Source: Actinomycetota bacterium (GTDB lineage Bacteria; Actinomycetota; AC-67). From it: a stretch of 64,000 nucleotides of DNA. The translations under genes were made by a program, and so were the position numbers. This document shows, one piece after another, positions 1-64,000 of the stretch; positions within the stretch are counted from its first letter, which is position 1; every line of letters begins with the position of its first letter. Location: positions 788 to 64,787 of the forward strand of contig DASWJS010000021.1 in assembly GCA_036397035.1 (NCBI GenBank), read 5' to 3'. The notes beneath the pieces are model-generated. The model saw only the letters and a list, made by a program, of their open reading frames with translations. It did not search any database and was not told the DNA's origin.

Positions 1-909
1 GCCGCGCAGGGCGAGCCCCACCTGCTCGGCGATCGTCGCGCCCGCCTTGTCCTGCGCCTCCTGGGTCGAGGCGCCGAGGTGCGGCGTGACGATCACGCTG
101 TCGAGTGCGAACAGCGGCGAGGCGGTCGTAGGCTCCTCGGTGAAGGTGTCGACCCCCGCGCCGCCGAGCGCGCCGGCCGCCAGGGCCGACGCCAAGGCCT
201 CCTCGTCCACGACTCCCCCGCGGCCGGTGTTGATCAGCCGCGCGGTCGGCTTCATCAGCGCCAGCTCGCGCGCGCCGATCATGCCGGTCGTCTCGGGCGT
301 CTTGACCACGAGCACGCACAGGAAGTCCGCCTGGGCGAGCGCGTCCCCGAGCGGGACCAGCTCGACCCCGATCTGGGAGGCGCGCTGCTTGGACACGTAC
401 GGGTCGTGCGCGATCACGCGCATCCCGAAGCTCATCGCGCGCTGCGCGACCAGCGTCGCCACGCGTCCGAGGCCGAGCAGCGCGAGCGTCTTGCCGTTCA
501 GCTCGACGCCGACGAAGCGGGTGCGGTCCCAGACGCCTTCCTTCAGCAGGGCGTTCGCGGCCGGAAGGTTGCGCGCGAGCCCGAGGATCATCGCCATGGT
601 GTGCTCGGCGTTGGAAAGGATGTTCGCCTGGGGCGCGTTGACGACGAGGATCCCGTTGCGCGTCGCGGCGTCCACGTCCACGTTGTCCACGCCCACGCCC
701 GCGCGTCCGATCACCTTCAGCGACGTGCCGCGCTCGATCAGCTCGGCGTCGGCCTTGGTCGCCGAGCGCACGATGAGCGCGTCGTAGCCCGCGATCGTCT
801 CCAGCAGGGCCGGGCGGTCCAGGTCGGTCAGGACGTCGACGTCGTGGCCCTCCGCGCGCAGCGCCTCGATGCCGGCGTCGGCGATCGGCTCGGCGACGAG
901 GACCTTCAC
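1..909 (-). CDS. serA: D-3-phosphoglycerate dehydrogenase (5' part; the gene continues beyond the window start)
   Basis: Translating the reverse strand from the GTG at 909..907 gives VKVLVAEPIADAGIEALRAEGHDVDVLTDLDRPALLETIAGYDALIVRSATK...GRAGVGVDNVDVDAATRNGILVVNAP, a typical 2-hydroxyacid dehydrogenase / SerA N-terminus. The GTG overlaps the upstream aminotransferase stop (GTGA). The + strand ORFs 47..787 and 79..966 are antisense artefacts. Confidence 0.85.
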   Translation of the reverse strand, partial: MKVLVAEPIADAGIEALRAEGHDVDVLTDLDRPALLETIAGYDALIVRSATKADAELIERGTSLKVIGRAGVGVDNVDVDAATRNGILVVNAPQANILSNAEHTMAMILGLARNLPAANALLKEGVWDRTRFVGVELNGKTLALLGLGRVATLVAQRAMSFGMRVIAHDPYVSKQRASQIGVELVPLGDALAQADFLCVLVVKTPETTGMIGARELALMKPTARLINTGRGGVVDEEALASALAAGALGGAGVDTFTEEPTTASPLFALDSVIVTPHLGASTQEAQDKAGATIAEQVGLALRG

Positions 910-2030
910 GCCTGCGCGAAGACCTCTTCGGCGGCCGCGACGGCGTCGCCGCGCTTGACCGGGTAGCCTAGCTCCTCCAGCGCCAGCTCCAGCACGGCGA
1001 GCGCCTGCAGGATCTCGCTGCGCTCGAGGTAGCCGATGTGACCGATGCGGAAGATCTTGCCTTTCAGCTTGCCCTGGCCGGGCGCGAAGATGATCCCGTA
1101 CTTGGCGCGCACGAGCTTGGTGACCGCGGACCCGTCGATGCCCTCCGGGCACGCGACGGCGGTGACGCACACGGCTCGCTCGGGATCCTCGCCGAACAGC
1201 TCCAGGCCGAGCGCCTGCACGCCGGCCTTGACGGCCTTGGACAGCACGGCGTGGCGCGCGAGCGCGTTGTCGAGCCCTTCCTCGCGCAGCAACTTGATGG
1301 CCGCGGCGAGGCCCATGTACAGGTGGACCGCCGGCGTGTAGGGCGTCTCCGGCGGGTCCTTGCGCGCCGCGTCGCGCACGGTCGCCCAGTCGAAGTAGAA
1401 GCGCGGGAGCGTCGCGCGCGCGTTGGCCGCCCACGCGGCCTCGGACACCGCGACGAAGGCGATGCCGGGCGAGCCCATGAGCGCCTTCTGCGAGCCGCCG
1501 ATCGCGACGTCGACGCCCCAGTCGTCCACCCGCAACGGCGCGCCCCCGACGCCGGAGATCGAGTCGACGACGAACAGCGCCGGGTGGTCGCGCACGACCG
1601 CGCCGATCGATTCGATGTCGTTGACGACGCCGGTCGATGTCTCCGAGTGCTGGATGAGCACGCCCTTGATGTCGGGCTCGAGCGCCGCGGCGACGTCGGC
1701 CGCCTTCGCGGTCTTGCCCCACTCGTAGTCCAGGAGCTTCACGTCGAGCCCGTAGGCTTTGCAGATCGTCTCGAAGCGCTCGCCGAAGTTGCCGACCGAC
1801 ACGACCAGCACGCGGTCCCCTGGCGAGAAGCAGTTCACGACGGCGCTCTCCATCCCGCCCGAGCCCGAAGCTGTGAAGGTCAGCACGTCGTTCTTCGTGC
1901 CGTAGATGTCGCGCAGCCCTTCGGTAACCTCGGTCAGCACGGAGCCGAATCCGGGCCCACGGTGGTAGACGATCGGGCTACCCTGGGCCAGGAGAACCTC
2001 GGGGGGGACCGGCGTGGGTCCAGGCGTCAT
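906..2030 (-). CDS. serC: Class V aminotransferase (phosphoserine / serine-pyruvate aminotransferase family)
   Basis: The 426-aa ORF has class V aminotransferase hallmarks (GPTPVPPEVL, a PLP-lysine region SQKAL, C-terminal RIGHIGY). The likely start is the internal ATG giving MTPGPTPVP (2030). The stop overlaps the serA GTG by 4 nt, which supports a serC-serA operon. Confidence 0.8.
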   Translation of the reverse strand: MTPGPTPVPPEVLLAQGSPIVYHRGPGFGSVLTEVTEGLRDIYGTKNDVLTFTASGSGGMESAVVNCFSPGDRVLVVSVGNFGERFETICKAYGLDVKLLDYEWGKTAKAADVAAALEPDIKGVLIQHSETSTGVVNDIESIGAVVRDHPALFVVDSISGVGGAPLRVDDWGVDVAIGGSQKALMGSPGIAFVAVSEAAWAANARATLPRFYFDWATVRDAARKDPPETPYTPAVHLYMGLAAAIKLLREEGLDNALARHAVLSKAVKAGVQALGLELFGEDPERAVCVTAVACPEGIDGSAVTKLVRAKYGIIFAPGQGKLKGKIFRIGHIGYLERSEILQALAVLELALEELGYPVKRGDAVAAAEEVFAQA

Positions 2031-2192
2031 CAGGATCTCGGGTTTGCGCACTGCTCGCTCCTTCGCAGCTCGCCGGCGTCCGCGCGGGCCGGCACGGGCC
2101 ATCCTACGTGACCTGAGCAGCACGTTCATCCGGGTTCTTGACGGTTCTGAGACCTGGATCGTCTGAGTTCGCCACCACGCCCGCACCAGGCG

Positions 2193-2789
2193 TCAACGAC
2201 AGCGACCACGCATGTGATCAACTTGGTACGGCTTGTCCCACACCAGCAAGCCGTCCGCGTCCCACGCCTTGGCGCGGACCTTCAGCCGGTAGCTCGCCAC
2301 CGATGTTCGCCCACACGTGTTGAGCACGGCAGCCGACTTTGGGTTCTTTGCACTGCGGGGGTCACTTGCGGAACCAGAGTTGCGGTCGGACCAGCCAGCC
2401 CCGGTGTTCTCCTGGATCTTCACCAATAGAGAAGTCTCACTGAAGCCGCCGGTGCACACGAGATAGGCCGCGCCAACGAACTGAGTGTTACTGCCGTCGG
2501 AAACGGCGCGGAACTCGCCGTCGCTCGAGCAGTTGATCAGTGAGGTCATCTTCTCCACGTATCCTGGACCTGGATCGAAGGCCGGAGGGTCTTCCGCATA
2601 AGCCGCCGGGCCGCCGGCAGTGCCGTCATCCAAACACCAGGAGGGCATCGGCACGAACACAAACGGAATACCGGTGTCTACCTCACAAACCTCGCCGAGA
2701 GGATCAGCATGAGCAGCCAGTGGGAATACGATCGCGGCCAGACCCAATCCTGCGACCAAGGCAACACACAAGAGATTCGCCTTCCGCAC
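2193..2789 (-). CDS. Secreted hypothetical protein, paralog B of a tandem pair (198 aa)
   Basis: N-terminal signal peptide (MRKANLLCVALVAGLGLAAIVFPLAAHA). It shares strongly conserved blocks with the next ORF (ADPL.E.CEVD, PxWCLDDGT, YxEDPPxFDPGP, SNTQ..AAYL.C.GGFS.T.LL.KIQENTG.GWSDR, DPRS.KNPK). No known family recognised. Confidence 0.6.
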   Translation of the reverse strand: MRKANLLCVALVAGLGLAAIVFPLAAHADPLGEVCEVDTGIPFVFVPMPSWCLDDGTAGGPAAYAEDPPAFDPGPGYVEKMTSLINCSSDGEFRAVSDGSNTQFVGAAYLVCTGGFSETSLLVKIQENTGAGWSDRNSGSASDPRSAKNPKSAAVLNTCGRTSVASYRLKVRAKAWDADGLLVWDKPYQVDHMRGRCR

Positions 2790-2854
2790 CTAACACCCTC
2801 CAGTCGGGCGAACGTTGTTCAGGGCAGTGTTCTGCGACGGATCTATGCGGGCGC

Positions 2855-3451
2855 CTACTTGCAGCGTCCGCGCCACGGACCAACCTTCCACGAATGATCC
2901 CCGACAAGGTTGCCGTTGTGGTCCCACACCTTCACTCGGAACTTCGCCCGGTAACTCGCAAGGGCAGTTCGGCCACAAGTGCTTGAGGCGACCGCGGTCT
3001 TCGGGTTCTTAGGGCTCCTCGGGTCGTCAGCAGAATCGCGATCCGACCATCCGCTGCCAGTGTTCTCTTGGATCTTCGCCAGAAGGTACGTATCGCTGAA
3101 ACCACCCGAGCATTCAAGGTAGGCTGCGGCGATCATCTGCGTGTTGCTCGAATCGCTGATCATGTGGAACTTGCCGTCCGCTCCGCAGTCGATTCTCGAC
3201 GCCATCTGCTCGACGAATTGTGGGCCTGGGTCGAACGGCGGAGGATCCTCGTTGTAAGCGAACGGTCCGTCGGGCGTGCCATCATCCAAGCACCACGGGG
3301 GCAACAGCAGAAACACGCCGGGTACTACCGGATCCACCTCACATAGATCCTCAAGCGGGTCAGCCTGAACGGAGGTCGGCGCCAGCACTCCCGCGCACAC
3401 CAACCCGAGCATGGCCGCGAAACTCAGAACCTGACTTCCTCTACGCCGCAT
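2855..3451 (-). CDS. Secreted hypothetical protein, paralog A of a tandem pair (198 aa)
   Basis: Signal peptide (MRRRGSQVLSFAAMLGLVCAGVLAPTSVQA). Same length as 2193..2789 and roughly 60% identical to it. Conserved Cys pattern. Confidence 0.6.
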   Translation of the reverse strand: MRRRGSQVLSFAAMLGLVCAGVLAPTSVQADPLEDLCEVDPVVPGVFLLLPPWCLDDGTPDGPFAYNEDPPPFDPGPQFVEQMASRIDCGADGKFHMISDSSNTQMIAAAYLECSGGFSDTYLLAKIQENTGSGWSDRDSADDPRSPKNPKTAVASSTCGRTALASYRAKFRVKVWDHNGNLVGDHSWKVGPWRGRCK

Positions 3452-3833
3452 TGCGACCCCCCGACCTTGGGCGCGCGCCTAGCGCTACATCTATTCGTGG
3501 AATGGAATCCTATGATATCAGTAATATCTCTCAGATGAGGTGCTGATCCCGAGTGCGTGTTCCTTCTAGTGAACCAGGCAGCAACAGCGCCGCGGACAGG
3601 TCGCTCGTCCTGCCCGCCAGCCTGAAAGTACCCTCCCTCGCAGGTGTCCTGACTATTGACGGGGAACATCTGCTTCACGCAGACACAGGCCTTGCGCGAG
3701 CACGGCTGGTGCACCTGGAGTTGGGCGCAAGACTACTTGCACGGAGGATCATGAACATCGGCAGGCTCTTCCGCAAAAGGCCGTGCCGGGATCTGTCCCG
3801 GGCCGTCGCCCGCGCGGGCGCGGGGAGGCGAGC
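3452..3833. promoter_or_regulatory. Divergent intergenic region with an AT-rich island (about 3485-3550)
   Basis: A 380-bp gap lies between divergently oriented genes. The local sequence catctattcgtggaatggaatcctatgatatcagtaatatctctcagatgagg is very AT-rich against a background above 70% GC. It is a likely promoter or regulator-binding region for both flanking secreted-protein genes. Confidence 0.4.
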
Positions 3834-5305
3834 GTGAGGAGGGCCGGCGCGCTCGTTCTGGGCGCCTCGCTGTGCACCGGGTTGTTCGCCGTCCCGGCGG
3901 CGGGCGCCGACTGCACGAGTTTGCCGCGCAAGCCCGACCGGCCCGAGGTCGAGGTCGCGCGCGCGAAGCTGCGCGGCGCCTCGTCCGTTCGCCTCCTGCC
4001 CGGGAAGGACAAACGCGTCCATTACAGGCTGAGGCTTCCCGCGTCGCCCACGCCGCTGGACATCTTCTTCCTGCTGGACACCACCGGAAGCATGGATGCG
4101 GCGATCTGCAGCGTGAAGCTCGCGCTCTACGACATCGCCTTCGGCCTGGAGAAGACGGGCATCGACGTGAACTTCGGCCTCGGGTGGTACCGGGACTACC
4201 CGATCGCGCCCTACGGCGACCCGGGCGACACGGCATACAAGCTCGAGCACAAGATCGGCCCGCTGGACGAGGCGATGATCGAGACGCTGCACGGGCTCGA
4301 CGCGGGAGGAGGGTTCGACGGACCCGAGTCCGCCCTCCCGGCGCTGTACCAGGCCGCGACGGGCGAGGGGCAGGACGTCGCGCCGCCCGGGTCCTCGCCG
4401 GCCGACATCCCGGACGGCGGGGAAGCCGGCTTCCGCGAGGGCGGCCTGCGGGTCATCGTGAACGTGACGGACGCCCCCTTCAACAAGGGACGGGCCTACC
4501 CCGGTCCGGCCTGGGCCGACGTGGTCGAGGCGCTCCGCGGGAACGACGTCTACCAGGTGGGCATCGCGGTGGGCAACCGCAACCAAGACCTCGAGCGGAT
4601 GGCGTTCGACACCGACGCGGTCGCGCCGAAGGGCGGGCTCGACTGCGACGGGGACGGCTCGGCCGACCTCGACAAGGGACTCCCGCTCGTCTGCTCGATG
4701 GGTGGCGGCTCGGTCAACCTGGCCCCGACGATCGTGAGCATGGTCAAGGCGATCGAGGACATCGCGTCGGTGAAGTTCCGAGCGGCCGGGGCGGCTGAGG
4801 TCGTCGCCGCCGTAAAGCCGCCTGTCGTGCCCGACCTCGACATCACTCGTCCGCACCGGGCGGCCGTCCGCGTCCGCTATCACTGCGACAAGCCGAACGG
4901 CGAGCACATGGTCGAGCTGGTCGCCAGCGTCCGCGGGATCGAGGTCGCCCGCACACGGACCACGGTCACCTGCGACGCGCCGCCGGCCGTGCTTCCGATC
5001 GTGCAGGCGGCCGGGATCGCGGCCGCGCCGGCGCCCGCGCCGCAGCCGGCCCCGCAGACCAACCCGCAGGTGCAGCCACAGCCCGGCGCGCAGCCGGCCG
5101 GCGCGCTGGCGGGCGCGCCCGCCCAGGCGCCCAACCTGGCGACGGCGTCCTCCTCGGACACCGGCGACGAGACCTTGCAGATGAGCAGAGCACGCGCCAC
5201 CCCACCGCTCGCGTGGATGGTCATCGTCCTTGCGATGTCGGCCGGAGCAGCATCCATGTTGTCAACAGCGAAGCGGCCGCAGCAGGCCACCGCACGGAGG
5301 GATCG

Positions 5306-5309
<4 letters not shown>
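3834..5309 (+). CDS. Secreted von Willebrand factor A (vWA) domain protein with a Pro/Ala/Gln-rich C-terminal region and a C-terminal hydrophobic anchor
   Basis: MIDAS-type motif DIFFLLDTTGSMD. Signal peptide after the GTG at 3834, which is preceded by the RBS GGGGAGG. C-terminal low-complexity APAPAPQPAPQTNPQVQPQPGAQP, then the hydrophobic stretch LAWMVIVLAMSAGAASML. The stop overlaps the downstream ftsH-like ATG (ATGA). Confidence 0.7.
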
Positions 5310-7462
<2,153 letters not shown>

Positions 7463-7573
7463 ATCCCCGCCGAGAATAGACTCCCGGCCATATACAAACC
7501 GCACGGGCACTGGCATACTGCCCACCCGAACTAGAGGAATCCGATACAGAACGCTCGCTCGCTCGCTCGCGCC

Positions 7574-8767
7574 TTGCCACGCACGACGTGGCTGGGTGTC
7601 GTCGCATTGGTCCTGGCACTGGCAGCCGTTGCGAGCATGCCGACGCGCGCGCGGGCGATCCAGGAGCCGCTTCTCACGTTCGTGAGCATGCCGGACTTCC
7701 TCAATGCCGACGTCGCCTCGACCACGAGCCTGCCGAGGTGGCAGCCGGGCGACCCAACCAGCACCAACAAGTGGTGGCGGGAAGCGATCGGGGCCGTGCT
7801 CGATGCCGTTCAGTCCCACGACCCGGACCTGGTGTTGGTTGCCGGCGACTTGGTTCACGGCGAGTGGCACAAGGACGAGGAGCGCGTGCGGCTGTTCGGC
7901 TCGATCCGGGGGCTCCAGCGCAAGCGGCTCGCGATCCACCGGGCGGGCGCGCTCTACTACGGCCGGTGGAAGCGGCGCTTCGCCGCCCGAGACTTGCCGG
8001 TGCACCCGACCCTGGGCGACCACGAGATCGGCGACAACCCGTGGCTCCCCGGGAAGGCGAAGACCAAGCTGGTTCGGACGTTCAAGAACACCTGGGCCCG
8101 CGCCTTCACCGATCGCGCGGAGTACGGCATGCACCCGACCGGGACGGCCTACGACCGCACCGCGTATGCGTTCACCGTTCAGAACACGCTGTTCGTCGGC
8201 GTGGACGTCTTCCGCGCCCGCAAGAACGGCGTCGAGATCACGGTGCGGGGCGGACAGTTGAGGTGGCTGCGCGACCTCCTCGAACGCGCGCGGCTGGACC
8301 CGCGGATCGCGCACGTCGTCGTCCAGGGGCACACGCCGGTCCTCGGGCCCGTGCGCGGGGACCACACCTCGGGCCTGACGATGGCCGGCGGCTCGTCGAG
8401 CGAGTTCTGGTCGACCTTGAAGACCCTCGGCGCGGACCTCTACCTGGCCGGCGAGTTCCATGCGATCACCTCGATCAACGACGGCCCGATCGAGCAGCTC
8501 GTCCACGGGGGCAACGTCGGCAAGGGCTCCTACCACTCGTTCGTGGTAGGCAAGGTCTACCCGGATCGGATCGAGCTGACCGCCTACGAGGCGCCCCTGT
8601 ACCACTACCTGCGCAAGCGCACGCTGTGGAACACGACCTCCAACGGGCCGGCTGCGATCGTGGTCGTCGGCCTCTACGAGCCCGTCGGCACCTTGACCAG
8701 GATCGAGGTCGCCGGGCACACCGAATGGCAGGACCGAACCGGCGTCTTCATGCCCTACCAGCCTTGA
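7574..8767 (+). CDS. Secreted calcineurin-like metallophosphoesterase
   Basis: Signal peptide ([22 protein letters not shown]) and metallophosphoesterase motifs ([22 protein letters not shown]). Confidence 0.7.
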
Positions 8768-9758
8768 TCCAGGGCATCATCGAGCGGAGCTTCTTGCCGA
8801 CTTCCTCGATCTGATGGCCGGCCTGCTCCGCGCGCATGCGCTTGAAGCTCGAGGCGCCGGCTTCGTTTTCGGCGATCCATTCCTTGGCGAACTGCCCTGA
8901 GGTGATCTCCTCCAGGATGCGCTTCATCTCCGCGCGCGTCTCCTCGGTGATCACGCGCGAGCCGCGCGAGTAGTCGCCGTACTCGGCGGTGTCCGAGATC
9001 GAGTAGCGCATGAACTCGAAGCCGCCCTCGTAGAGCAGGTCCACGATCAGCTTCAGCTCGTGCAGGCATTCGAAGTAGGCGATCTCGGGCTGGTAGCCCG
9101 CGTTCACGAGCGTCTCGAACCCGGCTTGGACCAGCGCGCTCGTCCCGCCGCAGAGCACGGCCTGCTCGCCGAACAAGTCGGTCTCGGTCTCCTCCTGGAA
9201 GGTGGTCTCGATCAGGCCCGCGCGCGTCGCGCCGATGCCCTTCGCGTAGGCAAGGCCGAGCGCGTGCGCGTTGCCGGTCGCGTCGCGGTGGATCGCGATC
9301 AGCGCCGGCGTGCCGATCTTCTCCAGGTAGGTGCGGCGCACGAGGTGCCCCGGTCCCTTCGGCGCAACCATGCACACGTCCACGCCCGGCGGTGGGTCGA
9401 TCTGGCCGAAGTGGATGTTGAAGCCGTGCGCGAAGAACAGCGCGTCGCCGTCGCGCAGGTTCGGCGCGATCGACTCGTCGTAGGCGCGGCGCTGCGCGGT
9501 GTCGGGGATGAGCACCATGACGAGGTTCGCCTCGTCGACTGCTTGCGCCGCCGGCACGGCGCGCACGCCGTCGTGCTCGGCTCGCGCGAACGAGGCCGAC
9601 CCCTCGGCGAGCCCGACGCGCACGTCGGCGCCGGAGTCGCGCAGGTTGAGCGCGTGCGCGTGACCCTGCGAGCCGTAGCCGAGGACCGCGATCCTGCGGT
9701 CGTCCAGCACGCTCAGGTCGGCGTCGTCGTCGTAGTAGATCGTGGCTGCCATTCTCAT
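8748..9758 (-). CDS. ilvC: Ketol-acid reductoisomerase
   Basis: Strong full-length match to IlvC ([34 protein letters not shown]). The start is ATG 9758 (ATGA overlap with the ilvN stop) or ATG 9752. Confidence 0.95.
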
Positions 9759-10279
9759 CCCGTCCTTTCGACCGCGCGCAGCGGCTTGTCGGTGATCGCC
9801 TTGTCCCCGCGACCGAGCGCGACCAGGCCGGTGCGGACCAGCTCCTTCACGCCGTACTCGTGCAGCAGGTCGGTCAGCGCCGCCAGCTTGTCGGGCGCGC
9901 CGGTCGCCTCGATCGTGATCGAGGCGGGCGCGACGTCGATGATCTTGGAGCGGAAGATGTCGGCGATCTCAAGGATCTGCGCGCGGGTGTCGGCCTTGGA
10001 CCGGACCTTGATCAGCAGCAATTCGCGCTCGACCGATCCGGCGCGTTCCAGCTCGACGATCTTGATCACGTTGACGAGCTTGTTGAGCTGCTTGACCACC
10101 TGTTCCAGCGGCTGCGTGTCGACGTTGACCACGATGGTCATGCGGCTGACGTCGGGGCTCTCGGTCGGGCCGACCGCGAGCGAGTGGATGTTGAACCCCC
10201 GGCGCGCGAACAGCCCGGCGATGCGCGCGAGCACGCCGGGCTTGTTCTCCACCAGGACCGAAAGCGTGTGCGTTGCCAT
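9755..10279 (-). CDS. ilvN: Acetolactate synthase small (regulatory) subunit
   Basis: ACT-domain protein: [40 protein letters not shown]... Classic IlvN/IlvH. Confidence 0.9.
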
Positions 10280-10291
10280 AGCGGCTCCTTA

Positions 10292-12046
10292 TCAGATCGT
10301 TCCTTCGGGCGCGTCGTGCAGGACGTCGGCGTGCTCGGCTTCGAACTCCGGGCCGAGGATGATGTCGTCGTTGGACGCGCCGGCCGGCACCATCGGGTAG
10401 CACTTCTCGGTCGGGTCGCAGCGGAAGTCGATCAGGACGGTCTTGTCGTTGATCTCGTTCGCCTTGCGAATCGCCGGCTCGACCTCGTCCGGCGTGTCCA
10501 CGCGGATGCCGACCGCGCCGTAGGCCTCGGCGAGCCGCACGTAGTCCGGCACGTCGAAACCGAAGTCCACCTGGCTGTATCGCTCGGCGTAGAACAGCTC
10601 CTGCCACTGGCGCACCATGCCGAGCGAGCCGTTGTTCACCAGCGCGATCTTCACCGGGATGTTCTCAGTCGTCATCGTGGCCAGTTCCTGCGAGGTCATC
10701 TGGAAGCAGCCGTCGCCGTCCACCGCCCAGACCTGCGCTTCGGGCGCGCCGACCTTGACGCCCATCGCCGCGGGAACCGCGTAGCCCATCGTCCCGAGCC
10801 CGCCGGAATTGATCCAGGTGTTGGGCCGGCGGAAGCGAATGAACTGGCTCGCCCACATCTGGTGCTGGCCGACGCCGCCGACGAAGTAGGCGTCCTGGGC
10901 CGCCAGCTCGCCGACCTTCTGGATGACGAACTGGGGCTTGAGCGGCCCGTCGGCGGGCTGGGTGTACTTCAGCGGGTAGCGGGTCCGCCAATCGTCCAGC
11001 GTCGCGATCCACGCCGAGTAGTCGGGCGTTGCCCCGCCGTCGATCGCCTCGGTCACCGCGTCGCACAGGTCGGCGATCACGCTCTTGGCGTCGCCCACGA
11101 TCGGCACGTCGACGGCCCGGTTCTTGCCGATCTCCGCCGGGTCGACGTCGGCGTGGATGATCTTCGCCTCCGGCGCGAAGCTGGCGAGCGACCCGGTCAC
11201 GCGGTCGTCGAACCGCGTGCCGAGGCCGACCAGAAGGTCCGATCGCTGCATCGCGGTCACCGCCGTGTAGTTGCCGTGCATCCCCGGCATCCCGAGGCAG
11301 AGCGGATGGTCGTCGGGGATCGCGCCGCGCCCCATCAGCGTCGTCACGACTGGCGCGCCGGTCAGCTCGGCCAGGCGACGAAGCTCCTCGCCGGCCCCCG
11401 CGCGGATCACGCCGCCGCCCACGTAGAGCACCGGCTTCCTGGAGGTCAGCAGCAGTCGCGCCGCCTCGCGGATCTTCTTCTGGTTCCCGCGCACGACGGG
11501 GTGATAGCCGACGAGCTTCGGCTCCTCCGGGTACCACCACGCCATGTCCGCCTGCAGGACGTCCTTCGGCAGGTCCACCAGGACCGGGCCGGGCCGGCCG
11601 GTCTTGGCGATGTGGAAGGCCTCGTTGATCACGCGCGGGATCTCCTGCGGGTCCATCACGAGGAAGTTGTGCTTGGTGACCGGCATCGTGATCCCGGTCG
11701 CGTCGCACTCCTGGAAGGCGTCCCCGCCCACTGCCCAGCGCGGGACCTGCCCCGTGATCGCCACGACGGGGATCGAGTCCATGAAGGCGCTCGCCAGGCC
11801 GGTGACGAGGTTCGTCACCCCCGGGCCGGACGTGGCCACGCACACGCCCACCTCGCCGGTCGCCTGCGCGTAGCCGTCGGCCGCGTGCGCGGCGCCCTGC
11901 TCGTGCCGGCACAGGATGTGCCGGATCGGCGAGTCGATGATCGGGTCGTAGAGCGGCAGGATCGCCCCGCCGGGGATGCCGAACATGACCTCGACGCCCT
12001 CGGCTTCGAGGCTCTTCATCGTGGCTTGCGCTCCGGTGATCTTCAT
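10292..12046 (-). CDS. ilvB: Acetolactate synthase large (catalytic) subunit
   Basis: ThDP/FAD enzyme with N-terminal ThDP-pyrimidine, central FAD and C-terminal ThDP-pyrophosphate regions. Motifs: [44 protein letters not shown] lies upstream of the ATG. Confidence 0.95.
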
Positions 12047-12062
12047 GGCTCTCTCCTGTTCG

Positions 12063-12662
12063 TCAGGTCGTGCTCGCCGCTCGGTCGCCCGCGCGGGCGA
12101 TCTCGCGGATGATCTCGTCGGCCGTCGCGATGCGAATGCCGACGGCGCGAAGGTCGGCGAGGTTCGCGATGCGCGTGTCCTCGCTGCTCGTCGCCAGCCC
12201 GTCCTCGACCGCGATCACGTCGTAGTCCAGCGAGATCGCGTCGAACATCGTCGCGCGCGGGCTGTTGGGCAGCGATACCCCCATCACGGCGAGCCGCTCG
12301 ACGCGCGCGCGTCGCAGCAGGAAGTCCAACTCCGTTCCCATGAAGGCGCTGAAGCGGCGCTTGACTACGATCGGCTCGCCGTCGGCGGGCTCGAGCCGCT
12401 CGACGATCATGCGGCCCCACGTGTTCTCCAGCAGGAAGCCGCGGCCCGCCTGGAAGGCCGGGACCCGGAAGCGCTCGACGTCCCAGCCGTCCTCCCGGTG
12501 CGAGCGGACCGCGTGGACGACCGGCGCGCGGGCCTCCCGGAAGGCGTCCAGGACCGACCCCATGGTGCCGGCGCGGCCGGCCGCGTCGCGGATGAACAGG
12601 CGCCCGTCCGGGTGCGCGATGTCGTTCTGCATGTCGACGATGACCAGCGCCGTCGTGCTCAT
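12063..12662 (-). CDS. Isochorismatase-family cysteine hydrolase
   Basis: [20 protein letters not shown]..., catalytic Cys region [31 protein letters not shown]. It sits 16 nt upstream of ilvB on the same strand, so it is probably the first gene of the ilvBNC operon. Confidence 0.8.
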
Positions 12663-12728
12663 CGATTCCTCCCTGGTCCCTTCCTTCTGTGCCCCTGAAA
12701 CGAAAAACCCCCCGCGGAGCGAGAGGTC

Positions 12729-12755
12729 AGCGCGCGCTCGAACCGAGCGCGCGCT
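12729..12755 (-). promoter_or_regulatory. Perfect 11-bp GC-rich hairpin in the 5' leader of the isochorismatase-ilvBNC operon
   Basis: The + strand reads agcgcgcgctc-gaacc-gagcgcgcgct: an 11-bp perfect stem with a 5-nt loop. On the transcribed (minus) strand a GGGGGG-TTTTT tract follows about 20 nt later, roughly 45 nt before the isochorismatase ATG. Candidate attenuator or leader structure. No obvious Ile/Val/Leu-rich leader peptide was found. Confidence 0.35.
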
Positions 12756-12981
12756 AGGCGACTACGAGGCTGGAGCAGATCGAACCCCACATCGTGGGTC
12801 AGAGTATTCCAGCAGGCCATCCCCCATGTCAACGCGCCCGGAGGAGGCGCCCGAACCCCCGGCCGGCTCGCAGCCGGACGACGGCAAGAACCGGACGGGG
12901 CAAACCGCACGACAGGGCAGCTACACGCGTTGCCGCGTCTTCGCGAATGGGCGATGATGAGGCGACGTTCCACCACGGGAG

Positions 12982-15288
12982 TTGACATTGGGCCGAGCCT
13001 TCCGGCGATCCACGGGCGCCGCCGTCGCGATCCTTGTGCTGGTCCTGACGTTTCCGAGCCTCGCCCTGGCGCAAGCCTCGCCGGTGAAGCTGGAGGTCAC
13101 GGCCGGCTACAACGGGTTCCTGCGGGGGTGGGCCTCCAACCCGTTCGAGATCGCCGTCGAGGCCGACTCCCTGTTCGCGGGCAAGATCAACCTGACGTTC
13201 GATCCTCCCAACCAGAGCGCCTACACGATCCCGATCGAGGTCCCCGGCGGCAGCCGCAAGGTCGTGCGCATCGTCGTGCCGAGGGCGAGCGTCCGCGAAG
13301 TCACCGCGACGGACCAGAAGGGACGGGTGATCGCGCGTGAGCGCGTGCAGGCCGCGACGCTGTCCTCGGGCGAGGACCTCGTCGGCGTGCTGAGCCCCGA
13401 CCCGGTCACGCTCGCGCAGGTACCGGTCCCGATCGTAGACCGCGACGCCCGCGTGGTAGAGCTGACGCGCGAGACGCTCGCGCTCGGCGCGCCCGCGCTG
13501 CGTCCGCTCAGTCACCTCGTCGTCGACGGCTCGATCGTTGCGCGGCTGACCGGCGACGAGGTCCAGGCGATCCGCGCGTTCGCAATCGACGGCGGCGAGC
13601 TGATCCTCGCCGCGGGCTCGCCCGACCAGCTCGCGCTGGTCCCCGGCGGGTGGGCGCCGAGGGGCTCGGACGCGGTCGCGCAGCGCAGGGTCGGCACGGG
13701 GGTGCTCACCGTGGCGGCCCTGCCTTTCAGCGATGCGGCCTGGTCGGAGAACGGCTCGATGTGGCCGCAGGTCATGCGCCCGTCGGAGTCGACGCGCTGG
13801 CACGACGGCGCCGAGCCGGGGTGGACGGACGTATGGCTCAACGGGGTCGGCGCGCAAGAGCAGCGGCGCCTGCGATGGATGGGGTTCTTCGTCCTCGGTT
13901 ACGCGCTCCTTGCCGGACCGGTCACGTTCGGCGTGCTGACCGCGACGAAGAAGCGGCCGCGCGCATGGGTGGTGATCCCGAGCCTCGCCCTCGTCGTCGC
14001 GGTCGTCATCGTCGTCGCCGCGGGCGCACGGGGCAACGCGGACGAGCGCGTAGTGAGCGGGTACGTCGAGTGGTATCCCGAAGGCACGCGACAGCACCTC
14101 GCGGTCGGCCTGGTCGCGCCGGGCAGCGGGCTGGCGACCTTCCGGCTGCCGGGCGACGGCGTCGTCGAGCCGAGCATCGACTACAGCGCGGCGACCCGCG
14201 CCACGCGCGAGGTCACGCCCGGCCCGAGCTCGACCTCGGTCACGTTGCCGCTGTCCAGCGGACAGGCAGGCGTCGTGCGCTACCGGAACGCCGCCGCGAC
14301 CGGTGGGGTCAATCCGGCGGGGACGCTCAAGCCCGGCAAGGGGATCGTGGGGATGGGCACCTTCTTCGGCGGCAAGATCCCGACCGCGCCGGTCCTGAAA
14401 GGAACGATCACGAACCCGACGCCCTACACGCTGCGCAACGTCACCGTCGTCGCCGGGCACACCGGCGCGGCCGCGGCCGAGGCGCTTGGGCCCGGCAGCA
14501 GCCGCCGCGTGGCGCTGACCTACGGCGGCCCGAACGCGCCGGCCAGTCCGAGCGGGTACCCCGGGTACAACGGCTTCGCCTTCGGCCCCGGTGGCTACTA
14601 CGACCCGAGCGGCGCCATCGCCGGCGTGGTCGCGAGCCACGTCGGCATCGGCCGCCACGGCGACGCGTACCTGACGGGCTGGGTCGACGCGGCGGAGGCG
14701 ACCGGCCTCGTGCCCCTCGGCGCCTCGGAAGGCGAGATCCTCGTGGTCATCCCGCTCGACGTCGACCTGAGCTCGGCGCACGACGTTCCGAGCGACACGG
14801 TTCGCGGGCGGTTCGTCGGCTTCGACGGGACGGTCCTGGACCCGGACCCCTTCGGCTCCGGCAGCTTCGATTCGATCCGCTCGAACGGCACGTCCATCAT
14901 CCGCTACCGGCTTCCCCCCGACTCGAGCCCCGCCAACCTGTACGTGCAGCGCGCAGGCCGAAGCGGCAGGTTCCCGAGTGTCCCCGCGCAGCCGCTGGTG
15001 CGCCGCAGCGGCGGCTCGTTCACGATCGTGGGGCGCGGCTTCCCCGGCTCCAGCTTCGGTCCCGGCTACACGTTCCAAGGGTTCGGGGCGGGGACGGCCA
15101 AGCGTCCCAACGTCGAGTTCTACGACTTCACGACGGGCGCGTGGGTGTCCGGGTCGGTGCAGCAATCGTCGGTCGTCCGCGTCGCTGCCGCGGGCCTGAT
15201 CAACGACCTCGGCGAGGTCTACGTTCGCCTGAGCGGCAGCTCGCCCTACAACCTGACGTCAGACTCGGTGGAGCTGTCCGCGGCATGA
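12982..15288 (+). CDS. Large exported membrane protein (768 aa), first gene of the ABC/MoxR/vWA operon
   Basis: Signal peptide (AAVAILVLVLTFPSLALAQA). Two adjacent TM helices sit mid-protein (WMGFFVLGYALLAGPVTFGV and AWVVIPSLALVVAVVIVVAAGA), followed by a Gly/Pro-rich extracytoplasmic C-terminal half. The start is TTG at 12982, or TTG at 12988, which lies 7 nt after GGGAG. The stop overlaps the ATPase ATG (ATGA). No family recognised. Confidence 0.6.
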   Translation: MTLGRAFRRSTGAAVAILVLVLTFPSLALAQASPVKLEVTAGYNGFLRGWASNPFEIAVEADSLFAGKINLTFDPPNQSAYTIPIEVPGGSRKVVRIVVPRASVREVTATDQKGRVIARERVQAATLSSGEDLVGVLSPDPVTLAQVPVPIVDRDARVVELTRETLALGAPALRPLSHLVVDGSIVARLTGDEVQAIRAFAIDGGELILAAGSPDQLALVPGGWAPRGSDAVAQRRVGTGVLTVAALPFSDAAWSENGSMWPQVMRPSESTRWHDGAEPGWTDVWLNGVGAQEQRRLRWMGFFVLGYALLAGPVTFGVLTATKKRPRAWVVIPSLALVVAVVIVVAAGARGNADERVVSGYVEWYPEGTRQHLAVGLVAPGSGLATFRLPGDGVVEPSIDYSAATRATREVTPGPSSTSVTLPLSSGQAGVVRYRNAAATGGVNPAGTLKPGKGIVGMGTFFGGKIPTAPVLKGTITNPTPYTLRNVTVVAGHTGAAAAEALGPGSSRRVALTYGGPNAPASPSGYPGYNGFAFGPGGYYDPSGAIAGVVASHVGIGRHGDAYLTGWVDAAEATGLVPLGASEGEILVVIPLDVDLSSAHDVPSDTVRGRFVGFDGTVLDPDPFGSGSFDSIRSNGTSIIRYRLPPDSSPANLYVQRAGRSGRFPSVPAQPLVRRSGGSFTIVGRGFPGSSFGPGYTFQGFGAGTAKRPNVEFYDFTTGAWVSGSVQQSSVVRVAAAGLINDLGEVYVRLSGSSPYNLTSDSVELSAA

Positions 15289-16280
15289 CGGACGTGCAGG
15301 CAACGACGACCGGCGTGCTGCCGGCGCCCGACCGCGAGCCGGTCGTGCACACGTCCGCGCTCACGAAGTACTTCGGCACGACGGCGGCCGTGCGCGACCT
15401 GACCTTCGAGGTCGAGCACGGATCGATCACCGGCGTCGTCGGGCCGAACGGCGCCGGGAAGAGCACGACGTTCCTGATGCTCTCGACGCTGCTCTCCCCG
15501 ACCGAAGGCGAGATGGCGGTCTGCGGCTTCGACCCCATCGCCGAATCCTCCGAGGTGCGCCGGCACGTCGGCTACGTTCCCGACTTCTTCGGGATCTACG
15601 ACGACCTGACGGTGACCGAGTACCTGCACTTCTTCGCCGCGACGTACGGCATTCGCGGCCACCGGCGCGAGGTGCTCGCCAGCGAGCTGCTCGAGCTGGT
15701 GGACCTCGGCGTCAAGGCCGACTCGCCGGTGAACTCCCTCAGTCGCGGCATGAAGCAGCGCTTGTGCCTGGCGCGGGCGCTCGTACACGACCCGCAGCTC
15801 CTCATCCTGGACGAGCCGGCCTCGGGCCTCGACCCGCGCGCGCGCATCGAGCTGCGCGCGCTGCTGCGAGAGCTGCAGCGAATGGGCAAGTCGATCCTGA
15901 TCTCGAGCCACATCCTCACGGAGTTGGAGGAGGTGTGCTCGCACGTCGCGATCCTGGAGGCGGGGCAGCTCGTCACCTACGGGTCGCCCGCGGACCTGCG
16001 CGGCGCGTACTCGGGCCTGCGCCGGTTCCGCATCCGCGTCATGGCGGGCAGGAAGCCGATGGTGCTGGCGCTGCTCGAGCAGCGCGAGGACGTCACCGTC
16101 GTGGACGACACGGCATGGGGCGACGAGGTCGTCGAGGTCGAGATGAGCGGCGAGGACGACATGGTCGCGGCGCTGCTCGCCTTCATCGTCGCCAACGGCA
16201 TCGCGCTGGTGGAGTTCACCGAGCTGCGCGCCGGCATAGAGGACATCTTCCTTCGCGCCACGAAAGGAACCGTGTCGTGA
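15285..16280 (+). CDS. ABC transporter ATP-binding protein
   Basis: Walker A GPNGAGKST, ABC signature LSRGMKQRL, Walker B LLILDEPASGLD, H-loop SSHIL. ATGA overlap with the upstream gene and GTGA overlap with the downstream permease. Confidence 0.9.
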   Translation: MTDVQATTTGVLPAPDREPVVHTSALTKYFGTTAAVRDLTFEVEHGSITGVVGPNGAGKSTTFLMLSTLLSPTEGEMAVCGFDPIAESSEVRRHVGYVPDFFGIYDDLTVTEYLHFFAATYGIRGHRREVLASELLELVDLGVKADSPVNSLSRGMKQRLCLARALVHDPQLLILDEPASGLDPRARIELRALLRELQRMGKSILISSHILTELEEVCSHVAILEAGQLVTYGSPADLRGAYSGLRRFRIRVMAGRKPMVLALLEQREDVTVVDDTAWGDEVVEVEMSGEDDMVAALLAFIVANGIALVEFTELRAGIEDIFLRATKGTVS

Positions 16281-17245
16281 TCTCGAACCCGATCTTCGAG
16301 CGCGAGCTGAAGGAGCGCGCCCGCACCGTCCGGATGCCGGTCGTGCTGTCGATCTTCCTGCTGCTGTTCGGGTGCGCGGTCTGGATCATCGTCGCCTCGC
16401 TCACCAGCGACGCCGGGCGGGTGTTCGGCGCGACCCTGACGGGCCGGAACCTCTTCCACTGGATCCTGTTCTTCCTGCTGCTGTTCGTGTCGTTCATCAC
16501 CGCGCCGTACGCCTCGGGAATGATCGCCGGCGAGCGCGAGCGCCAGACGCTCCACCTGGTGCAGATGAGCGGCATGACGCCACGCCAGATCGTCACCGGC
16601 AAGATCATGGCCTCGCTGGCTTGGGTGACGCTGCTCGTCGTCGCGACGCTGCCCTTCGCCGCGATCAGCGTCATCCTCGGCGGCGTGACCTGGACCGAGA
16701 TGGTCGTCGGCTACGCGATGGTGCTGTTCTGCGCGGCCACGTTCTCCACGCTCTGCATCGGCCTGTCGTCGCGCATGAAGCGCTCGAGCGGCGCGGCGGT
16801 GCTGAGCATCATGCTCGTCTTGGTCTTCTGGGTGGGCACCTGGGCGGTCTTCGGCCTTGCCGTGTGGGCGCAGGACGACTTCTCGCCGCAGGTCCGGCCG
16901 ACGTGGGCGCTGACGCTCAACCCGCTCGTCGGCACCGCGTCGGCGATCCAGGGCCGCGACCAGGGCGGCACGGACGAGCCCAACGTCATGCGCGCGCTGT
17001 TCTTCTTCGTGCACACCTCGAAGGACCCGTCACTGGGCTTCCCCTTCGCGCTTCCCGGTCAGGGCGCCAACCCGCCCGCACCCGGTACGCGCACGGTGCC
17101 CTTCTGGGTGTGGACGGCCGGCTGGTACCTGCTGCTCGACCTCCTCGCCTTCCGATGGGCCGTCGTCGGCGTGACGACGCCGCGCGCGACCTTCGTCGCC
17201 GGCGGCCGGCGGCGGCGGCGCGGGCAGTTGGAGGAGGCGTCGTGA
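16277..17245 (+). CDS. ABC-2 family transporter permease (6 TM)
   Basis: Starts VISNPIFERELKERARTVRMPVVLSIFLLLFG from GTG 16277, overlapping the ATPase stop. Multiple hydrophobic helices typical of ABC-2 / GldF-like permeases. Confidence 0.8.
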   Translation: MISNPIFERELKERARTVRMPVVLSIFLLLFGCAVWIIVASLTSDAGRVFGATLTGRNLFHWILFFLLLFVSFITAPYASGMIAGERERQTLHLVQMSGMTPRQIVTGKIMASLAWVTLLVVATLPFAAISVILGGVTWTEMVVGYAMVLFCAATFSTLCIGLSSRMKRSSGAAVLSIMLVLVFWVGTWAVFGLAVWAQDDFSPQVRPTWALTLNPLVGTASAIQGRDQGGTDEPNVMRALFFFVHTSKDPSLGFPFALPGQGANPPAPGTRTVPFWVWTAGWYLLLDLLAFRWAVVGVTTPRATFVAGGRRRRRGQLEEAS

Positions 17246-18969
17246 CGCTCTTCGGCGACTTGCTCGCCGGCGTGGCCAGGCGCATGAAGGTCGCCTGGCT
17301 GATCGACCGCATCGCGACCGTCGCGGTCGCGGCCGCGGCCGCGCTCCTGGCGGTCTTGCTCGCCGGCAGGTGGGTGCCGCTGGGGATCGGCGAGTACGTC
17401 GCGTGGGCGCTTGCGGGCCTGGCCCTTGCCGCGGTGGCGGCGCGCGCGCCGCGGTTGCGAGTGACGCCCTTGGCCGCCGCGCGCGCCGCGGATCGGGGGT
17501 TCGCCGGGCGCGACCAGATGGCGACCGCGATCGAGCTGTCCGCCGGCGAGCCGGACGGTGAAGTCGCGCCGCTCCAGATCGACCGCGCGATTCGCTTCGC
17601 AAGCGGCCGCCGCGCGAAGGACGCCGTCGTCTATGCGCTCCCCGAGCGCAGGGCGGGCCTCGCGGCGCTGCTGATCGTGCTGGCCGTGCTCGTCTCGGTG
17701 CTGCCGAACCCCGCCGACGCGACCGTGCGGCTGCGGCGGGCGGAAGCCGCGGCGGTCGCCGAGCAGCAGGATCTGGCCGAGCGCCTGGCGGAGGAGGCTG
17801 CCGCGAAGGCCGCGACGCCCGAGCAGGAGGCGCTCGCCGAACGGCTCGCGAAGGTCGCCGAGGAGCTGGACAAGGTCTCCTCGGTCGACGAGGCGCAGAA
17901 GGCGATCGACGAAGCCGAGTCCGAGCTGCTCGACCAGCTCGACCCGGATGCGCTGTCGAAGCGAGCGGCCGTCGCCGGACTCGAGCGAACGCTGGCCCAG
18001 GACCCGCTCCCCGGCTCGAACCAGGGCGACCCCGCCGCCGAGCAACTGGAGGCGCTCGCCGAAGCCGCGCCGTCGCTGACCGAAGGCGAGCGCCGGGAGG
18101 CGGCCGAGCGGCTCGAGGCGCTCGCGCGCGGCGCCGAGTCGACCAATCCCGAGCTTGCCGAGGCCCTGCGCGAGGCGGCGGCGAACCTGCGCGCGGGCCG
18201 GGACGCATCCGGCGCGCTGTCCCGCGCGGCCGCGCTCCAGCGCGAGGCGGTCTCGGCGGCCGTGAACCAGGACCGCGTCGCGACCTCGCTCGCCACCCTG
18301 GGCGAGATGCGCGACGCGCTCGAGCGCGCGCAGGCGCAAGCGCAGGCGGAGGCCGCGGGCGAGAGCGGCACCCAGAGCCAGAGCGGCCAGGGCGAGGGCG
18401 AGCAGCCGGGCGGTCAGCCGGGCGCCGAAGGCGAGGCGGGGCAGCAAGGCCAGACCGGGAGCGAAGGCGAGCAACCGGGCGTGGGCCAGGGCGAGGGCGA
18501 GGGCGAGCAGCCCGGCCTGGGCGGCCAGGGAACCCAGCCGGGCCAGGGATCGCAGCCGGGCGGGCAGCCGGGCCAGGGATCGCAGCCCGGCCCCGGCGAC
18601 GCGGGCTCGACCGACGGGGGCGTCGCCGACATCCCGGACGACTCCCAGAGCGGGCAGGGAAGCACGAGCTGGGGCTACAACGCGGGCGATCAGATCCGCT
18701 CGGGCGGGGTCTACGACCCGCAGTCCTTCGCGGCGACCGGCGAGCGGAGCTACGTTTCGGGAATCCTCGGTGAAGGCGACGAGGAGCTGCTCCCCGGCGA
18801 GCGGCTCGGCGACGGCGACCGGGGCCAGGTGCTCGTCCCCTACCAGCAGGTGCTGCCCGCCTACCGCAGCGCCTTCGTGCGCGCGGTGCAGACGCAGGCG
18901 ATCCCCGTGACTCTGCGGTCGCTCGTGCGCGACTACTTCGCCGCGCTCGTGCGGGGAGGCTCGCCGTGA
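17242..18969 (+). CDS. Membrane protein with an Ala/Glu-rich coiled-coil region and a Gly/Gln/Pro-repeat region
   Basis: The GTG at 17242 overlaps the permease stop (GTGA). Three predicted TM helices at the N-terminus. A long stretch rich in EAL/AEAL heptad-like repeats. Then GQGEGEQPG / GQPGQGSQPG low-complexity repeats, then a conserved C-terminal domain (VLVPYQQVLPAYRSAFVRAVQTQAIPVTLRSLVRDYF). Confidence 0.6.
   Translation: MTLFGDLLAGVARRMKVAWLIDRIATVAVAAAAALLAVLLAGRWVPLGIGEYVAWALAGLALAAVAARAPRLRVTPLAAARAADRGFAGRDQMATAIELSAGEPDGEVAPLQIDRAIRFASGRRAKDAVVYALPERRAGLAALLIVLAVLVSVLPNPADATVRLRRAEAAAVAEQQDLAERLAEEAAAKAATPEQEALAERLAKVAEELDKVSSVDEAQKAIDEAESELLDQLDPDALSKRAAVAGLERTLAQDPLPGSNQGDPAAEQLEALAEAAPSLTEGERREAAERLEALARGAESTNPELAEALREAAANLRAGRDASGALSRAAALQREAVSAAVNQDRVATSLATLGEMRDALERAQAQAQAEAAGESGTQSQSGQGEGEQPGGQPGAEGEAGQQGQTGSEGEQPGVGQGEGEGEQPGLGGQGTQPGQGSQPGGQPGQGSQPGPGDAGSTDGGVADIPDDSQSGQGSTSWGYNAGDQIRSGGVYDPQSFAATGERSYVSGILGEGDEELLPGERLGDGDRGQVLVPYQQVLPAYRSAFVRAVQTQAIPVTLRSLVRDYFAALVRGGSP
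18361..18600 (+). repeat. Low-complexity coding repeats (GQGEGEQPG / GQPGQGSQPG) inside the 17242..18969 gene
   Basis: Repeated ggccagggcgagggcgagcagccgggc / gggcagccgggccagggatcgcagccg units are visible in the nucleotide sequence. Confidence 0.6.
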
Positions 18970-19952
18970 AGCCCGATCGCTGCAACGAGCTTGCGACCGC
19001 CCTCACCGAGCAGATCGGCAAGGTGATCGTCGGGCAGCGCGAGCTGGTCCGCGAGGTCCTGATCTGCCTGCTGGCCGAGGGACACGCGCTGATCGAGGGC
19101 GTGCCGGGCCTCGGCAAGACGATGCTGCTTCGCACGCTCGGCGAGGCGCTGACGATGGAGTTCTCGCGCGTGCAGTTCACGCCGGACTTGATGCCGGCCG
19201 ACATCGTCGGCACGAAGGTGCTGAAGGAGGAGCGCTCCGGGCGCACGTTCGCCTTCGAGCGCGGGCCGGTGTTCGCCAACCTGGTCCTGGCCGACGAGGT
19301 GAACCGCGCGACGCCCAAGACCCAGTCCGCGCTGCTGGAGGCGATGCAGGAGCGTCGCGTCACCGTCGGCGGCGAGACGCACGAGCTTCCGCGCCCGTTC
19401 TTCGTCATGGCCACGCAGAACCCCATCGAGATGGAGGGCACCTACCCGCTGCCGGAAGCGCAGCTCGACCGCTTCCTGCTCAAGGTGCTCGTGCGCTTTC
19501 CGAGGGCGGACGAGCTGGCCGAGATCGTCGACCGCACGACGGGCACGCACACGCCGCTCGTCGACCGGGTGATCGATCGCGAGCAGCTCACCGACATGAT
19601 CGCCACCGCTCGCGCGGTCCCGATCGCCTCGCACTTGGTCGAATACGCGGTCTCGGTCGTCACGGCGACCCATCCCGAGCACGACGCCGCGCCGGAGACG
19701 ACGAAGCGCTACGTGAAGTTCGGCTCCTCCCCCCGCGGCGCGCAGGCGATGGTGCTCGCGGCGAAGGTGGCCGCGCTGCTCGACGGGCGCCTCAACGTCT
19801 CCGAGGAAGACCTGCGCGAGACGGCCACGCCGGCGCTTCGGCACCGCGTGATCCTGTCCTACGAGGCGATCGCCGACGGGGTCTCCCCCGACGACGTGCT
19901 CGGCGAGGTGCTCGCGCACACCGCCGTCCCGGCGATCCCCGTCGGCGGCTAG
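18966..19952 (+). CDS. MoxR-family AAA+ ATPase
   Basis: Walker A GVPGLGKT, Walker B LADEVNRA, and the MoxR-typical regions (FTPDLMPADIVG, ATQNPIEMEGTYPLPEAQLDRF). The GTG at 18966 overlaps the upstream stop. Confidence 0.9.
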   Translation: MKPDRCNELATALTEQIGKVIVGQRELVREVLICLLAEGHALIEGVPGLGKTMLLRTLGEALTMEFSRVQFTPDLMPADIVGTKVLKEERSGRTFAFERGPVFANLVLADEVNRATPKTQSALLEAMQERRVTVGGETHELPRPFFVMATQNPIEMEGTYPLPEAQLDRFLLKVLVRFPRADELAEIVDRTTGTHTPLVDRVIDREQLTDMIATARAVPIASHLVEYAVSVVTATHPEHDAAPETTKRYVKFGSSPRGAQAMVLAAKVAALLDGRLNVSEEDLRETATPALRHRVILSYEAIADGVSPDDVLGEVLAHTAVPAIPVGG

Positions 19953-19956
19953 TCCC

Positions 19957-20820
19957 GTGGCGCTGCTTGAGCCCGCCGACTTGGAGGCGCTCGAACGGCT
20001 CGCGCTCGCGACGCGCGCGCGGATGCTGGGCACGTTCGCCGGCGATCACCGGTCGCCCCGGTTCGGGTCGTCGCTGGACTTCGCCGACTACCGGGAGTAC
20101 CGGCCGGGCGACGACTTCCGCCGCATCGACGTGCCCCTGTCGGCGCGGCTCGACCGGCTGTTCCTTCGGCTGTTCGAGGCGGAGGAGGACGTCTCGATCC
20201 GGATCGTGGTGGATACGTCGGCCTCGATGGGCTTCGGCGACCCGTCCAAGGTCGCGCTGGCGCGCCGGATCGCCGCCGGCTTCGCGCACCTGTCGCTCGC
20301 GCAGGGCGACGCGGTGCGCCTCTACGAGACGGCCGGCCGTCGCCGCGCCAGCCGCTGGTACGCGGCGAAGGCGGACTCGATCGAGGCGATGCGCTGGCTC
20401 GAGGCCGCCGCGCCCGCCGGGCCCGCGCGCCTCGCCGACGTCGTGCGCGCGCTGCGGGAGGAGGGCCGGACCGGCTTGACGCTGGTGGTCTCGGACCTGC
20501 TGGAACCGGGATGGGAGGACGCGATCCGCCGGCTCGGCGCGCCCGGCGAGGCGGCGCTGGTGCACCTGCTCGCGCCGGAGGAGATGGAACCGTCGCTGGA
20601 GGGCGACCTCACGCTGCTCGACGCCGAGACCGGCGCGGAGGTCCCCGTGTCGATGACGCCCGAGGTGCTGCGCGGCTACCGGGCGCGGCTCGCCGCGTGG
20701 CTCGCGTCGGTGCGCTCGGCGTGCACCTCGCGCGGGATCGGCTACGTCCGGGCGCGATCCGACGAGGACGCGATGGACTTGTTCCGGCGCCGCTTCCGGT
20801 CCGAGGCGGTCGTGCGATGA
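19957..20820 (+). CDS. DUF58-family protein (vWA-like partner of MoxR)
   Basis: Typical DUF58 block DFADYREYRPGDDFRRIDV followed by IVVDTSASMGFG. It sits 4 nt after the MoxR stop. Confidence 0.8.
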   Translation: MALLEPADLEALERLALATRARMLGTFAGDHRSPRFGSSLDFADYREYRPGDDFRRIDVPLSARLDRLFLRLFEAEEDVSIRIVVDTSASMGFGDPSKVALARRIAAGFAHLSLAQGDAVRLYETAGRRRASRWYAAKADSIEAMRWLEAAAPAGPARLADVVRALREEGRTGLTLVVSDLLEPGWEDAIRRLGAPGEAALVHLLAPEEMEPSLEGDLTLLDAETGAEVPVSMTPEVLRGYRARLAAWLASVRSACTSRGIGYVRARSDEDAMDLFRRRFRSEAVVR

Positions 20821-22688
20821 CCTTCCTCGCGCCGGCCGCTTTCGCGCTCAGCCTGCTCGCCGGGCCGATCGTCGTGATGTACATGCTGCGGAGCCGGCGC
20901 ATGCGCACGCCGGTGTCGAGCACGCTGCTCTGGCTTCCGGGCGAGCGGAACCTCAGCGCGAGCATGCCCTGGCAGCCGCTGCGCTTCTCGCTGCTGCTGG
21001 CGCTGCAACTGCTGGCGCTGCTGTTGCTGCTGCTGGCCGTCGCGCGTCCGGCGCGCGCGACCGCGCTGCCGTTGGGCGAGCACACCGTGCTGATCCTCGA
21101 CGCGTCGGCCTCCATGCAGGCGGCCGAGCCGGACGGCCGAACGCGCATCGAGATCGCGCGGGCGAAGGCGGCCGAGGCCGTCGACCAGCTCTCCCCCGGC
21201 AAGCGCATGAGCGTCATCGCGGCCGGCCCCGAGGCCGAGGTCGTGCTGTCGGGGTCGAGCGACCGGCGCGCGCTGCTGGCGGCGATCAACGGCGTCGAGG
21301 CGACCGACGGGACCGCCGACGCGGAGGCCGCCTTCGCGCTCGGCGCGAGCCTGGAGACGGCGGACACGCCGACCGTGCTGCTGTTCTACTCCGACGGCGC
21401 GATCTCGCCCGAGGCGCGCGAGTCGGCGCCCTCGACGCTCGTGCACGTCCAGACGGGAACGCCCCTGCCGAACGTCGCGGTCGAGCGGATCGCCGTCACG
21501 CCGTCGGGCGCCGGCTGGGACGCCTTCGTGCGCGTGTCGAACGAGGGAGCCGCGGCGGTGGACGCCGCGTTGGAGTTCGTCGCCGGCGAGACGGTCGTCG
21601 CGCGGGTCCCCGTCCGGGTCGAGCCGCGAAGCGGCGTCGACCTCACCGCCGCCCTTCCCGCGATCGCGGGCGGCGCGGTCGGCGCGCGCCTGACCGGCGC
21701 GCGCGCGAGGGGCGGCGACGCGACCGTGAACGCGCTCGCCGCCGACGACCAGGCCTCGACCCTGCTCGACCGCGGCTCGGGTCTGAAGGTGCTGCTCGTG
21801 ACCAAGGGCAACGTCTTCCTCGAAGCCTTCGTCGGCAGTCTTCCCGGCGCGGAGCTGACCGTCGCCGACGAGCCGGTCCCCCCGACGGGTCAGAGCCTCG
21901 CGATCTACGACGGCATCGCGCCGCCGGCCGAGCCGGCGGTGCCCTCGATCGTGATCGCGGCGCCGGGCGGCGCGCCCGGCGTGACCGCGACGGGCAAGCT
22001 CGAGCTGCCGATCGTGACGTTCGTGCAGCCGCGCGAGCCCATCCTTGACCAGGTGGACCTGTCGGCGCTGGCGATCCGGGTGGCGCAGCAGGTGTCGGCG
22101 CCGCGCATGGACGTGCTGGCCGCGGCGGGCGACGACCCGATGCTGCTCGCCGGCGTGCCGGGCGGCACGCGCATGGCGTACGTGGCGTTCGCGCTCAGCG
22201 ACAGCAACCTTCCCGTCCAGGTGGCGTTTCCGCTGCTGTTCGGCAACCTCGTCACGTGGCTCACGCGCGGAGACGCGCCCGACCAAGCGGAGCTGGTCGC
22301 CGGCGACGAGCTGCCCTTGAGCATCCCCGGCGGCGCCACCAGCTTCACGGTGCGGGGCCCGGGCGGAACGACCACGCGTCCGGTCGACCGCGACCGATTC
22401 GAGGACACGGCGCGGGCCGGCATCTACCGGATCGCCTACGAGGGCGCGGACGGCACCCTGGGCGAGGAATCCTTCGCGCTCGGCATCCCGGCCGGCGAGA
22501 GCAACCTCGACCCGGTGACGGTCGGCGGCGGGGGCGCGGGCGGGCTCGCCTCGGACCGATCCCTGCGCGGGCTGCGCGCCTACGGGCCCGGCCTGCTGGC
22601 GCTGGTGCTCGTCGTGCTGCTGGTCGAGTGGTGGGAGGGCTACGGCCGCCCGCGCCGGATGCGCCGAGCCGCCGGAGCCGCGGCATGA
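20817..22688 (+). CDS. BatA-like membrane protein: N-terminal TM anchor plus vWA domain
   Basis: Aerotolerance-regulator-like N-terminal TM segment (FALSLLAGPIVVMYMLRSRR). vWA MIDAS motif LILDASASM. C-terminal TM helix. ATGA overlap with the DUF58 stop. Confidence 0.75.
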   Translation: MTFLAPAAFALSLLAGPIVVMYMLRSRRMRTPVSSTLLWLPGERNLSASMPWQPLRFSLLLALQLLALLLLLLAVARPARATALPLGEHTVLILDASASMQAAEPDGRTRIEIARAKAAEAVDQLSPGKRMSVIAAGPEAEVVLSGSSDRRALLAAINGVEATDGTADAEAAFALGASLETADTPTVLLFYSDGAISPEARESAPSTLVHVQTGTPLPNVAVERIAVTPSGAGWDAFVRVSNEGAAAVDAALEFVAGETVVARVPVRVEPRSGVDLTAALPAIAGGAVGARLTGARARGGDATVNALAADDQASTLLDRGSGLKVLLVTKGNVFLEAFVGSLPGAELTVADEPVPPTGQSLAIYDGIAPPAEPAVPSIVIAAPGGAPGVTATGKLELPIVTFVQPREPILDQVDLSALAIRVAQQVSAPRMDVLAAAGDDPMLLAGVPGGTRMAYVAFALSDSNLPVQVAFPLLFGNLVTWLTRGDAPDQAELVAGDELPLSIPGGATSFTVRGPGGTTTRPVDRDRFEDTARAGIYRIAYEGADGTLGEESFALGIPAGESNLDPVTVGGGGAGGLASDRSLRGLRAYGPGLLALVLVVLLVEWWEGYGRPRRMRRAAGAAA

Positions 22689-25345
22689 GCTTCGACCGTC
22701 CGCTCTGGCTGCTGGCGCTCGTGCCAGCGCTCGGCGTCACGTGGTTCGTCCACGCGATCGGGCACCTGTCGGTCGCGCGCCTGCAACGGCGGATCGCCCT
22801 CGGCGTGCGGACCGCGATCGTGGCGGCGCTGGTGCTGGCGCTCGCCGGCCTTCGGCTCGGCGCCGGCGGCGATCACGTCGCGGTCGTCTTCCTCGTGGAC
22901 CGCTCGGACTCGGTGGGCATCGCCGGCGCGAGCGTGGCCCGCGACTTCATCGCCGAGGTGCTCGCGGCCAAGCCGCGCACCGACCTCGCCGGCGTCGTGG
23001 CCTTCGGCGCCGAGCCGCGCCTGGAGTTCGGGCTGACCGACGCGCCTGCGTTCACGCAACTGACCGCGGTGCCGGCCGCGAACGCGACCGACCTGGCGCG
23101 CGCGCTGCGGCTCGCCGCGGCGCTCTTCCCGGAAGGCGCGCGCCGCCGCGTCGTCGTGCTGAGCGACGGGCGCGAGACCGACGGGGACGCGCGCCGGGAG
23201 GCCGAACGGCTCGCCGACCTCGGCATCGTCGTGGAGTCGGTGGTCCTGGACGCCTCGTCGGGGAACGACGCGCTGATCGAGGCGGTGACCGCGCCGGGCA
23301 AGGTGCGCAAGGGCGAGCGGTACCGGGTCTCGGTCACGGTGTCGGGCCCCGGCGGTCCCGCGTTCGTCGAGCTGTTCCGGGACGGGAGGCTGATCGAGTC
23401 GCTCGACCTGCTGCTGAAGCCGGGCCGCACGACGATCCCGTTCACCGAGCGCGCGACCGCGACGGGCGTGCACACCTACGAGGCGCGGCTCACGACGACC
23501 GACGACGCCGTGCCGGAGAACGACCGGGGACTCGCGGCGGTCGTCGTCGAGGGCGTCCCGCGCGTGCTGGTGATCGAAGGGAGCCGGGGCGAGGGGCGCG
23601 CGCTCGCGCGCGCGCTGCGCGCCGGACGGTTGCGGGTCGACGTCGGCAGCCCGCCGTCGCTCCCGCCGCTCACGCAGTTGCTCGGGTACCAGGCGACGGT
23701 GCTGGTGGACGTGCCCGCGCACGCGCTGTCGCCCGGCCAGGTGCGAACGCTCGGCGCCGCGGTGGTCGACGCGGGAGCGGGGCTCGTCACCGTCGGCGGC
23801 GAAAGCTCCTACGGGGTCGGGGCCTATCGCGGGAGCGAGCTGGAGAAGCTCCTGCCGGTGAACAGCGAGCTGACCGACCCGAAGCGGCGACCCTCGATCG
23901 CCGAAGCGCTCGTCGTGGACACCTCGGGAAGCATGGGCGTCGAGGGTGGCGTAAACAAGACCGACCTGTCGCGCGCGGGGCTCGCGCGGGCGATCGGGTC
24001 GCTGTCGCCGGAGGACACCATCGGCGTGCTCGCGTTCAATACGCGGTCGTCGTGGATCATCGACCTGCAGCAGTTGCCGCCGCCCGAGACGGTGCGCGCG
24101 GGCTTGCAGCGGCTCACGCCGGGGGGCGGCACCGACATCGCGCAAGCGGTGCAGCACGCCGTGCGCGATCTCGCCGAGCAGGACACGAAGCTGAAGCACA
24201 TCGTGCTGTTCACCGACGGCTTCTCCGACGACTCGCGGCTCGTCTCGATCGCCGAGCAGGCCGCCGACGAGCACCGGATCACGCTCTCGGTCGTCGCGAT
24301 CGGGCGGCAGACGGCGGGCGTGCTGCCCGGGATGGCCGAGGCCGGCAAGGGACGCTTCTACGCGATCAAGCGGCTCACCGACGTGCCCGAGGTCATCACC
24401 GAGGAAGTCCTGCGCGCGAGCCGCAACTTCATCAACGAAGGGGTCTTCCCGCCGCTGCTCGCCGAGCCGTCCGCGCTGACCGAGCTGATCGGCTCGGCGC
24501 CGGCGCTGCTCGGCTACGTCGCCACCTCGCCCAAGGAAACCGCGACCGTGGCGCTGGCGATCGGTAAGGAACAGGATCCGCTGCTGGCGTCGTGGCACGC
24601 GGGACTCGGCACGGCGGTGTCCTGGACGAGCGACGCGAAGGCGCGCTGGTCGAAGCGCTGGACCGGCTGGCGCGGGTTCCGCGACGCGTGGACGAACATC
24701 GTGCGATCGACGTTCCCCACCGGCGGCACGGCGCCCTTCGGGACGGAGGCCCGCTTCGACGGCGACCGCCTTCGCATCGCCGTGGCCGGCGAGGCGGTCC
24801 CGGGCGCCCTCGAAGCGACGGCGCGCGTGATCGATCCCGCGCTCGGCGTCGTCGACCTGCGCCTGGACCGGACGGGGCCGGCGTCGTTCAGCGCCCGCCT
24901 GCCGGCACGGGACGAAGGCTCCTACGTCGTGCTGACGTCGGTGACCGCGGGCGGCGCCGTCGTTTACCGCGACACCATCGCCGCCACCCGCTCCTACTCG
25001 ACCGAGTACCTGTCGGCGGGGCCGGACCGCGCGCTGCTCGCCGACCTCGCCGCCGCGACCGGCGGGCGCGACGAGGTCGAGCCGGCGACGGCGTTCGACC
25101 CGGCCGGCCTCACGCGCAGCGACGCGCGGACGGCGCTATGGCCGTTGCTCGCGCTGCTCGCGGCGCTGCTGTGGCCGGTGGACATCGGCCTGCGGCGGCT
25201 CGCCCTCAGCAGGCACGACGTGCGCGCGATCGTGGGGAGCCTCAGGCGGCACCGCGGCGATCATGCGCCCGCCGAGGTCGACGAGCGGGTCGAGCGCCTG
25301 CGCGCCGCGCGGGAGCGGGCGCGCCAAGACCTCGATCAGACCTGA
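22685..25345 (+). CDS. Large membrane-anchored protein with two vWA domains (BatB-like, 886 aa)
   Basis: N-terminal TM helices. First vWA motif FLVDRSDSVG, second vWA motif VVDTSGSMG, and a C-terminal TM segment (LWPLLALLAALLWPV). ATGA overlap with the upstream gene. Last gene of the eight-gene operon. Confidence 0.75.
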   Translation: MSFDRPLWLLALVPALGVTWFVHAIGHLSVARLQRRIALGVRTAIVAALVLALAGLRLGAGGDHVAVVFLVDRSDSVGIAGASVARDFIAEVLAAKPRTDLAGVVAFGAEPRLEFGLTDAPAFTQLTAVPAANATDLARALRLAAALFPEGARRRVVVLSDGRETDGDARREAERLADLGIVVESVVLDASSGNDALIEAVTAPGKVRKGERYRVSVTVSGPGGPAFVELFRDGRLIESLDLLLKPGRTTIPFTERATATGVHTYEARLTTTDDAVPENDRGLAAVVVEGVPRVLVIEGSRGEGRALARALRAGRLRVDVGSPPSLPPLTQLLGYQATVLVDVPAHALSPGQVRTLGAAVVDAGAGLVTVGGESSYGVGAYRGSELEKLLPVNSELTDPKRRPSIAEALVVDTSGSMGVEGGVNKTDLSRAGLARAIGSLSPEDTIGVLAFNTRSSWIIDLQQLPPPETVRAGLQRLTPGGGTDIAQAVQHAVRDLAEQDTKLKHIVLFTDGFSDDSRLVSIAEQAADEHRITLSVVAIGRQTAGVLPGMAEAGKGRFYAIKRLTDVPEVITEEVLRASRNFINEGVFPPLLAEPSALTELIGSAPALLGYVATSPKETATVALAIGKEQDPLLASWHAGLGTAVSWTSDAKARWSKRWTGWRGFRDAWTNIVRSTFPTGGTAPFGTEARFDGDRLRIAVAGEAVPGALEATARVIDPALGVVDLRLDRTGPASFSARLPARDEGSYVVLTSVTAGGAVVYRDTIAATRSYSTEYLSAGPDRALLADLAAATGGRDEVEPATAFDPAGLTRSDARTALWPLLALLAALLWPVDIGLRRLALSRHDVRAIVGSLRRHRGDHAPAEVDERVERLRAARERARQDLDQT

Positions 25346-25355
25346 GAGCCGCCGG

Positions 25356-27029
25356 TCAGTCGCAGACCGCGCCGCGGGCGGCGCTCGAGACGAGCTTCGC
25401 GTACTTGCCCAGGGCGCCGGACGTGTAGCGCGGCTCGGGCGGCTTCCAGCCCGCCCGCCGCTCCTCCAGCGTCGCCTCGGCGACCTCGACGTCGAGCCGC
25501 CTGTTCGGCACGTCCAGCACGATCGGGTCGCCCTCGGCGACGAGCCCGATCGGCCCGCCGTCCACCGACTCGGGCGCCGCATGGGCGACCATGAACCCGT
25601 GCGTCGCGCCGCTGAAGCGGCCGTCGGTGATCAGGCACACGTCCTTGCCGAGCCCCGCGCCGGCAACCGCGGCGGTCACGGCGAGCATCTCGCGCATCCC
25701 CGGGCCGCCGCGCGGGCCCTCGTTGCGAATCACGATCACGTCCCCGCGCTTGATGCGGCCGCCCGTGACCGCCGCGAAGGCGTCCTCCTCGCACTCGAAC
25801 ACGCGCGCCGGGCCGCGGAAGACCGTGCCCTCCATGCCGGCGATCTTCGCGACGGCGCCGTCGGGCGCCAGGCTCCCCCGGACGATGGCAAGCCCGCCGC
25901 TGGCGTGGATCGGATCGGCGAGCGGGCGCACGATGCTCGCGTCCGAGGGTGCGGCCACGCCGGCGAGGTTCTCGGCGACGCTCGCGCCGGTGACCGTGAT
26001 CGGGTCGCCGTGCAGCAAGCCGGCGTCCAGCAGCTCGCGCATCACCGCCGGGATGCCGCCGACGCGGTCCAGGTCGAGCATCACGAACCGGCCCCACGGC
26101 TTCATGTCGGCCACGATCGGGGTCCGCCGCGCGATGCGGTCGAAGTCGTCCAGCGCCAGGTCGGTCCCGGCGGTGTGGGCGATCGCAAGCAGGTGCAGCA
26201 CCGCGTTCGTCGAGCCGCCGCACGCGACGACGACGGCGATCGCGTTCTCGAACGCCTCCTTGGTCAGGACGTCGCGCGGCCGGATGCCCGCCTCCAGCAG
26301 CGCGAGCGCCGCGACCCCGCTCTGCTCGGCGAACGCGTCGCGGCGCGGATCGACGGCCGACGGGCCGCTCGACCCGGGCAGCGACAGGCCCAGCGCCTCG
26401 ATGGCCGCGGCCATCGTGTTGGCGGTGAACATCCCGCCGCACGAGCCCGCACCCGGGCACGCGTTGCGTTCCAGCTCCAGCAGCTCCTCGTCGGTCATCC
26501 CGCCCGCGGCGTGCGTGCCCACGGCCTCGAACACGTCCTGGATCGTGACGTCGTGGCCGTGGAAGGTGCCGGGCAGGATCGTGCCCCCGTAGAGGAAGAT
26601 GCTCGGGATGTTGAGCCGCGTCGCGCCCATCACCATGCCCGGCAGGGACTTGTCGCAGCCGGCGATGGTCACCAGGGCGTCGAAGCGCTCCGCGTGCGCG
26701 ACCAGCTCGACCGAGTCGGCGATCAGCTCCCGGCTCACCAGGGAGGCGCGCATCCCTTCGTGGCCCATGGAGATGCCGTCCGACACGGCGATCGTCGTGT
26801 ACTCGACCGGGACCGCGCCCGCGGCTCGCACGCCTTTCTTCGCGGCGGCCGCGAGCCGGTTCAGGTGGACGTTGCAGGGCGTGACTTCGTTCCAGGACGA
26901 CGCCACGCCGATCTGCGGCTTGCCGAAGTCCTCCTCGCTGAACCCGACCGCGCGCAGCATCGCGCGCGCCGGCGCGCGCGACGGGCCTTCGGTCACGTCG
27001 CGGCTTCGATGACGAACGTCGCCGCTCAC
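25356..27029 (-). CDS. ilvD: Dihydroxy-acid dehydratase
   Basis: Full-length IlvD/EDD family protein with the Fe-S cluster Cys motifs ([23 protein letters not shown]) and SGATHG near the C-terminus. Confidence 0.95.
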
Positions 27030-28555
27030 GTCGGGTTCGTCGTCAGCGCGATGCGCGCGGTCGTGGCGTCGGCGTGGATCGCGAACGCGGAGAACAGGTC
27101 GAAGAAGGCGGTCATGTCCTCGATCTCCTCCGGCGTCATGCCCGCCGTCGGAATCAGCGCGCGGACGGCCTGGAGGTCGACGTAGAGCTGGAAGAACGTC
27201 GAGTCCGACGCGGGCCCGACGGCGGCCCGGTAGCGAGCATCGCCGGACAGCGGCTCGTCCGCGGCACGCAGCAGGCCCCGCGCGAACCGCTCGCGCGTCG
27301 AGACCACGATGCGATCGTCGTTCTCCAGCAGGACGAGCCCGACCACGTCGATCACGATCCGGAAGCCGTCGTTGATCGGCGTCACCTCGGCGCCGTTGTC
27401 GCCGAGCGCTTCGACCAAGCCGGCGGCCGCCTTCGAGGCGCCCGCGTCGGCCTTGTCGATCAGCAACGCCAGCTCCGGGATCGGGAAGACCGACTCCCCG
27501 AACACGGTGGAGACTTCGCCCTGCAGCAACGGCAGGAGGTCGCGCTCGACGTCGATGCCCAGGTCCTCCAGAGGCCCGAGGATCGCGCCGGGATCGGCCC
27601 CGGCCATCGCGGCGATGAACGGGAGCTGCTCGAGCGCGTCTCCGAGCGGCTTGCCGACGCCGAAGACGCTGAGGGCGGCGGTGACGTTCGCCGGGGCCGA
27701 TTCGACCATGTCGAGCGAGCCGCCCGACGCGGACTCGGTGGCGGCGCCGGAGAAGCTGAGAGCGATGCCGGTCTCGTCGGCCGTGAGTCCCGCGGTGACG
27801 ACGCCGGCCGGCGTCGCGGCGGTCAGCCCGGGCAACGACCCCAGCTTCGAGAAGTCGGCGAACGTGAAGAACAACGGGGCCTCTCCGAAGGAGGCGCGGC
27901 CCGCAGCGAAGTCGGGATCGGCGGCGAGCGACTCGCCGTCGGCGCGGTCGGCGATGAACGCGTCGACGGTCGATTCCCGCGGACCGACGAACGCGACGCC
28001 GTCTTCGACCACGACCGCCGAGTCCGGGACACCGGCGAGCGCCGTTTTCGCCGCGGCCTCGTCCTGCACGGCGATCAGGACGATGACGTCCGGCTCGAGG
28101 AAGTTCAGCGTCGGGAGGGCGACGGCGACCTGCGAGCCGATCCAGGGCTCGACGCCGGTCGCGTAGTCGTCCAGCCCTATCTCCCGCGCGATCTCGTCGA
28201 GGGCCTCGTCCAGTCCGTCCTCGACGTCCTGGCGCGCGCCAGCCGGAAGGCGGTCGAGCAGGCGCTGGAGCCCGCCGCGCTCGTCGCCGGACGGCTTGAT
28301 GGTGACCGCCGCGTACGCGCCGACGCCCGAGGGAACGCGCTCGGCGAGATCGACGGGCGGCTCCGAACGGATGGCCACCACCGCGGCGCTCACCGTCAGC
28401 AGCGCGGCCACGCCGACCGCGATGACGATCCAGCTTCCGGTCCTGGACTTCGGCGCGGCCGGCTCCGGCGCGATCACGCTCGAGTCGCCCGGCGTCACCT
28501 CGTCCGGCGTCGCGTCGCCGTTCGGCGCCCGATCGTCACTCGGGATGTCGCTCAT
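27026..28555 (-). CDS. Hypothetical membrane-anchored protein, co-directional with ilvD and overlapping it
   Basis: Probable start MSDIPSDD at 28555, preceded by GGGAGGG. One TM helix ([22 protein letters not shown]), then a large Asp/Ala/Gly-rich extracytoplasmic domain. The stop overlaps the ilvD start. Confidence 0.5.
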
Positions 28556-28661
28556 CGAATCCCTCCCACATCCTTCGGGCACATCCTTCGGGCACGTCCT
28601 TCGGGAACCCGTGGAGCCTACCTCCTCGGCCCCGCGAACGCGGGAGGGCGTTCCGGCCGCG

Positions 28662-29753
28662 TTACGGGTCCAGACGGTAGAAGCGGAGCATGGGGTGCTC
28701 GATCTGGTCGAGCACCGTCGTCGCTCCGAAGCCTGCTTCGCCGGCATACCGGCGCAGGGTGTCGGGACGCATGACGGTGCCCGTGGCCGCCGACGGCTCG
28801 TCCGACAGGCCCGCCGGCAGGCAGCACAGGATGCTCGCGGCGTACATGAAGCGGTCGATCTCGTCGGCGGGCGCGGTGAAGACCTCGCCGACTCGCTCGT
28901 CGGCGATGATCGCGGTCCCGCCGGGCGCGAGCATGGCCCGCACCGCGCCGAGCACCTCGACCGGTCTCGACAGGTCGTGGATCGCCTCGATCACGACGGC
29001 GAGGTCGTAGCGGCCGCGGTTGGCCGGGTCGGCTGCGTCACGCGTCTCGAACGTCACGCGGTCGGCCACGCCGGCGTCGGCGGCGTTCTTGCGCGCGAGC
29101 CCGATCGAATACTCGTCGAGGTCGAAGCCGTCGACGGTGAGGTGAGGATAGGCGCGCGCGATCGCGATCGCGGCCCATCCGGCGCCGCAGGCCACGTCGG
29201 CGACCCGGGCGGGATTCGCCGTGTCGGACAGCCGCGCGTGCACGTCCGGCACCGCGGGCAGGAACTCGCTTCCCAGCGACATCAGGAGCCACGGGCGGTT
29301 GAAGTCCCCCTGCGCCTCGATCGCCTCGCTACCGAAGGAGGCCCAGTCCACGCCGCCGCCGGTTCGGAACGCTTCGGCGAGCTTGGGCAGCGTCCCGGCG
29401 ATGGCGCCGGTGATCTTGGCCAGCGGCGCGATCGAATAGGGGCTCTCCGGCTTGACGAGCGCCTCGGCGTGCGCGTCGGGCAACGAATAGCGCCGCTCCT
29501 GCGGCGCCGCGCTCGCGTCCTCGACCTCGACGATGCCCGCGGCGGCTTGCTGCTCGAGCCACTCCTGCGCGTAGCGCCCGGCGACGCCGGTTCGCGCGGC
29601 GAGGTCCGGCGGCGTCGCCGGACCGTCGTCGTGCAGCGCGGCGTAGAGGCCGAACTTGTCGCCGATGTAGACAGTGAGCAGCTCCCAGGCTTGCAGGCCG
29701 GCCGTGAAAAGCCGTCCGACGAACTCCTCCGTCCGCGTGCTCGTGTCGGTCAT
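28662..29753 (-). CDS. SAM-dependent methyltransferase with an N-terminal winged-helix/dimerisation region
   Basis: Class I methyltransferase motif I VADVACGAGWAAIAIA, plus an acidic motif II/III region (DLAVVIEAIHDL). Confidence 0.7.
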   Translation of the reverse strand: MTDTSTRTEEFVGRLFTAGLQAWELLTVYIGDKFGLYAALHDDGPATPPDLAARTGVAGRYAQEWLEQQAAAGIVEVEDASAAPQERRYSLPDAHAEALVKPESPYSIAPLAKITGAIAGTLPKLAEAFRTGGGVDWASFGSEAIEAQGDFNRPWLLMSLGSEFLPAVPDVHARLSDTANPARVADVACGAGWAAIAIARAYPHLTVDGFDLDEYSIGLARKNAADAGVADRVTFETRDAADPANRGRYDLAVVIEAIHDLSRPVEVLGAVRAMLAPGGTAIIADERVGEVFTAPADEIDRFMYAASILCCLPAGLSDEPSAATGTVMRPDTLRRYAGEAGFGATTVLDQIEHPMLRFYRLDP

Positions 29754-29991
29754 GACACCCTCCCGTCTTCCCGTCGCTCGTCCCGCTCCCCCGCGACCGC
29801 GGCGAGGTTCCCGAGCGTGTGCCGCGCGGCCTTCGCCACCATTCGCATCCCGATCCCCGCGAAGCGCGAGCCGAAGAGTCGGAGCATCCCCGGCAAGTGG
29901 CTGATGCGAACGATGCGAAGGGTATAGGAAACGCGCGAGCCGCCCGCGCCGAAGCGACCGCGTGGGCGCTGCGCGGCTCGGCGCGTCCCGG

Positions 29992-30390
29992 CTAGACGTC
30001 CAGCGCGACGATCTGGCGAACCCAGACCGCGACCACCGTCGCGCTCATGGCGACAACGGCCGGACGCGAACCGAGCCAGCGCGCCGGGATGCGAACCCCG
30101 CGCGCCCAGGTGACCCAGCCCGCCACGGCCCCGGCGGCGACGAGCGCCGCCAGCACCGGTCCGAGCGGGTTCCACGCGAACGAGCCCGCGGCGTCCCCGC
30201 GCGCGAGCGCGACGAAGCTGCGCGTGAGCCCGGTCGTCGGCGCGGGGATCCCCCACCGCAGCAGGATCGAGCCCGGCACCCATCGCGGGATGCCGGTCGC
30301 CGCGAACAGCGCCGCGAGGACGACGATGCCCGAGCAGTAGAGCGCGAGCCAGGGCGGCTCGCGCCTCACGCCCGTGGACTCGCTCCTCAC
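29992..30390 (-). CDS. Small hypothetical membrane protein (about 132 aa)
   Basis: Hydrophobic helices (LALYCSGIVVLAALFAATGI, LGPVLAALVAAGAVAGWVTWA). The GTG at 30390 overlaps the stop of the upstream zinc-ribbon protein (GTGA). Confidence 0.4.
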   Translation of the reverse strand: MRSESTGVRREPPWLALYCSGIVVLAALFAATGIPRWVPGSILLRWGIPAPTTGLTRSFVALARGDAAGSFAWNPLGPVLAALVAAGAVAGWVTWARGVRIPARWLGSRPAVVAMSATVVAVWVRQIVALDV

Positions 30391-30743
30391 GACCGGACGA
30401 TCGAGCCGACGGCCGTCAGCAAGAACAGGATCGCGATGACGGTGAACCCGACGCTGATCCAGCCGAGCACGATGCCCGCCGTGGCCATCCCCTCGCCGCC
30501 CAGCGACCGGTCCATGGCGATCTTCCGCTTGGCGTTGTTGCCGATGATGATCGCCGGGACGCCGGTGACGATGCCACAGAGCACGACCGACAGGATGCCA
30601 AGGATCATCGCAGTCGTCGCGCTGCTCTCGGTGCGCGGGGCGGCGTAGCCCGGCGGCTGCACCGAGCCCTGCGGGTGTCCGCAGCTCGGGCATACGACCG
30701 CTTGCTCCGAAACCTGTGCGCCGCAGTTCCCGCAATAGACCAT
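30387..30743 (-). CDS. Small zinc-ribbon membrane protein (118 aa)
   Basis: MVYCGNCGAQVSEQAVVCPSCGHP (CxxC...CxxC zinc ribbon), followed by two TM helices. Strong RBS GGAGGGGG upstream of the ATG. Confidence 0.55.
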   Translation of the reverse strand: MVYCGNCGAQVSEQAVVCPSCGHPQGSVQPPGYAAPRTESSATTAMILGILSVVLCGIVTGVPAIIIGNNAKRKIAMDRSLGGEGMATAGIVLGWISVGFTVIAILFLLTAVGSIVRS

Positions 30744-30766
30744 GGTTCCCCCTCCCCTTCTCCTGT

Positions 30767-32224
30767 TCAGCCGTCCGGCTCGCCCAGCACGTCCGCCAGG
30801 ACGCGCTTGACGACGTCGGGAGCGCCTTGCCCCTTCAGCGCCTTCATCGTCTGACCCATCAGGAAGCCGAAGACTTTCTGCTCGCCCGCGCGGTAGCGCG
30901 CCGCCTCGGCCGCGTGCGCCCCGATCACCTCGCGCACCGCTCCCTCGACGGCGCCGTCGTCGCTCACCTGCTGCAGCCCGCGCTCGGCGATCAGCGCAAG
31001 CGGGTCGGCGCTCTGCTCGTAGGCGTCGAGGAACACCTTCTTCGCCGTGTTCAGGTTGACGACCCCGCCGGCGACGGCCTCGATGAGCGCGGCGAGCTGC
31101 TCGGGCGCGATGCGCGCGGCGCCGATCTCCTCGCCGTGGTCGTTCAGCGCGCGCGACAGCTCGCCGGCCATCCAGACCGCGGCGTCGCGCGCCGGCGCGC
31201 CGGCGGCGAGCAGCGCCTCGAAGTACGCGACGCTCATCGGATGCGCGCCGACGAAGGCGGCCTGCTCGGGCGTCAGCGCGTGCTCGGCGGTCAGGCGCTC
31301 GCGCCGCGCGCGCGGCAGCTCGGGCAACCCGGCGCGCAGCTTCTCCATCCATTCCTCGGCCGGCGCGATCGGCACGAGGTCGGGCTCGGGGAAGTAGCGG
31401 TAGTCGAAGGCCTCTTCCTTCGAGCGCATCGACGAGGTCTTGCCGGTGCCCTCGTCGAAGTGGCGCGTCTCCTGCACGACGGCGTCGCCGCGATCCAGCA
31501 CGCGGGTCTGGCGCTCGATCTCGTAGGCGAGCGCGCGCCCGACCGAGCGGATCGAGTTCATGTTCTTGACTTCGACCTTGACGCCGTAGGCGTCCGCGCC
31601 GGCCCGCCGGAGCGAGACGTTCGCGTCGCAGCGCATCGAGCCTTCGTCCATCCGCACGTCGCTCACGCCGAGCGTCAGCAGGATCGCGCGCAGCTCGGTC
31701 AGGTACGCTTGCGCCTGCTCGGGCGTGCGGATGTCGGGCTCGGAGACGATCTCGACCAGCGGGATGCCCGCGCGGTTGTAGTCGACGAGCGAGTGCGAGG
31801 AGTCGGCGATCCGCCCGGTGGCTCCCACGTGCAAGCTCTTGCCGGTGTCCTCCTCCATGTGCGCGCGCGTGATGCCGACCCGGTGCGTGCCGCCGGCGTC
31901 CTCGATCTCCAGGTGCCCGTCCACGCACAGGGGCAGGTCGTACTGGGAGATCTGGTAGTTCTTCGGCATGTCCGGGTAGAAGTAGTTCTTGCGGTGGAAG
32001 ATCGAGTGCCCGGCGATGCGGCAGCTCAGCGCGAGCCCGATCGTCATCAGGTGCTCGATCGCGCGCTCGTTGGGCACCGGGAGCGAGCCCGGCTGGCCGA
32101 GGCACACCGGGCAGGTCTGCGTGTTGGGCTCGGCCCCGAACGTGGTCGCGCAGCCGCAGAACATCTTGGAGCGCGTGGACAGCTCGACGTGGACCTCCAG
32201 GCCGATGACGGCTTCGTAGGTCAC
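30767..32224 (-). CDS. gatB: Asp-tRNA(Asn)/Glu-tRNA(Gln) amidotransferase subunit B
   Basis: [25 protein letters not shown]... full-length GatB. The GTG overlaps the gatA stop (GTGA). Confidence 0.95.
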
Positions 32225-33696
32225 GGCGCGCTCCACAGGGGCGGGTCGGGCGCCGGGCCGCGCGCGCGCTCGTAGGCCGCCGCGACCCGGAACAGGAGCG
32301 GCTCGGACAGCGGCGGGCCGAGGACCTGAAGGCCGACCGGCAGGCCGTCGTCGCTGAGACCGCACGGCACGCTGATCCCGGCGGCGCCCGCGAGGTTGGT
32401 CGGGATCGTGTACACGTCGCTGAGGTACATCGCGAGCGGGTCGCCGGTCTTCTCGCCCACCGCGAACGCCGTCGTCGGGCTCGTCGGGCCGACCAGCACG
32501 TCGAAGTCTGCATAGGCGCGCTCGAACTCGCGGATGACCAGCGTGCGGACCTGCTGGGCCTTGCCGTAGTAGGCGTCGTAGTAGCCGACCGACAGCGCGT
32601 AGGTGCCGAGCATGATGCGGCGCTTGACCTCGTCGCCGAAGCCTTCGGTGCGTGTGCGCGTATTGAGGTCGACGACGTCGGTCGCGTTCGCGGCGCGGTG
32701 GCCCTGGCGCACGCCGTCGTAGCGCGCGAGGTTGCTCGAGCACTCCGCCGGCGCGATCAGGTAGTAGGCGCTCAGCGCGTACTCGAACACCGGCAGGCTC
32801 ACCTCGCCGACGCGCGCGCCGGCGGCGGCGAGCGCGTCGATCGCCTCTCGCACGCGCGCCTTCACGCCCGGCTGCAAGCCGTCGCCGCCCATCCAGTCCG
32901 CGATCACGCCGACCCGCAGGCCCTCGATCCCCTCGCCCAGCGCCGCGCGGTAGTCGGGCACCGGATCGTCGATGCTCGTCGCGTCCATCGGGTCGTGGCC
33001 GGCGAAGACGCCGAGCAGCAGCGCCGCGTCCTCGGTGCTGCGCGCGATCGGGCCGACCTGGTCGAGGCTCGAGGCGAAGGCGATGATGCCGTAGCGGCTG
33101 ACGCGCCCGTAGGTCGGCTTCACGCCGACGACGCCGCACAGGCTCGCGGGCTGCCGGATCGATCCGCCGGTGTCGGTCCCGATGCCGAGCGGCGCCATCC
33201 CGGCCGCGACCGCCGCGACGCTTCCGCCGCTCGAGCCGCCGGCGACCCGCGTGAGGTCCCACGGGTTCAGGCTCGGTCCGAAGGCCGAGTTCTCCGTCGA
33301 GGAGCCCATCGCGAACTCGTCCAGGTTCGCCTTGCCGACGATCGGCAGCCCGGCCACGCGCAGGCGCTCGACCACGGTGCAGTCGTAGGGGGGCACGTAG
33401 TCCGCCAGGATCCTGCTGGCGGCCGTCGTGCGGATCCCGTCGGTGCACAGGATGTCCTTGATCGCGACCGGCGCCCCCGCGAGCGGGTGCAGGCGCTCGC
33501 CGCGCGCGACGCGGGCGTCCACCTCGCCGGCCGTCGCGCGGGCCAGCTCGGGCGTGACCGTGATGAACGCGTGCACCCGGTCGTCCAGCACGGCGATCCG
33601 GTCCAGGTGTGCCTCGGTCACCTCGCGCGCGCTCGCCTCCTTGGCGGCGATCATGCGCGCCAGCTCGGCCGCGCCGAGCCGCCACAGCTCGCTCAC
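32221..33696 (-). CDS. gatA: Glutamyl-tRNA(Gln) amidotransferase subunit A
   Basis: Amidase signature [32 protein letters not shown]. Confidence 0.95.
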
Positions 33697-33986
33697 GCCT
33701 CCTCCAGGATGCGCGGGACCCGGAAGCGCCCGTCCTCGACCTCGGGCCCGATGCCGAGCGCCTTGCCCTGCGGCAGGCTCGGCTTCACCTCGTCGGGCCG
33801 GAAGACGTTCGTCATCGGGATCGCATGCGCGGTCGGCGGCACGTCCTCGGTCGCGAGCGCGCTCACCTGGTCCGCGTGCTCCAGGATGCGCGAAAGCTGG
33901 GAGGTGAAGCGGTCCAGCTCGTCGTCGGTGAAGGCGAGCCGCGCGAGCTTCGCCACGTGCCGGACTTGGTCCTTGTCGATCGCCAT
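33693..33986 (-). CDS. gatC: Glutamyl-tRNA(Gln) amidotransferase subunit C
   Basis: 97 aa: [31 protein letters not shown].... Overlaps the gatA start. Confidence 0.9.
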
Positions 33987-34011
33987 GACGCCCGAGTCTA
34001 CCGGCGCGCGT

Positions 34012-36000
<1,989 letters not shown>

Positions 36001-36243
36001 CTACCGCGAGCGGGTGGACTTCTTCGCGCGCTTGGCGCCCGCCTTGGCTCGCGGCGCGGCGCCGCGGGACGCGGATCCCAGCGCGGACTCCAGCGCGCCG
36101 AGGTCCGCCCGCAGCGTCTCGAGGACCTCCTCCGCCGGAGCGAACTCGCGACGCACCGCGATCGAGTAGCGCTGGATCACCTGAAGGTCGGGCAGGCGCA
36201 CCCGCCTGCCCTGCGAGGAATCAGCGTTCGAAGACTCGGCCAC
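36001..36243 (-). CDS. Small hypothetical protein (80 aa), uncertain
   Basis: An ORF tightly packed between mnmA and ligA on the same strand. Basic C-terminus. No recognisable family. Confidence 0.3.
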   Translation of the reverse strand: MAESSNADSSQGRRVRLPDLQVIQRYSIAVRREFAPAEEVLETLRADLGALESALGSASRGAAPRAKAGAKRAKKSTRSR

Positions 36244-36258
36244 GGGGCGATTATAGGT

Positions 36259-37308
36259 TCACAGCGCGCGTTCGATGGTTGCGCCGCCGAGGACTTCGGC
36301 GCCGGCGTAGAACGCGACGAGCTGGCCGGGGGCGATGCCGCGTTCGGGGCGCTCGAAGCGCACGGTCGCACGGTCCTCGGTCGCATCCTCCAGCCGGGCG
36401 GGAATCGGCTCCCCGTGGGCGCGCACCTGGACGGCGTCGACGTCGCCGGGCGCCCCGGCAATCCAGGAAACCTCGGACGCCTCCAGCCCGCGGCGCGCGA
36501 GAAGCTCGCCCGGACCGATGACGATCCGGTTGGCCGGCGCGTCGACGTCCAGGACGTAGGCGCGCTCGGCGAGCGCCAGCCCGAGCCCGCGGCGCTGGCC
36601 GACGGTAAAGCGGTGGATGCCGTCGTGCTCGCCCAGGACGCGCCCGGACGGGTCGACGATCTCGCCGGGCCGCGCGCCGCCGAGCTGCTCCTGCACGAAC
36701 TCGCCCGCGTCGCCGCCGGGCACGAAGCAGATGTCGTAGGACTCGGGCTTGTTCGCGACCCGCAGGGACAGCTCGGCGGCGCGCGCGCGCGTCTCGGACT
36801 TGCGCTGCAGCCCCACGGGGAAGCGCGCGCGCGCGATCTGCTCGCCCGTGATGCGCGCCAAGACGTAGGACTGATCCTTGTCCGGATCGGCCGCGCGAAA
36901 CAGCCGCCCGTCGCGCGCGACCGCGTAGTGACCGGTGGCCAGCGCGTCGAAGCCCGTCGCCACCGCTCGGTCGAGCAGCGCACCGAACTTGATCTTCTCG
37001 TTGCAGCGCACGCACGGGTTCGGCGTGCGCCCGCTCGCGTAGGCGTCGACGAAGTCGCGCACGACGTGCTCGCCGAAGGCTTCTTTCATGTTCCAGACGT
37101 AGAACGGGATATCGAGCACCTGCGCCACCCGCCGCGCGTCGTCGGCGTCGGTCACCCCGCAGCAGCCGTGGACGCGCCCGTCGGCCGCCTCGCCGTGCAC
37201 GTCCGCCAGGCGCAGGTGCACGCCGGTCACCTCGTGTCCCTCCTCGACGAGCATCGCCGCCGCGACGCTGGAGTCCACGCCGCCGGACATCGCCGCCAGG
37301 ATCTTCAT
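36259..37308 (-). CDS. mnmA: tRNA-specific 2-thiouridylase
   Basis: PP-loop AAMSGGVDSSVAA, and catalytic cysteines in the CVRCN and CF contexts. Confidence 0.9.
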   Translation of the reverse strand: MKILAAMSGGVDSSVAAAMLVEEGHEVTGVHLRLADVHGEAADGRVHGCCGVTDADDARRVAQVLDIPFYVWNMKEAFGEHVVRDFVDAYASGRTPNPCVRCNEKIKFGALLDRAVATGFDALATGHYAVARDGRLFRAADPDKDQSYVLARITGEQIARARFPVGLQRKSETRARAAELSLRVANKPESYDICFVPGGDAGEFVQEQLGGARPGEIVDPSGRVLGEHDGIHRFTVGQRRGLGLALAERAYVLDVDAPANRIVIGPGELLARRGLEASEVSWIAGAPGDVDAVQVRAHGEPIPARLEDATEDRATVRFERPERGIAPGQLVAFYAGAEVLGGATIERAL

Positions 37309-38438
37309 CGGCGCAACCGCTCCACCGCCGACACGACCGCGTCGACTGCCGCGTCGACCTCCTCCTCGGTCGTGGTCACGCCGAGCGTCAGCCGCAGCAC
37401 GCCGCTCGGACGAAGGCCCATCGCCTGCAGCACGTGCGACGGCTCGGTCGCGCCGCTCGAACAGGCGGATCCGCTCGACGCGGCGACGCCGGCCCCGTCG
37501 AGCAGCAGCAGGAGCGGCTCGCTCTCGACGCCCTCGATCCCGACGTTGCAGTTGTTGGGCAAGCGCTCGGCGCCCGCGCCGTGAACGCGCAGCCCGTCGA
37601 TTCGGCCGAGCAGGCCCGCCTCGAGCCGGTCGCGCAACGCGCGCACGCGCGCGGCGGTCGCGGCCAACCGCTCGACCGTGAGCCGCACCGCCTCACCGAA
37701 GCCAGCGATCCCGGCGACGTTGTAGGTGCCCGAGCGGATGCCGCGCTCCTGTCCCCCGCCGTGGACGATCGGCTCCACGCCTACCCCGCGCCGGACGACG
37801 AGCGCGCCCACACCCTTTGGCCCGCCGAGCTTGTGCGCCGACAGCGCGATCAAGTCCGCGCGCGCAGCGTCCAGCGGAATCCACGGCAGCGCCTGCACCG
37901 CGTCCGTGTGGAAACGCGCGCCCGTCTCGTGCGCGATTTCGGCGACGCTCGTCACCGGCTGGATCGTCCCGACTTCGTTGTTGGCCGCCATGACCGACAC
38001 GACTCCCGTCGTGCCGTCGATCGCGTCCGCCAGCGCATCGAGATCCAGCACCCCGTCGCGATGCACGCCGACGATACGGACGACGAAGCCCTGCCGCCCG
38101 AGCCACGCCGCCGTGTCCAGCACGGCATGGTGCTCGATCGCGCTGACGACGATCCCATCGCGCCCCTGGCCCTTCTGCCGCCATGCCGCGCCTTGCAGTG
38201 CGAGGTTGTCGGCTTCGGTCCCGCCGGACGTGAAGATCACTTCCTCAGGGCGAGCCCCCGCCGCCGCGGCGACGTGCTCCCGCGCCTCCTCGATCGCCTT
38301 TCGAGCCTCGCGCGCACCCGCGTGGAGCGAGGACGCGTTGGCAAAGCGCTCGCCAAGGTAGGGCTCCATGGCCGCGCGCGCCTCCGGCAGCAGCGGGGTC
38401 GTCGCGGCGTGGTCGAGGTACAGGGTCCGGCGGGCCAT
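37305..38438 (-). CDS. iscS: Cysteine desulfurase (IscS/NifS family)
   Basis: Class V PLP fold (LYLDHAATTP, SAHKLGGPKGVGAL, catalytic SSGSACSS). Start taken as MARRTLYLDH (38438). Overlaps the mnmA start by 4 nt. Confidence 0.85.
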   Translation of the reverse strand: MARRTLYLDHAATTPLLPEARAAMEPYLGERFANASSLHAGAREARKAIEEAREHVAAAAGARPEEVIFTSGGTEADNLALQGAAWRQKGQGRDGIVVSAIEHHAVLDTAAWLGRQGFVVRIVGVHRDGVLDLDALADAIDGTTGVVSVMAANNEVGTIQPVTSVAEIAHETGARFHTDAVQALPWIPLDAARADLIALSAHKLGGPKGVGALVVRRGVGVEPIVHGGGQERGIRSGTYNVAGIAGFGEAVRLTVERLAATAARVRALRDRLEAGLLGRIDGLRVHGAGAERLPNNCNVGIEGVESEPLLLLLDGAGVAASSGSACSSGATEPSHVLQAMGLRPSGVLRLTLGVTTTEEEVDAAVDAVVSAVERLRR

Positions 38439-38472
38439 GGAAACGTCAGCGTAGCAACGCTCGTTCGTATTC

Positions 38473-38572
38473 GGTCCGCCGTGGGCCGATACGGCCCGCT
38501 TTGGTTCGAAGCGGTCCATCGTGGACTCATACGGTCCATCGTGGACTCATGCGGTCCGCCGTGGGTCGATGC
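38473..38572. repeat. Four 20-bp direct repeats (three in perfect tandem) in the upstream region of the iscS-mnmA operon
   Basis: ggtccgccgtgggccgatac (38473-38492), ggtccatcgtggactcatac (38513-38532), ggtccatcgtggactcatgc (38533-38552), ggtccgccgtgggtcgatgc (38553-38572). They lie in the non-coding gap between the 38584 gene stop and the iscS start. Confidence 0.6.
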
Positions 38573-38583
38573 AACCCGCTCGC

Positions 38584-41568
38584 TCAGAGCATGCCGAGCA
38601 GGTCGCCGGCGCTCGCGACGCCCTTGACGTCACTGCGACGCTGCGACCATCTCGAGGCGCCCGTCGAGGCGAGCCCCGCGGCCGACCCAAGGAGCACCTT
38701 CACCTCGCCGACGTCGCTCATGCCGCTCAAGTTCTCGCCGGGCGCTCCGATCGCGACGTCGCCGAAGCCGTCGCCGTTGAAGTCGCCGACGCCCAGGGCG
38801 GCCGCGAACACGTCCCCGTATTCGACCTGTCCGGGCACGCCCGTCGTGCCCTCGGTCCATCGCCGGCTTCCGATGCCGAGCGGCCCGCCGGCCGACCCGG
38901 GAAGCACGGTCAGCGCGCCGGCGTCGACTCGGGCGCCGAGGTTCTCGTGCGGGGCGCCGACGATCAGCTCGGCAAAGCCGTCGGCGTCCAGGTCGCGTGC
39001 CGCGACCGACGACCCGAAGCCGTCACCGCGCTCGGCGGTGTCGGGGATCTCGACGGAGTCCTGGGTCCAGAGCTGGCTGGACGCCGCGGTGATCCCCGCC
39101 GTCGAACCGAACAGCACGGCCACGGCGCCGGCGTCGGCGACGTCGCCCACGTCCTCGCCGGGGATGCCGATAACCAGGTCGCCGCGTGCGCCCGCGCCGA
39201 GGTTGCCGATCGCGAGCGAGGCGCCGAAGCCGTCGCCGGTCTCGGGATCGTCGGCGATGCCCTCGACGCCCTGGTGCCACACCTGGATCCCGTCGAGCGC
39301 CGGGCCTCCTACCCCGCCAAAAAGCGTGTAGACGCGGCCTGCGCGCGGCACGCCGGCGGCGGTGTCGCCGGGCGAGCCGATGGCAAGGTCGGCGAACGTG
39401 CCTCCGTTGAGGTCCCCCACGGCCAGCGCGGCCCCGAACAGGTCGCGTGGCTCGGCGCGGCCCGGGATGCCGGCTTGATTCTGCTGCAGGGTCCGGGCGC
39501 CGACGCCGGTGAGCCCGGCGGCCGTTCCGAACACGATCTGCACCTTGCCTGCGTCGGCCGTCGCGCCCAAGTCCTCACCGGGGATCCCGATCACCAGGTC
39601 GTCGAAGCCGTCGCCGTTGAGGTCGCCCGAGGCCAGGGTCGACCCGAAGCCGTCGCCCGTTTCGGCGTAGCCGGGCACGCCGCCGGCGCCTTCGGCGAAC
39701 CGCTGCGAGCCTGCTCCCGTCAGCCCGTCGGCCGAGCCGCGGATCACGTCCACCGCGCCCGCGTCGAGCGCGCCGTCCACGTCCTCCCGCGGGACGCCGA
39801 CGGCCAAGTCGGCGAAGCCGTCACCGTCGAAGTCGCCGGCCGCCAGCGCGCTTCCGAAGCCGTCGCCCGGCTCGCGCGCGTCGGGAAGCCCGCCCCAGCC
39901 CTCACGCCACCGGTCGTCGCCGGCGCCCGTCAGGCCGCCGGCCGATCCGTAGAGCACGTTGACGGCGCCGGCGTCCGCCGCGCCGTCGAAGTCCTCACCC
40001 GGCACGCCGATCGCGAGGTCGGCGAAGCCGTCGCCGTCGAAGTCGGCGCCTTGGGTCGCGGCGACGCACGCGCCGCACGACCGCGGCAGCGGCGACAGCA
40101 CCATCAGCGAGCCTGATGCGGGACGGGCGCGCTTTCCGGTCGACGGGCGCTTCGCCTCGATGGTCCATCGAGCAACGCCGCTCGGCACCGGGAGCCCGCC
40201 GGCGTCGGTCCCGTTCCAGCGCACCGCCATCCGCTCGCCGGTACCCCGGAACGTGCGCCACGGCGCGCCGCCGAGCGCGCGAATCCGCAGCGTCCATCGC
40301 ACGCGCTTGGAGAACTCGGCCTTGATCTTTCCGGCGTCGTCGACGCCGTCGCCGTCCGGCCGCAGGGTGTCGAGCGTCGTGCGCGGACGGTAGATCTTCG
40401 GGTGACCCCCGCCGTCGACCTGCTTGCGAATCGACGGGAGCAGGTCGTAGGTCTTCTGGCCCGGGCAGCTCGTCGCGTTGGCGTCGCGGTGGCCGTTGAT
40501 CCGCTTGAGCCGCACGCGGGTGCCCTCCGCGTACTTGTCGGTGCCGCTGCTCGCGATCATCGTCACCCGGCCGATCGGCGGGACGTGATGGACGTCGAGC
40601 TTCCAGCGCAGCAGCTTCACGAGCGCGGTGCGCGCCGCCTTCGGCGGCGCGACGGACTGGAACGTGCCCATCAGCGCGACGCCGGTCGTGTAAGTGTTGA
40701 AGCCGCCGGCGTGCGCGCCGATCACCGCCTGGTCGATCCCGCCGGCGCGTCCTTCGAACACCTGGCCGTAGCGATCGACCAGGAAGTTGTAGGCGATGTC
40801 GCTGTAGCCGCGACCTTTCGTGTGGTAGGCGTAGATCCCGCGCACGATCGAGGCGCTCTCGCTCTTGGAATACGAGTTGGTGCCGGCCGTGTGATGGACG
40901 AAGGACGCCCACAGCTCGGGCGCGATGCCGGGCCCCTTCGTGCGGAGGCTCTCGTCGGCGCCCCATTCCGCGCGCGTGATGATGCCGGGCTGGTTCGGCA
41001 TGGCCTCCGCGACCGGGGTGCGCGGCGTGAAGCCGCGCTTGATCGCGTCCCACGCCCGCTGGAACGGGTTCCGGTGATAGGCGTCGCCGTTGGTGTTGAA
41101 CGCGACGAGCCGCACGTCGCGGACCGCGCGATCGCCCGCCGCGACCCGCAGTTGCACGGTGTCGGCAAGGCCGACCCACAGCGGCAGCGTGAACGCGCCT
41201 GCTCTCATGGCGGGCTCGTCGTCGCCGTCCGGGCCTTCGTCTTCCTCGTAGACCATCGTCTTCCACAGCGACCAGCCGGCCGGCCCGTGCGCGCGCACCC
41301 GGATGTCGGCCGATTCGGCGTCCGCCGAGTCGAAGGACACCCCGATCAGGTTGGCCCGCCACGGCAGCGCGATCGTGCCGGCGGCGGCGCGGTCCGGCGC
41401 GATGCGCGCGCGGACACCGAGCGACGCGTCGAGCGTCTTCGGCGCCGGGGCCTCCGCGCGCACCGGGCCGGGCACGCCGAACGTCGACACGGCCACGACC
41501 GTAACGACGAAGATTCCGCGCCCTTTCCGCACTACCACTCCCCCCGGACTCGACAACGTACGGACCAT
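38584..41568 (-). CDS. Exported N-acetylmuramoyl-L-alanine amidase (Amidase_2/PGRP-like) fused to multiple FG-GAP repeats (994 aa)
   Basis: Signal peptide (an alternative GTG start at 41532 gives ...VAVSTFGVPGPVRA/EAP). Amidase_2 region (FVHHTAGTNSY..., IAYNFLVDRYG, HRDANATSCPG). C-terminal half has at least 8 repeats of the form DFDGDGFADLAIGVPGED...AGAV.VL.GSA.GL. (FG-GAP / integrin-alpha-like). Confidence 0.8.
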   Translation of the reverse strand: MVRTLSSPGGVVVRKGRGIFVVTVVAVSTFGVPGPVRAEAPAPKTLDASLGVRARIAPDRAAAGTIALPWRANLIGVSFDSADAESADIRVRAHGPAGWSLWKTMVYEEDEGPDGDDEPAMRAGAFTLPLWVGLADTVQLRVAAGDRAVRDVRLVAFNTNGDAYHRNPFQRAWDAIKRGFTPRTPVAEAMPNQPGIITRAEWGADESLRTKGPGIAPELWASFVHHTAGTNSYSKSESASIVRGIYAYHTKGRGYSDIAYNFLVDRYGQVFEGRAGGIDQAVIGAHAGGFNTYTTGVALMGTFQSVAPPKAARTALVKLLRWKLDVHHVPPIGRVTMIASSGTDKYAEGTRVRLKRINGHRDANATSCPGQKTYDLLPSIRKQVDGGGHPKIYRPRTTLDTLRPDGDGVDDAGKIKAEFSKRVRWTLRIRALGGAPWRTFRGTGERMAVRWNGTDAGGLPVPSGVARWTIEAKRPSTGKRARPASGSLMVLSPLPRSCGACVAATQGADFDGDGFADLAIGVPGEDFDGAADAGAVNVLYGSAGGLTGAGDDRWREGWGGLPDAREPGDGFGSALAAGDFDGDGFADLAVGVPREDVDGALDAGAVDVIRGSADGLTGAGSQRFAEGAGGVPGYAETGDGFGSTLASGDLNGDGFDDLVIGIPGEDLGATADAGKVQIVFGTAAGLTGVGARTLQQNQAGIPGRAEPRDLFGAALAVGDLNGGTFADLAIGSPGDTAAGVPRAGRVYTLFGGVGGPALDGIQVWHQGVEGIADDPETGDGFGASLAIGNLGAGARGDLVIGIPGEDVGDVADAGAVAVLFGSTAGITAASSQLWTQDSVEIPDTAERGDGFGSSVAARDLDADGFAELIVGAPHENLGARVDAGALTVLPGSAGGPLGIGSRRWTEGTTGVPGQVEYGDVFAAALGVGDFNGDGFGDVAIGAPGENLSGMSDVGEVKVLLGSAAGLASTGASRWSQRRSDVKGVASAGDLLGML

Positions 41569-41647
41569 GGTGGGCGCGATGCGGGGCCGCGCGAACGCGT
41601 GCCCGAGGTCCGTCCTTCCCGGTATCGGCGTTCCTGTGTAGCAGGCT

Positions 41648-43156
41648 TTAGCCGGAAGCGGAAGAGGTTCCTTCGCCTTCCCCGGATTCTTCCGCGGGGG
41701 CGGGGCCCGGAGTGTCCACTCTGTCCCAGTATCGGGACCACGGCCCGGGCGCGGCGCGCAGACGGCGCTCGATGGCGGGCGGGTCCGCCAGCACGACCTG
41801 CGTCGGCGGCGAGCCCAGCCGCGCGAGGTCCTCGTACAGCTCGATCAGCGGCGCGGGATCCTCCCCGGCGACGACGTGCACGAAGAGCCGGTCGGCGCCG
41901 TCGGTCCGGTCCAGCTCGACCTGCCAGTGGTCGGTGCGCTCGGACGCGGCGGCGCCGGCGTCGCGAAGGTCGATGATCGAGCCGCGCCCGTTCAACACCA
42001 CCTCGCGCCGCCACTCTCCCTGCCGGACGGTCGGCCCGACACGCGGGGCGGTGCGACCGCAGTTCGGGCAGGGCTCGGTGCTGAGCCCGCCGAGCGCGAG
42101 GTCGCCCGTGCGCCAGCGCGGCGCGCCGCCGCCCCTGAACACCAGCGGCGTGACGACCAGCTCGCCCGGCTCCTGCTCGCCGCGCCGCTCGCCCGTCTCC
42201 GGCGAGATCACCTCGACCACGTCGAGGTCCGAGTAGGTGTGCAGCCCGAAGGTCTCCTCGCGCCCGGCCGGGACCGAGCACTCCCCCCACAGCACGCGCC
42301 CTTCGGCGGGCCCGTAGACCGCCGCGATGTGCGCGTCGCGCGCGCCCGCCGACAGCAGGCCTTCGCCGAGCGCCGCTCGCTCCGGAGCCGTGAGCGAACG
42401 CCCCACGGCGAGCACCAGCTCGAGCTTCGAAATGTCGATGCCGTCTTCCATCGCGATTCGCGGGAAGGCCACCGCCTCGCTCGCGGGCAGCGCCACCACG
42501 GTCGCGCGCGACTCGTCGAGCGCCTGCATCGACGAGGCAAGGTCGCGGCGGCTGCCGCGGAAGTGGACCGCGTTCATGCCGACGCCGTGCGCCATGTAGT
42601 AGACGCCCCAGAAGTTCAGCGTCGGGCCGAACGGCACCAGGTTCAGCAGCCGGTCCTCGCGGCCGAGCCCGACCACCGCGGCCAGGCGCGCGCCCGCGCG
42701 CGCCAGCAGGTCCAAGTCGTCGCGCGTGTAGGCGACGGGCAGGCGCCCGCCCGGGCCGAGCGGCAGGTGCACGTGCACCGCGCGCGTCGCCGCCTCGATC
42801 TGCAGTTCCTTCGCCTCCTCGCCGCCGAGCAGGCTGACGACCAGCAGGCGCCGCAGCACCGACCAGTCGCTGAACCGCTTCACGCCTTCGCCGGTCCCGC
42901 GCAGGACGAGCGCGTTCGGTCCTTCGGGGTTGCGGCGCGGGTCCAGCACGTCGCGCCGCATCGACAGCGGCAGCGTGTCGAGCGCGTCCAGGCCCTTGAA
43001 CAGTCGCGCGTCGATGCCGGCCGATGCGAGCCGCGCGCGCACGAACGGCACGTGGCCGAGCGCCATCTGCAGCAACGTCTGGCGCAGCAGCACGTTCTGC
43101 TGCTTGCGCTGCTCGGCGATCGTGCGGTGATCCCAGGCGACGGCCATCGGCGCCAT
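41648..43156 (-). CDS. Adenylate-forming enzyme, phenylacetate-CoA ligase / F390 synthetase-like
   Basis: PaaK-family-like architecture: N-terminal region, then central YSDLDVVEVISPETGE and C-terminal regions. Start taken at MAPMAVAWDH (43156). Confidence 0.65.
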   Translation of the reverse strand: MAPMAVAWDHRTIAEQRKQQNVLLRQTLLQMALGHVPFVRARLASAGIDARLFKGLDALDTLPLSMRRDVLDPRRNPEGPNALVLRGTGEGVKRFSDWSVLRRLLVVSLLGGEEAKELQIEAATRAVHVHLPLGPGGRLPVAYTRDDLDLLARAGARLAAVVGLGREDRLLNLVPFGPTLNFWGVYYMAHGVGMNAVHFRGSRRDLASSMQALDESRATVVALPASEAVAFPRIAMEDGIDISKLELVLAVGRSLTAPERAALGEGLLSAGARDAHIAAVYGPAEGRVLWGECSVPAGREETFGLHTYSDLDVVEVISPETGERRGEQEPGELVVTPLVFRGGGAPRWRTGDLALGGLSTEPCPNCGRTAPRVGPTVRQGEWRREVVLNGRGSIIDLRDAGAAASERTDHWQVELDRTDGADRLFVHVVAGEDPAPLIELYEDLARLGSPPTQVVLADPPAIERRLRAAPGPWSRYWDRVDTPGPAPAEESGEGEGTSSASG

Positions 43157-43196
43157 GCTAACGGCCCGGGCGCGCGCTGGTAGGCTCCCCCGGCAC

Positions 43197-43985
43197 ATGA
43201 GCGATCCCGACGCCGTTCCCGCGCGCTCGCTGTCCTTCGACGCGGCCGAGCCGCTGCCGCTGACCGGCGAGCGCACCGCGCCCGGCGTTCCCGAAGAGAA
43301 CTACTGGTTCCAGCGTCACGTCGCCGGGTACCTGTTCGCGGCGGATCGCGTCGCCGGGACGCGCGTGCTCGACGCGGGGTGCGGCGAGGGCTACGGGACC
43401 GAGCTGCTGGCGGCGCGCGCGACGGCCGTCCATGCCCTGGACCTGGAGTGGCCCGTGGTCGCGCGCGCCCGGGCCCGCTACCCGCGGACGGGCTTCGGCG
43501 CCGGGAACCTCGTTGCCATGCCGTTCGCCGCGGGAACCTTCGACGCCGTCGTCTCGCTCCAGGTCATCGAGCACCTCCACACGCCGCAGGAGTTCCTCGC
43601 CGAGTGCAAACGCGTGCTGCGGCCGGGCGGGCTCATCCTCGTCTCGACGCCGAACCGCCTCACCTTCTCGCCCGAGGGCGTGCGCAACCCGTTCCACACC
43701 TTCGAGTTCGCGCCGGAGGAGCTGCACGCGACGATGGCTCGTCACTTCACCGGCATCGAGCTGCTCGGCACGTTCCACGGCCCGTCGATCCGCTCGCTCG
43801 AGCGGTTCATGCGCGTGTCGTTCCCCGAGCGGCTCATCCAGACGCCCGCCTACGAGTGGCCCGACTGGCTCCAGTCGCGCGTCGCGCGCGTCCGGCCGGG
43901 CGACTTCCGCGTCCGCGCGCGCGCGTTGGAGCGGAGCCTGGACCTCGTCGCCGTCGCGCGCGCGCCCTCGTCCCCGCGCGCATAG
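43197..43985 (+). CDS. SAM-dependent methyltransferase (class I)
   Basis: Motif I VLDAGCGEGYG, motif post-I, and VLRPGGLILVSTPN. First gene of the MGLP-like block. Confidence 0.7.
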   Translation: MSDPDAVPARSLSFDAAEPLPLTGERTAPGVPEENYWFQRHVAGYLFAADRVAGTRVLDAGCGEGYGTELLAARATAVHALDLEWPVVARARARYPRTGFGAGNLVAMPFAAGTFDAVVSLQVIEHLHTPQEFLAECKRVLRPGGLILVSTPNRLTFSPEGVRNPFHTFEFAPEELHATMARHFTGIELLGTFHGPSIRSLERFMRVSFPERLIQTPAYEWPDWLQSRVARVRPGDFRVRARALERSLDLVAVARAPSSPRA

Positions 43986-43989
43986 CGCG

Positions 43990-53182: not shown

Positions 53183-53977
53183 ATGTGCCGGACCCTCTCC
53201 ACGCGCGCTCGGAACGCCGCCATGCTCCTCGCGGCAGCGGTTTCCGTGCTCGCGATCCCGGCGGCCGGCGAGGCCGCGCTCCCCAAGCGGATCGCATCGA
53301 GCTTCTTCTCCAAGAAGATCACGATCGACGACGACACGAAATGGCGGCTCGCGTGCAACGGCCCGTTCTCGTCCAACACGCAGATCCACGTGCTGGTCGT
53401 CAGCGTCGAGCCGGCAGACGGATCGGACCCGTTCACGTTCCAGTTCACCAGCACGTTCGTCAACAGCACCTGGACGATCGTCAAGGTCGGGCCCTACACC
53501 CACGAAGAGCACACCGGCCCGTCATCCACCTGGGAGGCCGGCGGCGGGCCGTCGATGAGCGGCAGGTCGCAGCCGGCGGGGACGCTGCGGGTCGCCGGCG
53601 CGTCGTGGGGAAACACCCTCCGCACCTGCGTCGTGACGCTCGACGGCGTCAAGAAGGAGTTGAAGAAGCGCCCCCGCTCGAACGCCCGCTACTGGCTGCC
53701 GACCGACGGGGAGGGCGCAGCCAGTTCCTCGAACGTCGAGAGCACCTGGGCGATCCGGTTCGAAGCCGACTTCGACGGCTTCCTCGTCGCGGCGCACGGA
53801 GGCAGCGCCGAGCAGGGAGTTGCGATCGCGGTCCCGCCGGAAGGAGACCCGGTCGTCGGCCGGCCTTTCTTCTTGGTCGCGCGGCCGACGTCCGGAACGT
53901 GGCGCTTCACGTCGGCGGGGTCCGGGCCGGCGCTGTTCGGCTTCGACCTCATGACGGCGCTCGTCCTGCCGCGCTGA
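53183..53977 (+). CDS. Secreted hypothetical protein
   Basis: Signal peptide (MLLAAAVSVLAIPAAGEA). No family recognised. Confidence 0.5.
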   Translation: MCRTLSTRARNAAMLLAAAVSVLAIPAAGEAALPKRIASSFFSKKITIDDDTKWRLACNGPFSSNTQIHVLVVSVEPADGSDPFTFQFTSTFVNSTWTIVKVGPYTHEEHTGPSSTWEAGGGPSMSGRSQPAGTLRVAGASWGNTLRTCVVTLDGVKKELKKRPRSNARYWLPTDGEGAASSSNVESTWAIRFEADFDGFLVAAHGGSAEQGVAIAVPPEGDPVVGRPFFLVARPTSGTWRFTSAGSGPALFGFDLMTALVLPR

Positions 53978-54016
53978 GGTCCCGCCCGGCACGCCGCCCG
54001 CGTCCGGCGCCCTACG

Positions 54017-54802
54017 TCAGCGCCCGGTGAACGTGGCCTTGCCGGGGCCGTGCTCGATGAACGAGCGCATGCCGGCCTTCTGGTCCTCGGTGGCGAACAG
54101 GTTCACGAAGACCTCGCGCTCGAACGCCAGCGCGTCGCCCATGTCCATCTCCAGCCCGCGCTGGATCGCCATCTTGGCCGCGCGCAGCGCCACGAGGGGA
54201 CCGCGCGCGTACGCGGCCGCCATCTCTACGGCGGTCTTGTAGACGTCCTCCGCCGGAACGACCTTGTCCACCAGCCCGATCTGGAGCGCTTCCACGCACC
54301 CGACGAACCGGCCCGAATAGATGATGTCCTTCGCGCGCGCCGGACCCACCAGGCGCGGCAGTCGTTGCGTCCCCCCGGCGCCCGGGATGATGCCCAGCAG
54401 GATCTCGGGCTGGCCGACCTGGGCGTTGTCGGCCATCACGCGGAAGTCGCAGCACATCATCAGCTCGCACCCGCCGCCGAGCGCGAAGCCGTTCACCGCG
54501 GCGATCGTGACCTTGGGGATCTCCTCGACCTGGGTGAAGACGCCCTGCAGCCCGGCCATCCGGTTCATCATCTCGGCGGGCGTGCGCTCGGCCATCTCCT
54601 TGATGTCGGCCCCGGCCGCGAACACCTTGTCGCCCCCGGTCACGACGATCGCCTTCACCGTGTCGTTGAACGTCGCCTCGCGGGCGGCGTCGGCAAGCCC
54701 CTCGACGACCTCGGCGTTGATCGCGTTCATCTTCGGCCGGTCAAGCCGGATGGTCCCGACGCCCGTCCCCTCGTCGATCTCGAACCGTACGACGTCACTC
54801 AT
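54017..54802 (-). CDS. echA: Enoyl-CoA hydratase (crotonase family)
   Basis: Crotonase fold, oxyanion-hole region: AAVNGFALGGGCELMMCCDFRVMADNAQVGQPEILLGIIPGAGGTQRL. Confidence 0.9.
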   Translation of the reverse strand: MSDVVRFEIDEGTGVGTIRLDRPKMNAINAEVVEGLADAAREATFNDTVKAIVVTGGDKVFAAGADIKEMAERTPAEMMNRMAGLQGVFTQVEEIPKVTIAAVNGFALGGGCELMMCCDFRVMADNAQVGQPEILLGIIPGAGGTQRLPRLVGPARAKDIIYSGRFVGCVEALQIGLVDKVVPAEDVYKTAVEMAAAYARGPLVALRAAKMAIQRGLEMDMGDALAFEREVFVNLFATEDQKAGMRSFIEHGPGKATFTGR

Positions 54803-54861
54803 CGCGCTCCCCCTCGGTCGCGACGCATCGTAGCAGCGCGCGCTGTGGCATCATCCGGCGC

Positions 54862-55572
54862 ATGCCCGGTCACCTCTACGCGGGGACGAGCGGCTTCGCC
54901 TACAAGGAGTGGAAGCCCGGCTTCTATCCGGCCGACCTGCCGCAGAAGCACTTCTTGCGCTACTACGCCGAGCATGTGCCGTCGGTCGAGATCAACAACA
55001 CGTTCTACCGGACCCCGACCGAGACCCTCCTCACGGGCTGGACCGAGCAGAGCCCGCCCGAGTTTCGTTTCACGCTGAAGGCGCCGCAGCGCATCACGCA
55101 CTACCGCCGCCTGCGGGAGGTGGACGAGGATCTCGGGTACTTCCTCACGGCCGCGCGTGCGCTCGGCGAGCGACTCGGCGCAATCCTGTTCCAGTGCCCG
55201 CCCACGCTGCGCTACGACGAGCAGCTCTTGAAGGACTTCCTCGCCGTCCTGCCGGGCGAGCCCTTCCGCTTCGCGATGGAGTTCCGCCACTCATCCTGGG
55301 ATACCGGCGAGGCTCGCGCGCACCTGCACGCGAACAACGTCGCCTGGTGCGTCGCCGAGACCGGCGACGACCTGCCGTACGTGCAGACCGCGCAGGGCTT
55401 CGCCTACCTGCGTCTGCGCCGCGACGGCTACACCCAAGCCGACGTCGAGCGGTGGGCGCGAGCGGTGGGCCCGGCGCTCGACGCCGGCTCCGACGTCTAC
55501 GCCTACTTCAAGCACGAAGACTCGACCGAGGGCGTGCGCGCCGCGCAGCGCCTGATCGAGCTTGTCTCCTGA
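54862..55572 (+). CDS. DUF72-family protein
   Basis: MPGHLYAGTSGFAYKEWKPGFYP...INNTFYRTP is a typical DUF72 (YecE-like) N-terminus. Confidence 0.75.
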   Translation: MPGHLYAGTSGFAYKEWKPGFYPADLPQKHFLRYYAEHVPSVEINNTFYRTPTETLLTGWTEQSPPEFRFTLKAPQRITHYRRLREVDEDLGYFLTAARALGERLGAILFQCPPTLRYDEQLLKDFLAVLPGEPFRFAMEFRHSSWDTGEARAHLHANNVAWCVAETGDDLPYVQTAQGFAYLRLRRDGYTQADVERWARAVGPALDAGSDVYAYFKHEDSTEGVRAAQRLIELVS

Positions 55573-55587
55573 GCCCGCGGCGCACGC

Positions 55588-56439
55588 CTACGCGGGAGGC
55601 TCCAGCACCGCGTCGAGCCCGATCACGTGGTACCCGAACGTCACGTCGCCCACTTGGATCGAGCCGATCGTGATCGTGAAGCCGTTTTCGTCGCCGGCAG
55701 ACACCCAGTAGAAGTCGCCCGGATCGCTCGTCGGCGTCAGGACGACGACCGGGACGACGCCATCGAAGAAGGGCGTCGGGAAGGCGCACGCAACCGAGGT
55801 CTCGCCCAGCGGGAGCGTGCAGAACCCCGCGACGTCGCCCGGGATGTCCGCGGGCGCCAGGGTCGTGTCCGCGTAGGCGTGCAGGTGCCCCGACACGCCC
55901 GCGTCCGATGCCGACCACACACCGTAGGTGCCGTCGCCGATCCCGGGCGTCCAGCCCGCGACGCCGACGACGGCCCCGTCGCCTTCAACACCGAAGGCGC
56001 CCACGCCGTACAGGCCGAGCGAGCCGATTCCGAACGCGCCGAACAGGTCGCCCTCGAAGACGCCTCCGACCCCGGAGGAGCCCGGCGCGACGCCCCAGAC
56101 TCCGGTGCCGTCTACGCCCTTCGAGAGACCCTTCACGCCGACCCCGCCGCCCCCGCTCCGGACCGACCTGCCCTCGACGCCCGCTCCGGTCGCCGACGTG
56201 TGCGTCACGCCTTGCAGGGCGGGGTTGGTGCCCGAACTCTTGGTGCGCTCGAACTTGCCGGTGATGCCGCCGACGCTCTTGCCGAACAGCGCCTTGCCGG
56301 TGCCACTGGTGTTCTTCACCGTCAGGGTCGTCCCTGAACCCCCGTGCGTGAACGTTTGCGTCGCCGCCCATGCGATCCCGGACGGGATCGCCAAGGCCGC
56401 AACCACGGCGGCGGTCATCACAACCGTCTTCCTGTTCAT
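55588..56439 (-). CDS. Secreted glycine-rich hypothetical protein
   Basis: Start MNRKTVVMTAAVVAALAIPSGIAWA (RBS GGGAGGGGGAG). Gly-rich repeats (GVGGVFEGDLFGAFGIGSLGLYGVGAFGVEGDGAVVGVAG) and a C-terminal Cys-containing domain. Confidence 0.5.
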   Translation of the reverse strand: MNRKTVVMTAAVVAALAIPSGIAWAATQTFTHGGSGTTLTVKNTSGTGKALFGKSVGGITGKFERTKSSGTNPALQGVTHTSATGAGVEGRSVRSGGGGVGVKGLSKGVDGTGVWGVAPGSSGVGGVFEGDLFGAFGIGSLGLYGVGAFGVEGDGAVVGVAGWTPGIGDGTYGVWSASDAGVSGHLHAYADTTLAPADIPGDVAGFCTLPLGETSVACAFPTPFFDGVVPVVVLTPTSDPGDFYWVSAGDENGFTITIGSIQVGDVTFGYHVIGLDAVLEPPA

Positions 56440-56459
56440 TGCTCCCCCTCCCGGCGAGA

Positions 56460-57266
56460 TCACGCGCTCTGGATCTCGCCCGTTTCCTTGTCCACCTTCC
56501 TGCCCGCCGTCGCGTCGACCGAAGCCTTCAGCGCGGCGATGAGGTCCACGACGGTCGCGGTCTCGGCCTCCTCGACGACCTCGATCTCCTTGCCGGCGAT
56601 CTTCTGCTCGACGAGCGCCTCGATCTTCTCCCGATACTGGTCCTTGTAGGCCTTGGGGCTCCAGTCCGCGGTCATGTTGTCGATGAGCGCGCGGGCCATC
56701 TTGATCTCCTCGTCGCGGATCTCGACCTCCTCGTCCGGCTCGTCGAAGGACGCCGCGCGGATCTCGTCGGGCCAGTACATGGTCTCCAGCACGAAGACCC
56801 CGTCGCGCACGCGGAGCGTCGCGAGATGCTCCTTGTCCCGGAAGGCCACCGTGGCGATCGCGACGCGGTCGTCGTCGGTCAGCGCCTGCGCCATCAGCTT
56901 GTAGGCCTTCGTCCCGACGCTTTCCGGCGACAGGTAGTACGAGCGCTGGAAGTAGATCGAGTCGAGCTGCTCGCGCGGCACGAAGGTGAGAATGTCGATC
57001 CGGCGCGTGTTCCCGAGCCCCGCGTCCAGCTCCTCGTCGGTGAGGATCACGTAGTTGTCCTTCTCGAACTCGTAGCCGCGGACGATCTCGTCGAAGGGCA
57101 CCTCCTGCTCGCAGACGTTGCAGAAGCGCTTGTAGCGGATGCGTCCCTTGTCCTTCTCGTGGAGCTGGTTGAAGCGGAAGGTCTTCTCCTCGATCGCGGA
57201 GTGCAGCTTGATCGGGATCGTGACGAGCCCGAAGGAGATCGCGCCCTTCCAGATCGCTCTCGGCAT
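56460..57266 (-). CDS. ku: Non-homologous end joining protein Ku
   Basis: MPRAIWKGAISFGLVTIPIKL..., a classic bacterial Ku N-terminus. RBS GGGGAGG upstream of the ATG at 57266. Confidence 0.9.
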   Translation of the reverse strand: MPRAIWKGAISFGLVTIPIKLHSAIEEKTFRFNQLHEKDKGRIRYKRFCNVCEQEVPFDEIVRGYEFEKDNYVILTDEELDAGLGNTRRIDILTFVPREQLDSIYFQRSYYLSPESVGTKAYKLMAQALTDDDRVAIATVAFRDKEHLATLRVRDGVFVLETMYWPDEIRAASFDEPDEEVEIRDEEIKMARALIDNMTADWSPKAYKDQYREKIEALVEQKIAGKEIEVVEEAETATVVDLIAALKASVDATAGRKVDKETGEIQSA

Positions 57267-57381
57267 GGTGCCTCCCCGGTTCTCGTGGCCGCCCGGCCGC
57301 ATCCCCGACTCGGCGACCCGGACACGGCCGTACAGCCTAGTCGTCCCCACACGGGCCGGGGCGGATTACGCTCCCGGGCTG

Positions 57382-59820
57382 ATGAGCTTCCGCACGACGA
57401 TGGAGTTCCCGCAGCCGTTCGTGCCGGTGAAACGCGGGCAGCACTGGTACCTGGAGGCCGGAGACCGGGAGGTCAAGCTCTCCAACCTGCCCAAGGTCTT
57501 CTACCCGCGGACGGGCTTCACCAAGGGCGACCTGCTGGCCGCGTACTACAACCTCGCGCCGACGCTGCTCCCCTATCTGCACGACCGCCCGCTCACGCTG
57601 CGGCGGATGCCCGACGGCGCCGAAGGCGACGAGTTCTACGAGAAGCAGGCGCCCGCGCACACGCCCGACTGGGTGCCGCGCGCGTACATCGAAGGGCACG
57701 GCCGCAAGGGCGCGACCGACTTCCTGATGGCGCAGGACGTCGCGAGCCTGCTCTACGTGGTGAACTTGGGCTGCATCGAGATGCACCCGATGCACGCCCG
57801 GCAGACGTCCTTCGACCGGCCCGACTACGCGTTCTTCGACCTGGACCCGTTTCCGCCGATCGAGTTCTCGACCGTTCGAGCGGTCGCCCGCATGGTCGGC
57901 GTCGCGCTGGAGAGCCTCGGCCTGACCGGCTACCCGAAGATCTCCGGCGCGACCGGGATCGTCGTCTACGTGCCGCTCGACGGCTCACACACCTACGAAG
58001 AAGCGCGAGCCTTCGTCGAGCGCGTCTGCCGCATCGTCAACCGCGCGAACCCCGAGCAGACCACGATGGCCTGGGAAGTCGCCAAGCGCGCGGGCAAGGT
58101 GTTCCTGGACTTCGCGATGGTGAGCGAAGGGCGCAACATCGCGAGCGTCTACTCCGTTCGGCCCACGCCCACCGCGACCGTCGGCGTGCCCGTCGCATGG
58201 GACGAGCTGGACACCGACGTCACGCCCGAGGACTTCACGATCGCGACCGTGTGGGACCGGCTCGCGCGCGTGGGCGACCTCTTCGAGCCGATGCGCGCCG
58301 CCGGCACGCCGGCCGGCCACAACCTTTCGGACGCCGCCGCGAAAGTGGGCCTCGATCTCGCAAGCCTCCGCCCCCCACCCCAAGACGCTCCCCCGCCACC
58401 CGCGGCGCTTCAGGAGTACAAGGCGAAGCGGTCCTTCACCGTCACGCCGGAGCCGGAAGGCCGCGTCGCGATGTCGCCGGCGGGGAACTTCTTCATGATT
58501 CACAAGCACCACGCGCGCCGGCTCCACTACGACTTGCGGCTCGAACGCGGCGGCGTCCTGGTGTCCTATGCCGTCCCGCGCGGGCTCCCCGAGGTGCCCA
58601 ACGAGCGGCGGCTCGCCGTCCACGTCGAGGACCACCCGTTCGAGTACGGCTCGTTCGAGGGCACGATCCCGAAGGGCGAGTACGGCGCGGGCGAGGCGCG
58701 CATCTACGACAGCGGCACCTACGACGCCGTCGAGTGGCTCGACGACAAGCTGACGATTCGCCTGCACGGCGAGCGCGTCTGGGGCGAGTACCACCTCGTC
58801 CAGACCGACGGCAAGAACTGGCTGATCTTCCGCAGCGCACGCGACGTGCCCATGCCCGAGCCCAACGCGCCGCCCTCGATCGAGCCCATGCTGGCCACGC
58901 TGACCAAGCAGCCCTTCGACGACCCGGACTGGGTGTTCGAGCCGAAGTGGGACGGCGTGCGCACGCTCGCGTTCATCCGGTCCGGGTCGCTGAAGCTGCT
59001 GTCGCGCCGCAAGCGCGACGTGACCGAGCTGTACCCGGAGCTGGGCCCGATGGCCGAGCAGCTCGCCGCGCGCAACGGCCTCGTCGACGGCGAGGTCGTC
59101 GCCTTCGACGGCGAGACGCCGAGCTTCGAGCGAATCCAATCCCGCTTCACGCAGACGAAGCCCTCGAGCCGTCTGCTGAAGACGACGCCGGTCGACTTCC
59201 TCGCCTTCGACCTGCTCTGGCTGGACGGCGAGTCGCTGATGGACCGCACGCTGGAGGAGCGGCGGGCGCTGCTCGAGCGGCTGCTCGTTCCCGCAGCGCG
59301 CATCCAGATCTCGCCGCAGATCCCCGAGGCCGGCGTCGCGTTCTTCGAAGTCGCCGAGCAGCGCGGGCTCGAAGGCATCGTGGCGAAGCGGCGCGGCTCG
59401 ATCTACCGGCCGGGGCAGCGCTCGAGGGACTGGCTGAAGGTCAAGGCGGTGAAGACGCTCGACGTGGTAATCCTCGGCTGGACGCCGGGACAGGGCGCGC
59501 GCGACGGCAGCCTCGGCTCGATCGTGGCCGGCATCTACCGGGGCGGCCGGCTCGCCTACGCGGGCCACGTCGGCACGGGCTTCACCGACCGTCTCGCCAC
59601 GCAGCTCGTCGAGCGGCTCGCGCCGCTGGAAACCGCGGAGCCCGCGATCCCCATCCCGCCCGCCGACGAGGTGGACACCAGCGCCGCGCGCTGGAGTCGG
59701 CCGGAGCTGGTGTGCGAGGTCGAGTACTTGCAATTCACCTCGCAGGGACGGATGCGCGCCGCGTCGTTCAAGCGTCTTCGCGAGGATAAGGTCCCGAGCG
59801 AATGCGTCGTCGAAGCCTGA
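57382..59820 (+). CDS. ligD: Multidomain ATP-dependent DNA ligase LigD (polymerase-primase / phosphoesterase / ligase)
   Basis: N-terminal Pol domain (FDLDP). Central phosphoesterase (HKHHARRLHYDLRLE). C-terminal ligase with the adenylation lysine in EPKWDGVR. Divergent from ku. The start (57382 or 57400) is uncertain. Confidence 0.9.
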   Translation: MSFRTTMEFPQPFVPVKRGQHWYLEAGDREVKLSNLPKVFYPRTGFTKGDLLAAYYNLAPTLLPYLHDRPLTLRRMPDGAEGDEFYEKQAPAHTPDWVPRAYIEGHGRKGATDFLMAQDVASLLYVVNLGCIEMHPMHARQTSFDRPDYAFFDLDPFPPIEFSTVRAVARMVGVALESLGLTGYPKISGATGIVVYVPLDGSHTYEEARAFVERVCRIVNRANPEQTTMAWEVAKRAGKVFLDFAMVSEGRNIASVYSVRPTPTATVGVPVAWDELDTDVTPEDFTIATVWDRLARVGDLFEPMRAAGTPAGHNLSDAAAKVGLDLASLRPPPQDAPPPPAALQEYKAKRSFTVTPEPEGRVAMSPAGNFFMIHKHHARRLHYDLRLERGGVLVSYAVPRGLPEVPNERRLAVHVEDHPFEYGSFEGTIPKGEYGAGEARIYDSGTYDAVEWLDDKLTIRLHGERVWGEYHLVQTDGKNWLIFRSARDVPMPEPNAPPSIEPMLATLTKQPFDDPDWVFEPKWDGVRTLAFIRSGSLKLLSRRKRDVTELYPELGPMAEQLAARNGLVDGEVVAFDGETPSFERIQSRFTQTKPSSRLLKTTPVDFLAFDLLWLDGESLMDRTLEERRALLERLLVPAARIQISPQIPEAGVAFFEVAEQRGLEGIVAKRRGSIYRPGQRSRDWLKVKAVKTLDVVILGWTPGQGARDGSLGSIVAGIYRGGRLAYAGHVGTGFTDRLATQLVERLAPLETAEPAIPIPPADEVDTSAARWSRPELVCEVEYLQFTSQGRMRAASFKRLREDKVPSECVVEA

Positions 59821-60398
59821 TCGCCCTCCTCGCCGCGCTCACCGCTTGCGGCTCGGGCGAGCCGGTTTTCGAGGTCACCGACCTGCCGCGGCTCGTCCTG
59901 CAGAAGGAGGAGGCGCCGAAGGGCACGACGCTGCTCGACGACTCGTCGGGCTATCGATCGATCGAGGTCTTCGCAGAAGACGACCAAGAGCAGACCGACC
60001 TGCTCGTCGCCGGGTTCGTCAGCTCCTACGTCAACACGTTCCTCGCGCCGGAGCTGTTCGGCGAGCACCGCTTGAACCCCGCCGCGAGCCTGGCGGTGTC
60101 CTATGCGATCCTGTTCGACGACGCCGGCGCGGCCGAGCGCGGCATCGAGGTGGTCAAGCAAGACCTGCTGCGAGACGGCACGGACCTGATCGGGCGGGAG
60201 GCGCCGCCCTTCGGCTCGGACGGCTTCGGCCTCTACGGGGATCTCCAGGCGGGGCGCCCGCCGGGCTTCGCCTTCGTGTGGCGCATCGGCAACGTCGTGC
60301 AGGCGCTCGTCGCCGCCGGCGCGCGCGGCGCGATCCGCGAAGAGGCCGCGCTCACCCTCGCACGGGCCATGGCAACGCGCGCGGAGCGGCTCAGATGA
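59802..60398 (+). CDS. Putative lipoprotein, hypothetical
   Basis: Lipobox-like LIALLAALTACGSG. Confidence 0.45.
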   Translation: MRRRSLIALLAALTACGSGEPVFEVTDLPRLVLQKEEAPKGTTLLDDSSGYRSIEVFAEDDQEQTDLLVAGFVSSYVNTFLAPELFGEHRLNPAASLAVSYAILFDDAGAAERGIEVVKQDLLRDGTDLIGREAPPFGSDGFGLYGDLQAGRPPGFAFVWRIGNVVQALVAAGARGAIREEAALTLARAMATRAERLR

Positions 60399-60867
60399 CG
60401 GCGCGCCCCAGCTCTTGGCCGTCGAGCACGAAACGGATGGTCGTGATCGGCGGGCCGGGCCTTCGAATCGCGAGGAACGATTCGAGGGCGCCCGTCGGGC
60501 TCGCGCAGGCGTCGCTCGCGGTGGCGGTCACGGTCACCTCGCCGTCGCGGTACTCGACGCGCTGCGTGCGCACGCCGTCGCCCGCGCAACCGCGGCGACC
60601 CCACCACGCCGCAACGCCCACGAAGCGACGGAAGTCCACCGTGGGCAACCGCACCTTGGCGCCGGGAAGGCACGCGGTCTGCCGGTCGAAGACGTCGATC
60701 CAGCGGCTCTCGCTCGGGGCCGCCATGAAGCTGGGTCCGTCGGTGCACGGCGCCGGGTTCAGCTTCTCGCTGATGGCGCGAAACCGTACGGGATCGCCCG
60801 GCGCCGGCGGCGCCGCCGGGCTTCGGCACGCGGCGACCAACGCCAGGATGAGCACCACTCGCCGCAT
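60391..60867 (-). CDS. Putative lipoprotein, hypothetical
   Basis: Signal and lipobox-like VVLILALVAACRSP. Several Cys residues. Confidence 0.45.
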   Translation of the reverse strand: MRRVVLILALVAACRSPAAPPAPGDPVRFRAISEKLNPAPCTDGPSFMAAPSESRWIDVFDRQTACLPGAKVRLPTVDFRRFVGVAAWWGRRGCAGDGVRTQRVEYRDGEVTVTATASDACASPTGALESFLAIRRPGPPITTIRFVLDGQELGRAVI

Positions 60868-60915
60868 GAGCGCGACGATACCGACGCTCGCCGGGCGCGG
60901 CTAGCATGCCCGCTC

Positions 60916-61413
60916 GTGGAGCTGCTCGATCGCATTCGCCACTACCGCCGGACGAAACATGCGGCGGCTCTTCGGCGCGCGGGCGACCCCGCGGGCGCCG
61001 TCGACGCGGTCGCGCCGGTCTTGGTGGCCGACCCCGACAACGTCCACGCGAACGCCGAGATGGCGCGGGCGCTGCGACTCCTGGGCGATCCCGCCGGAGC
61101 GGAGGAGCACCTGCGAACGGCGCTCGCCGCCGTGCTCGACTACCACCTCACGGTCGAGCTGGCCGAGGCGGTGGCGGAGCAGGGACGCGGGGCGGAAGCG
61201 ACCGTCCTGCTGGACGGAGCGCTCAGCATGGCGGACGGAGCGCCCCGGCTGGATCCCGGCGAGGCGCTCGTCGTCCGGGCCGCGATCGAGCACGCGACGG
61301 GCGACGACGCGGCCGCTCGCGCGAGCCTCGACGCGATCCCGCGCAAGCGGGCGAGCCGCCAGACCGCGGCGCTCGCCGAGCGGCTGCGCGCGCGCCTCGA
61401 CCCCGGGGAGTAG
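60916..61413 (+). CDS. Small Ala-rich helical (TPR-like) hypothetical protein, uncertain
   Basis: GTG-initiated frame encoding helical repeats (AEMARALRLLGDPAGAEEHLRTALAAVLDYHL...). Weak evidence. Confidence 0.3.
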   Translation: MELLDRIRHYRRTKHAAALRRAGDPAGAVDAVAPVLVADPDNVHANAEMARALRLLGDPAGAEEHLRTALAAVLDYHLTVELAEAVAEQGRGAEATVLLDGALSMADGAPRLDPGEALVVRAAIEHATGDDAAARASLDAIPRKRASRQTAALAERLRARLDPGE

Positions 61414-61429
61414 CGCGCCGTTTCGGGTG

Positions 61430-62182
61430 CTACCGAGCCGGACCGAACCGGCGCGCCTCGTCCAGCGGCGGGTCTGCCAGCGCCTCGGCCAGCTCGCGCG
61501 GCAACCGTCCGACCACCCCGCCCGAGCGGCCCTCCGGCGGCCACCGCCGGAGCACCTCGCGCCAGGTGAGCTCCTCGGGGCCCATCAGGTCGTACACGCC
61601 GCGCACTTCGGCTTCGCGCGCGTCGGCCGCGACGATCGCCTCGACGACGTCGGCGAGCGCGACCGGCCGCGTCGAACCGCGCGGGATCGCGGTGGCTCCG
61701 ACGCGCCCGGTCGTGCGGGCGAACAGGCGCGGCAGCGTCTCGGCGATCGGCGTGGTGCGAAAGATCGCGTGTTCGCAGCCGGCCTCGATTACGTGCCGTT
61801 CGGCCGCGCCGCGCGAGGCGAGGAACGGGTTCGGCGAGTCCGGGTCGGCGCCCGGCGTCGAGAGCATGATGATCCTTCGCACGCCGGCAGCGCGGGCGGC
61901 GATCGCGGCGCACTCGGCGCTCTCCCGGTTGAGAAGGTCGTAGCTCGACCCCGGCGGCGGCCACGCGCCGCCGACCAGGTGGACCAGCGTGTGCACCTGC
62001 GTCGCCGCGGACTCCAGGCGCTCGACCGCGCAGGTCTCCCCCAGCGCCACGTGCGCTCCCGCGGCGCGCAGCGCCGCGTCGTCGCGACGAAGGTACGCGC
62101 GCACCTGCCCACCTTCGGCCAGCAGACGAGCCGCGAGCGCCCGGCCGACCACCCCGGTGGCCCCCGTGATCAGGACCGGCAT
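61430..62182 (-). CDS. NAD(P)H-binding protein, NmrA/atypical SDR family
   Basis: N-terminal Rossmann motif MPVLITGATGVVGRALAARLL. Immediately abuts the upstream mutase gene. Confidence 0.7.
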   Translation of the reverse strand: MPVLITGATGVVGRALAARLLAEGGQVRAYLRRDDAALRAAGAHVALGETCAVERLESAATQVHTLVHLVGGAWPPPGSSYDLLNRESAECAAIAARAAGVRRIIMLSTPGADPDSPNPFLASRGAAERHVIEAGCEHAIFRTTPIAETLPRLFARTTGRVGATAIPRGSTRPVALADVVEAIVAADAREAEVRGVYDLMGPEELTWREVLRRWPPEGRSGGVVGRLPRELAEALADPPLDEARRFGPAR

Positions 62183-63823
62183 CTAGAAGCGCGGCGCTTC
62201 GCGGTACTCGCCGAACACCTCGCGCATCCCGCCGATGATCTCGCCCTCGGTGGCCTCGGCGCGCGCAGCCTCGATGATGAGCGGCACGAGGTTCTGATCG
62301 GTCGCCGCGGCGGCGGACAGGGCCTCCAGCGCCGCGGTGACGCGCTCGCCGTCGCGGCTCGCACGCAGGTCCTCCAACGCGGCGCGCTGCGCCCGCTCGA
62401 CCTCGGGCGAGATGCGCAGGATCCCCAGCTCCTTGTCTTCGCTCTCGAATGCGTTCACGCCGACGATCGTGCGGCGGCCCTTCTCGATGCGGAGCTGGTC
62501 GCGGAAGGCCGAGTCGGCGATCTCCTGCATGAACCATCCCTGCTCGATCCCGGCGAGCACGCCCGGCATGATCCCCTTCCCGCCGCCGAGCCGTTCGATC
62601 TGGCGGAAGTAATCCTCGGCGCGCGCCTCGATCGTGTTCGTCAGCGACTCCAGGAACCAGGAGCCGCCGAGCGGGTCGATCACGTTCGTCACGCCGGTCT
62701 CGTGTGCGATCACCTGTTGCGTGCGTAGGGCGATCTCGGCCGCTTCCTGACTGGGCAGCGCGAGCACCTCGTCGAGCGCGTTCGTGTGAAGCGACTGCGT
62801 GCCGCCGAGCACCGCCGCGAGCGCCTCGATCGCCGTGCGCACGATGTTGTTGCTCGGCTGCTGCGCGGTGAGCGACACCCCGGCCGTCTGCGTGTGGAAC
62901 TTCAGCATCTGCGCCTTGGGCTCCGTCGTCCCGTAGCGGTCGCGCATCCAGCGCGCCCAGATGCGCCGCGCCGCGCGAAACTTGGCGATCTCCTCGAAGA
63001 AGTCGATGTGCGCGTCGAAGAAGAACGACAGCTTGGGCGCCAGCTCGTTGACCGCGATCCCGCGCTGCAGGCCCAGCTCGACGTAGGCGAAGCCGTCGGC
63101 GAGCGTGAACGCCAGCTCCTGCGCGGCGGTCGAGCCCGCCTCGCGGATGTGGTAGCCCGACACCGAGATCGGGTAGTAGCGCGGCATCTCCGCTGCGCAG
63201 TATTCGAGCAGGTCGCCGATCAGGCGCAAGTGCGGCTCGGGCGGGTAGCACCACTCCTTCTGCGCGATGTATTCCTTGAAGATGTCGGTCTGCAGCGTCC
63301 CGCCGAGGTCGCGCGGCGCGACGCCCTGCCGCTCGGCCGCGACCAGGTACATCGCGAACAGCACGACGGCCGGCCCGCTGATCGTCATCGAGGTCGTGAT
63401 GTCCCCGAGCGGGATGTCGCCGAAGAGCACGTCCATGTCGCGCACGGAGTCCACCGCAACGCCGCAGTGGCCGACCTCGCCTTCCGAGCGCGGGTCGTCG
63501 GAGTCGCGCCCCATGAGCGTCGGCATGTCGAAGGCGACGCTGAGACCCGTGCCTCCCGAGGCGAGCAGCATCTTGTAGCGCTCGTTCGTCGCGCGCACGT
63601 CCCCGAAGCCCGAGAACTGGCGGATCGTCCACGGCCGCCCGCGATACATGGTCGTGTAGATGCCGCGCGTGAACGGGAAGTGTCCGGAGAGCCCGATGTC
63701 GTCGGTCGGCACGGCGTCCTCGGGCGTGTAGATCGGCTTCAGCGGCTCGCCCGAGAGCGTCTCGAAGTCGGCGTCGCGCTTGCGCGCGGCCTCGTATTCG
63801 GCGTCCCAATGCTCGTCAGGCAT
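62183..63823 (-). CDS. Methylmalonyl-CoA mutase family catalytic (large) subunit lacking a B12-binding domain
   Basis: Conserved mutase TIM-barrel blocks (FPFTRGIYTTMYRGRPWTIRQFSGFG, SVAFDMPTLMG, RNFINEE-like region). Ends after the substrate-binding barrel with no C-terminal cobalamin domain. Start at MPDEHWD (63823), overlapping the upstream meaB stop. Confidence 0.9.
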   Translation of the reverse strand: MPDEHWDAEYEAARKRDADFETLSGEPLKPIYTPEDAVPTDDIGLSGHFPFTRGIYTTMYRGRPWTIRQFSGFGDVRATNERYKMLLASGGTGLSVAFDMPTLMGRDSDDPRSEGEVGHCGVAVDSVRDMDVLFGDIPLGDITTSMTISGPAVVLFAMYLVAAERQGVAPRDLGGTLQTDIFKEYIAQKEWCYPPEPHLRLIGDLLEYCAAEMPRYYPISVSGYHIREAGSTAAQELAFTLADGFAYVELGLQRGIAVNELAPKLSFFFDAHIDFFEEIAKFRAARRIWARWMRDRYGTTEPKAQMLKFHTQTAGVSLTAQQPSNNIVRTAIEALAAVLGGTQSLHTNALDEVLALPSQEAAEIALRTQQVIAHETGVTNVIDPLGGSWFLESLTNTIEARAEDYFRQIERLGGGKGIMPGVLAGIEQGWFMQEIADSAFRDQLRIEKGRRTIVGVNAFESEDKELGILRISPEVERAQRAALEDLRASRDGERVTAALEALSAAAATDQNLVPLIIEAARAEATEGEIIGGMREVFGEYREAPRF

Positions 63824-64000
63824 GCCGTTCCAGTCTATCGGCGGCCGCATACGGGTCGAGCCGCCCCTCCAGCACGTCGGCCGCCAGCGCGTCGAGCGTC
63901 TCGCCGTCGCCGGGCTCGCCGATCCGCCGCCGGATCCGCGCCACGGCGATCTCGGAGATTTCGCGGGCGACCCGGCGGACGCGGCGCGCGCGCAGCTCGC
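63816..64000 (-). CDS. meaB: Methylmalonyl-CoA-mutase-associated GTPase MeaB/ArgK (3' end only; the gene continues beyond the window)
   Basis: Reverse-strand translation ends ...EISEIAVARIRRRIGEPGDGETLDALAADVLEGRLDPYAAADRLERHA*, which matches the MeaB C-terminal dimerisation helix. The stop overlaps the mutase ATG by 8 nt. Confidence 0.65.
   Translation of the reverse strand, partial: ELRARRVRRVAREISEIAVARIRRRIGEPGDGETLDALAADVLEGRLDPYAAADRLERHA

Follow-up and report, generated by a model that had tools for sequence, protein, structure and literature searches.

The DNA analysed here (the window, 64 kb in length) stems from an unclassified soil Actinomycetota MAG. Two adjacent genes, here called paralogs A and B, lie between a class-V aminotransferase gene and a divergently oriented gene for a vWA-like protein:

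906-2051, minus strand: class-V aminotransferase gene, 381 aa, upstream of serA; native flank, GC3 0.91 (over the longer ORF 906-2186)
2193-2789, minus strand: paralog A, 198 aa, GTG start (public id HEX9775362.1, locus tag VGB83_07265); predicted signal peptide residues 1-28 (2706-2789), mature part 170 aa
2790-2854, minus strand: spacer between B and A, 65 bp, with the Shine-Dalgarno sequence of A and without a terminator
2855-3451, minus strand: paralog B, 198 aa, ATG start at 3451; predicted signal peptide residues 1-30 (3362-3451), mature part 168 aa
3834-5309, plus strand: gene for a vWA-like protein, 491 aa, divergent, with signal peptide and C-terminal membrane anchor; native flank, GC3 0.91 (over the longer ORF 3783-5309)
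5306-7462: FtsH family gene, overlapping the vWA gene by 4 bp

The vWA assignment was made from weak VWA matches under the Pfam cut-off. The locus (locus tags of the pair VGB83_07265 and VGB83_07270) is 100% identical at the DNA level in two ENA assemblies and one Logan assembly, and all four assemblies that carry it are 100% identical over 5-12.8 kb. Both proteins are also recorded in JGI/IMG, with contigs of up to 501 kb. Source samples are listed under ERZ27256807, ERZ27256989 and SRR8537879.

Paralog A has a GGAGGG Shine-Dalgarno sequence (2796-2801) 6 nt ahead of its GTG, and a G-run lies ahead of the ATG of B. The start of B is disputed among annotations: the public record HEX9775363.1 begins at a GTG at 3337 and comprises 160 aa without a signal peptide, and other gene callers begin at Met14, which yields 185 aa. 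The 198-aa model is preferable, because conservation between A and B reaches upstream of the public start of B and takes in the signal peptide as well as the ADPL..CEVD block. An earlier sequence-only reading of this DNA had described two adjacent same-strand genes for 198-aa signal-peptide proteins with a series of shared blocks and a conserved Cys pattern. Our analysis bears this description out in full: the genes are present as listed above, all blocks are found (including ADPL..CEVD, WCLDDGT, EDPP.FDPGP, SNTQ, AAYL.C.GGFS, KIQENTG.GWSDR and DPRS.KNPK), and the mature parts share six invariant Cys.

The two proteins are 57% identical over 197 aa (BLASTP, E = 8e-83), with only 61% nucleotide identity between the genes. 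Broken down by codon position, identity is 67%, 77% and 41% at first, second and third positions, respectively. These figures bear directly on a scenario in which A and B are spurious ORFs, i.e. non-coding or pseudogenised foreign DNA that is open by accident. Such a scenario could appeal to the three competing lengths of B (160, 185 or 198 aa) and to the lack of any homologue or predicted fold for the pair. It would have to account, however, for two ORFs of equal length whose proteins are nearly as similar as their DNA, each with a signal peptide and a ribosome-binding site, and for the gap between third and second positions, which arises only under protein-level selection. We see practically no chance that it is correct; it is effectively refuted by the codon-position and dN/dS analysis, and A and B are genuine coding genes and paralogous.

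Selection on the pair was estimated after Nei-Gojobori for the mature regions, which gave dN = 0.28 and pS = 0.73. Synonymous sites are saturated (dS about 2.8 or more) and with a dN of 0.28 the dN/dS ratio is thus about 0.1 or less, a pairwise estimate over the mature regions of two sequences. In windows of 30 codons the highest ratios (0.3-0.5) occur near the C-terminus and none lies above about 0.5. The duplication is old, and both copies are under purifying selection. The sequence-only reading had taken the tandem duplication with divergence to suggest diversifying selection on an exported factor; such an arms race would have set in after the duplication. It is true that the paralogs differ at 43% of their residues, that the top dN/dS values cluster in the C-terminal 30-45 codons, and that the locus looks accessory and horizontally acquired. 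Diversifying selection is nevertheless not supported by our data and is improbable: the ratio for the mature proteins is far from 1, no window reaches that value, and long invariant blocks have been kept along with all six Cys.

Both N-termini have the features of canonical Sec signal peptides. A starts with MRK, followed by a hydrophobic core and AHA|DP, and B with MRRR, a hydrophobic core and VQA|DP; the maximum 15-aa hydropathy amounts to 2.75 (A) and 2.33 (B), from residues 7-8, and the same 15-aa scan detects no second strongly hydrophobic segment in either protein. Signal peptides were judged by eye and by hydropathy, with a positive n-region, a hydrophobic core of 15-20 aa and small residues at -3 and -1 as the hallmarks of Sec export. 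By these features A and B are both predicted to be Sec-dependent substrates of signal peptidase I, which would probably cleave after AHA in A and after VQA in B. Two other export classes were considered and rejected. A bacterial lipoprotein would require a lipobox (L-[AS]-[GA]-C), and neither protein has one; the signal-peptide Cys is preceded by L-L in A (Cys8) and by L-V in B (Cys19), and these two Cys are not in aligned positions. For a Tat substrate, the relevant stretches (RRRGSQVL in B, RKANLL in A) do not provide the F-L-K context of S/T-R-R-x-F-L-K, and the RR is not conserved.

The mature proteins fall into two parts of opposite charge. The N-terminal 45 residues form an acidic segment (pI 4.05) with 8-11 Pro, no Lys or Arg at all and one pair of Cys. 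The 123-125 residues that follow are basic (pI 8.8-9.0), contain four Cys and include a long Lys/Arg/Pro-rich loop (DPRSPKNPK...C) beside a Cys. Three disulfides are the most likely arrangement of the six conserved Cys. A and B have no conserved His in common.

Searches for relatives led back to the pair itself. Neither paralog has a match in Pfam, PHROGs or PADLOC at E <= 10 or in NCBIfam at E <= 0.01, and sequence and profile searches of the PDB sequences gave nothing at E <= 10. Among 5.8 billion clusters at 90% identity, a word-indexed search with B alone returned B only, and a profile of the mature region returned A and B only at E <= 10. An exhaustive hmmsearch of 1.84 billion representatives at 50% identity found one protein, which is the cluster of the pair itself. 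Translated scans of GTDB species genomes, JGI metagenomes and IMG/VR yielded zero homologues, as did phage and plasmid collections at both the protein and the DNA level, and no donor lineage for the pair was found in the collections searched. The pair is an orphan family without a detectable relative in these databases, in agreement with its earlier description as an unrecognised family; neither a common DUF nor widespread annotated homologues came to light. Structure prediction by AlphaFold2 from the two-sequence alignment gave unusable models (pLDDT 35.7 for the mature pair, 38.3 for the core domain), and a Foldseek comparison of the low-confidence core model with the PDB produced a best E of 0.87 (probability 0.15) and nothing at E <= 0.001. 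Both low-confidence models hint weakly at a single helix (about FVEQMASRI) with several beta strands after it.

Divergence might in principle have masked a known activity, e.g. that of a protease inhibitor like the Streptomyces subtilisin inhibitor (SSI) or of a secreted ribonuclease of the barnase/RNase Sa type. Size, secretion and probable disulfides would fit both, as would the helix and antiparallel sheet of the low-confidence models, and the basic core with its Lys/Arg/Pro-rich loop adjoining a Cys points in the same direction. Ribonucleases of the RNase Sa/barnase type use a catalytic His, however, and none is conserved here. Considering also that Pfam and PDB profile searches recovered no such protein, we regard a hidden activity of this kind as very improbable. 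Both candidate families were tried individually and rejected: the SSI family (PF00720) for lack of a Pfam match and with an hhalign probability of 0.3%, the microbial ribonucleases (barnase / RNase Sa / T1; PF00545) with their Glu/Arg/His set for lack of a Pfam match and of a conserved His and with an hhalign probability of 0.1% (RNase Sa).

The pair and its surroundings also stand apart in base composition:

about 2110-3760: low-GC islet, ~1.65 kb, approximate bounds, with both genes and their upstream region; 62% GC
3479-3548: lowest GC of the window (38% over 60 bp); candidate promoter/regulatory region of the B-A operon
paralog A: GC 61%, GC3 0.69
paralog B: GC 61%, GC3 0.71
flanking aminotransferase, vWA and FtsH genes: GC 70-72%, GC3 0.91-0.94
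46 plausible genes of the window: GC3 0.90 +/- 0.07 (mean +/- SD)
upstream non-coding region (over 3452-3782): 59% GC
interval 2052-3833: 61.7% GC
same-size stretches elsewhere in the window: 71.5 +/- 2.3% GC, minimum 64.4%

The window averages 71.2% GC, and the islet lies ~4 SD under stretches of its own size. A and B have the two lowest GC3 values among all ORFs of at least 150 aa in the window. The lowest-GC 60-mers of the whole 64 kb begin at 3479-3489, directly upstream of B, and only 0.01% of the 60-mers in the window are equally low; the AT-rich island of 60 bp that had been reported within 3452-3833, in a genome above 70% GC, is therefore real. Since the genes themselves are GC-poor, this spot is the trough of a 1.65-kb islet and not an isolated feature. 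In its composition the islet is that of a horizontally acquired island. Both the low GC of the genes and the apparent foreign insertion had been overlooked by the sequence-only reading.

Related loci were collected via the aminotransferase, and one of them (L081) via the vWA neighbour. The aminotransferase is 73-85% identical in eight of these loci (L004-L008, L012, L037, L081), and the pair is absent from every one of them (L081 and the seven others); tblastn gave no match to the pair in L004-L010, L012 and L037. The region upstream of the aminotransferase is occupied as follows in the relatives:

L004, L005: ilvC abuts the aminotransferase
L006: 502-aa secreted protein
L007: small cupredoxin lipoprotein between ilvC and the aminotransferase
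L012: gap of similar size (about 0.6 kb)
L037: 4.4 kb of unrelated genes

The most informative relative is L081. Here serA is followed by the aminotransferase (84% identical), a gap of 146 bp, a vWA homologue (48% identical) and a second vWA paralog, so that L081 is an empty site in which the pair is missing between the aminotransferase and the vWA gene. DNA homology to L081 ends at 2065 and resumes at 4023 within the vWA gene, and a short vWA-proximal stretch near 3763-3781 looks common to L081 and the window. This stretch and the conserved -10 box of the aminotransferase (2101-2106) bracket the insert at roughly 2110-3760. Absence from the relatives is a further mark of a horizontally acquired island and was observed throughout.

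Signs of mobility are a different matter. The islet holds just the two paralogs and no mobility gene (integrase/transposase), there is no tRNA in the 64-kb window, and no convincing flanking repeats were found. The sole flanking repeat is a GC-rich 18-mer (16/18 match, 2072-2089 and 3802-3819), which probably reflects chance; taken as the border, it would place the conserved -10 box of the aminotransferase inside the insert. An ORF of 96 aa at 3424-3714 is called by no public annotation and has no family match.

A native origin would dispense with any insertion: the genes would be lineage-specific, arisen de novo or diverged beyond recognition, with a low GC3 owing to weak expression or regulatory selection, and would have been lost in the relatives. 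No donor or homologue in any collection searched, no mobility genes or insertion scars and an ilvC/aminotransferase/vWA neighbourhood that is rearranged in every relative are all compatible with this view. It is difficult to reconcile, however, with the age of the pair. Old resident genes with saturated dS should have reached the host GC3 of ~0.9, and both stand at ~0.70. The non-coding DNA upstream is low in GC as well (59%), the pair is absent from 8/8 related loci examined, and genes born de novo do not typically encode structured proteins with a signal peptide and six Cys. A native origin is accordingly rather unlikely. The simplest reading of a saturated dS combined with a GC3 ~20 points below that of the host would be a pair that was already duplicated when it arrived, recently, from a donor of ~60% GC; had the duplication taken place in the present genome, GC3 should have moved towards 0.9.

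The promoter of the two genes has a plausible place in the GC trough at ~3480-3550, where one hexamer can be compared with the box of the neighbouring aminotransferase:

3507-3512, minus strand: TAGGAT, candidate -10 hexamer (TANNNT type), its end 55 nt upstream of the ATG of B
2101-2106, minus strand: TAGGAT -10 box of the aminotransferase, its end 49 nt upstream of the aminotransferase start

At the aminotransferase box, TAGGAT or TAGAAT is conserved in 6/6 aligned genomes. The hexamer at 3507-3512 is a candidate by its position only, its distance from the start codon being similar to that of the aminotransferase box; TAGGAT has just two copies in the 64 kb, both on the minus strand, and with 3.55 expected this is not above chance. 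A scan for consensus sigma-70 promoters found no site. B and A are probably co-transcribed, since the 65-bp spacer between them has neither a terminator nor an unusual structure: the terminator scan found none, the spacer included, and the spacer does not fold more stably than shuffled sequence (z = -0.27). In RNA folding the 3' flank and the 5' UTR likewise did not surpass shuffles, an Rfam scan of 1900-4000 gave sub-threshold noise only, and upstream of B no short inverted or direct repeats were seen beyond GC palindromes near the vWA start.

A trough of this kind recalls the targets of xenogeneic silencers. A distinct drop in GC by the transcription start of foreign DNA has been reported as the recognition feature of the Lsr2-like silencer CgpS (PMC7002338), and for Streptomyces there is a report of Lsr2 binding to AT-rich DNA (PMC6584129). 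The islet resembles such targets in its trough of 38% GC 30-100 bp upstream of B within DNA of 62% GC in a genome of 71% GC; it differs from them in having a short trough, of about 70 bp, with an AT content that is only moderately raised. The drop itself is found at 3479-3548, next to the putative start site. By analogy, silencing of the islet is a reasonable hypothesis. No Lsr2 gene was detected by tblastn with M. tuberculosis Lsr2 in the 64-kb window, which is part of the genome only. The islet lends itself as a test object for the silencing of low-GC promoter troughs on foreign DNA in deep-branching Actinomycetota.

The reading that we favour, with a probability of roughly 60%, is that A and B form a foreign, horizontally acquired two-gene operon for extracellular and probably disulfide-bonded proteins under purifying selection. 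In this scenario, ~1.65 kb of foreign DNA would have entered the intergenic region that separates the divergent class-V aminotransferase and vWA genes, and the operon would be read in the order B then A from a promoter in the GC trough. Sec export and cleavage after VQA/AHA would release a protein of ~18 kDa, composed of the acidic Pro-rich N-terminal segment of 45 aa and a basic core of ~123 aa (pI about 9, four Cys). The duplication would be old and would predate the transfer, and both genes are kept by purifying selection. Against this reading speak the missing mobility genes, tRNA and convincing flanking repeats, the failure of all collections searched to reveal a donor lineage, and the lack of a sigma-70 consensus promoter. 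Deletion in the relatives would be a less probable alternative to an insertion.

The foreign operon may be compared with the known ORFan islets of secreted proteins and with phage 'morons'. Like these, it is short, poor in GC, equipped with an upstream region of its own, situated between native genes, missing at the same site in relatives and loaded with accessory exported cargo. It differs in that no phage, plasmid or transposon context was found, that the searches for an integrase, a tRNA and direct repeats were negative, and that its cargo is without any homologue found. Uncultured soil lineages commonly carry orphan genes, and a soil MAG with foreign secreted ORFan genes is ordinary as a phenomenon. 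The present case is cleaner than most: the paralogs cross-validate each other as selected genes, a relative displays the empty site, the composition points to a recent arrival, and collections comprising about 15 billion predicted proteins yielded no relative. The pair is thus a well-defined test object for the origin of orphan genes.

What the proteins do can be approached through composition, charge and context, on which our functional guess rests. Tentatively, they could be an accessory pair acting outside the cell, either as an inhibitor or binding protein or as a cationic antagonist that is kept inert by the acidic N-terminal segment. The secreted, disulfide-bonded inhibitors of actinomycetes (SSI family, PF00720; BLIP; tendamistat) are Sec-exported, have a core of ~110-170 aa with several disulfides and an alpha+beta or beta structure, and act outside the cell. 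The pair resembles them in predicted export, core size, probable disulfides and presumed site of action; it differs from them in that it shows no sequence or profile similarity and no identifiable reactive-site loop, and in that its acidic Pro-rich N-terminal segment and six-Cys pattern have no counterpart there. If the proteins were inhibitors or antimicrobials, a new scaffold would be added. A bolder and more doubtful proposal is a new family, possibly with a new fold, of extracellular effectors in which a cationic disulfide-locked core would be held in check by an acidic Pro-rich pro-segment, the two genes together supplying a two-component antagonistic or inhibitory factor from an unsampled donor lineage or mobile element. 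A classical bacteriocin locus is argued against because no immunity gene and no dedicated exporter or transporter adjoins the pair. A functional link to the divergent vWA gene was likewise considered and rejected, as nothing resembling the pair adjoins the vWA homologues in L081-L083. In L082, two unknown genes next to the vWA homologue encode proteins that are unrelated to the pair and look cytoplasmic.

Comparison of the window's 906-9758 with related loci in other genomes (L004-L007, L012, L037 and L081) shows that the surroundings of ilvC, the class-V aminotransferase gene and serA are a variable spot within the lineage. Directly before the aminotransferase gene some genomes carry ilvC; in others this position is taken by the gene for a cupredoxin lipoprotein or for a 502-aa secreted protein, by vWA genes, or by 4.4 kb of sequence that includes an ECF sigma factor. 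The window has, between ilvC and the aminotransferase gene, both the foreign pair of secreted-protein paralogs and a block with native GC3 that contains metallophosphoesterase, FtsH and vWA genes. Two genes of this block are as follows.

3834-5309, plus strand: gene for a surface-anchored vWA-like protein
5306-7462, plus strand: FtsH-family protease gene, overlapping the vWA-like gene by 4 bp

The vWA-like protein combines a signal peptide, a DxTxS MIDAS-like motif, a Pro/Ala/Gln-rich linker and a C-terminal membrane anchor. Only five homologues (35-48% identity) were found in a collection of 5.8 billion clusters; in L081, where the corresponding site lacks the pair, the vWA gene is present as a tandem duplicate.

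Three features concern the limits of the low-GC islet carrying the pair and the genes within it.

2855-3451, minus strand: paralog B, the upstream member of the pair; public annotation begins at 3337
3424-3714, minus strand: 96-aa ORF across the AT-rich island, overlapping the start of paralog B
2072-2089 and 3802-3819: GC-rich 18-nt direct repeat, with the islet between its copies

For paralog B, GenBank places the start at an internal GTG (HEX9775363.1, 160 aa), so that neither the signal peptide nor the conserved ADPL..CEVD block is included; the protein is 185 aa long according to other pipelines. The 198-aa model is supported by the conservation shared with paralog A. The 96-aa ORF, of low GC3 (0.65), had no match in the family search, is absent from the output of all public gene callers and is probably not a gene. 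The repeat copies (16/18 identical, spaced 1730 bp) probably bracket the islet by chance, the genome being GC-rich; an islet so delimited would include the conserved aminotransferase -10 box within the insert.

Two further regions lie at a distance from the pair.

50391-52188, minus strand: second patch of reduced GC3 (0.70-0.74)
L001 (500-kb contig containing the locus) 13890-17600: gene cluster downstream of serA, outside the window's left end

The patch, which may be a further foreign islet, contains a 246-aa ORF without a match in the family search and a 369-aa ORF with a MarR-type HTH. Just past serA lie a 208-aa gene without annotation, one of 358 aa whose match to TIR_2 is faint, an antitoxin-like gene of the MqsA/HTH kind, and two small unknown genes; together they may represent a defence or toxin-antitoxin cluster.

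Follow-up and report, generated by a model that had tools for sequence, protein, structure and literature searches.

A conserved eight-gene operon of ABC-2 transporter and MoxR-DUF58-vWA genes in Actinomycetota, Chloroflexota and Bacillota

Few bacterial gene clusters without a known mechanism are as widespread as MoxR-DUF58-vWA (Bat-like) operons, and GldG-type ABC-2 systems are similarly unexplained. In the window, the whole 64,000-nucleotide stretch of actinomycetotal DNA analysed here, genes of both kinds stand in one row on one strand. This raises the question of whether they belong to a single system and, if so, what such a system may do at the cell surface.

Layout of the locus

The operon spans positions 12988-25345 on the + strand and consists of eight co-directional genes, g1-g8, each an open reading frame with a single stop. 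These genes and their immediate surroundings are as follows:

12063-12662, - strand: isochorismatase-family gene, between ilvB and the operon
12663-12987: divergent intergenic region of 325 bp, which must hold the operon promoter
g1, 12988..15288, + strand: 766-aa membrane protein; Pfam gives only sub-threshold DUF4350
g2, 15285..16280, + strand: ABC ATPase of the DrrA/GldA/NodI type (ABC_tran 4.8e-30)
g3, 16277..17245, + strand: ABC-2 permease, NosY/GldF-type (ABC2_membrane_2 1.2e-16)
g4, 17242..18969, + strand: 575-aa membrane protein; no Pfam family
g5, 18966..19952, + strand: MoxR-proper (MRP-type) AAA+ ATPase, cytoplasmic (AAA_3 1.4e-64, AAA_lid_2 2e-18)
g6, 19957..20820, + strand: DUF58 protein, vWA-like (DUF58 1.8e-30)
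g7, 20817..22688, + strand: BatA and VWA_2 (Pfam)
g8, 22685..25345, + strand: two VWA domains and GATase1_like (PF07090)
ilvD, 25356-27029, - strand: convergent with g8, the two stops 10 nt apart

The seven tight junctions claimed in the preliminary description were all found at their places. Six are 4-nt start/stop overlaps, with ATGA at 15285, 20817 and 22685 and GTGA at 16277, 17242 and 18966; at the seventh, the TAG of g5 ends at 19952 and the GTG of g6 lies at 19957, leaving a 4-nt gap. The NCBI annotation of this MAG uses the same starts, with exact proteins for g2 (HEX9775371) and g5-g8 (HEX9775374-377), and g3 (322 aa) and g4 likewise agree with annotated proteins. Shine-Dalgarno-like GGAG/GGAGG sequences are located 5-13 nt 5' of most starts. 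For g1, the start annotated by NCBI, the TTG at 12988 with GGGAG 6 nt before it, is likelier than 12982. Its length was corrected from 768 to 766 aa, and the signal peptide and mid-protein transmembrane (TM) hairpin first reported for this protein stand.

Overlaps of this kind are frequent in this genome of 72% GC. Elsewhere in the window they were observed at about 5 of about 20 same-strand junctions in a rough gene call, such as ilvC/ilvN and ilvD/DUF3352, and the chance of six in seven is about 1e-3 if independence is assumed. The pattern is the ordinary mark of a tight operon and no anomaly. The "strict co-translation" once read from it was an overstatement; the overlaps permit translational coupling without demonstrating it. 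A promoter scan upstream of g1 gave no sigma-70-like match on the + strand, and a terminator scan inside the operon gave one weak terminator-like match only, within g3. No Rfam family was detected in a scan of the whole window, and a tRNA scan found none.

Upstream of the operon lie ilvC, ilvN and ilvB on the - strand and then the isochorismatase-family gene, which had been overlooked in the preliminary description; in other respects the flanks are as it gave them. Its statement that the unit was inserted between ilvBNC and ilvD finds less agreement. A check for mobile-element or insertion signatures found no noteworthy repeats, direct or inverted, on either side, the G+C content is only slightly raised (0.71-0.75 across the operon versus 0.68-0.72 in the flanks), and ilv genes adjoin the cluster in none of 87 related loci. 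The genomic location is idiosyncratic, and an insertion event is no more than possible.

Proteins of the two halves

Pfam agrees with the products first proposed for the ABC ATPase, the ABC-2 permease and the MoxR, DUF58, BatA-vWA and double-vWA proteins. As an ABC-2 type transporter, g2 and g3 score 105 bits for ABC_tran (cut-off 25) and 61 bits for ABC2_membrane_2 (cut-off 27.2), and the expected motifs are present: Walker A GPNGAGKST, signature LSRGMKQR and Walker B LLILDEP in g2, and an invariant GERERQT in g3. Among NCBIfam models, g2 reaches 244 bits for drrA and 220 bits for GldA, both under the equivalog cut-offs. The sole PDB relative of the g3 profile is NosY, at an E value of 0.13.

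The g1 protein begins with a Sec-type signal peptide or anchor at about aa 12-30 (ALA-Q). Structure modelling (AF2, pLDDT 85) suggests that its N-terminal extracytoplasmic part comprises an Ig-like domain and a GATase1-like (DUF4350/GldG-type) domain, the latter probably of ThuA/DJ-1/IFT52-like fold. A TM hairpin at about aa 301-348 is conserved among relatives, with invariant G/P/W residues, and is followed by several extracytoplasmic beta-sandwich domains, which appear as DUF7408 in relatives. In the window's own g1, DUF4350 scores 17 bits, under the Pfam threshold of 30.4; within the family, it is matched by 10 of 43 members (best 1e-7) and DUF7408 by 15 of 43 (best 8e-13). The early guess of a DUF4350/GldG-like protein was thus correct at the level of family and fold. 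The family numbers 590 clusters, and the 150 listed are uniform, mostly 700-860 aa in length. Given its own signal peptide, the hairpin, the uniform length of the family and the GATase1-like domain, g1 looks like an accessory subunit of the ABC-2 transporter, not like cargo.

In g4, a TM hairpin, a cytoplasmic loop of about 70 aa and a third TM segment are followed on the outside by a helical bundle to aa ~376, a disordered stretch rich in Gly/Gln/Glu/Pro at 379-531 and, at the C-terminus, a conserved motif of two helices, VPYxxV...YF. Its fold matches were of the generic helical-bundle kind only. Neither Pfam searches with seven relatives of g4 nor a profile search through 5.8 billion proteins gave a family, barring a stray PF28006 label. 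For both g1 and g4, the TM and low-complexity features initially described were borne out.

The second half fits the definition of the MRP (MoxR-proper) subfamily (PMC12067865, PMC3893208), with AAA_3 at 216 bits and AAA_lid_2 at 66 bits in g5, DUF58 at 106 bits in the adjoining gene and vWA domains in g7 and g8. The Walker motifs of g5 are GVPGLGKT (A) and LADEVN (B). The g6 protein has no TM segment and is presumed to be a cytoplasmic adaptor of MoxR. In g7, a BatA-N region with two TM segments precedes a vWA domain, an extracytoplasmic region of about 390 aa and a C-terminal TM segment; this predicted layout matches the experimentally shown topology of BB0173 of Borrelia (PMC5700661). The g8 protein has two N-terminal TM segments, two vWA domains, the GATase1_like domain, a C-terminal TM segment and a charged cytoplasmic tail of about 50 aa, and its sequence has no match in the PDB. 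Intact MIDAS motifs (DxSxS) occur in g6 (DTSAS), g7 (DASAS) and both vWA domains of g8 (DRSDS, DTSGS). By hydropathy and positive-inside, a simple rule rather than a dedicated predictor, the domains of g1, g4, g7 and g8 are placed outside and g2, g5 and g6 inside.

Conservation in three phyla

The order g1-ABC-ABC2-g4-MoxR-DUF58-vWA(-vWA) was observed in six related loci (L001-L004, L006 and L007) whose gene surroundings are unrelated, and in L007 it persists despite unrelated interspersed genes. A GTDB scan with the permease profile gave 44 relatives with at least 9.5 kb of downstream sequence; g5-g8 follow colinearly in 38 of them and g5-g7 in three more, and the MoxR half is absent nearby in the remaining three. 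The hosts, dozens of genomes, belong to Chloroflexota, Bacillota and Actinomycetota, the last with Acidimicrobiia among them. Every related locus recovered is from a MAG, and none of 80 loci stems from a cultured carrier. Co-occurrence of the ABC-2, MoxR, DUF58 and vWA genes in this order, which the preliminary description had proposed to check, recurs across three phyla. In Planctomycetes, the permease match P0024 stands alone, is of double length and has no MoxR gene in its vicinity.

The 4-nt overlap is also the commonest junction in relatives at g1/g2, g2/g3, g3/g4 and g6/g7, and g7 and g8 form a single open reading frame in 27 of 46 loci. The loosest junction in relatives is g4/g5, where the gap exceeds 100 nt in 9 of about 44 loci, so that the halves are possibly transcribed separately in some lineages. 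Pairwise distances of the ABC and MoxR/vWA genes correlate at r 0.81-0.90, as high as within each module, a correlation that is also expected from vertical co-inheritance of two unrelated neighbouring operons. Treatment of the eight genes as one unit is upheld by the order kept in three phyla and in different neighbourhoods, by the co-divergence of the halves and by the frequent fusion of g7 and g8. A literature search found no description of a combined ABC-2, MoxR, DUF58 and vWA cluster, which leaves standing the claim that the arrangement was not previously described. It is a new combination of known modules, really conserved and probably a cell-envelope system.

On this sequence evidence, we judge with a probability of roughly 0.6 that the locus is one conserved operon, of seven or eight genes according to the fusion of g7 and g8, for a cytoplasmic-membrane complex of monoderm-type ("Terrabacteria") lineages. 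Such a complex would combine a pair of ATP-driven motors in the cytoplasm with four membrane proteins that have large outside domains. Its first module would be the ABC-2 transporter, with g2 as ATPase, g3 as NosY/GldF-type permease and g1 as extracytoplasmic accessory subunit, in which a GldG/DUF4350-like domain of GATase1 fold may be set in a stack of beta-sandwich domains. The g4 protein would be a further external component, a membrane-anchored helical bundle with a disordered Gly/Gln-rich tether. The second module would combine the MRP-type MoxR protein g5 and the DUF58 adaptor g6 in the cytoplasm with the BatA-type membrane proteins g7 and g8, whose MIDAS vWA and GATase1-like domains are predicted to face outward.

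Together, the g1-g8 proteins may build or serve a single assembly that faces the envelope. The ABC-2 unit could export a non-protein envelope component or could pass ATP-driven movement to g1, much as NosFY passes ATP-driven movement to NosD, and g1 would be a structural subunit, not exported cargo. MoxR/DUF58 might assemble or remodel the vWA membrane proteins, and the metal sites of the vWA domains might hold a ligand of the wall or surface. The likely role would be to build or maintain a structure at the cell surface or associated with the cell wall; this biological role is a guess, because the cluster has no conserved gene for a substrate, a cargo or an enzyme.

Since they are held in one operon across three phyla and the vWA proteins are often fused, the two modules are plausible physical partners. 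A stronger form of this reading, which we put forward only tentatively, is a hitherto unrecognised envelope machine with two motors (ABC and AAA+) in Actinomycetota, Chloroflexota and Bacillota, a bacterial counterpart of the archaeal DUF4350-MoxR-vWA system. In it, the ABC-2 unit with its GldG-like partner and the MoxR/DUF58 unit would act on the same outward vWA and GATase1-like proteins, and a structure at the surface would be built or remodelled in this way. If this is true, the long-enigmatic Bat/MoxR-DUF58-vWA modules gain a definite physical partner and a function that can be tested; if the link is merely regulatory, this is a well-conserved yet ordinary operon of known parts.

The halves might instead be two independent systems on one transcript, with g1-g4 as an ABC-2 efflux pump and g5-g8 as a stress module of the Bat-like MoxR/vWA type. 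MoxR-DUF58-vWA operons without ABC genes are indeed widespread (Bacteroides bat, Borrelia bb0170-176, Rhizobium RL3499-3502), and the loose g4/g5 junction and the three permease loci without a MoxR half point the same way. However, colinearity has been kept in three phyla though the flanking genes have wholly turned over, and even among the interspersed genes of L007; divergence between the modules is coupled as strongly as within them; and the archaeal precedent ties a GldG-like protein directly to MoxR-vWA. Independence of the halves is thus rather unlikely.

The preliminary description suggested that the large g1 protein is surface cargo, exported or assembled by the ABC-2 exporter with the aid of MoxR/vWA. 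The position of g1 as first gene, its mostly extracytoplasmic extent and its many adhesin-like beta-sandwich domains agree with that proposal, but the signal peptide, the hairpin, the GATase1-like/DUF4350 domain as in ABC-2 accessory proteins and the length-conserved family fit a subunit better. The signal sequence and conserved hairpin mark g1 as integral to the membrane, and its insertion would be expected to take the general Sec/YidC route. Cargo adhesins are usually variable, and g1 is uniform in size and architecture among those members that were listed from its 590 clusters. Moreover, the substrates of ABC-2 (type V) exporters are glycans, lipids and small molecules, and these exporters are not known to move proteins of 80 kDa. 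Export of g1 as cargo is therefore improbable.

Equally doubtful, and argued by analogy, is a role in metal-cofactor maturation for an extracytoplasmic metalloenzyme, after NosDFY, NorQ/NorD, CoxD/E or the MoxR of methanol dehydrogenase. MoxR proteins do take part in the insertion of metal centres (PMC3893208), the four MIDAS sites are intact, and besides the NosY relationship of the permease, its relatives are named "multi-copper enzyme maturation permease" by JGI. That label is a generic COG name, however, the NosY match reaches E 0.13 only, and genes for a metalloenzyme, a NosD-like beta-helix or a metallochaperone are neither part of the cluster nor conserved next to it. An anti-phage or other conflict system of the MoxR-vWA ternary type, suggested by such uses of MoxR-vWA pairs (PMC7159879) and by a secondary bpMoxR match of g5 (8.5e-15, 54.8 bits), is very improbable and was rejected: the MRP-type AAA_3 match is far stronger, the DUF58 and BatA context is that of the housekeeping MRP type, PADLOC yields generic ABC-ATPase matches and no system, Pfam finds no beta-propeller, kinase, FHA or effector domain in the eight proteins, and full content and order are kept in three phyla, as opposed to patchy, variable defence islands.

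Comparison with known systems

The transporter half resembles GldA/GldF/GldG of Bacteroidota and NosF/NosY(/NosD) in its set of ABC ATPase, ABC2_membrane_2 permease and large extracytoplasmic accessory protein. GldA and GldF are among the best NCBIfam names of g2 and g3, and g1 shares the GATase1-like domain type with GldG/IFT52. In contrast to those systems, the hosts are not Bacteroidota, and the accessory gene precedes the ABC genes instead of following them. The GldAFG gliding transporter was rejected, with GldA (TIGR03522) at 220.5 against 402.6, GldF (TIGR03518) at 33.7 against 288.5, and no GldG/ABC_transp_aux match for g1 beyond its GATase1/IFT52-like fold. The NosDFY copper-maturation system was also rejected; apart from the marginal NosY match, a NosD-like domain was found in none of the eight proteins.

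The other half shares its core with the Bat-type MoxR-DUF58-BatA/BatB operons (Bacteroides fragilis batA-E, Borrelia bb0170-bb0176, Leptospira bat, Rhizobium leguminosarum RL3499-RL3502), namely an AAA_3 MoxR protein, DUF58 and BatA double-TM proteins with outward MIDAS vWA domains. Mutants of RL3499 have envelope and morphology defects (PMC3893208), consistent with an envelope role. Unlike these operons, g1-g8 lack BatC/BatD/BatE-type (TPR, SH3) proteins, g8 carries two vWA domains with GATase1_like and is usually fused to g7, and g5-g8 are tied to an ABC-2 transporter, g1 and g4, a link that was found described for none of them. The Bacteroides aerotolerance operon batA-E was rejected as an identity: BatA-N with vWA (g7) and TM-vWA (g8) are present, and TPR, SH3 and BatD-type domains are absent from the eight proteins. 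The epibiont-defence Esr pathway and the Anaerolineaceae MoxR are different MoxR systems.

In archaea, arCOG01314 (DUF4350, GldG-like) with MoxR and vWA was predicted to form a secretion or membrane-remodelling complex (Makarova, Galperin, Koonin 2015, PMC5898192). That system lacks an ABC ATPase and permease, and its partners are Ig-like and S-layer-like proteins, not BatA-type; none of the arCOG02884-type S-layer/Ig partners was seen at the present locus. The archaeal DUF4350 protein carries one TM segment, at the C-terminus, whereas g1 has a mid-protein hairpin and then about 420 more external residues. Measured against it, the DUF4350 match of g1 is sub-threshold, 10 of 43 family members match, the fold agrees, and MoxR and vWA are present. 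In both systems a membrane-anchored extracytoplasmic protein, a GATase1/flavodoxin-like DUF4350 protein in archaea and probably of that kind in g1, is genomically linked to COG0714 MoxR and vWA proteins, and nearly all components are membrane-bound or external. The archaeal DUF4350-MoxR-vWA system is the nearest described one, and the operon would link the bacterial modules to this prediction of 2015.

Organization of the operon and its flanks

The window derives from the metagenome-assembled genome of an uncultured Actinomycetota bacterium, and its G+C content is about 72%. Eight open reading frames, here g1 (NCBI locus tag VGB83_07310) to g8, occupy 12982-25345 of the + strand, each with one terminal stop. 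Domains were assigned by Pfam and NCBIfam searches of the eight proteins. The features are as follows:

left flank, - strand: ilvC, ilvN, ilvB and an isochorismatase-family gene
15285, 20817 and 22685, + strand: ATGA junctions, read in the sequence
16277, 17242 and 18966, + strand: GTGA junctions, read in the sequence
19952 to 19957, + strand: 4-nt gap; TAG of g5 ends at 19952, GTG of g6 begins at 19957
g2, + strand: ABC ATPase of the DrrA/GldA/NodI type, every equivalog score under its cut-off
g3, + strand: ABC2_membrane_2 permease
g5, + strand: AAA_3 MoxR with AAA lid
g6, + strand: DUF58 protein
g7, + strand: BatA N-terminal domain and VWA_2
g8, + strand: two vWA domains and GATase1_like (PF07090)
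right flank, - strand: ilvD

These searches confirmed the identities of g2, g3 and g5 to g8; g1 gave only a sub-threshold DUF4350 match and g4 no match. Catalytic and MIDAS motifs, read in the sequence, are intact, the latter in three of the predicted external vWA domains. All junction positions of the preliminary description were found again on re-reading. The starts are not an artefact of choice, because identical products with these starts stand in the NCBI annotation (HEX9775371 and HEX9775374-377); the matching proteins P0004 (322 aa) and P0211 (575 aa) agree with g3 and g4. One start is corrected: g1 more likely begins at TTG 12988, with GGGAG 6 nt upstream, giving 766 aa, than at 12982.

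In a rough, GC3-based gene call across the whole window, 4-nt overlaps were also seen at ilvC/ilvN, ilvD/DUF3352 and three more of about 20 same-strand junctions. Since such overlaps are common in the genome, their presence at six of the seven operon junctions, enriched at about 1e-3 under independence, is what compact operons normally show; translational coupling is thereby allowed, but strict co-translation is not proven. The stops of g8 and the convergent ilvD are separated by 10 nt (25345-25356), and neither gene showed a terminator-like structure.

The operon does lie between ilvBNC, with the additional isochorismatase-family gene, and ilvD. An insertion event, however, is not borne out: no flanking repeats were found around the operon, and G+C is only slightly raised (0.71-0.75 across it, 0.68-0.72 in the flanks). 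Upstream of isochorismatase-ilvBNC, at 12706-12832 of the - strand, a sigma-70-like promoter match (TTGACA-18-AATACT, 10/12) precedes a perfect GC-rich hairpin, GCGCGCGCTCG-gtt-CGAGCGCGCGC (about 12755-12727), and then a hairpin of terminator type with a T-run (12728-12706, - strand). These elements make up a structured leader of about 100 nt, a candidate attenuator; Rfam gave no match to it, and an Ile/Val/Leu leader peptide is not obvious. G+C is clearly lower at 2001-4000 (0.63) and 50001-52000 (0.66) than the roughly 0.71 elsewhere, and tRNA and Rfam scans of both regions gave no match.

Conservation of the eight genes

Few close relatives of g1 appeared in a word-based search. P0002, 29% identical to g1, sits in a soil contig whose neighbourhood differs from that of the window and whose gene order is the same: g1, ABC, ABC-2, a 541-aa protein, MoxR, DUF58 and a fused BatA-vWA-vWA-GATase1_like protein. 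This order recurs in four further long contigs with permease relatives, one a Clostridia MAG. It is also kept in locus L007 (GCA_037025245.1, 4321-21323) with unrelated small genes interspersed: PALP, LTD, Uma2, PDDEXK_3 and mannosyltransferase genes stand between its members and HicB immediately upstream of g1, which argues for selection on order and proximity, not on a single tight transcript there.

When a permease profile was scanned against GTDB, with each species represented by one genome, at least 530 loci matched. The best 80, which were examined, belong mostly to Acidimicrobiia, and also to Anaerolineae, Chloroflexia, Ardenticatenales and several Bacillota. The proposed order of ABC-2, MoxR, DUF58 and vWA genes was recovered by tblastn with the eight window proteins: g5, g6, g7 and g8 are colinear in 38 of the 44 loci whose sequence reaches 9.5 kb or more downstream of the permease. 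Three more hold g5-g7, with g8 probably past the locus end, and in the last three g5-g8 were sought and are missing. Across 49 complete loci, pairwise distances of the ABC genes correlate with those of the MoxR/DUF58/vWA genes (r 0.81-0.90) much as genes do within each module (g2-g3 0.88, g5-g6 0.83). No ilv genes adjoin the cluster in any of 87 related loci; the block thus keeps together while its neighbourhood changes. The cluster is real, and cross-phylum colinearity and co-divergence support it as a unit better than the sequence reading alone allowed.

Among the relatives, the g1/g2, g2/g3, g3/g4 and g6/g7 junctions are most often 4-nt overlaps, and g4/g5 is the loosest, with 18 short overlaps and 9 gaps exceeding 100 nt. 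This looseness would suit two independent modules on a shared transcript, as would the MoxR-DUF58-vWA operons known without ABC genes; such an arrangement is nevertheless rather unlikely, given the colinearity across phyla, the co-divergence of both halves and the archaeal precedent.

In 27 of 46 loci g7 and g8 form one open reading frame, and the five TM segments of the fused proteins keep all vWA domains outside. The window has them split (22586-22860, g7 C-terminus and g8 N-terminus), where relatives including L001, L002 and L003 mostly have one protein of about 1500-1640 aa. The TM segment at the break is doubled, g7 TM3 and g8 TM1 being alike, so the g8 vWA domains stay outside. In two Acidimicrobiaceae MAG loci, L068 (10765-15950) and L080, extra ORFs of 723, 586 and 388 aa, without Pfam matches, take up about 5 kb between permease and MoxR, where a recognisable g4 would be; g1 in this variant has 974 aa.

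The membrane proteins g1 and g4

By hydropathy and the positive-inside rule, four proteins are predicted to expose large parts outside the membrane: g1 with both of the parts that flank a TM hairpin (about aa 301-348), g4 with its long C-terminal region, and g7 and g8 with the bodies that carry their vWA domains; g2, g5 and g6 lack TM segments. For the BatA-type protein BB0173 of Borrelia, experiments gave a topology with the vWA domain on the periplasmic side (PMC5700661), in agreement with this prediction.

When 1.84 billion cluster representatives were searched exhaustively with HMMER, 590 relatives of g1 emerged (E up to 1e-3); among the 150 listed, most have lengths of 700-860 aa. The earlier guess of a DUF4350/GldG-like protein fared well: 10 of 43 family members match DUF4350 (best 1e-7) and 15 match DUF7408 (best 8e-13). 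From 79 sequences, AlphaFold2 gave a confident model (pLDDT 85, pTM 0.86): a beta-sandwich at the N-terminus, then an alpha/beta domain (about aa 144-243), a TM hairpin of long helices and several more beta-sandwich domains. DUF4350 was related to GldG and the beta-galactosidase trimerisation domain by Makarova et al. (PMC5898192), and the same relationship holds for the g1 domain. Thus, g1 is conserved, targeted to Sec and embedded in the membrane, and it has a domain of the GldG/DUF4350 type; these traits suit an accessory subunit belonging to the ABC-2 transporter, not variable exported cargo. Its role as surface cargo, originally proposed, is improbable in view of its own targeting signals, TM hairpin and uniform family.

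No Pfam model was found among the g4 relatives searched. The predicted g4 model is confidently helical up to aa 376, disordered with Gly/Gln/Glu/Pro-rich repeats at aa 379-531, and ends in a conserved two-helix motif. Imperfect 18-36-nt tandem repeats at 18390-18605 encode its GQGEGEQPG-type low-complexity tract, whose length and composition vary widely between relatives, with (GQ)n runs at one extreme and Q/S-rich stretches at the other.

Proposed function and known systems

The conserved operon encodes two cytoplasmic ATPases and DUF58, together with four membrane proteins whose large domains are predicted to lie outside. We favour one envelope-facing system with g1 as a subunit (probability about 0.6); any particular substrate would be named with much less confidence. 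By analogy, g2 and g3, an ABC-2 transporter, may act as a NosFY/GldAF-type unit with g1 as external partner, exporting a non-protein envelope component or relaying ATP-driven motion to g1 in the manner of NosFY and NosD. MoxR may work with DUF58 as a vWA-like adaptor, given the established MoxR/vWA pairs RavA/ViaA, NorQ/NorD and CbbQ/CbbO (PMC3893208); together they might assemble or remodel g7/g8, whose ligand would lie in the wall zone. Rhizobium RL3499 mutants are defective in envelope and morphology (PMC3893208), which fits a role in the envelope. Metal-cofactor maturation, suggested by the NosY-like permease, MoxR precedents and MIDAS sites, is doubtful, no conserved client enzyme having been found nearby. 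A conflict or defence system is hardly credible, with propeller and effector domains absent and nothing in PADLOC.

The genes g5-g8 are of the MRP-type MoxR-DUF58-vWA kind; lacking BatC, BatD and BatE, they do not make up a batA-E operon. By the curated cut-offs, g2/g3 are neither GldAF, of the gliding ABC system, nor NosFY. In archaea, a link between a DUF4350 protein, MoxR and vWA, with no ABC components, was predicted in 2015 (PMC5898192). In a full-text literature search the combined bacterial cluster was nowhere described, in line with the claim that the arrangement is undescribed, although absence there is not proof. The operon is made from known modules, without an anomalous feature; the modules are familiar, and their constant association, the families of g1 and g4 and the spread across lineages apparently have no earlier description.

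Follow-up and report, generated by a model that had tools for sequence, protein, structure and literature searches.

Gene, start site and neighbourhood

The minus strand at 38584..41568 of the window (the whole 64,000-nucleotide stretch of DNA that was analysed) is listed as one uninterrupted ORF of 994 amino acids. Its product has, in order, a Sec signal peptide, an Rv3811_N domain, an Amidase_2/PGRP domain, an Ig-like domain of the FlgD_ig type and an FG-GAP propeller (Table 1). An initial annotation had described an exported Amidase_2/PGRP-type zinc amidase joined to an FG-GAP, integrin alpha-like propeller, and profile matches, structural comparison and catalytic residues bear this out, with export predicted from the N terminus.

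The ATG that begins the longest ORF has no ribosome-binding site upstream, as read from the sequence. A GTG is the likelier start, because it is preceded by the Shine-Dalgarno-like sequence GGGGGGAG with a 5-nucleotide spacer, because an identical 982-residue protein (P0001) is called in its GTG form in JGI data, and because the N termini of orthologs align with that form. The putative signal peptide, VRKGRGIFVVTVVAVSTFGVPGPVRA, has neither a lipobox cysteine nor a twin-arginine motif, and orthologs have equivalent N termini. In the AlphaFold2 (AF2) model the region is a lone helix of low pLDDT (model residues 3-18). The signal-peptide call and its cleavage site were judged by eye rather than computed, which was counted against the overall explanation favoured below. 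The protein is presumably exported through the Sec pathway, and the mature form, with the signal peptide removed, would consist of about 950 amino acids in four parts. NCBIfam assigns no family to the full protein, and neither half has a paralog elsewhere in the window.

Four orthologous loci, about 50% identical, show the same gene order (PaaK-like ligase, amidase, iscS, mnmA), and the G+C content of the gene matches that of its flanks. The gene had been described as lying next to a repeat-containing iscS promoter. A 20-nucleotide tandem repeat does separate the two genes, but the orthologous loci lack it. The motif does not recur above chance elsewhere in the window, an Rfam scan of the spacer gave no match, and a promoter and terminator scan of the gene flanks detected neither a sigma-70-like promoter nor a minus-strand terminator. 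We found no evidence for a functional tie between the amidase gene and the repeat-containing promoter.

Table 1. Features of the amidase gene and of the adjoining spacer (window coordinates)
Feature	Position	Strand	Remarks
Most likely CDS	38584..41532	-	982 aa; GTG start, TGA stop at 38584..38586; codons verified
ATG of longest ORF	41568	-	gives 994 aa
Shine-Dalgarno-like sequence	41538..41545	-	precedes GTG at 41532; read from sequence
Sec-type signal peptide (putative)	41455..41532	-	basic n-region, hydrophobic core, V-R-A cleavage motif
Rv3811_N (PF27503)	41029..41436	-	beta-sandwich and trailing helix; precomputed on identical P0001
Amidase_2/PGRP/T7-lysozyme-type zinc amidase domain	40411..40992	-	Pfam PF01510, E 2e-16
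Zn ligand H226	40891..40893	-	kept in 42/42 relatives
Catalytic Tyr260	40789..40791	-	IAYNFLV, compared with IGYNFLV of PGRPs; kept in 41/42 relatives
Zn ligand H360	40489..40491	-	kept in 41/42 relatives
Thr366	40471..40473	-	part of catalytic set; conserved in 41-42/42 relatives
Zn ligand C368	40465..40467	-	kept in 41/42 relatives
Ig-like (FlgD_ig-type) spacer	40099..40395	-	starts with conserved PDGDGxxD; strands in AF2
CxxC (CGAC), Ig-like/propeller junction	40066..40077	-	codons verified
Blade 1 (70 aa)	39835..40044	-	intact calcium loop DFDGDGFAD
Blade 2	39625..39834	-	intact calcium loop DFDGDGFAD
Blade 3	39415..39624	-	intact calcium loop DLNGDGFDD
Blade 4	39205..39414	-	degenerate calcium loop DLNGGTFAD; AF2 pLDDT dip at model residues 724-729
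Blade 5	38995..39204	-	degenerate calcium loop NLGAGARGD; intact in orthologs
Blade 6	38785..38994	-	calcium loop DLDADGFAE
Blade 7 (66 aa)	38587..38784	-	calcium loop DFNGDGFGD; C-terminal GDLLGML
20-nt tandem repeat, amidase/iscS spacer	38472..38572		between this gene and iscS

The N-terminal half contains a complete zinc amidase site

The initial annotation assigned the N-terminal half to the amidase. The Amidase_2 signature is indeed there, but it is flanked by an Rv3811_N domain on the N-terminal side and by an Ig-like domain on the C-terminal side. Rv3811_N, of ~135 amino acids, sits directly upstream of Amidase_2 with a Pro/Thr-rich linker after it, and its Pfam match is precomputed for P0001 and for most relatives. 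Modelled separately in AF2, it is a beta-sandwich (pLDDT 90.7), and its Foldseek matches show no more than a general jelly-roll likeness (GOLD, subtilisin P-domain, CBM6; E about 3e-4, TM <=0.5). The PF27503 and PF01510 pair is shared with mycobacterial Ami3/Csp (Rv3811, MSMEG_6406), which is likewise actinobacterial and exported, although the window protein differs in ending with an Ig-like domain and a seven-bladed propeller, and its membership in the Rv3811 group rests on the precomputed Pfam match. Rv3811 carries LGFP repeats, for which Pfam gave no match in the window protein.

Amidase_2 matches residues 223-371 with 60.9 bits, against a cut-off of 26. Among PDB sequences searched with phmmer, the best relatives of this half are the PGRPs 4z8i and 4zxm (PGRP3; E 1e-21), and T7 lysozyme follows at 1e-5. 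The catalytic PGRPs and T7 lysozyme (4z8i, amphioxus PGRP3; 7nsx, Drosophila PGRP-LB; 1lba; 1e-21 to 1e-5) share the same H/Y/H/T/C set, but are single-domain proteins of about 150-250 amino acids, whereas the window protein has 982 amino acids and four domains and is predicted to be secreted. Alignment with PGRP3 gives the zinc motifs HHTAG and GHRD..T.CPG. The His/His/Cys ligands expected in the initial annotation could thus be located, at conserved positions, and the codons of H226, Y260, H360, T366 and C368 were all verified in the sequence. The roles of these residues are known from PGRP-LB, with its zinc triad H42/H152/C160, and from T7 lysozyme; the catalytic tyrosine is Y46 in T7 lysozyme and Y78 in PGRP-LB (PMC8124813). 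With its full catalytic set, the domain is predicted to be an active N-acetylmuramoyl-L-alanine amidase.

It is very improbable that the protein is instead a non-catalytic peptidoglycan sensor or adhesin, in which the PGRP-like domain, like non-catalytic animal PGRPs, would bind muropeptides without cleaving them and the propeller would adhere. PGRPs are its closest solved relatives, and some annotations, such as those for Nostoc, assign FG-GAP proteins a role in adhesion (PMC9620832). However, non-catalytic PGRPs are missing the zinc site (PMC8124813), whereas both histidines, the cysteine and the tyrosine are present here and conserved across 42 relatives; moreover, neither Pfam nor the AF2 model reveals a membrane anchor or a signalling domain in the protein.

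In the AF2 model the Ig-like spacer is built of strands (model residues 380-478; pLDDT mostly >85). It has no direct Pfam match in the window protein, and the same position in relatives matches FlgD_ig (2.3e-5 in P0059, 0.012 in P0009). Both cysteines of the CxxC at its junction with the propeller are invariant in five full-length orthologs; this pair and the zinc-ligand cysteine are the only cysteines in the protein. The Ig/propeller junction is of low confidence in AF2.

The C-terminal half is a seven-bladed, integrin-like propeller

FG-GAP (PF01839) is matched in six stretches, with 175.1 bits and E 1.6e-52, so the Pfam annotation proposed as a check placed both it and Amidase_2 well above their cut-offs. 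At least eight repeats had been claimed; alignment in register gives exactly seven, with a register of 70 amino acids or 210 nucleotides, and the same count holds for 117 of 125 family members. The internal DNA repeats reported earlier from about 38.7 to 40.1 kb correspond to a strict 210-nucleotide period from 38.6 to 40.1 kb, with pairwise identities of 56-69% for DNA and 34-61% for protein. The repeats are of the FG-GAP/integrin alpha class, as the initial annotation proposed, but the calcium-binding motif that it ascribed to them, a predicted DxDxDGxxD/E loop, is intact only in blades 1, 2, 3, 6 and 7, whereas blades 4 and 5 have degenerate versions. The two degenerate loops were counted against the overall explanation given below. 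Each blade also has a Q-x-[WF]-x-Q...AE motif that is conserved family-wide.

AlphaFold modelling, also suggested at the outset, agreed with this assignment. The propeller has an AF2 pLDDT of 86 (mostly 80-95 over model residues 505-962), and the 50 best Foldseek matches are all integrin alpha propellers, with probability 1.00 and a best E of 4e-15; target-normalised TM scores among these 50 listed matches range from 0.33 to 0.69, the best being about 0.65-0.69. Foldseek and sequence profiles both match the propellers of integrins alpha-5, alpha-V and alpha-4. The C-terminal GDLLGML is probably the seventh FG strand, which would close the ring against blade 1, given that stand-alone homologs begin at the first calcium loop and finish with GDxFG. 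The last 17 residues are of low confidence in AF2, and we therefore infer the closure of the ring from these homologs. The low confidence of this strand, like that of the Ig/propeller junction, was counted against the favoured explanation. A segment further upstream, GACVAATQGA, was considered as an eighth (or first) FG strand and rejected, because stand-alone homologs, whose sequences begin with the calcium loop, lack an equivalent.

Bacterial integrin-type propellers and the integrin alpha head share with this domain seven uniform FG-GAP repeats and DxDxDGxxD loops. Integrin alpha, however, has a beta-subunit partner, thigh and calf legs and a membrane anchor, none of which the window protein has. 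Psathyrella velutina lectin (PVL) is likewise a seven-bladed, integrin-like propeller with calcium sites, and binds terminal GlcNAc multivalently through six sites (PMC4456360). It is a plausible model for binding of wall glycans by analogy only: phmmer and repeat-profile searches of all PDB sequences, covering matches at E up to 1 and the best 60 of 72 matches at E up to 10, gave integrin alpha chains only, and PVL is not among the 50 best Foldseek matches listed. That the repeat profiles match integrins among solved structures, and not PVL, was likewise counted against the favoured explanation.

Relatives and origin of the fusion

Fusions of this kind had been called rare. The combination of Amidase_2 with a propeller is in fact already common in sequence databases: both domains occur in 19 of the best 120 protein clusters, 16 of the 80 best reference-genome loci encode a match that reaches the end of the propeller (all in Streptomyces/Streptomycetales), and NCBI names identify many automatically named Amidase_2 and FG-GAP proteins in Streptomyces RefSeq genomes. 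A literature search found neither a paper on an Amidase_2/FG-GAP fusion nor experiments on this architecture, which was counted against the favoured explanation.

WP_398959315.1 and WP_356281992.1 of Streptomyces also have Rv3811_N, Amidase_2 and a propeller of seven FG-GAP repeats, and proteins of this type are named 'FG-GAP-like repeat-containing protein / N-acetylmuramoyl-L-alanine amidase' by NCBI. They differ from the window protein in being only 31-41% identical to it, in having no Ig-like spacer and in their irregular blades of 50-70 amino acids. The nearest relatives of the N-terminal half (46-51% identity) have SLH, three CWB2 repeats or FlgD_ig/Big_13 in place of the propeller, and propellers of the same type (40-51% identity) also occur alone behind a signal peptide. 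Since each half is closer to unfused relatives than to the Streptomyces fusions, the fusion probably arose at least twice, and the Streptomyces proteins probably derive from an independent event.

Propellers in this same identity range are joined, in other proteins, to M23 peptidoglycan endopeptidases, astacin, leishmanolysin or CAP domains. Their company of proteases and CAP domains means that they are not specific to peptidoglycan enzymes, which was counted against the favoured explanation.

Proposed function

Taken as a whole, the evidence is best explained by a housekeeping autolysin whose propeller targets the protein to the wall or retains it there, and we give this reading somewhat better than even chances. 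The protein would be a Sec-exported, multi-domain peptidoglycan hydrolase of an Rv3811/Ami3-like group of actinobacterial Amidase_2 enzymes. Its zinc amidase would hydrolyse the amide bond between N-acetylmuramic acid and L-alanine of the stem peptide with assistance from Tyr260, and the Ig-like domain would act as a spacer before a closed, seven-bladed propeller with calcium-binding loops on one face. The enzyme would act on the wall of the cell that makes it, to remodel or turn over that wall or to separate daughter cells. A precedent is the mycobacterial cell-wall amidase Ami3, a member of the Rv3811 family that is toxic to its producer when it over-accumulates (PMC12735335, PMC3987819). 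The propeller occupies the position that SLH or CWB2 modules take in close relatives and, acidic and presumably loaded with calcium, may hold the basic catalytic half at a ligand of the wall or envelope.

The initial annotation offered either a targeted autolysin or a predatory or competitive lytic enzyme. The former fits better, because the gene is part of a core neighbourhood conserved by vertical descent, with no immunity or secretion-system genes, although the sequence proves neither. A secreted antibacterial or predatory lysin, released against competitors and guided by a propeller that recognises a ligand on the target-cell surface, seems distinctly unlikely. Such a protein would be exported, as is predicted here, and would need the intact catalytic site that is present; multivalent propellers can be lectins, as the six GlcNAc sites of PVL show (PMC4456360); and relatives of this propeller are found on other secreted hydrolases and in Enhygromyxa, a predatory myxobacterium. 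However, the neighbourhood contains no immunity gene, toxin-secretion marker, phage gene or mobile-element context, the signal peptide is of an ordinary Sec type, and the gene belongs to a core block by iscS-mnmA that is conserved in four loci. Equally similar relatives carry SLH or CWB2, which are anchors to the producer's own wall, and the mycobacterial homolog, which HtrA degrades, works on the self wall (PMC12735335).

The autolysin could instead use its propeller as a regulatory or protein-docking platform rather than as a wall-binding module, which we regard as unlikely. The propeller might bind a divisome component, an inhibitor or a protease, or might occlude the active site until released by calcium or a partner. 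The alpha propeller of integrins docks the beta subunit, and protein-protein contacts are what the fold serves in its closest solved relatives. The propeller is strongly acidic and the amidase half basic, a distribution that would permit intramolecular docking. Peptidoglycan amidases generally need tight control, which HtrA proteolysis provides for Ami3 (PMC12735335), and the propeller also accompanies non-wall enzymes. On the other hand, the only conserved gene alongside that could encode a partner is the PaaK-like ligase, which looks cytoplasmic, the AF2 pTM is 0.63, and the SLH and CWB2 modules that relatives carry in place of the propeller suggest anchoring. As it stands, the protein appears to be a correctly recognised but ordinary modular autolysin, and probably an ordinary wall-remodelling enzyme.

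Implications for bacterial integrin-type propellers

Chouhan et al. (2011) left open the function and location of bacterial integrin-type propellers and suggested the cytoplasm, and a ligand is known for none of them (PMC3192720). In contrast, the propeller in the window lies behind a signal peptide, and the module is associated with secreted hydrolases. The occurrence of such propellers behind signal peptides, on secreted hydrolases and in the slot of SLH and CWB2 points to an extracellular targeting role and is a functional clue to this abundant group. We tentatively propose, while considering it rather doubtful, that the bacterial FG-GAP propeller is a calcium-dependent, multivalent module for binding the envelope or its glycans, independently recruited several times by peptidoglycan hydrolases. 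If so, separate recruitments would have joined it to Amidase_2 in the clade of the window protein, to Amidase_2 in Streptomyces, and to M23 in Kribbella and others; the Q-x-[WF]-x-Q...AE of each blade would form seven repeated ligand sites, and the propeller would represent a new class of cell-wall-targeting domain. The present protein adds one well-dissected example, with domain borders, catalytic residues, repeat register and ring closure, of an architecture common in databases.

The hydrolases attached to these propellers include two unrelated peptidoglycan hydrolase classes. In proteins that combine FG-GAP with Peptidase_M23, such as Kribbella WP_328989474.1, the propeller is about 41-44% identical to that of the window protein over 98% of the length. 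Their order is reversed, with the propeller N-terminal and M23 C-terminal, and M23 cuts peptide cross-bridges, whereas amidases of the type in the window target the MurNAc-L-Ala bond.

Domain organization of the amidase-propeller protein

In the product of the amidase/FG-GAP gene, an Amidase_2 zinc amidase whose active site is complete is fused to a seven-bladed calcium propeller of the integrin type. Residues are numbered on the 994-aa ORF. We take the gene to begin at GTG 41532, because an identical protein in JGI metagenome data (P0001, 982 aa) starts there, because GGGGGGAG can be read upstream of this codon with a 5-nt spacer, and because the N-termini of orthologs match the 982-aa form in alignment; inspection of the sequence upstream of ATG 41568 found no ribosome-binding site. 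The predicted N-terminus looks like a Sec signal peptide, with a basic part, a hydrophobic part and V-R-A; by eye, both a lipobox and a twin arginine are absent. NCBIfam has no model for this protein. The composition scan of the window found no break around the locus, where G+C is ~0.69-0.76.

Features of the amidase/FG-GAP gene, its product and adjacent elements
Feature	Nucleotides	Residues	Strand	Remarks
Longest ORF	38584..41568	994 aa	-	Uninterrupted (ORF list)
Gene as taken here	38584..41532	982 aa	-	GTG start
Predicted Sec signal peptide		13-38	-	VRKGRGIFVVTVVAVSTFGVPGPVRA; by eye
Beta-sandwich and helix		about 45-180	-	Separate AF2 model, pLDDT 90.7
Amidase_2/PGRP domain		about 193-386	-	Pfam, PDB sequence relatives
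Ig-like sandwich		about 392-490	-	AF2 model
CxxC, C498-G-A-C501	40066..40077	498-501	-	Between Ig-like domain and propeller
Propeller	38587..40044 (blades)	509-994	-	Pfam FG-GAP, AF2
PaaK-like adenylate-forming enzyme	41648..43276	~500-540 aa	-	Directly upstream of amidase, same strand
Tandem-repeat spacer	38472..38572			Between amidase stop (38584) and iscS; repeat family D7
iscS alternative start	38438	377 aa		MARRTLYLDH...

The initial annotation had called both the amidase and the FG-GAP domains, and Pfam agrees: Amidase_2 matches residues 223-371 with 60.9 bits (cut-off 26 bits), and FG-GAP matches with 175 bits (E 1.6e-52). The best solved relatives of the amidase domain are PGRP3 (4z8i/4zxm, E 1e-21), many further PGRPs, and T7 lysozyme (1e-5). 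Alignment of the zinc motifs (FVHHTAG vs VIHHSAG; INGHRDANATSCPG vs LYGHRDVGSTACPG) locates the His/His/Cys zinc ligands, predicted as H226, H360 and C368, together with a catalytic tyrosine (Tyr260) and Thr366. These residues correspond to the set known from PGRP-LB (H42, Y78, H152, C160) and T7 lysozyme (Y46) (PMC8124813), and the active-site positions are conserved in 41-42 of 42 relatives. The protein might instead be a non-catalytic sensor, but the intact zinc site counts against this reading.

Precomputed matches on P0001 assign the N-terminal beta-sandwich to Pfam PF27503 (Rv3811_N), and Foldseek finds for it only a generic jelly-roll likeness (GOLD, subtilisin P-domains, CBM6; TM <=0.5). 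The Ig-like domain opens with a conserved PDGDGxxD motif and has no Pfam match in the window protein; its equivalent in relatives matches FlgD_ig. C498 and C501 are invariant in five full-length orthologs and, apart from the zinc ligand, are the only cysteines of the protein. The CxxC may serve as a disulfide staple or bind a metal; AF2 confidence across this segment is low.

The propeller and its repeats

The AF2 model of the full-length protein (pLDDT 86.1) has low confidence in the last 17 residues and at the Ig/propeller junction. The top 50 Foldseek matches in the PDB all come from the propeller in the integrin-alpha head (E 4e-15; target-normalised TM about 0.67), as the integrin-alpha-like reading had anticipated, and PDB sequence searches with the propeller and with a profile of its seven units return integrin alpha chains only, at E up to 1 and among the best 60 of 72 hits at E up to 10. 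The count of at least eight repeats must be revised to seven, each exactly 70 aa (210 nt) without indels; the same number, exactly seven, is found in 117 of the 125 family members. In the DNA, the copies are in register and located at 38747, 38957, 39167, 39377, 39587, 39797 and 40007 (repeat family D3). Compared in pairs, the units are 34-61% identical in protein and 56-69% in DNA. Strict DxDxDGxxD/E loops are kept in blades 1, 2, 3, 6 and 7 and are degenerate in blades 4 and 5, although the blade 5 loop is intact in orthologs.

Stand-alone homologs of the propeller begin with the first calcium loop directly after the signal peptide and end in GDxFG at the C-terminus. We therefore read the repeat register as [calcium loop - GAP strand - two strands - FG strand] x 7, in which the C-terminal GDLLGML is the seventh FG strand and would complete blade 1, closing the ring. 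Besides the FG, calcium-loop and GAP motifs, each blade carries Q-x-[WF]-x-Q-[DG]..G[VI]xGxAE, which is kept family-wide and conserved as strongly as they are (among 880 repeat instances, 95% keep Q58 and 93% keep E68). This motif sits in the ~15-20 residues by which the units exceed classical FG-GAP repeats, and it is a candidate for a ligand site present seven times or for a structural brace.

Distribution and origin of the fusion

The initial annotation described the fusion as rare. It is not, since the complete architecture recurs in four metagenomic proteins (P0002-P0005; 48-52% identity), many Streptomyces proteins join a seven-repeat FG-GAP propeller to Rv3811_N and Amidase_2, and of the 80 best reference-genome loci, 16 encode fusions of the Streptomyces type. 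NCBI names the Streptomyces proteins "FG-GAP-like repeat-containing protein" or "N-acetylmuramoyl-L-alanine amidase", and a literature search found no paper on the amidase/FG-GAP fusion.

We compared the two halves of the window protein separately, counting nearest relatives after the four orthologs. The amidase half is nearest to propeller-less proteins (350-390 bits, 46-51% identity; Streptomyces fusions, 117-201 bits), and the propeller to stand-alone propellers (290-340 bits, 45-51% identity; Streptomyces fusions, 73-142 bits). In addition, Streptomyces fusions lack an Ig-like spacer and have blades of irregular length, whereas the window protein has the spacer and uniform units. Because each half is thus nearer to unfused relatives, the two types of fusion probably arose independently. 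The closest relatives of the N-terminal half come from MAGs of Thermoleophilia, Gaiellaceae, Acidimicrobiales and Frankiaceae, and their C-terminal modules are SLH, three CWB2 repeats, or FlgD_ig/Big_13/CHU_C; the window itself comes from an uncultured member of the Actinomycetota.

A propeller-only search (E <=1e-10) returned 7889 proteins. Among the best 120, the majority are secreted stand-alone propellers of about 500-560 aa, such as a "putative integrin-like protein" of Enhygromyxa salina, and others are fused to Peptidase_M23 (for example in Kribbella), CAP, astacin, leishmanolysin or PPC. A 2011 paper that described integrin-type propellers of bacteria suggested a cytoplasmic location for them (PMC3192720). 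The signal peptides in front of stand-alone propellers and the fusions to secreted enzymes (for example P0129, P0121 and P0161 among the search matches) argue against that location.

The component families are all known and the architecture is already in public databases, auto-annotated, and specialists will find these results unsurprising. The analysis adds an exact dissection of the protein, with its corrected repeat number and register, evidence for more than one origin of amidase-propeller fusions, and the picture of a secreted propeller family that is repeatedly paired with hydrolases acting outside the cell, among them peptidoglycan hydrolases of two classes.

Proposed function and genomic context

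The protein would be exported by Sec and may cleave MurNAc-L-Ala bonds in the producer's own wall, by analogy with Ami3, the mycobacterial member of the family. Excess Ami3 is toxic, and HtrA keeps it in check (PMC12735335; PMC3987819). Because the propeller fills the slot taken by SLH or CWB2 anchors in relatives, it may be a targeting or retention module. The predicted charges (K+R 64 vs D+E 44 in the amidase half; D+E 72 vs K+R 23 in the propeller) fit an acidic module, loaded with calcium, on a tether to a basic catalytic half that binds the wall. Psathyrella velutina lectin (PVL), an integrin-like propeller, binds GlcNAc multivalently (PMC4456360); PDB sequence and repeat-profile searches detected no homology of our propeller to PVL. 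A rival reading has the propeller as a regulatory or protein-docking module.

The gene order is a methyltransferase (divergent), a ~500-aa PaaK-like enzyme, the amidase, iscS (a cysteine desulfurase of the NifS/IscS type) and mnmA; ligA and gatCAB follow farther along in the downstream direction. From methyltransferase to mnmA this order is identical in the window and in the orthologous loci L001, L082/L083, L084 and L085; the amidase locus is core and vertically inherited. No immunity, phage or specialised-secretion genes are found among the neighbourhood genes, and this context counts against a protein secreted as a weapon against other bacteria, disfavouring the predatory or competitive lytic enzyme, one of the roles first proposed. 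The PaaK-like gene keeps its place and strand in all four orthologous loci; its product is a distant relative of phenylacetate-CoA ligase PaaK (81.6 bits, cut-off 700), and its Pfam AMP-binding match is sub-threshold.

The spacer before iscS consists of about five 20-nt tandem copies with a 30-nt element at each end. It has no Rfam match and an RNA fold z-score of only -2.5, and the 20-nt motif does not recur above chance elsewhere in the window. Because the same spacer is only 38-41 nt long in orthologous loci, we regard the repeat as a window-specific insertion or expansion. Both JGI and the longest ORF place the IscS start inside the repeat (ATG 38519, 404 aa). IscS orthologs have 378-381 aa, NifS/IscS profile matches to the 377-aa form start at its residues 3-7, and this shorter protein is the more likely one.

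Very long ORFs lie opposite the genes, such as 32698..37584 (+; 1628 aa) across mnmA/iscS and 38521..40116 (+; 531 aa) across the propeller, the periodicity of which only mirrors the propeller repeats. We reject such ORFs as genes, since they lack family support and are usual high-G+C artefacts. Upstream of the locus, the relatives have a conserved block (43155..45522 in the window; upstream genes of L001 and L082) of GH57 glycoside hydrolase (with BE_C), SAM methyltransferase, GT4 glycosyltransferase and DUF3152, which may be an alpha-glucan metabolism cluster.
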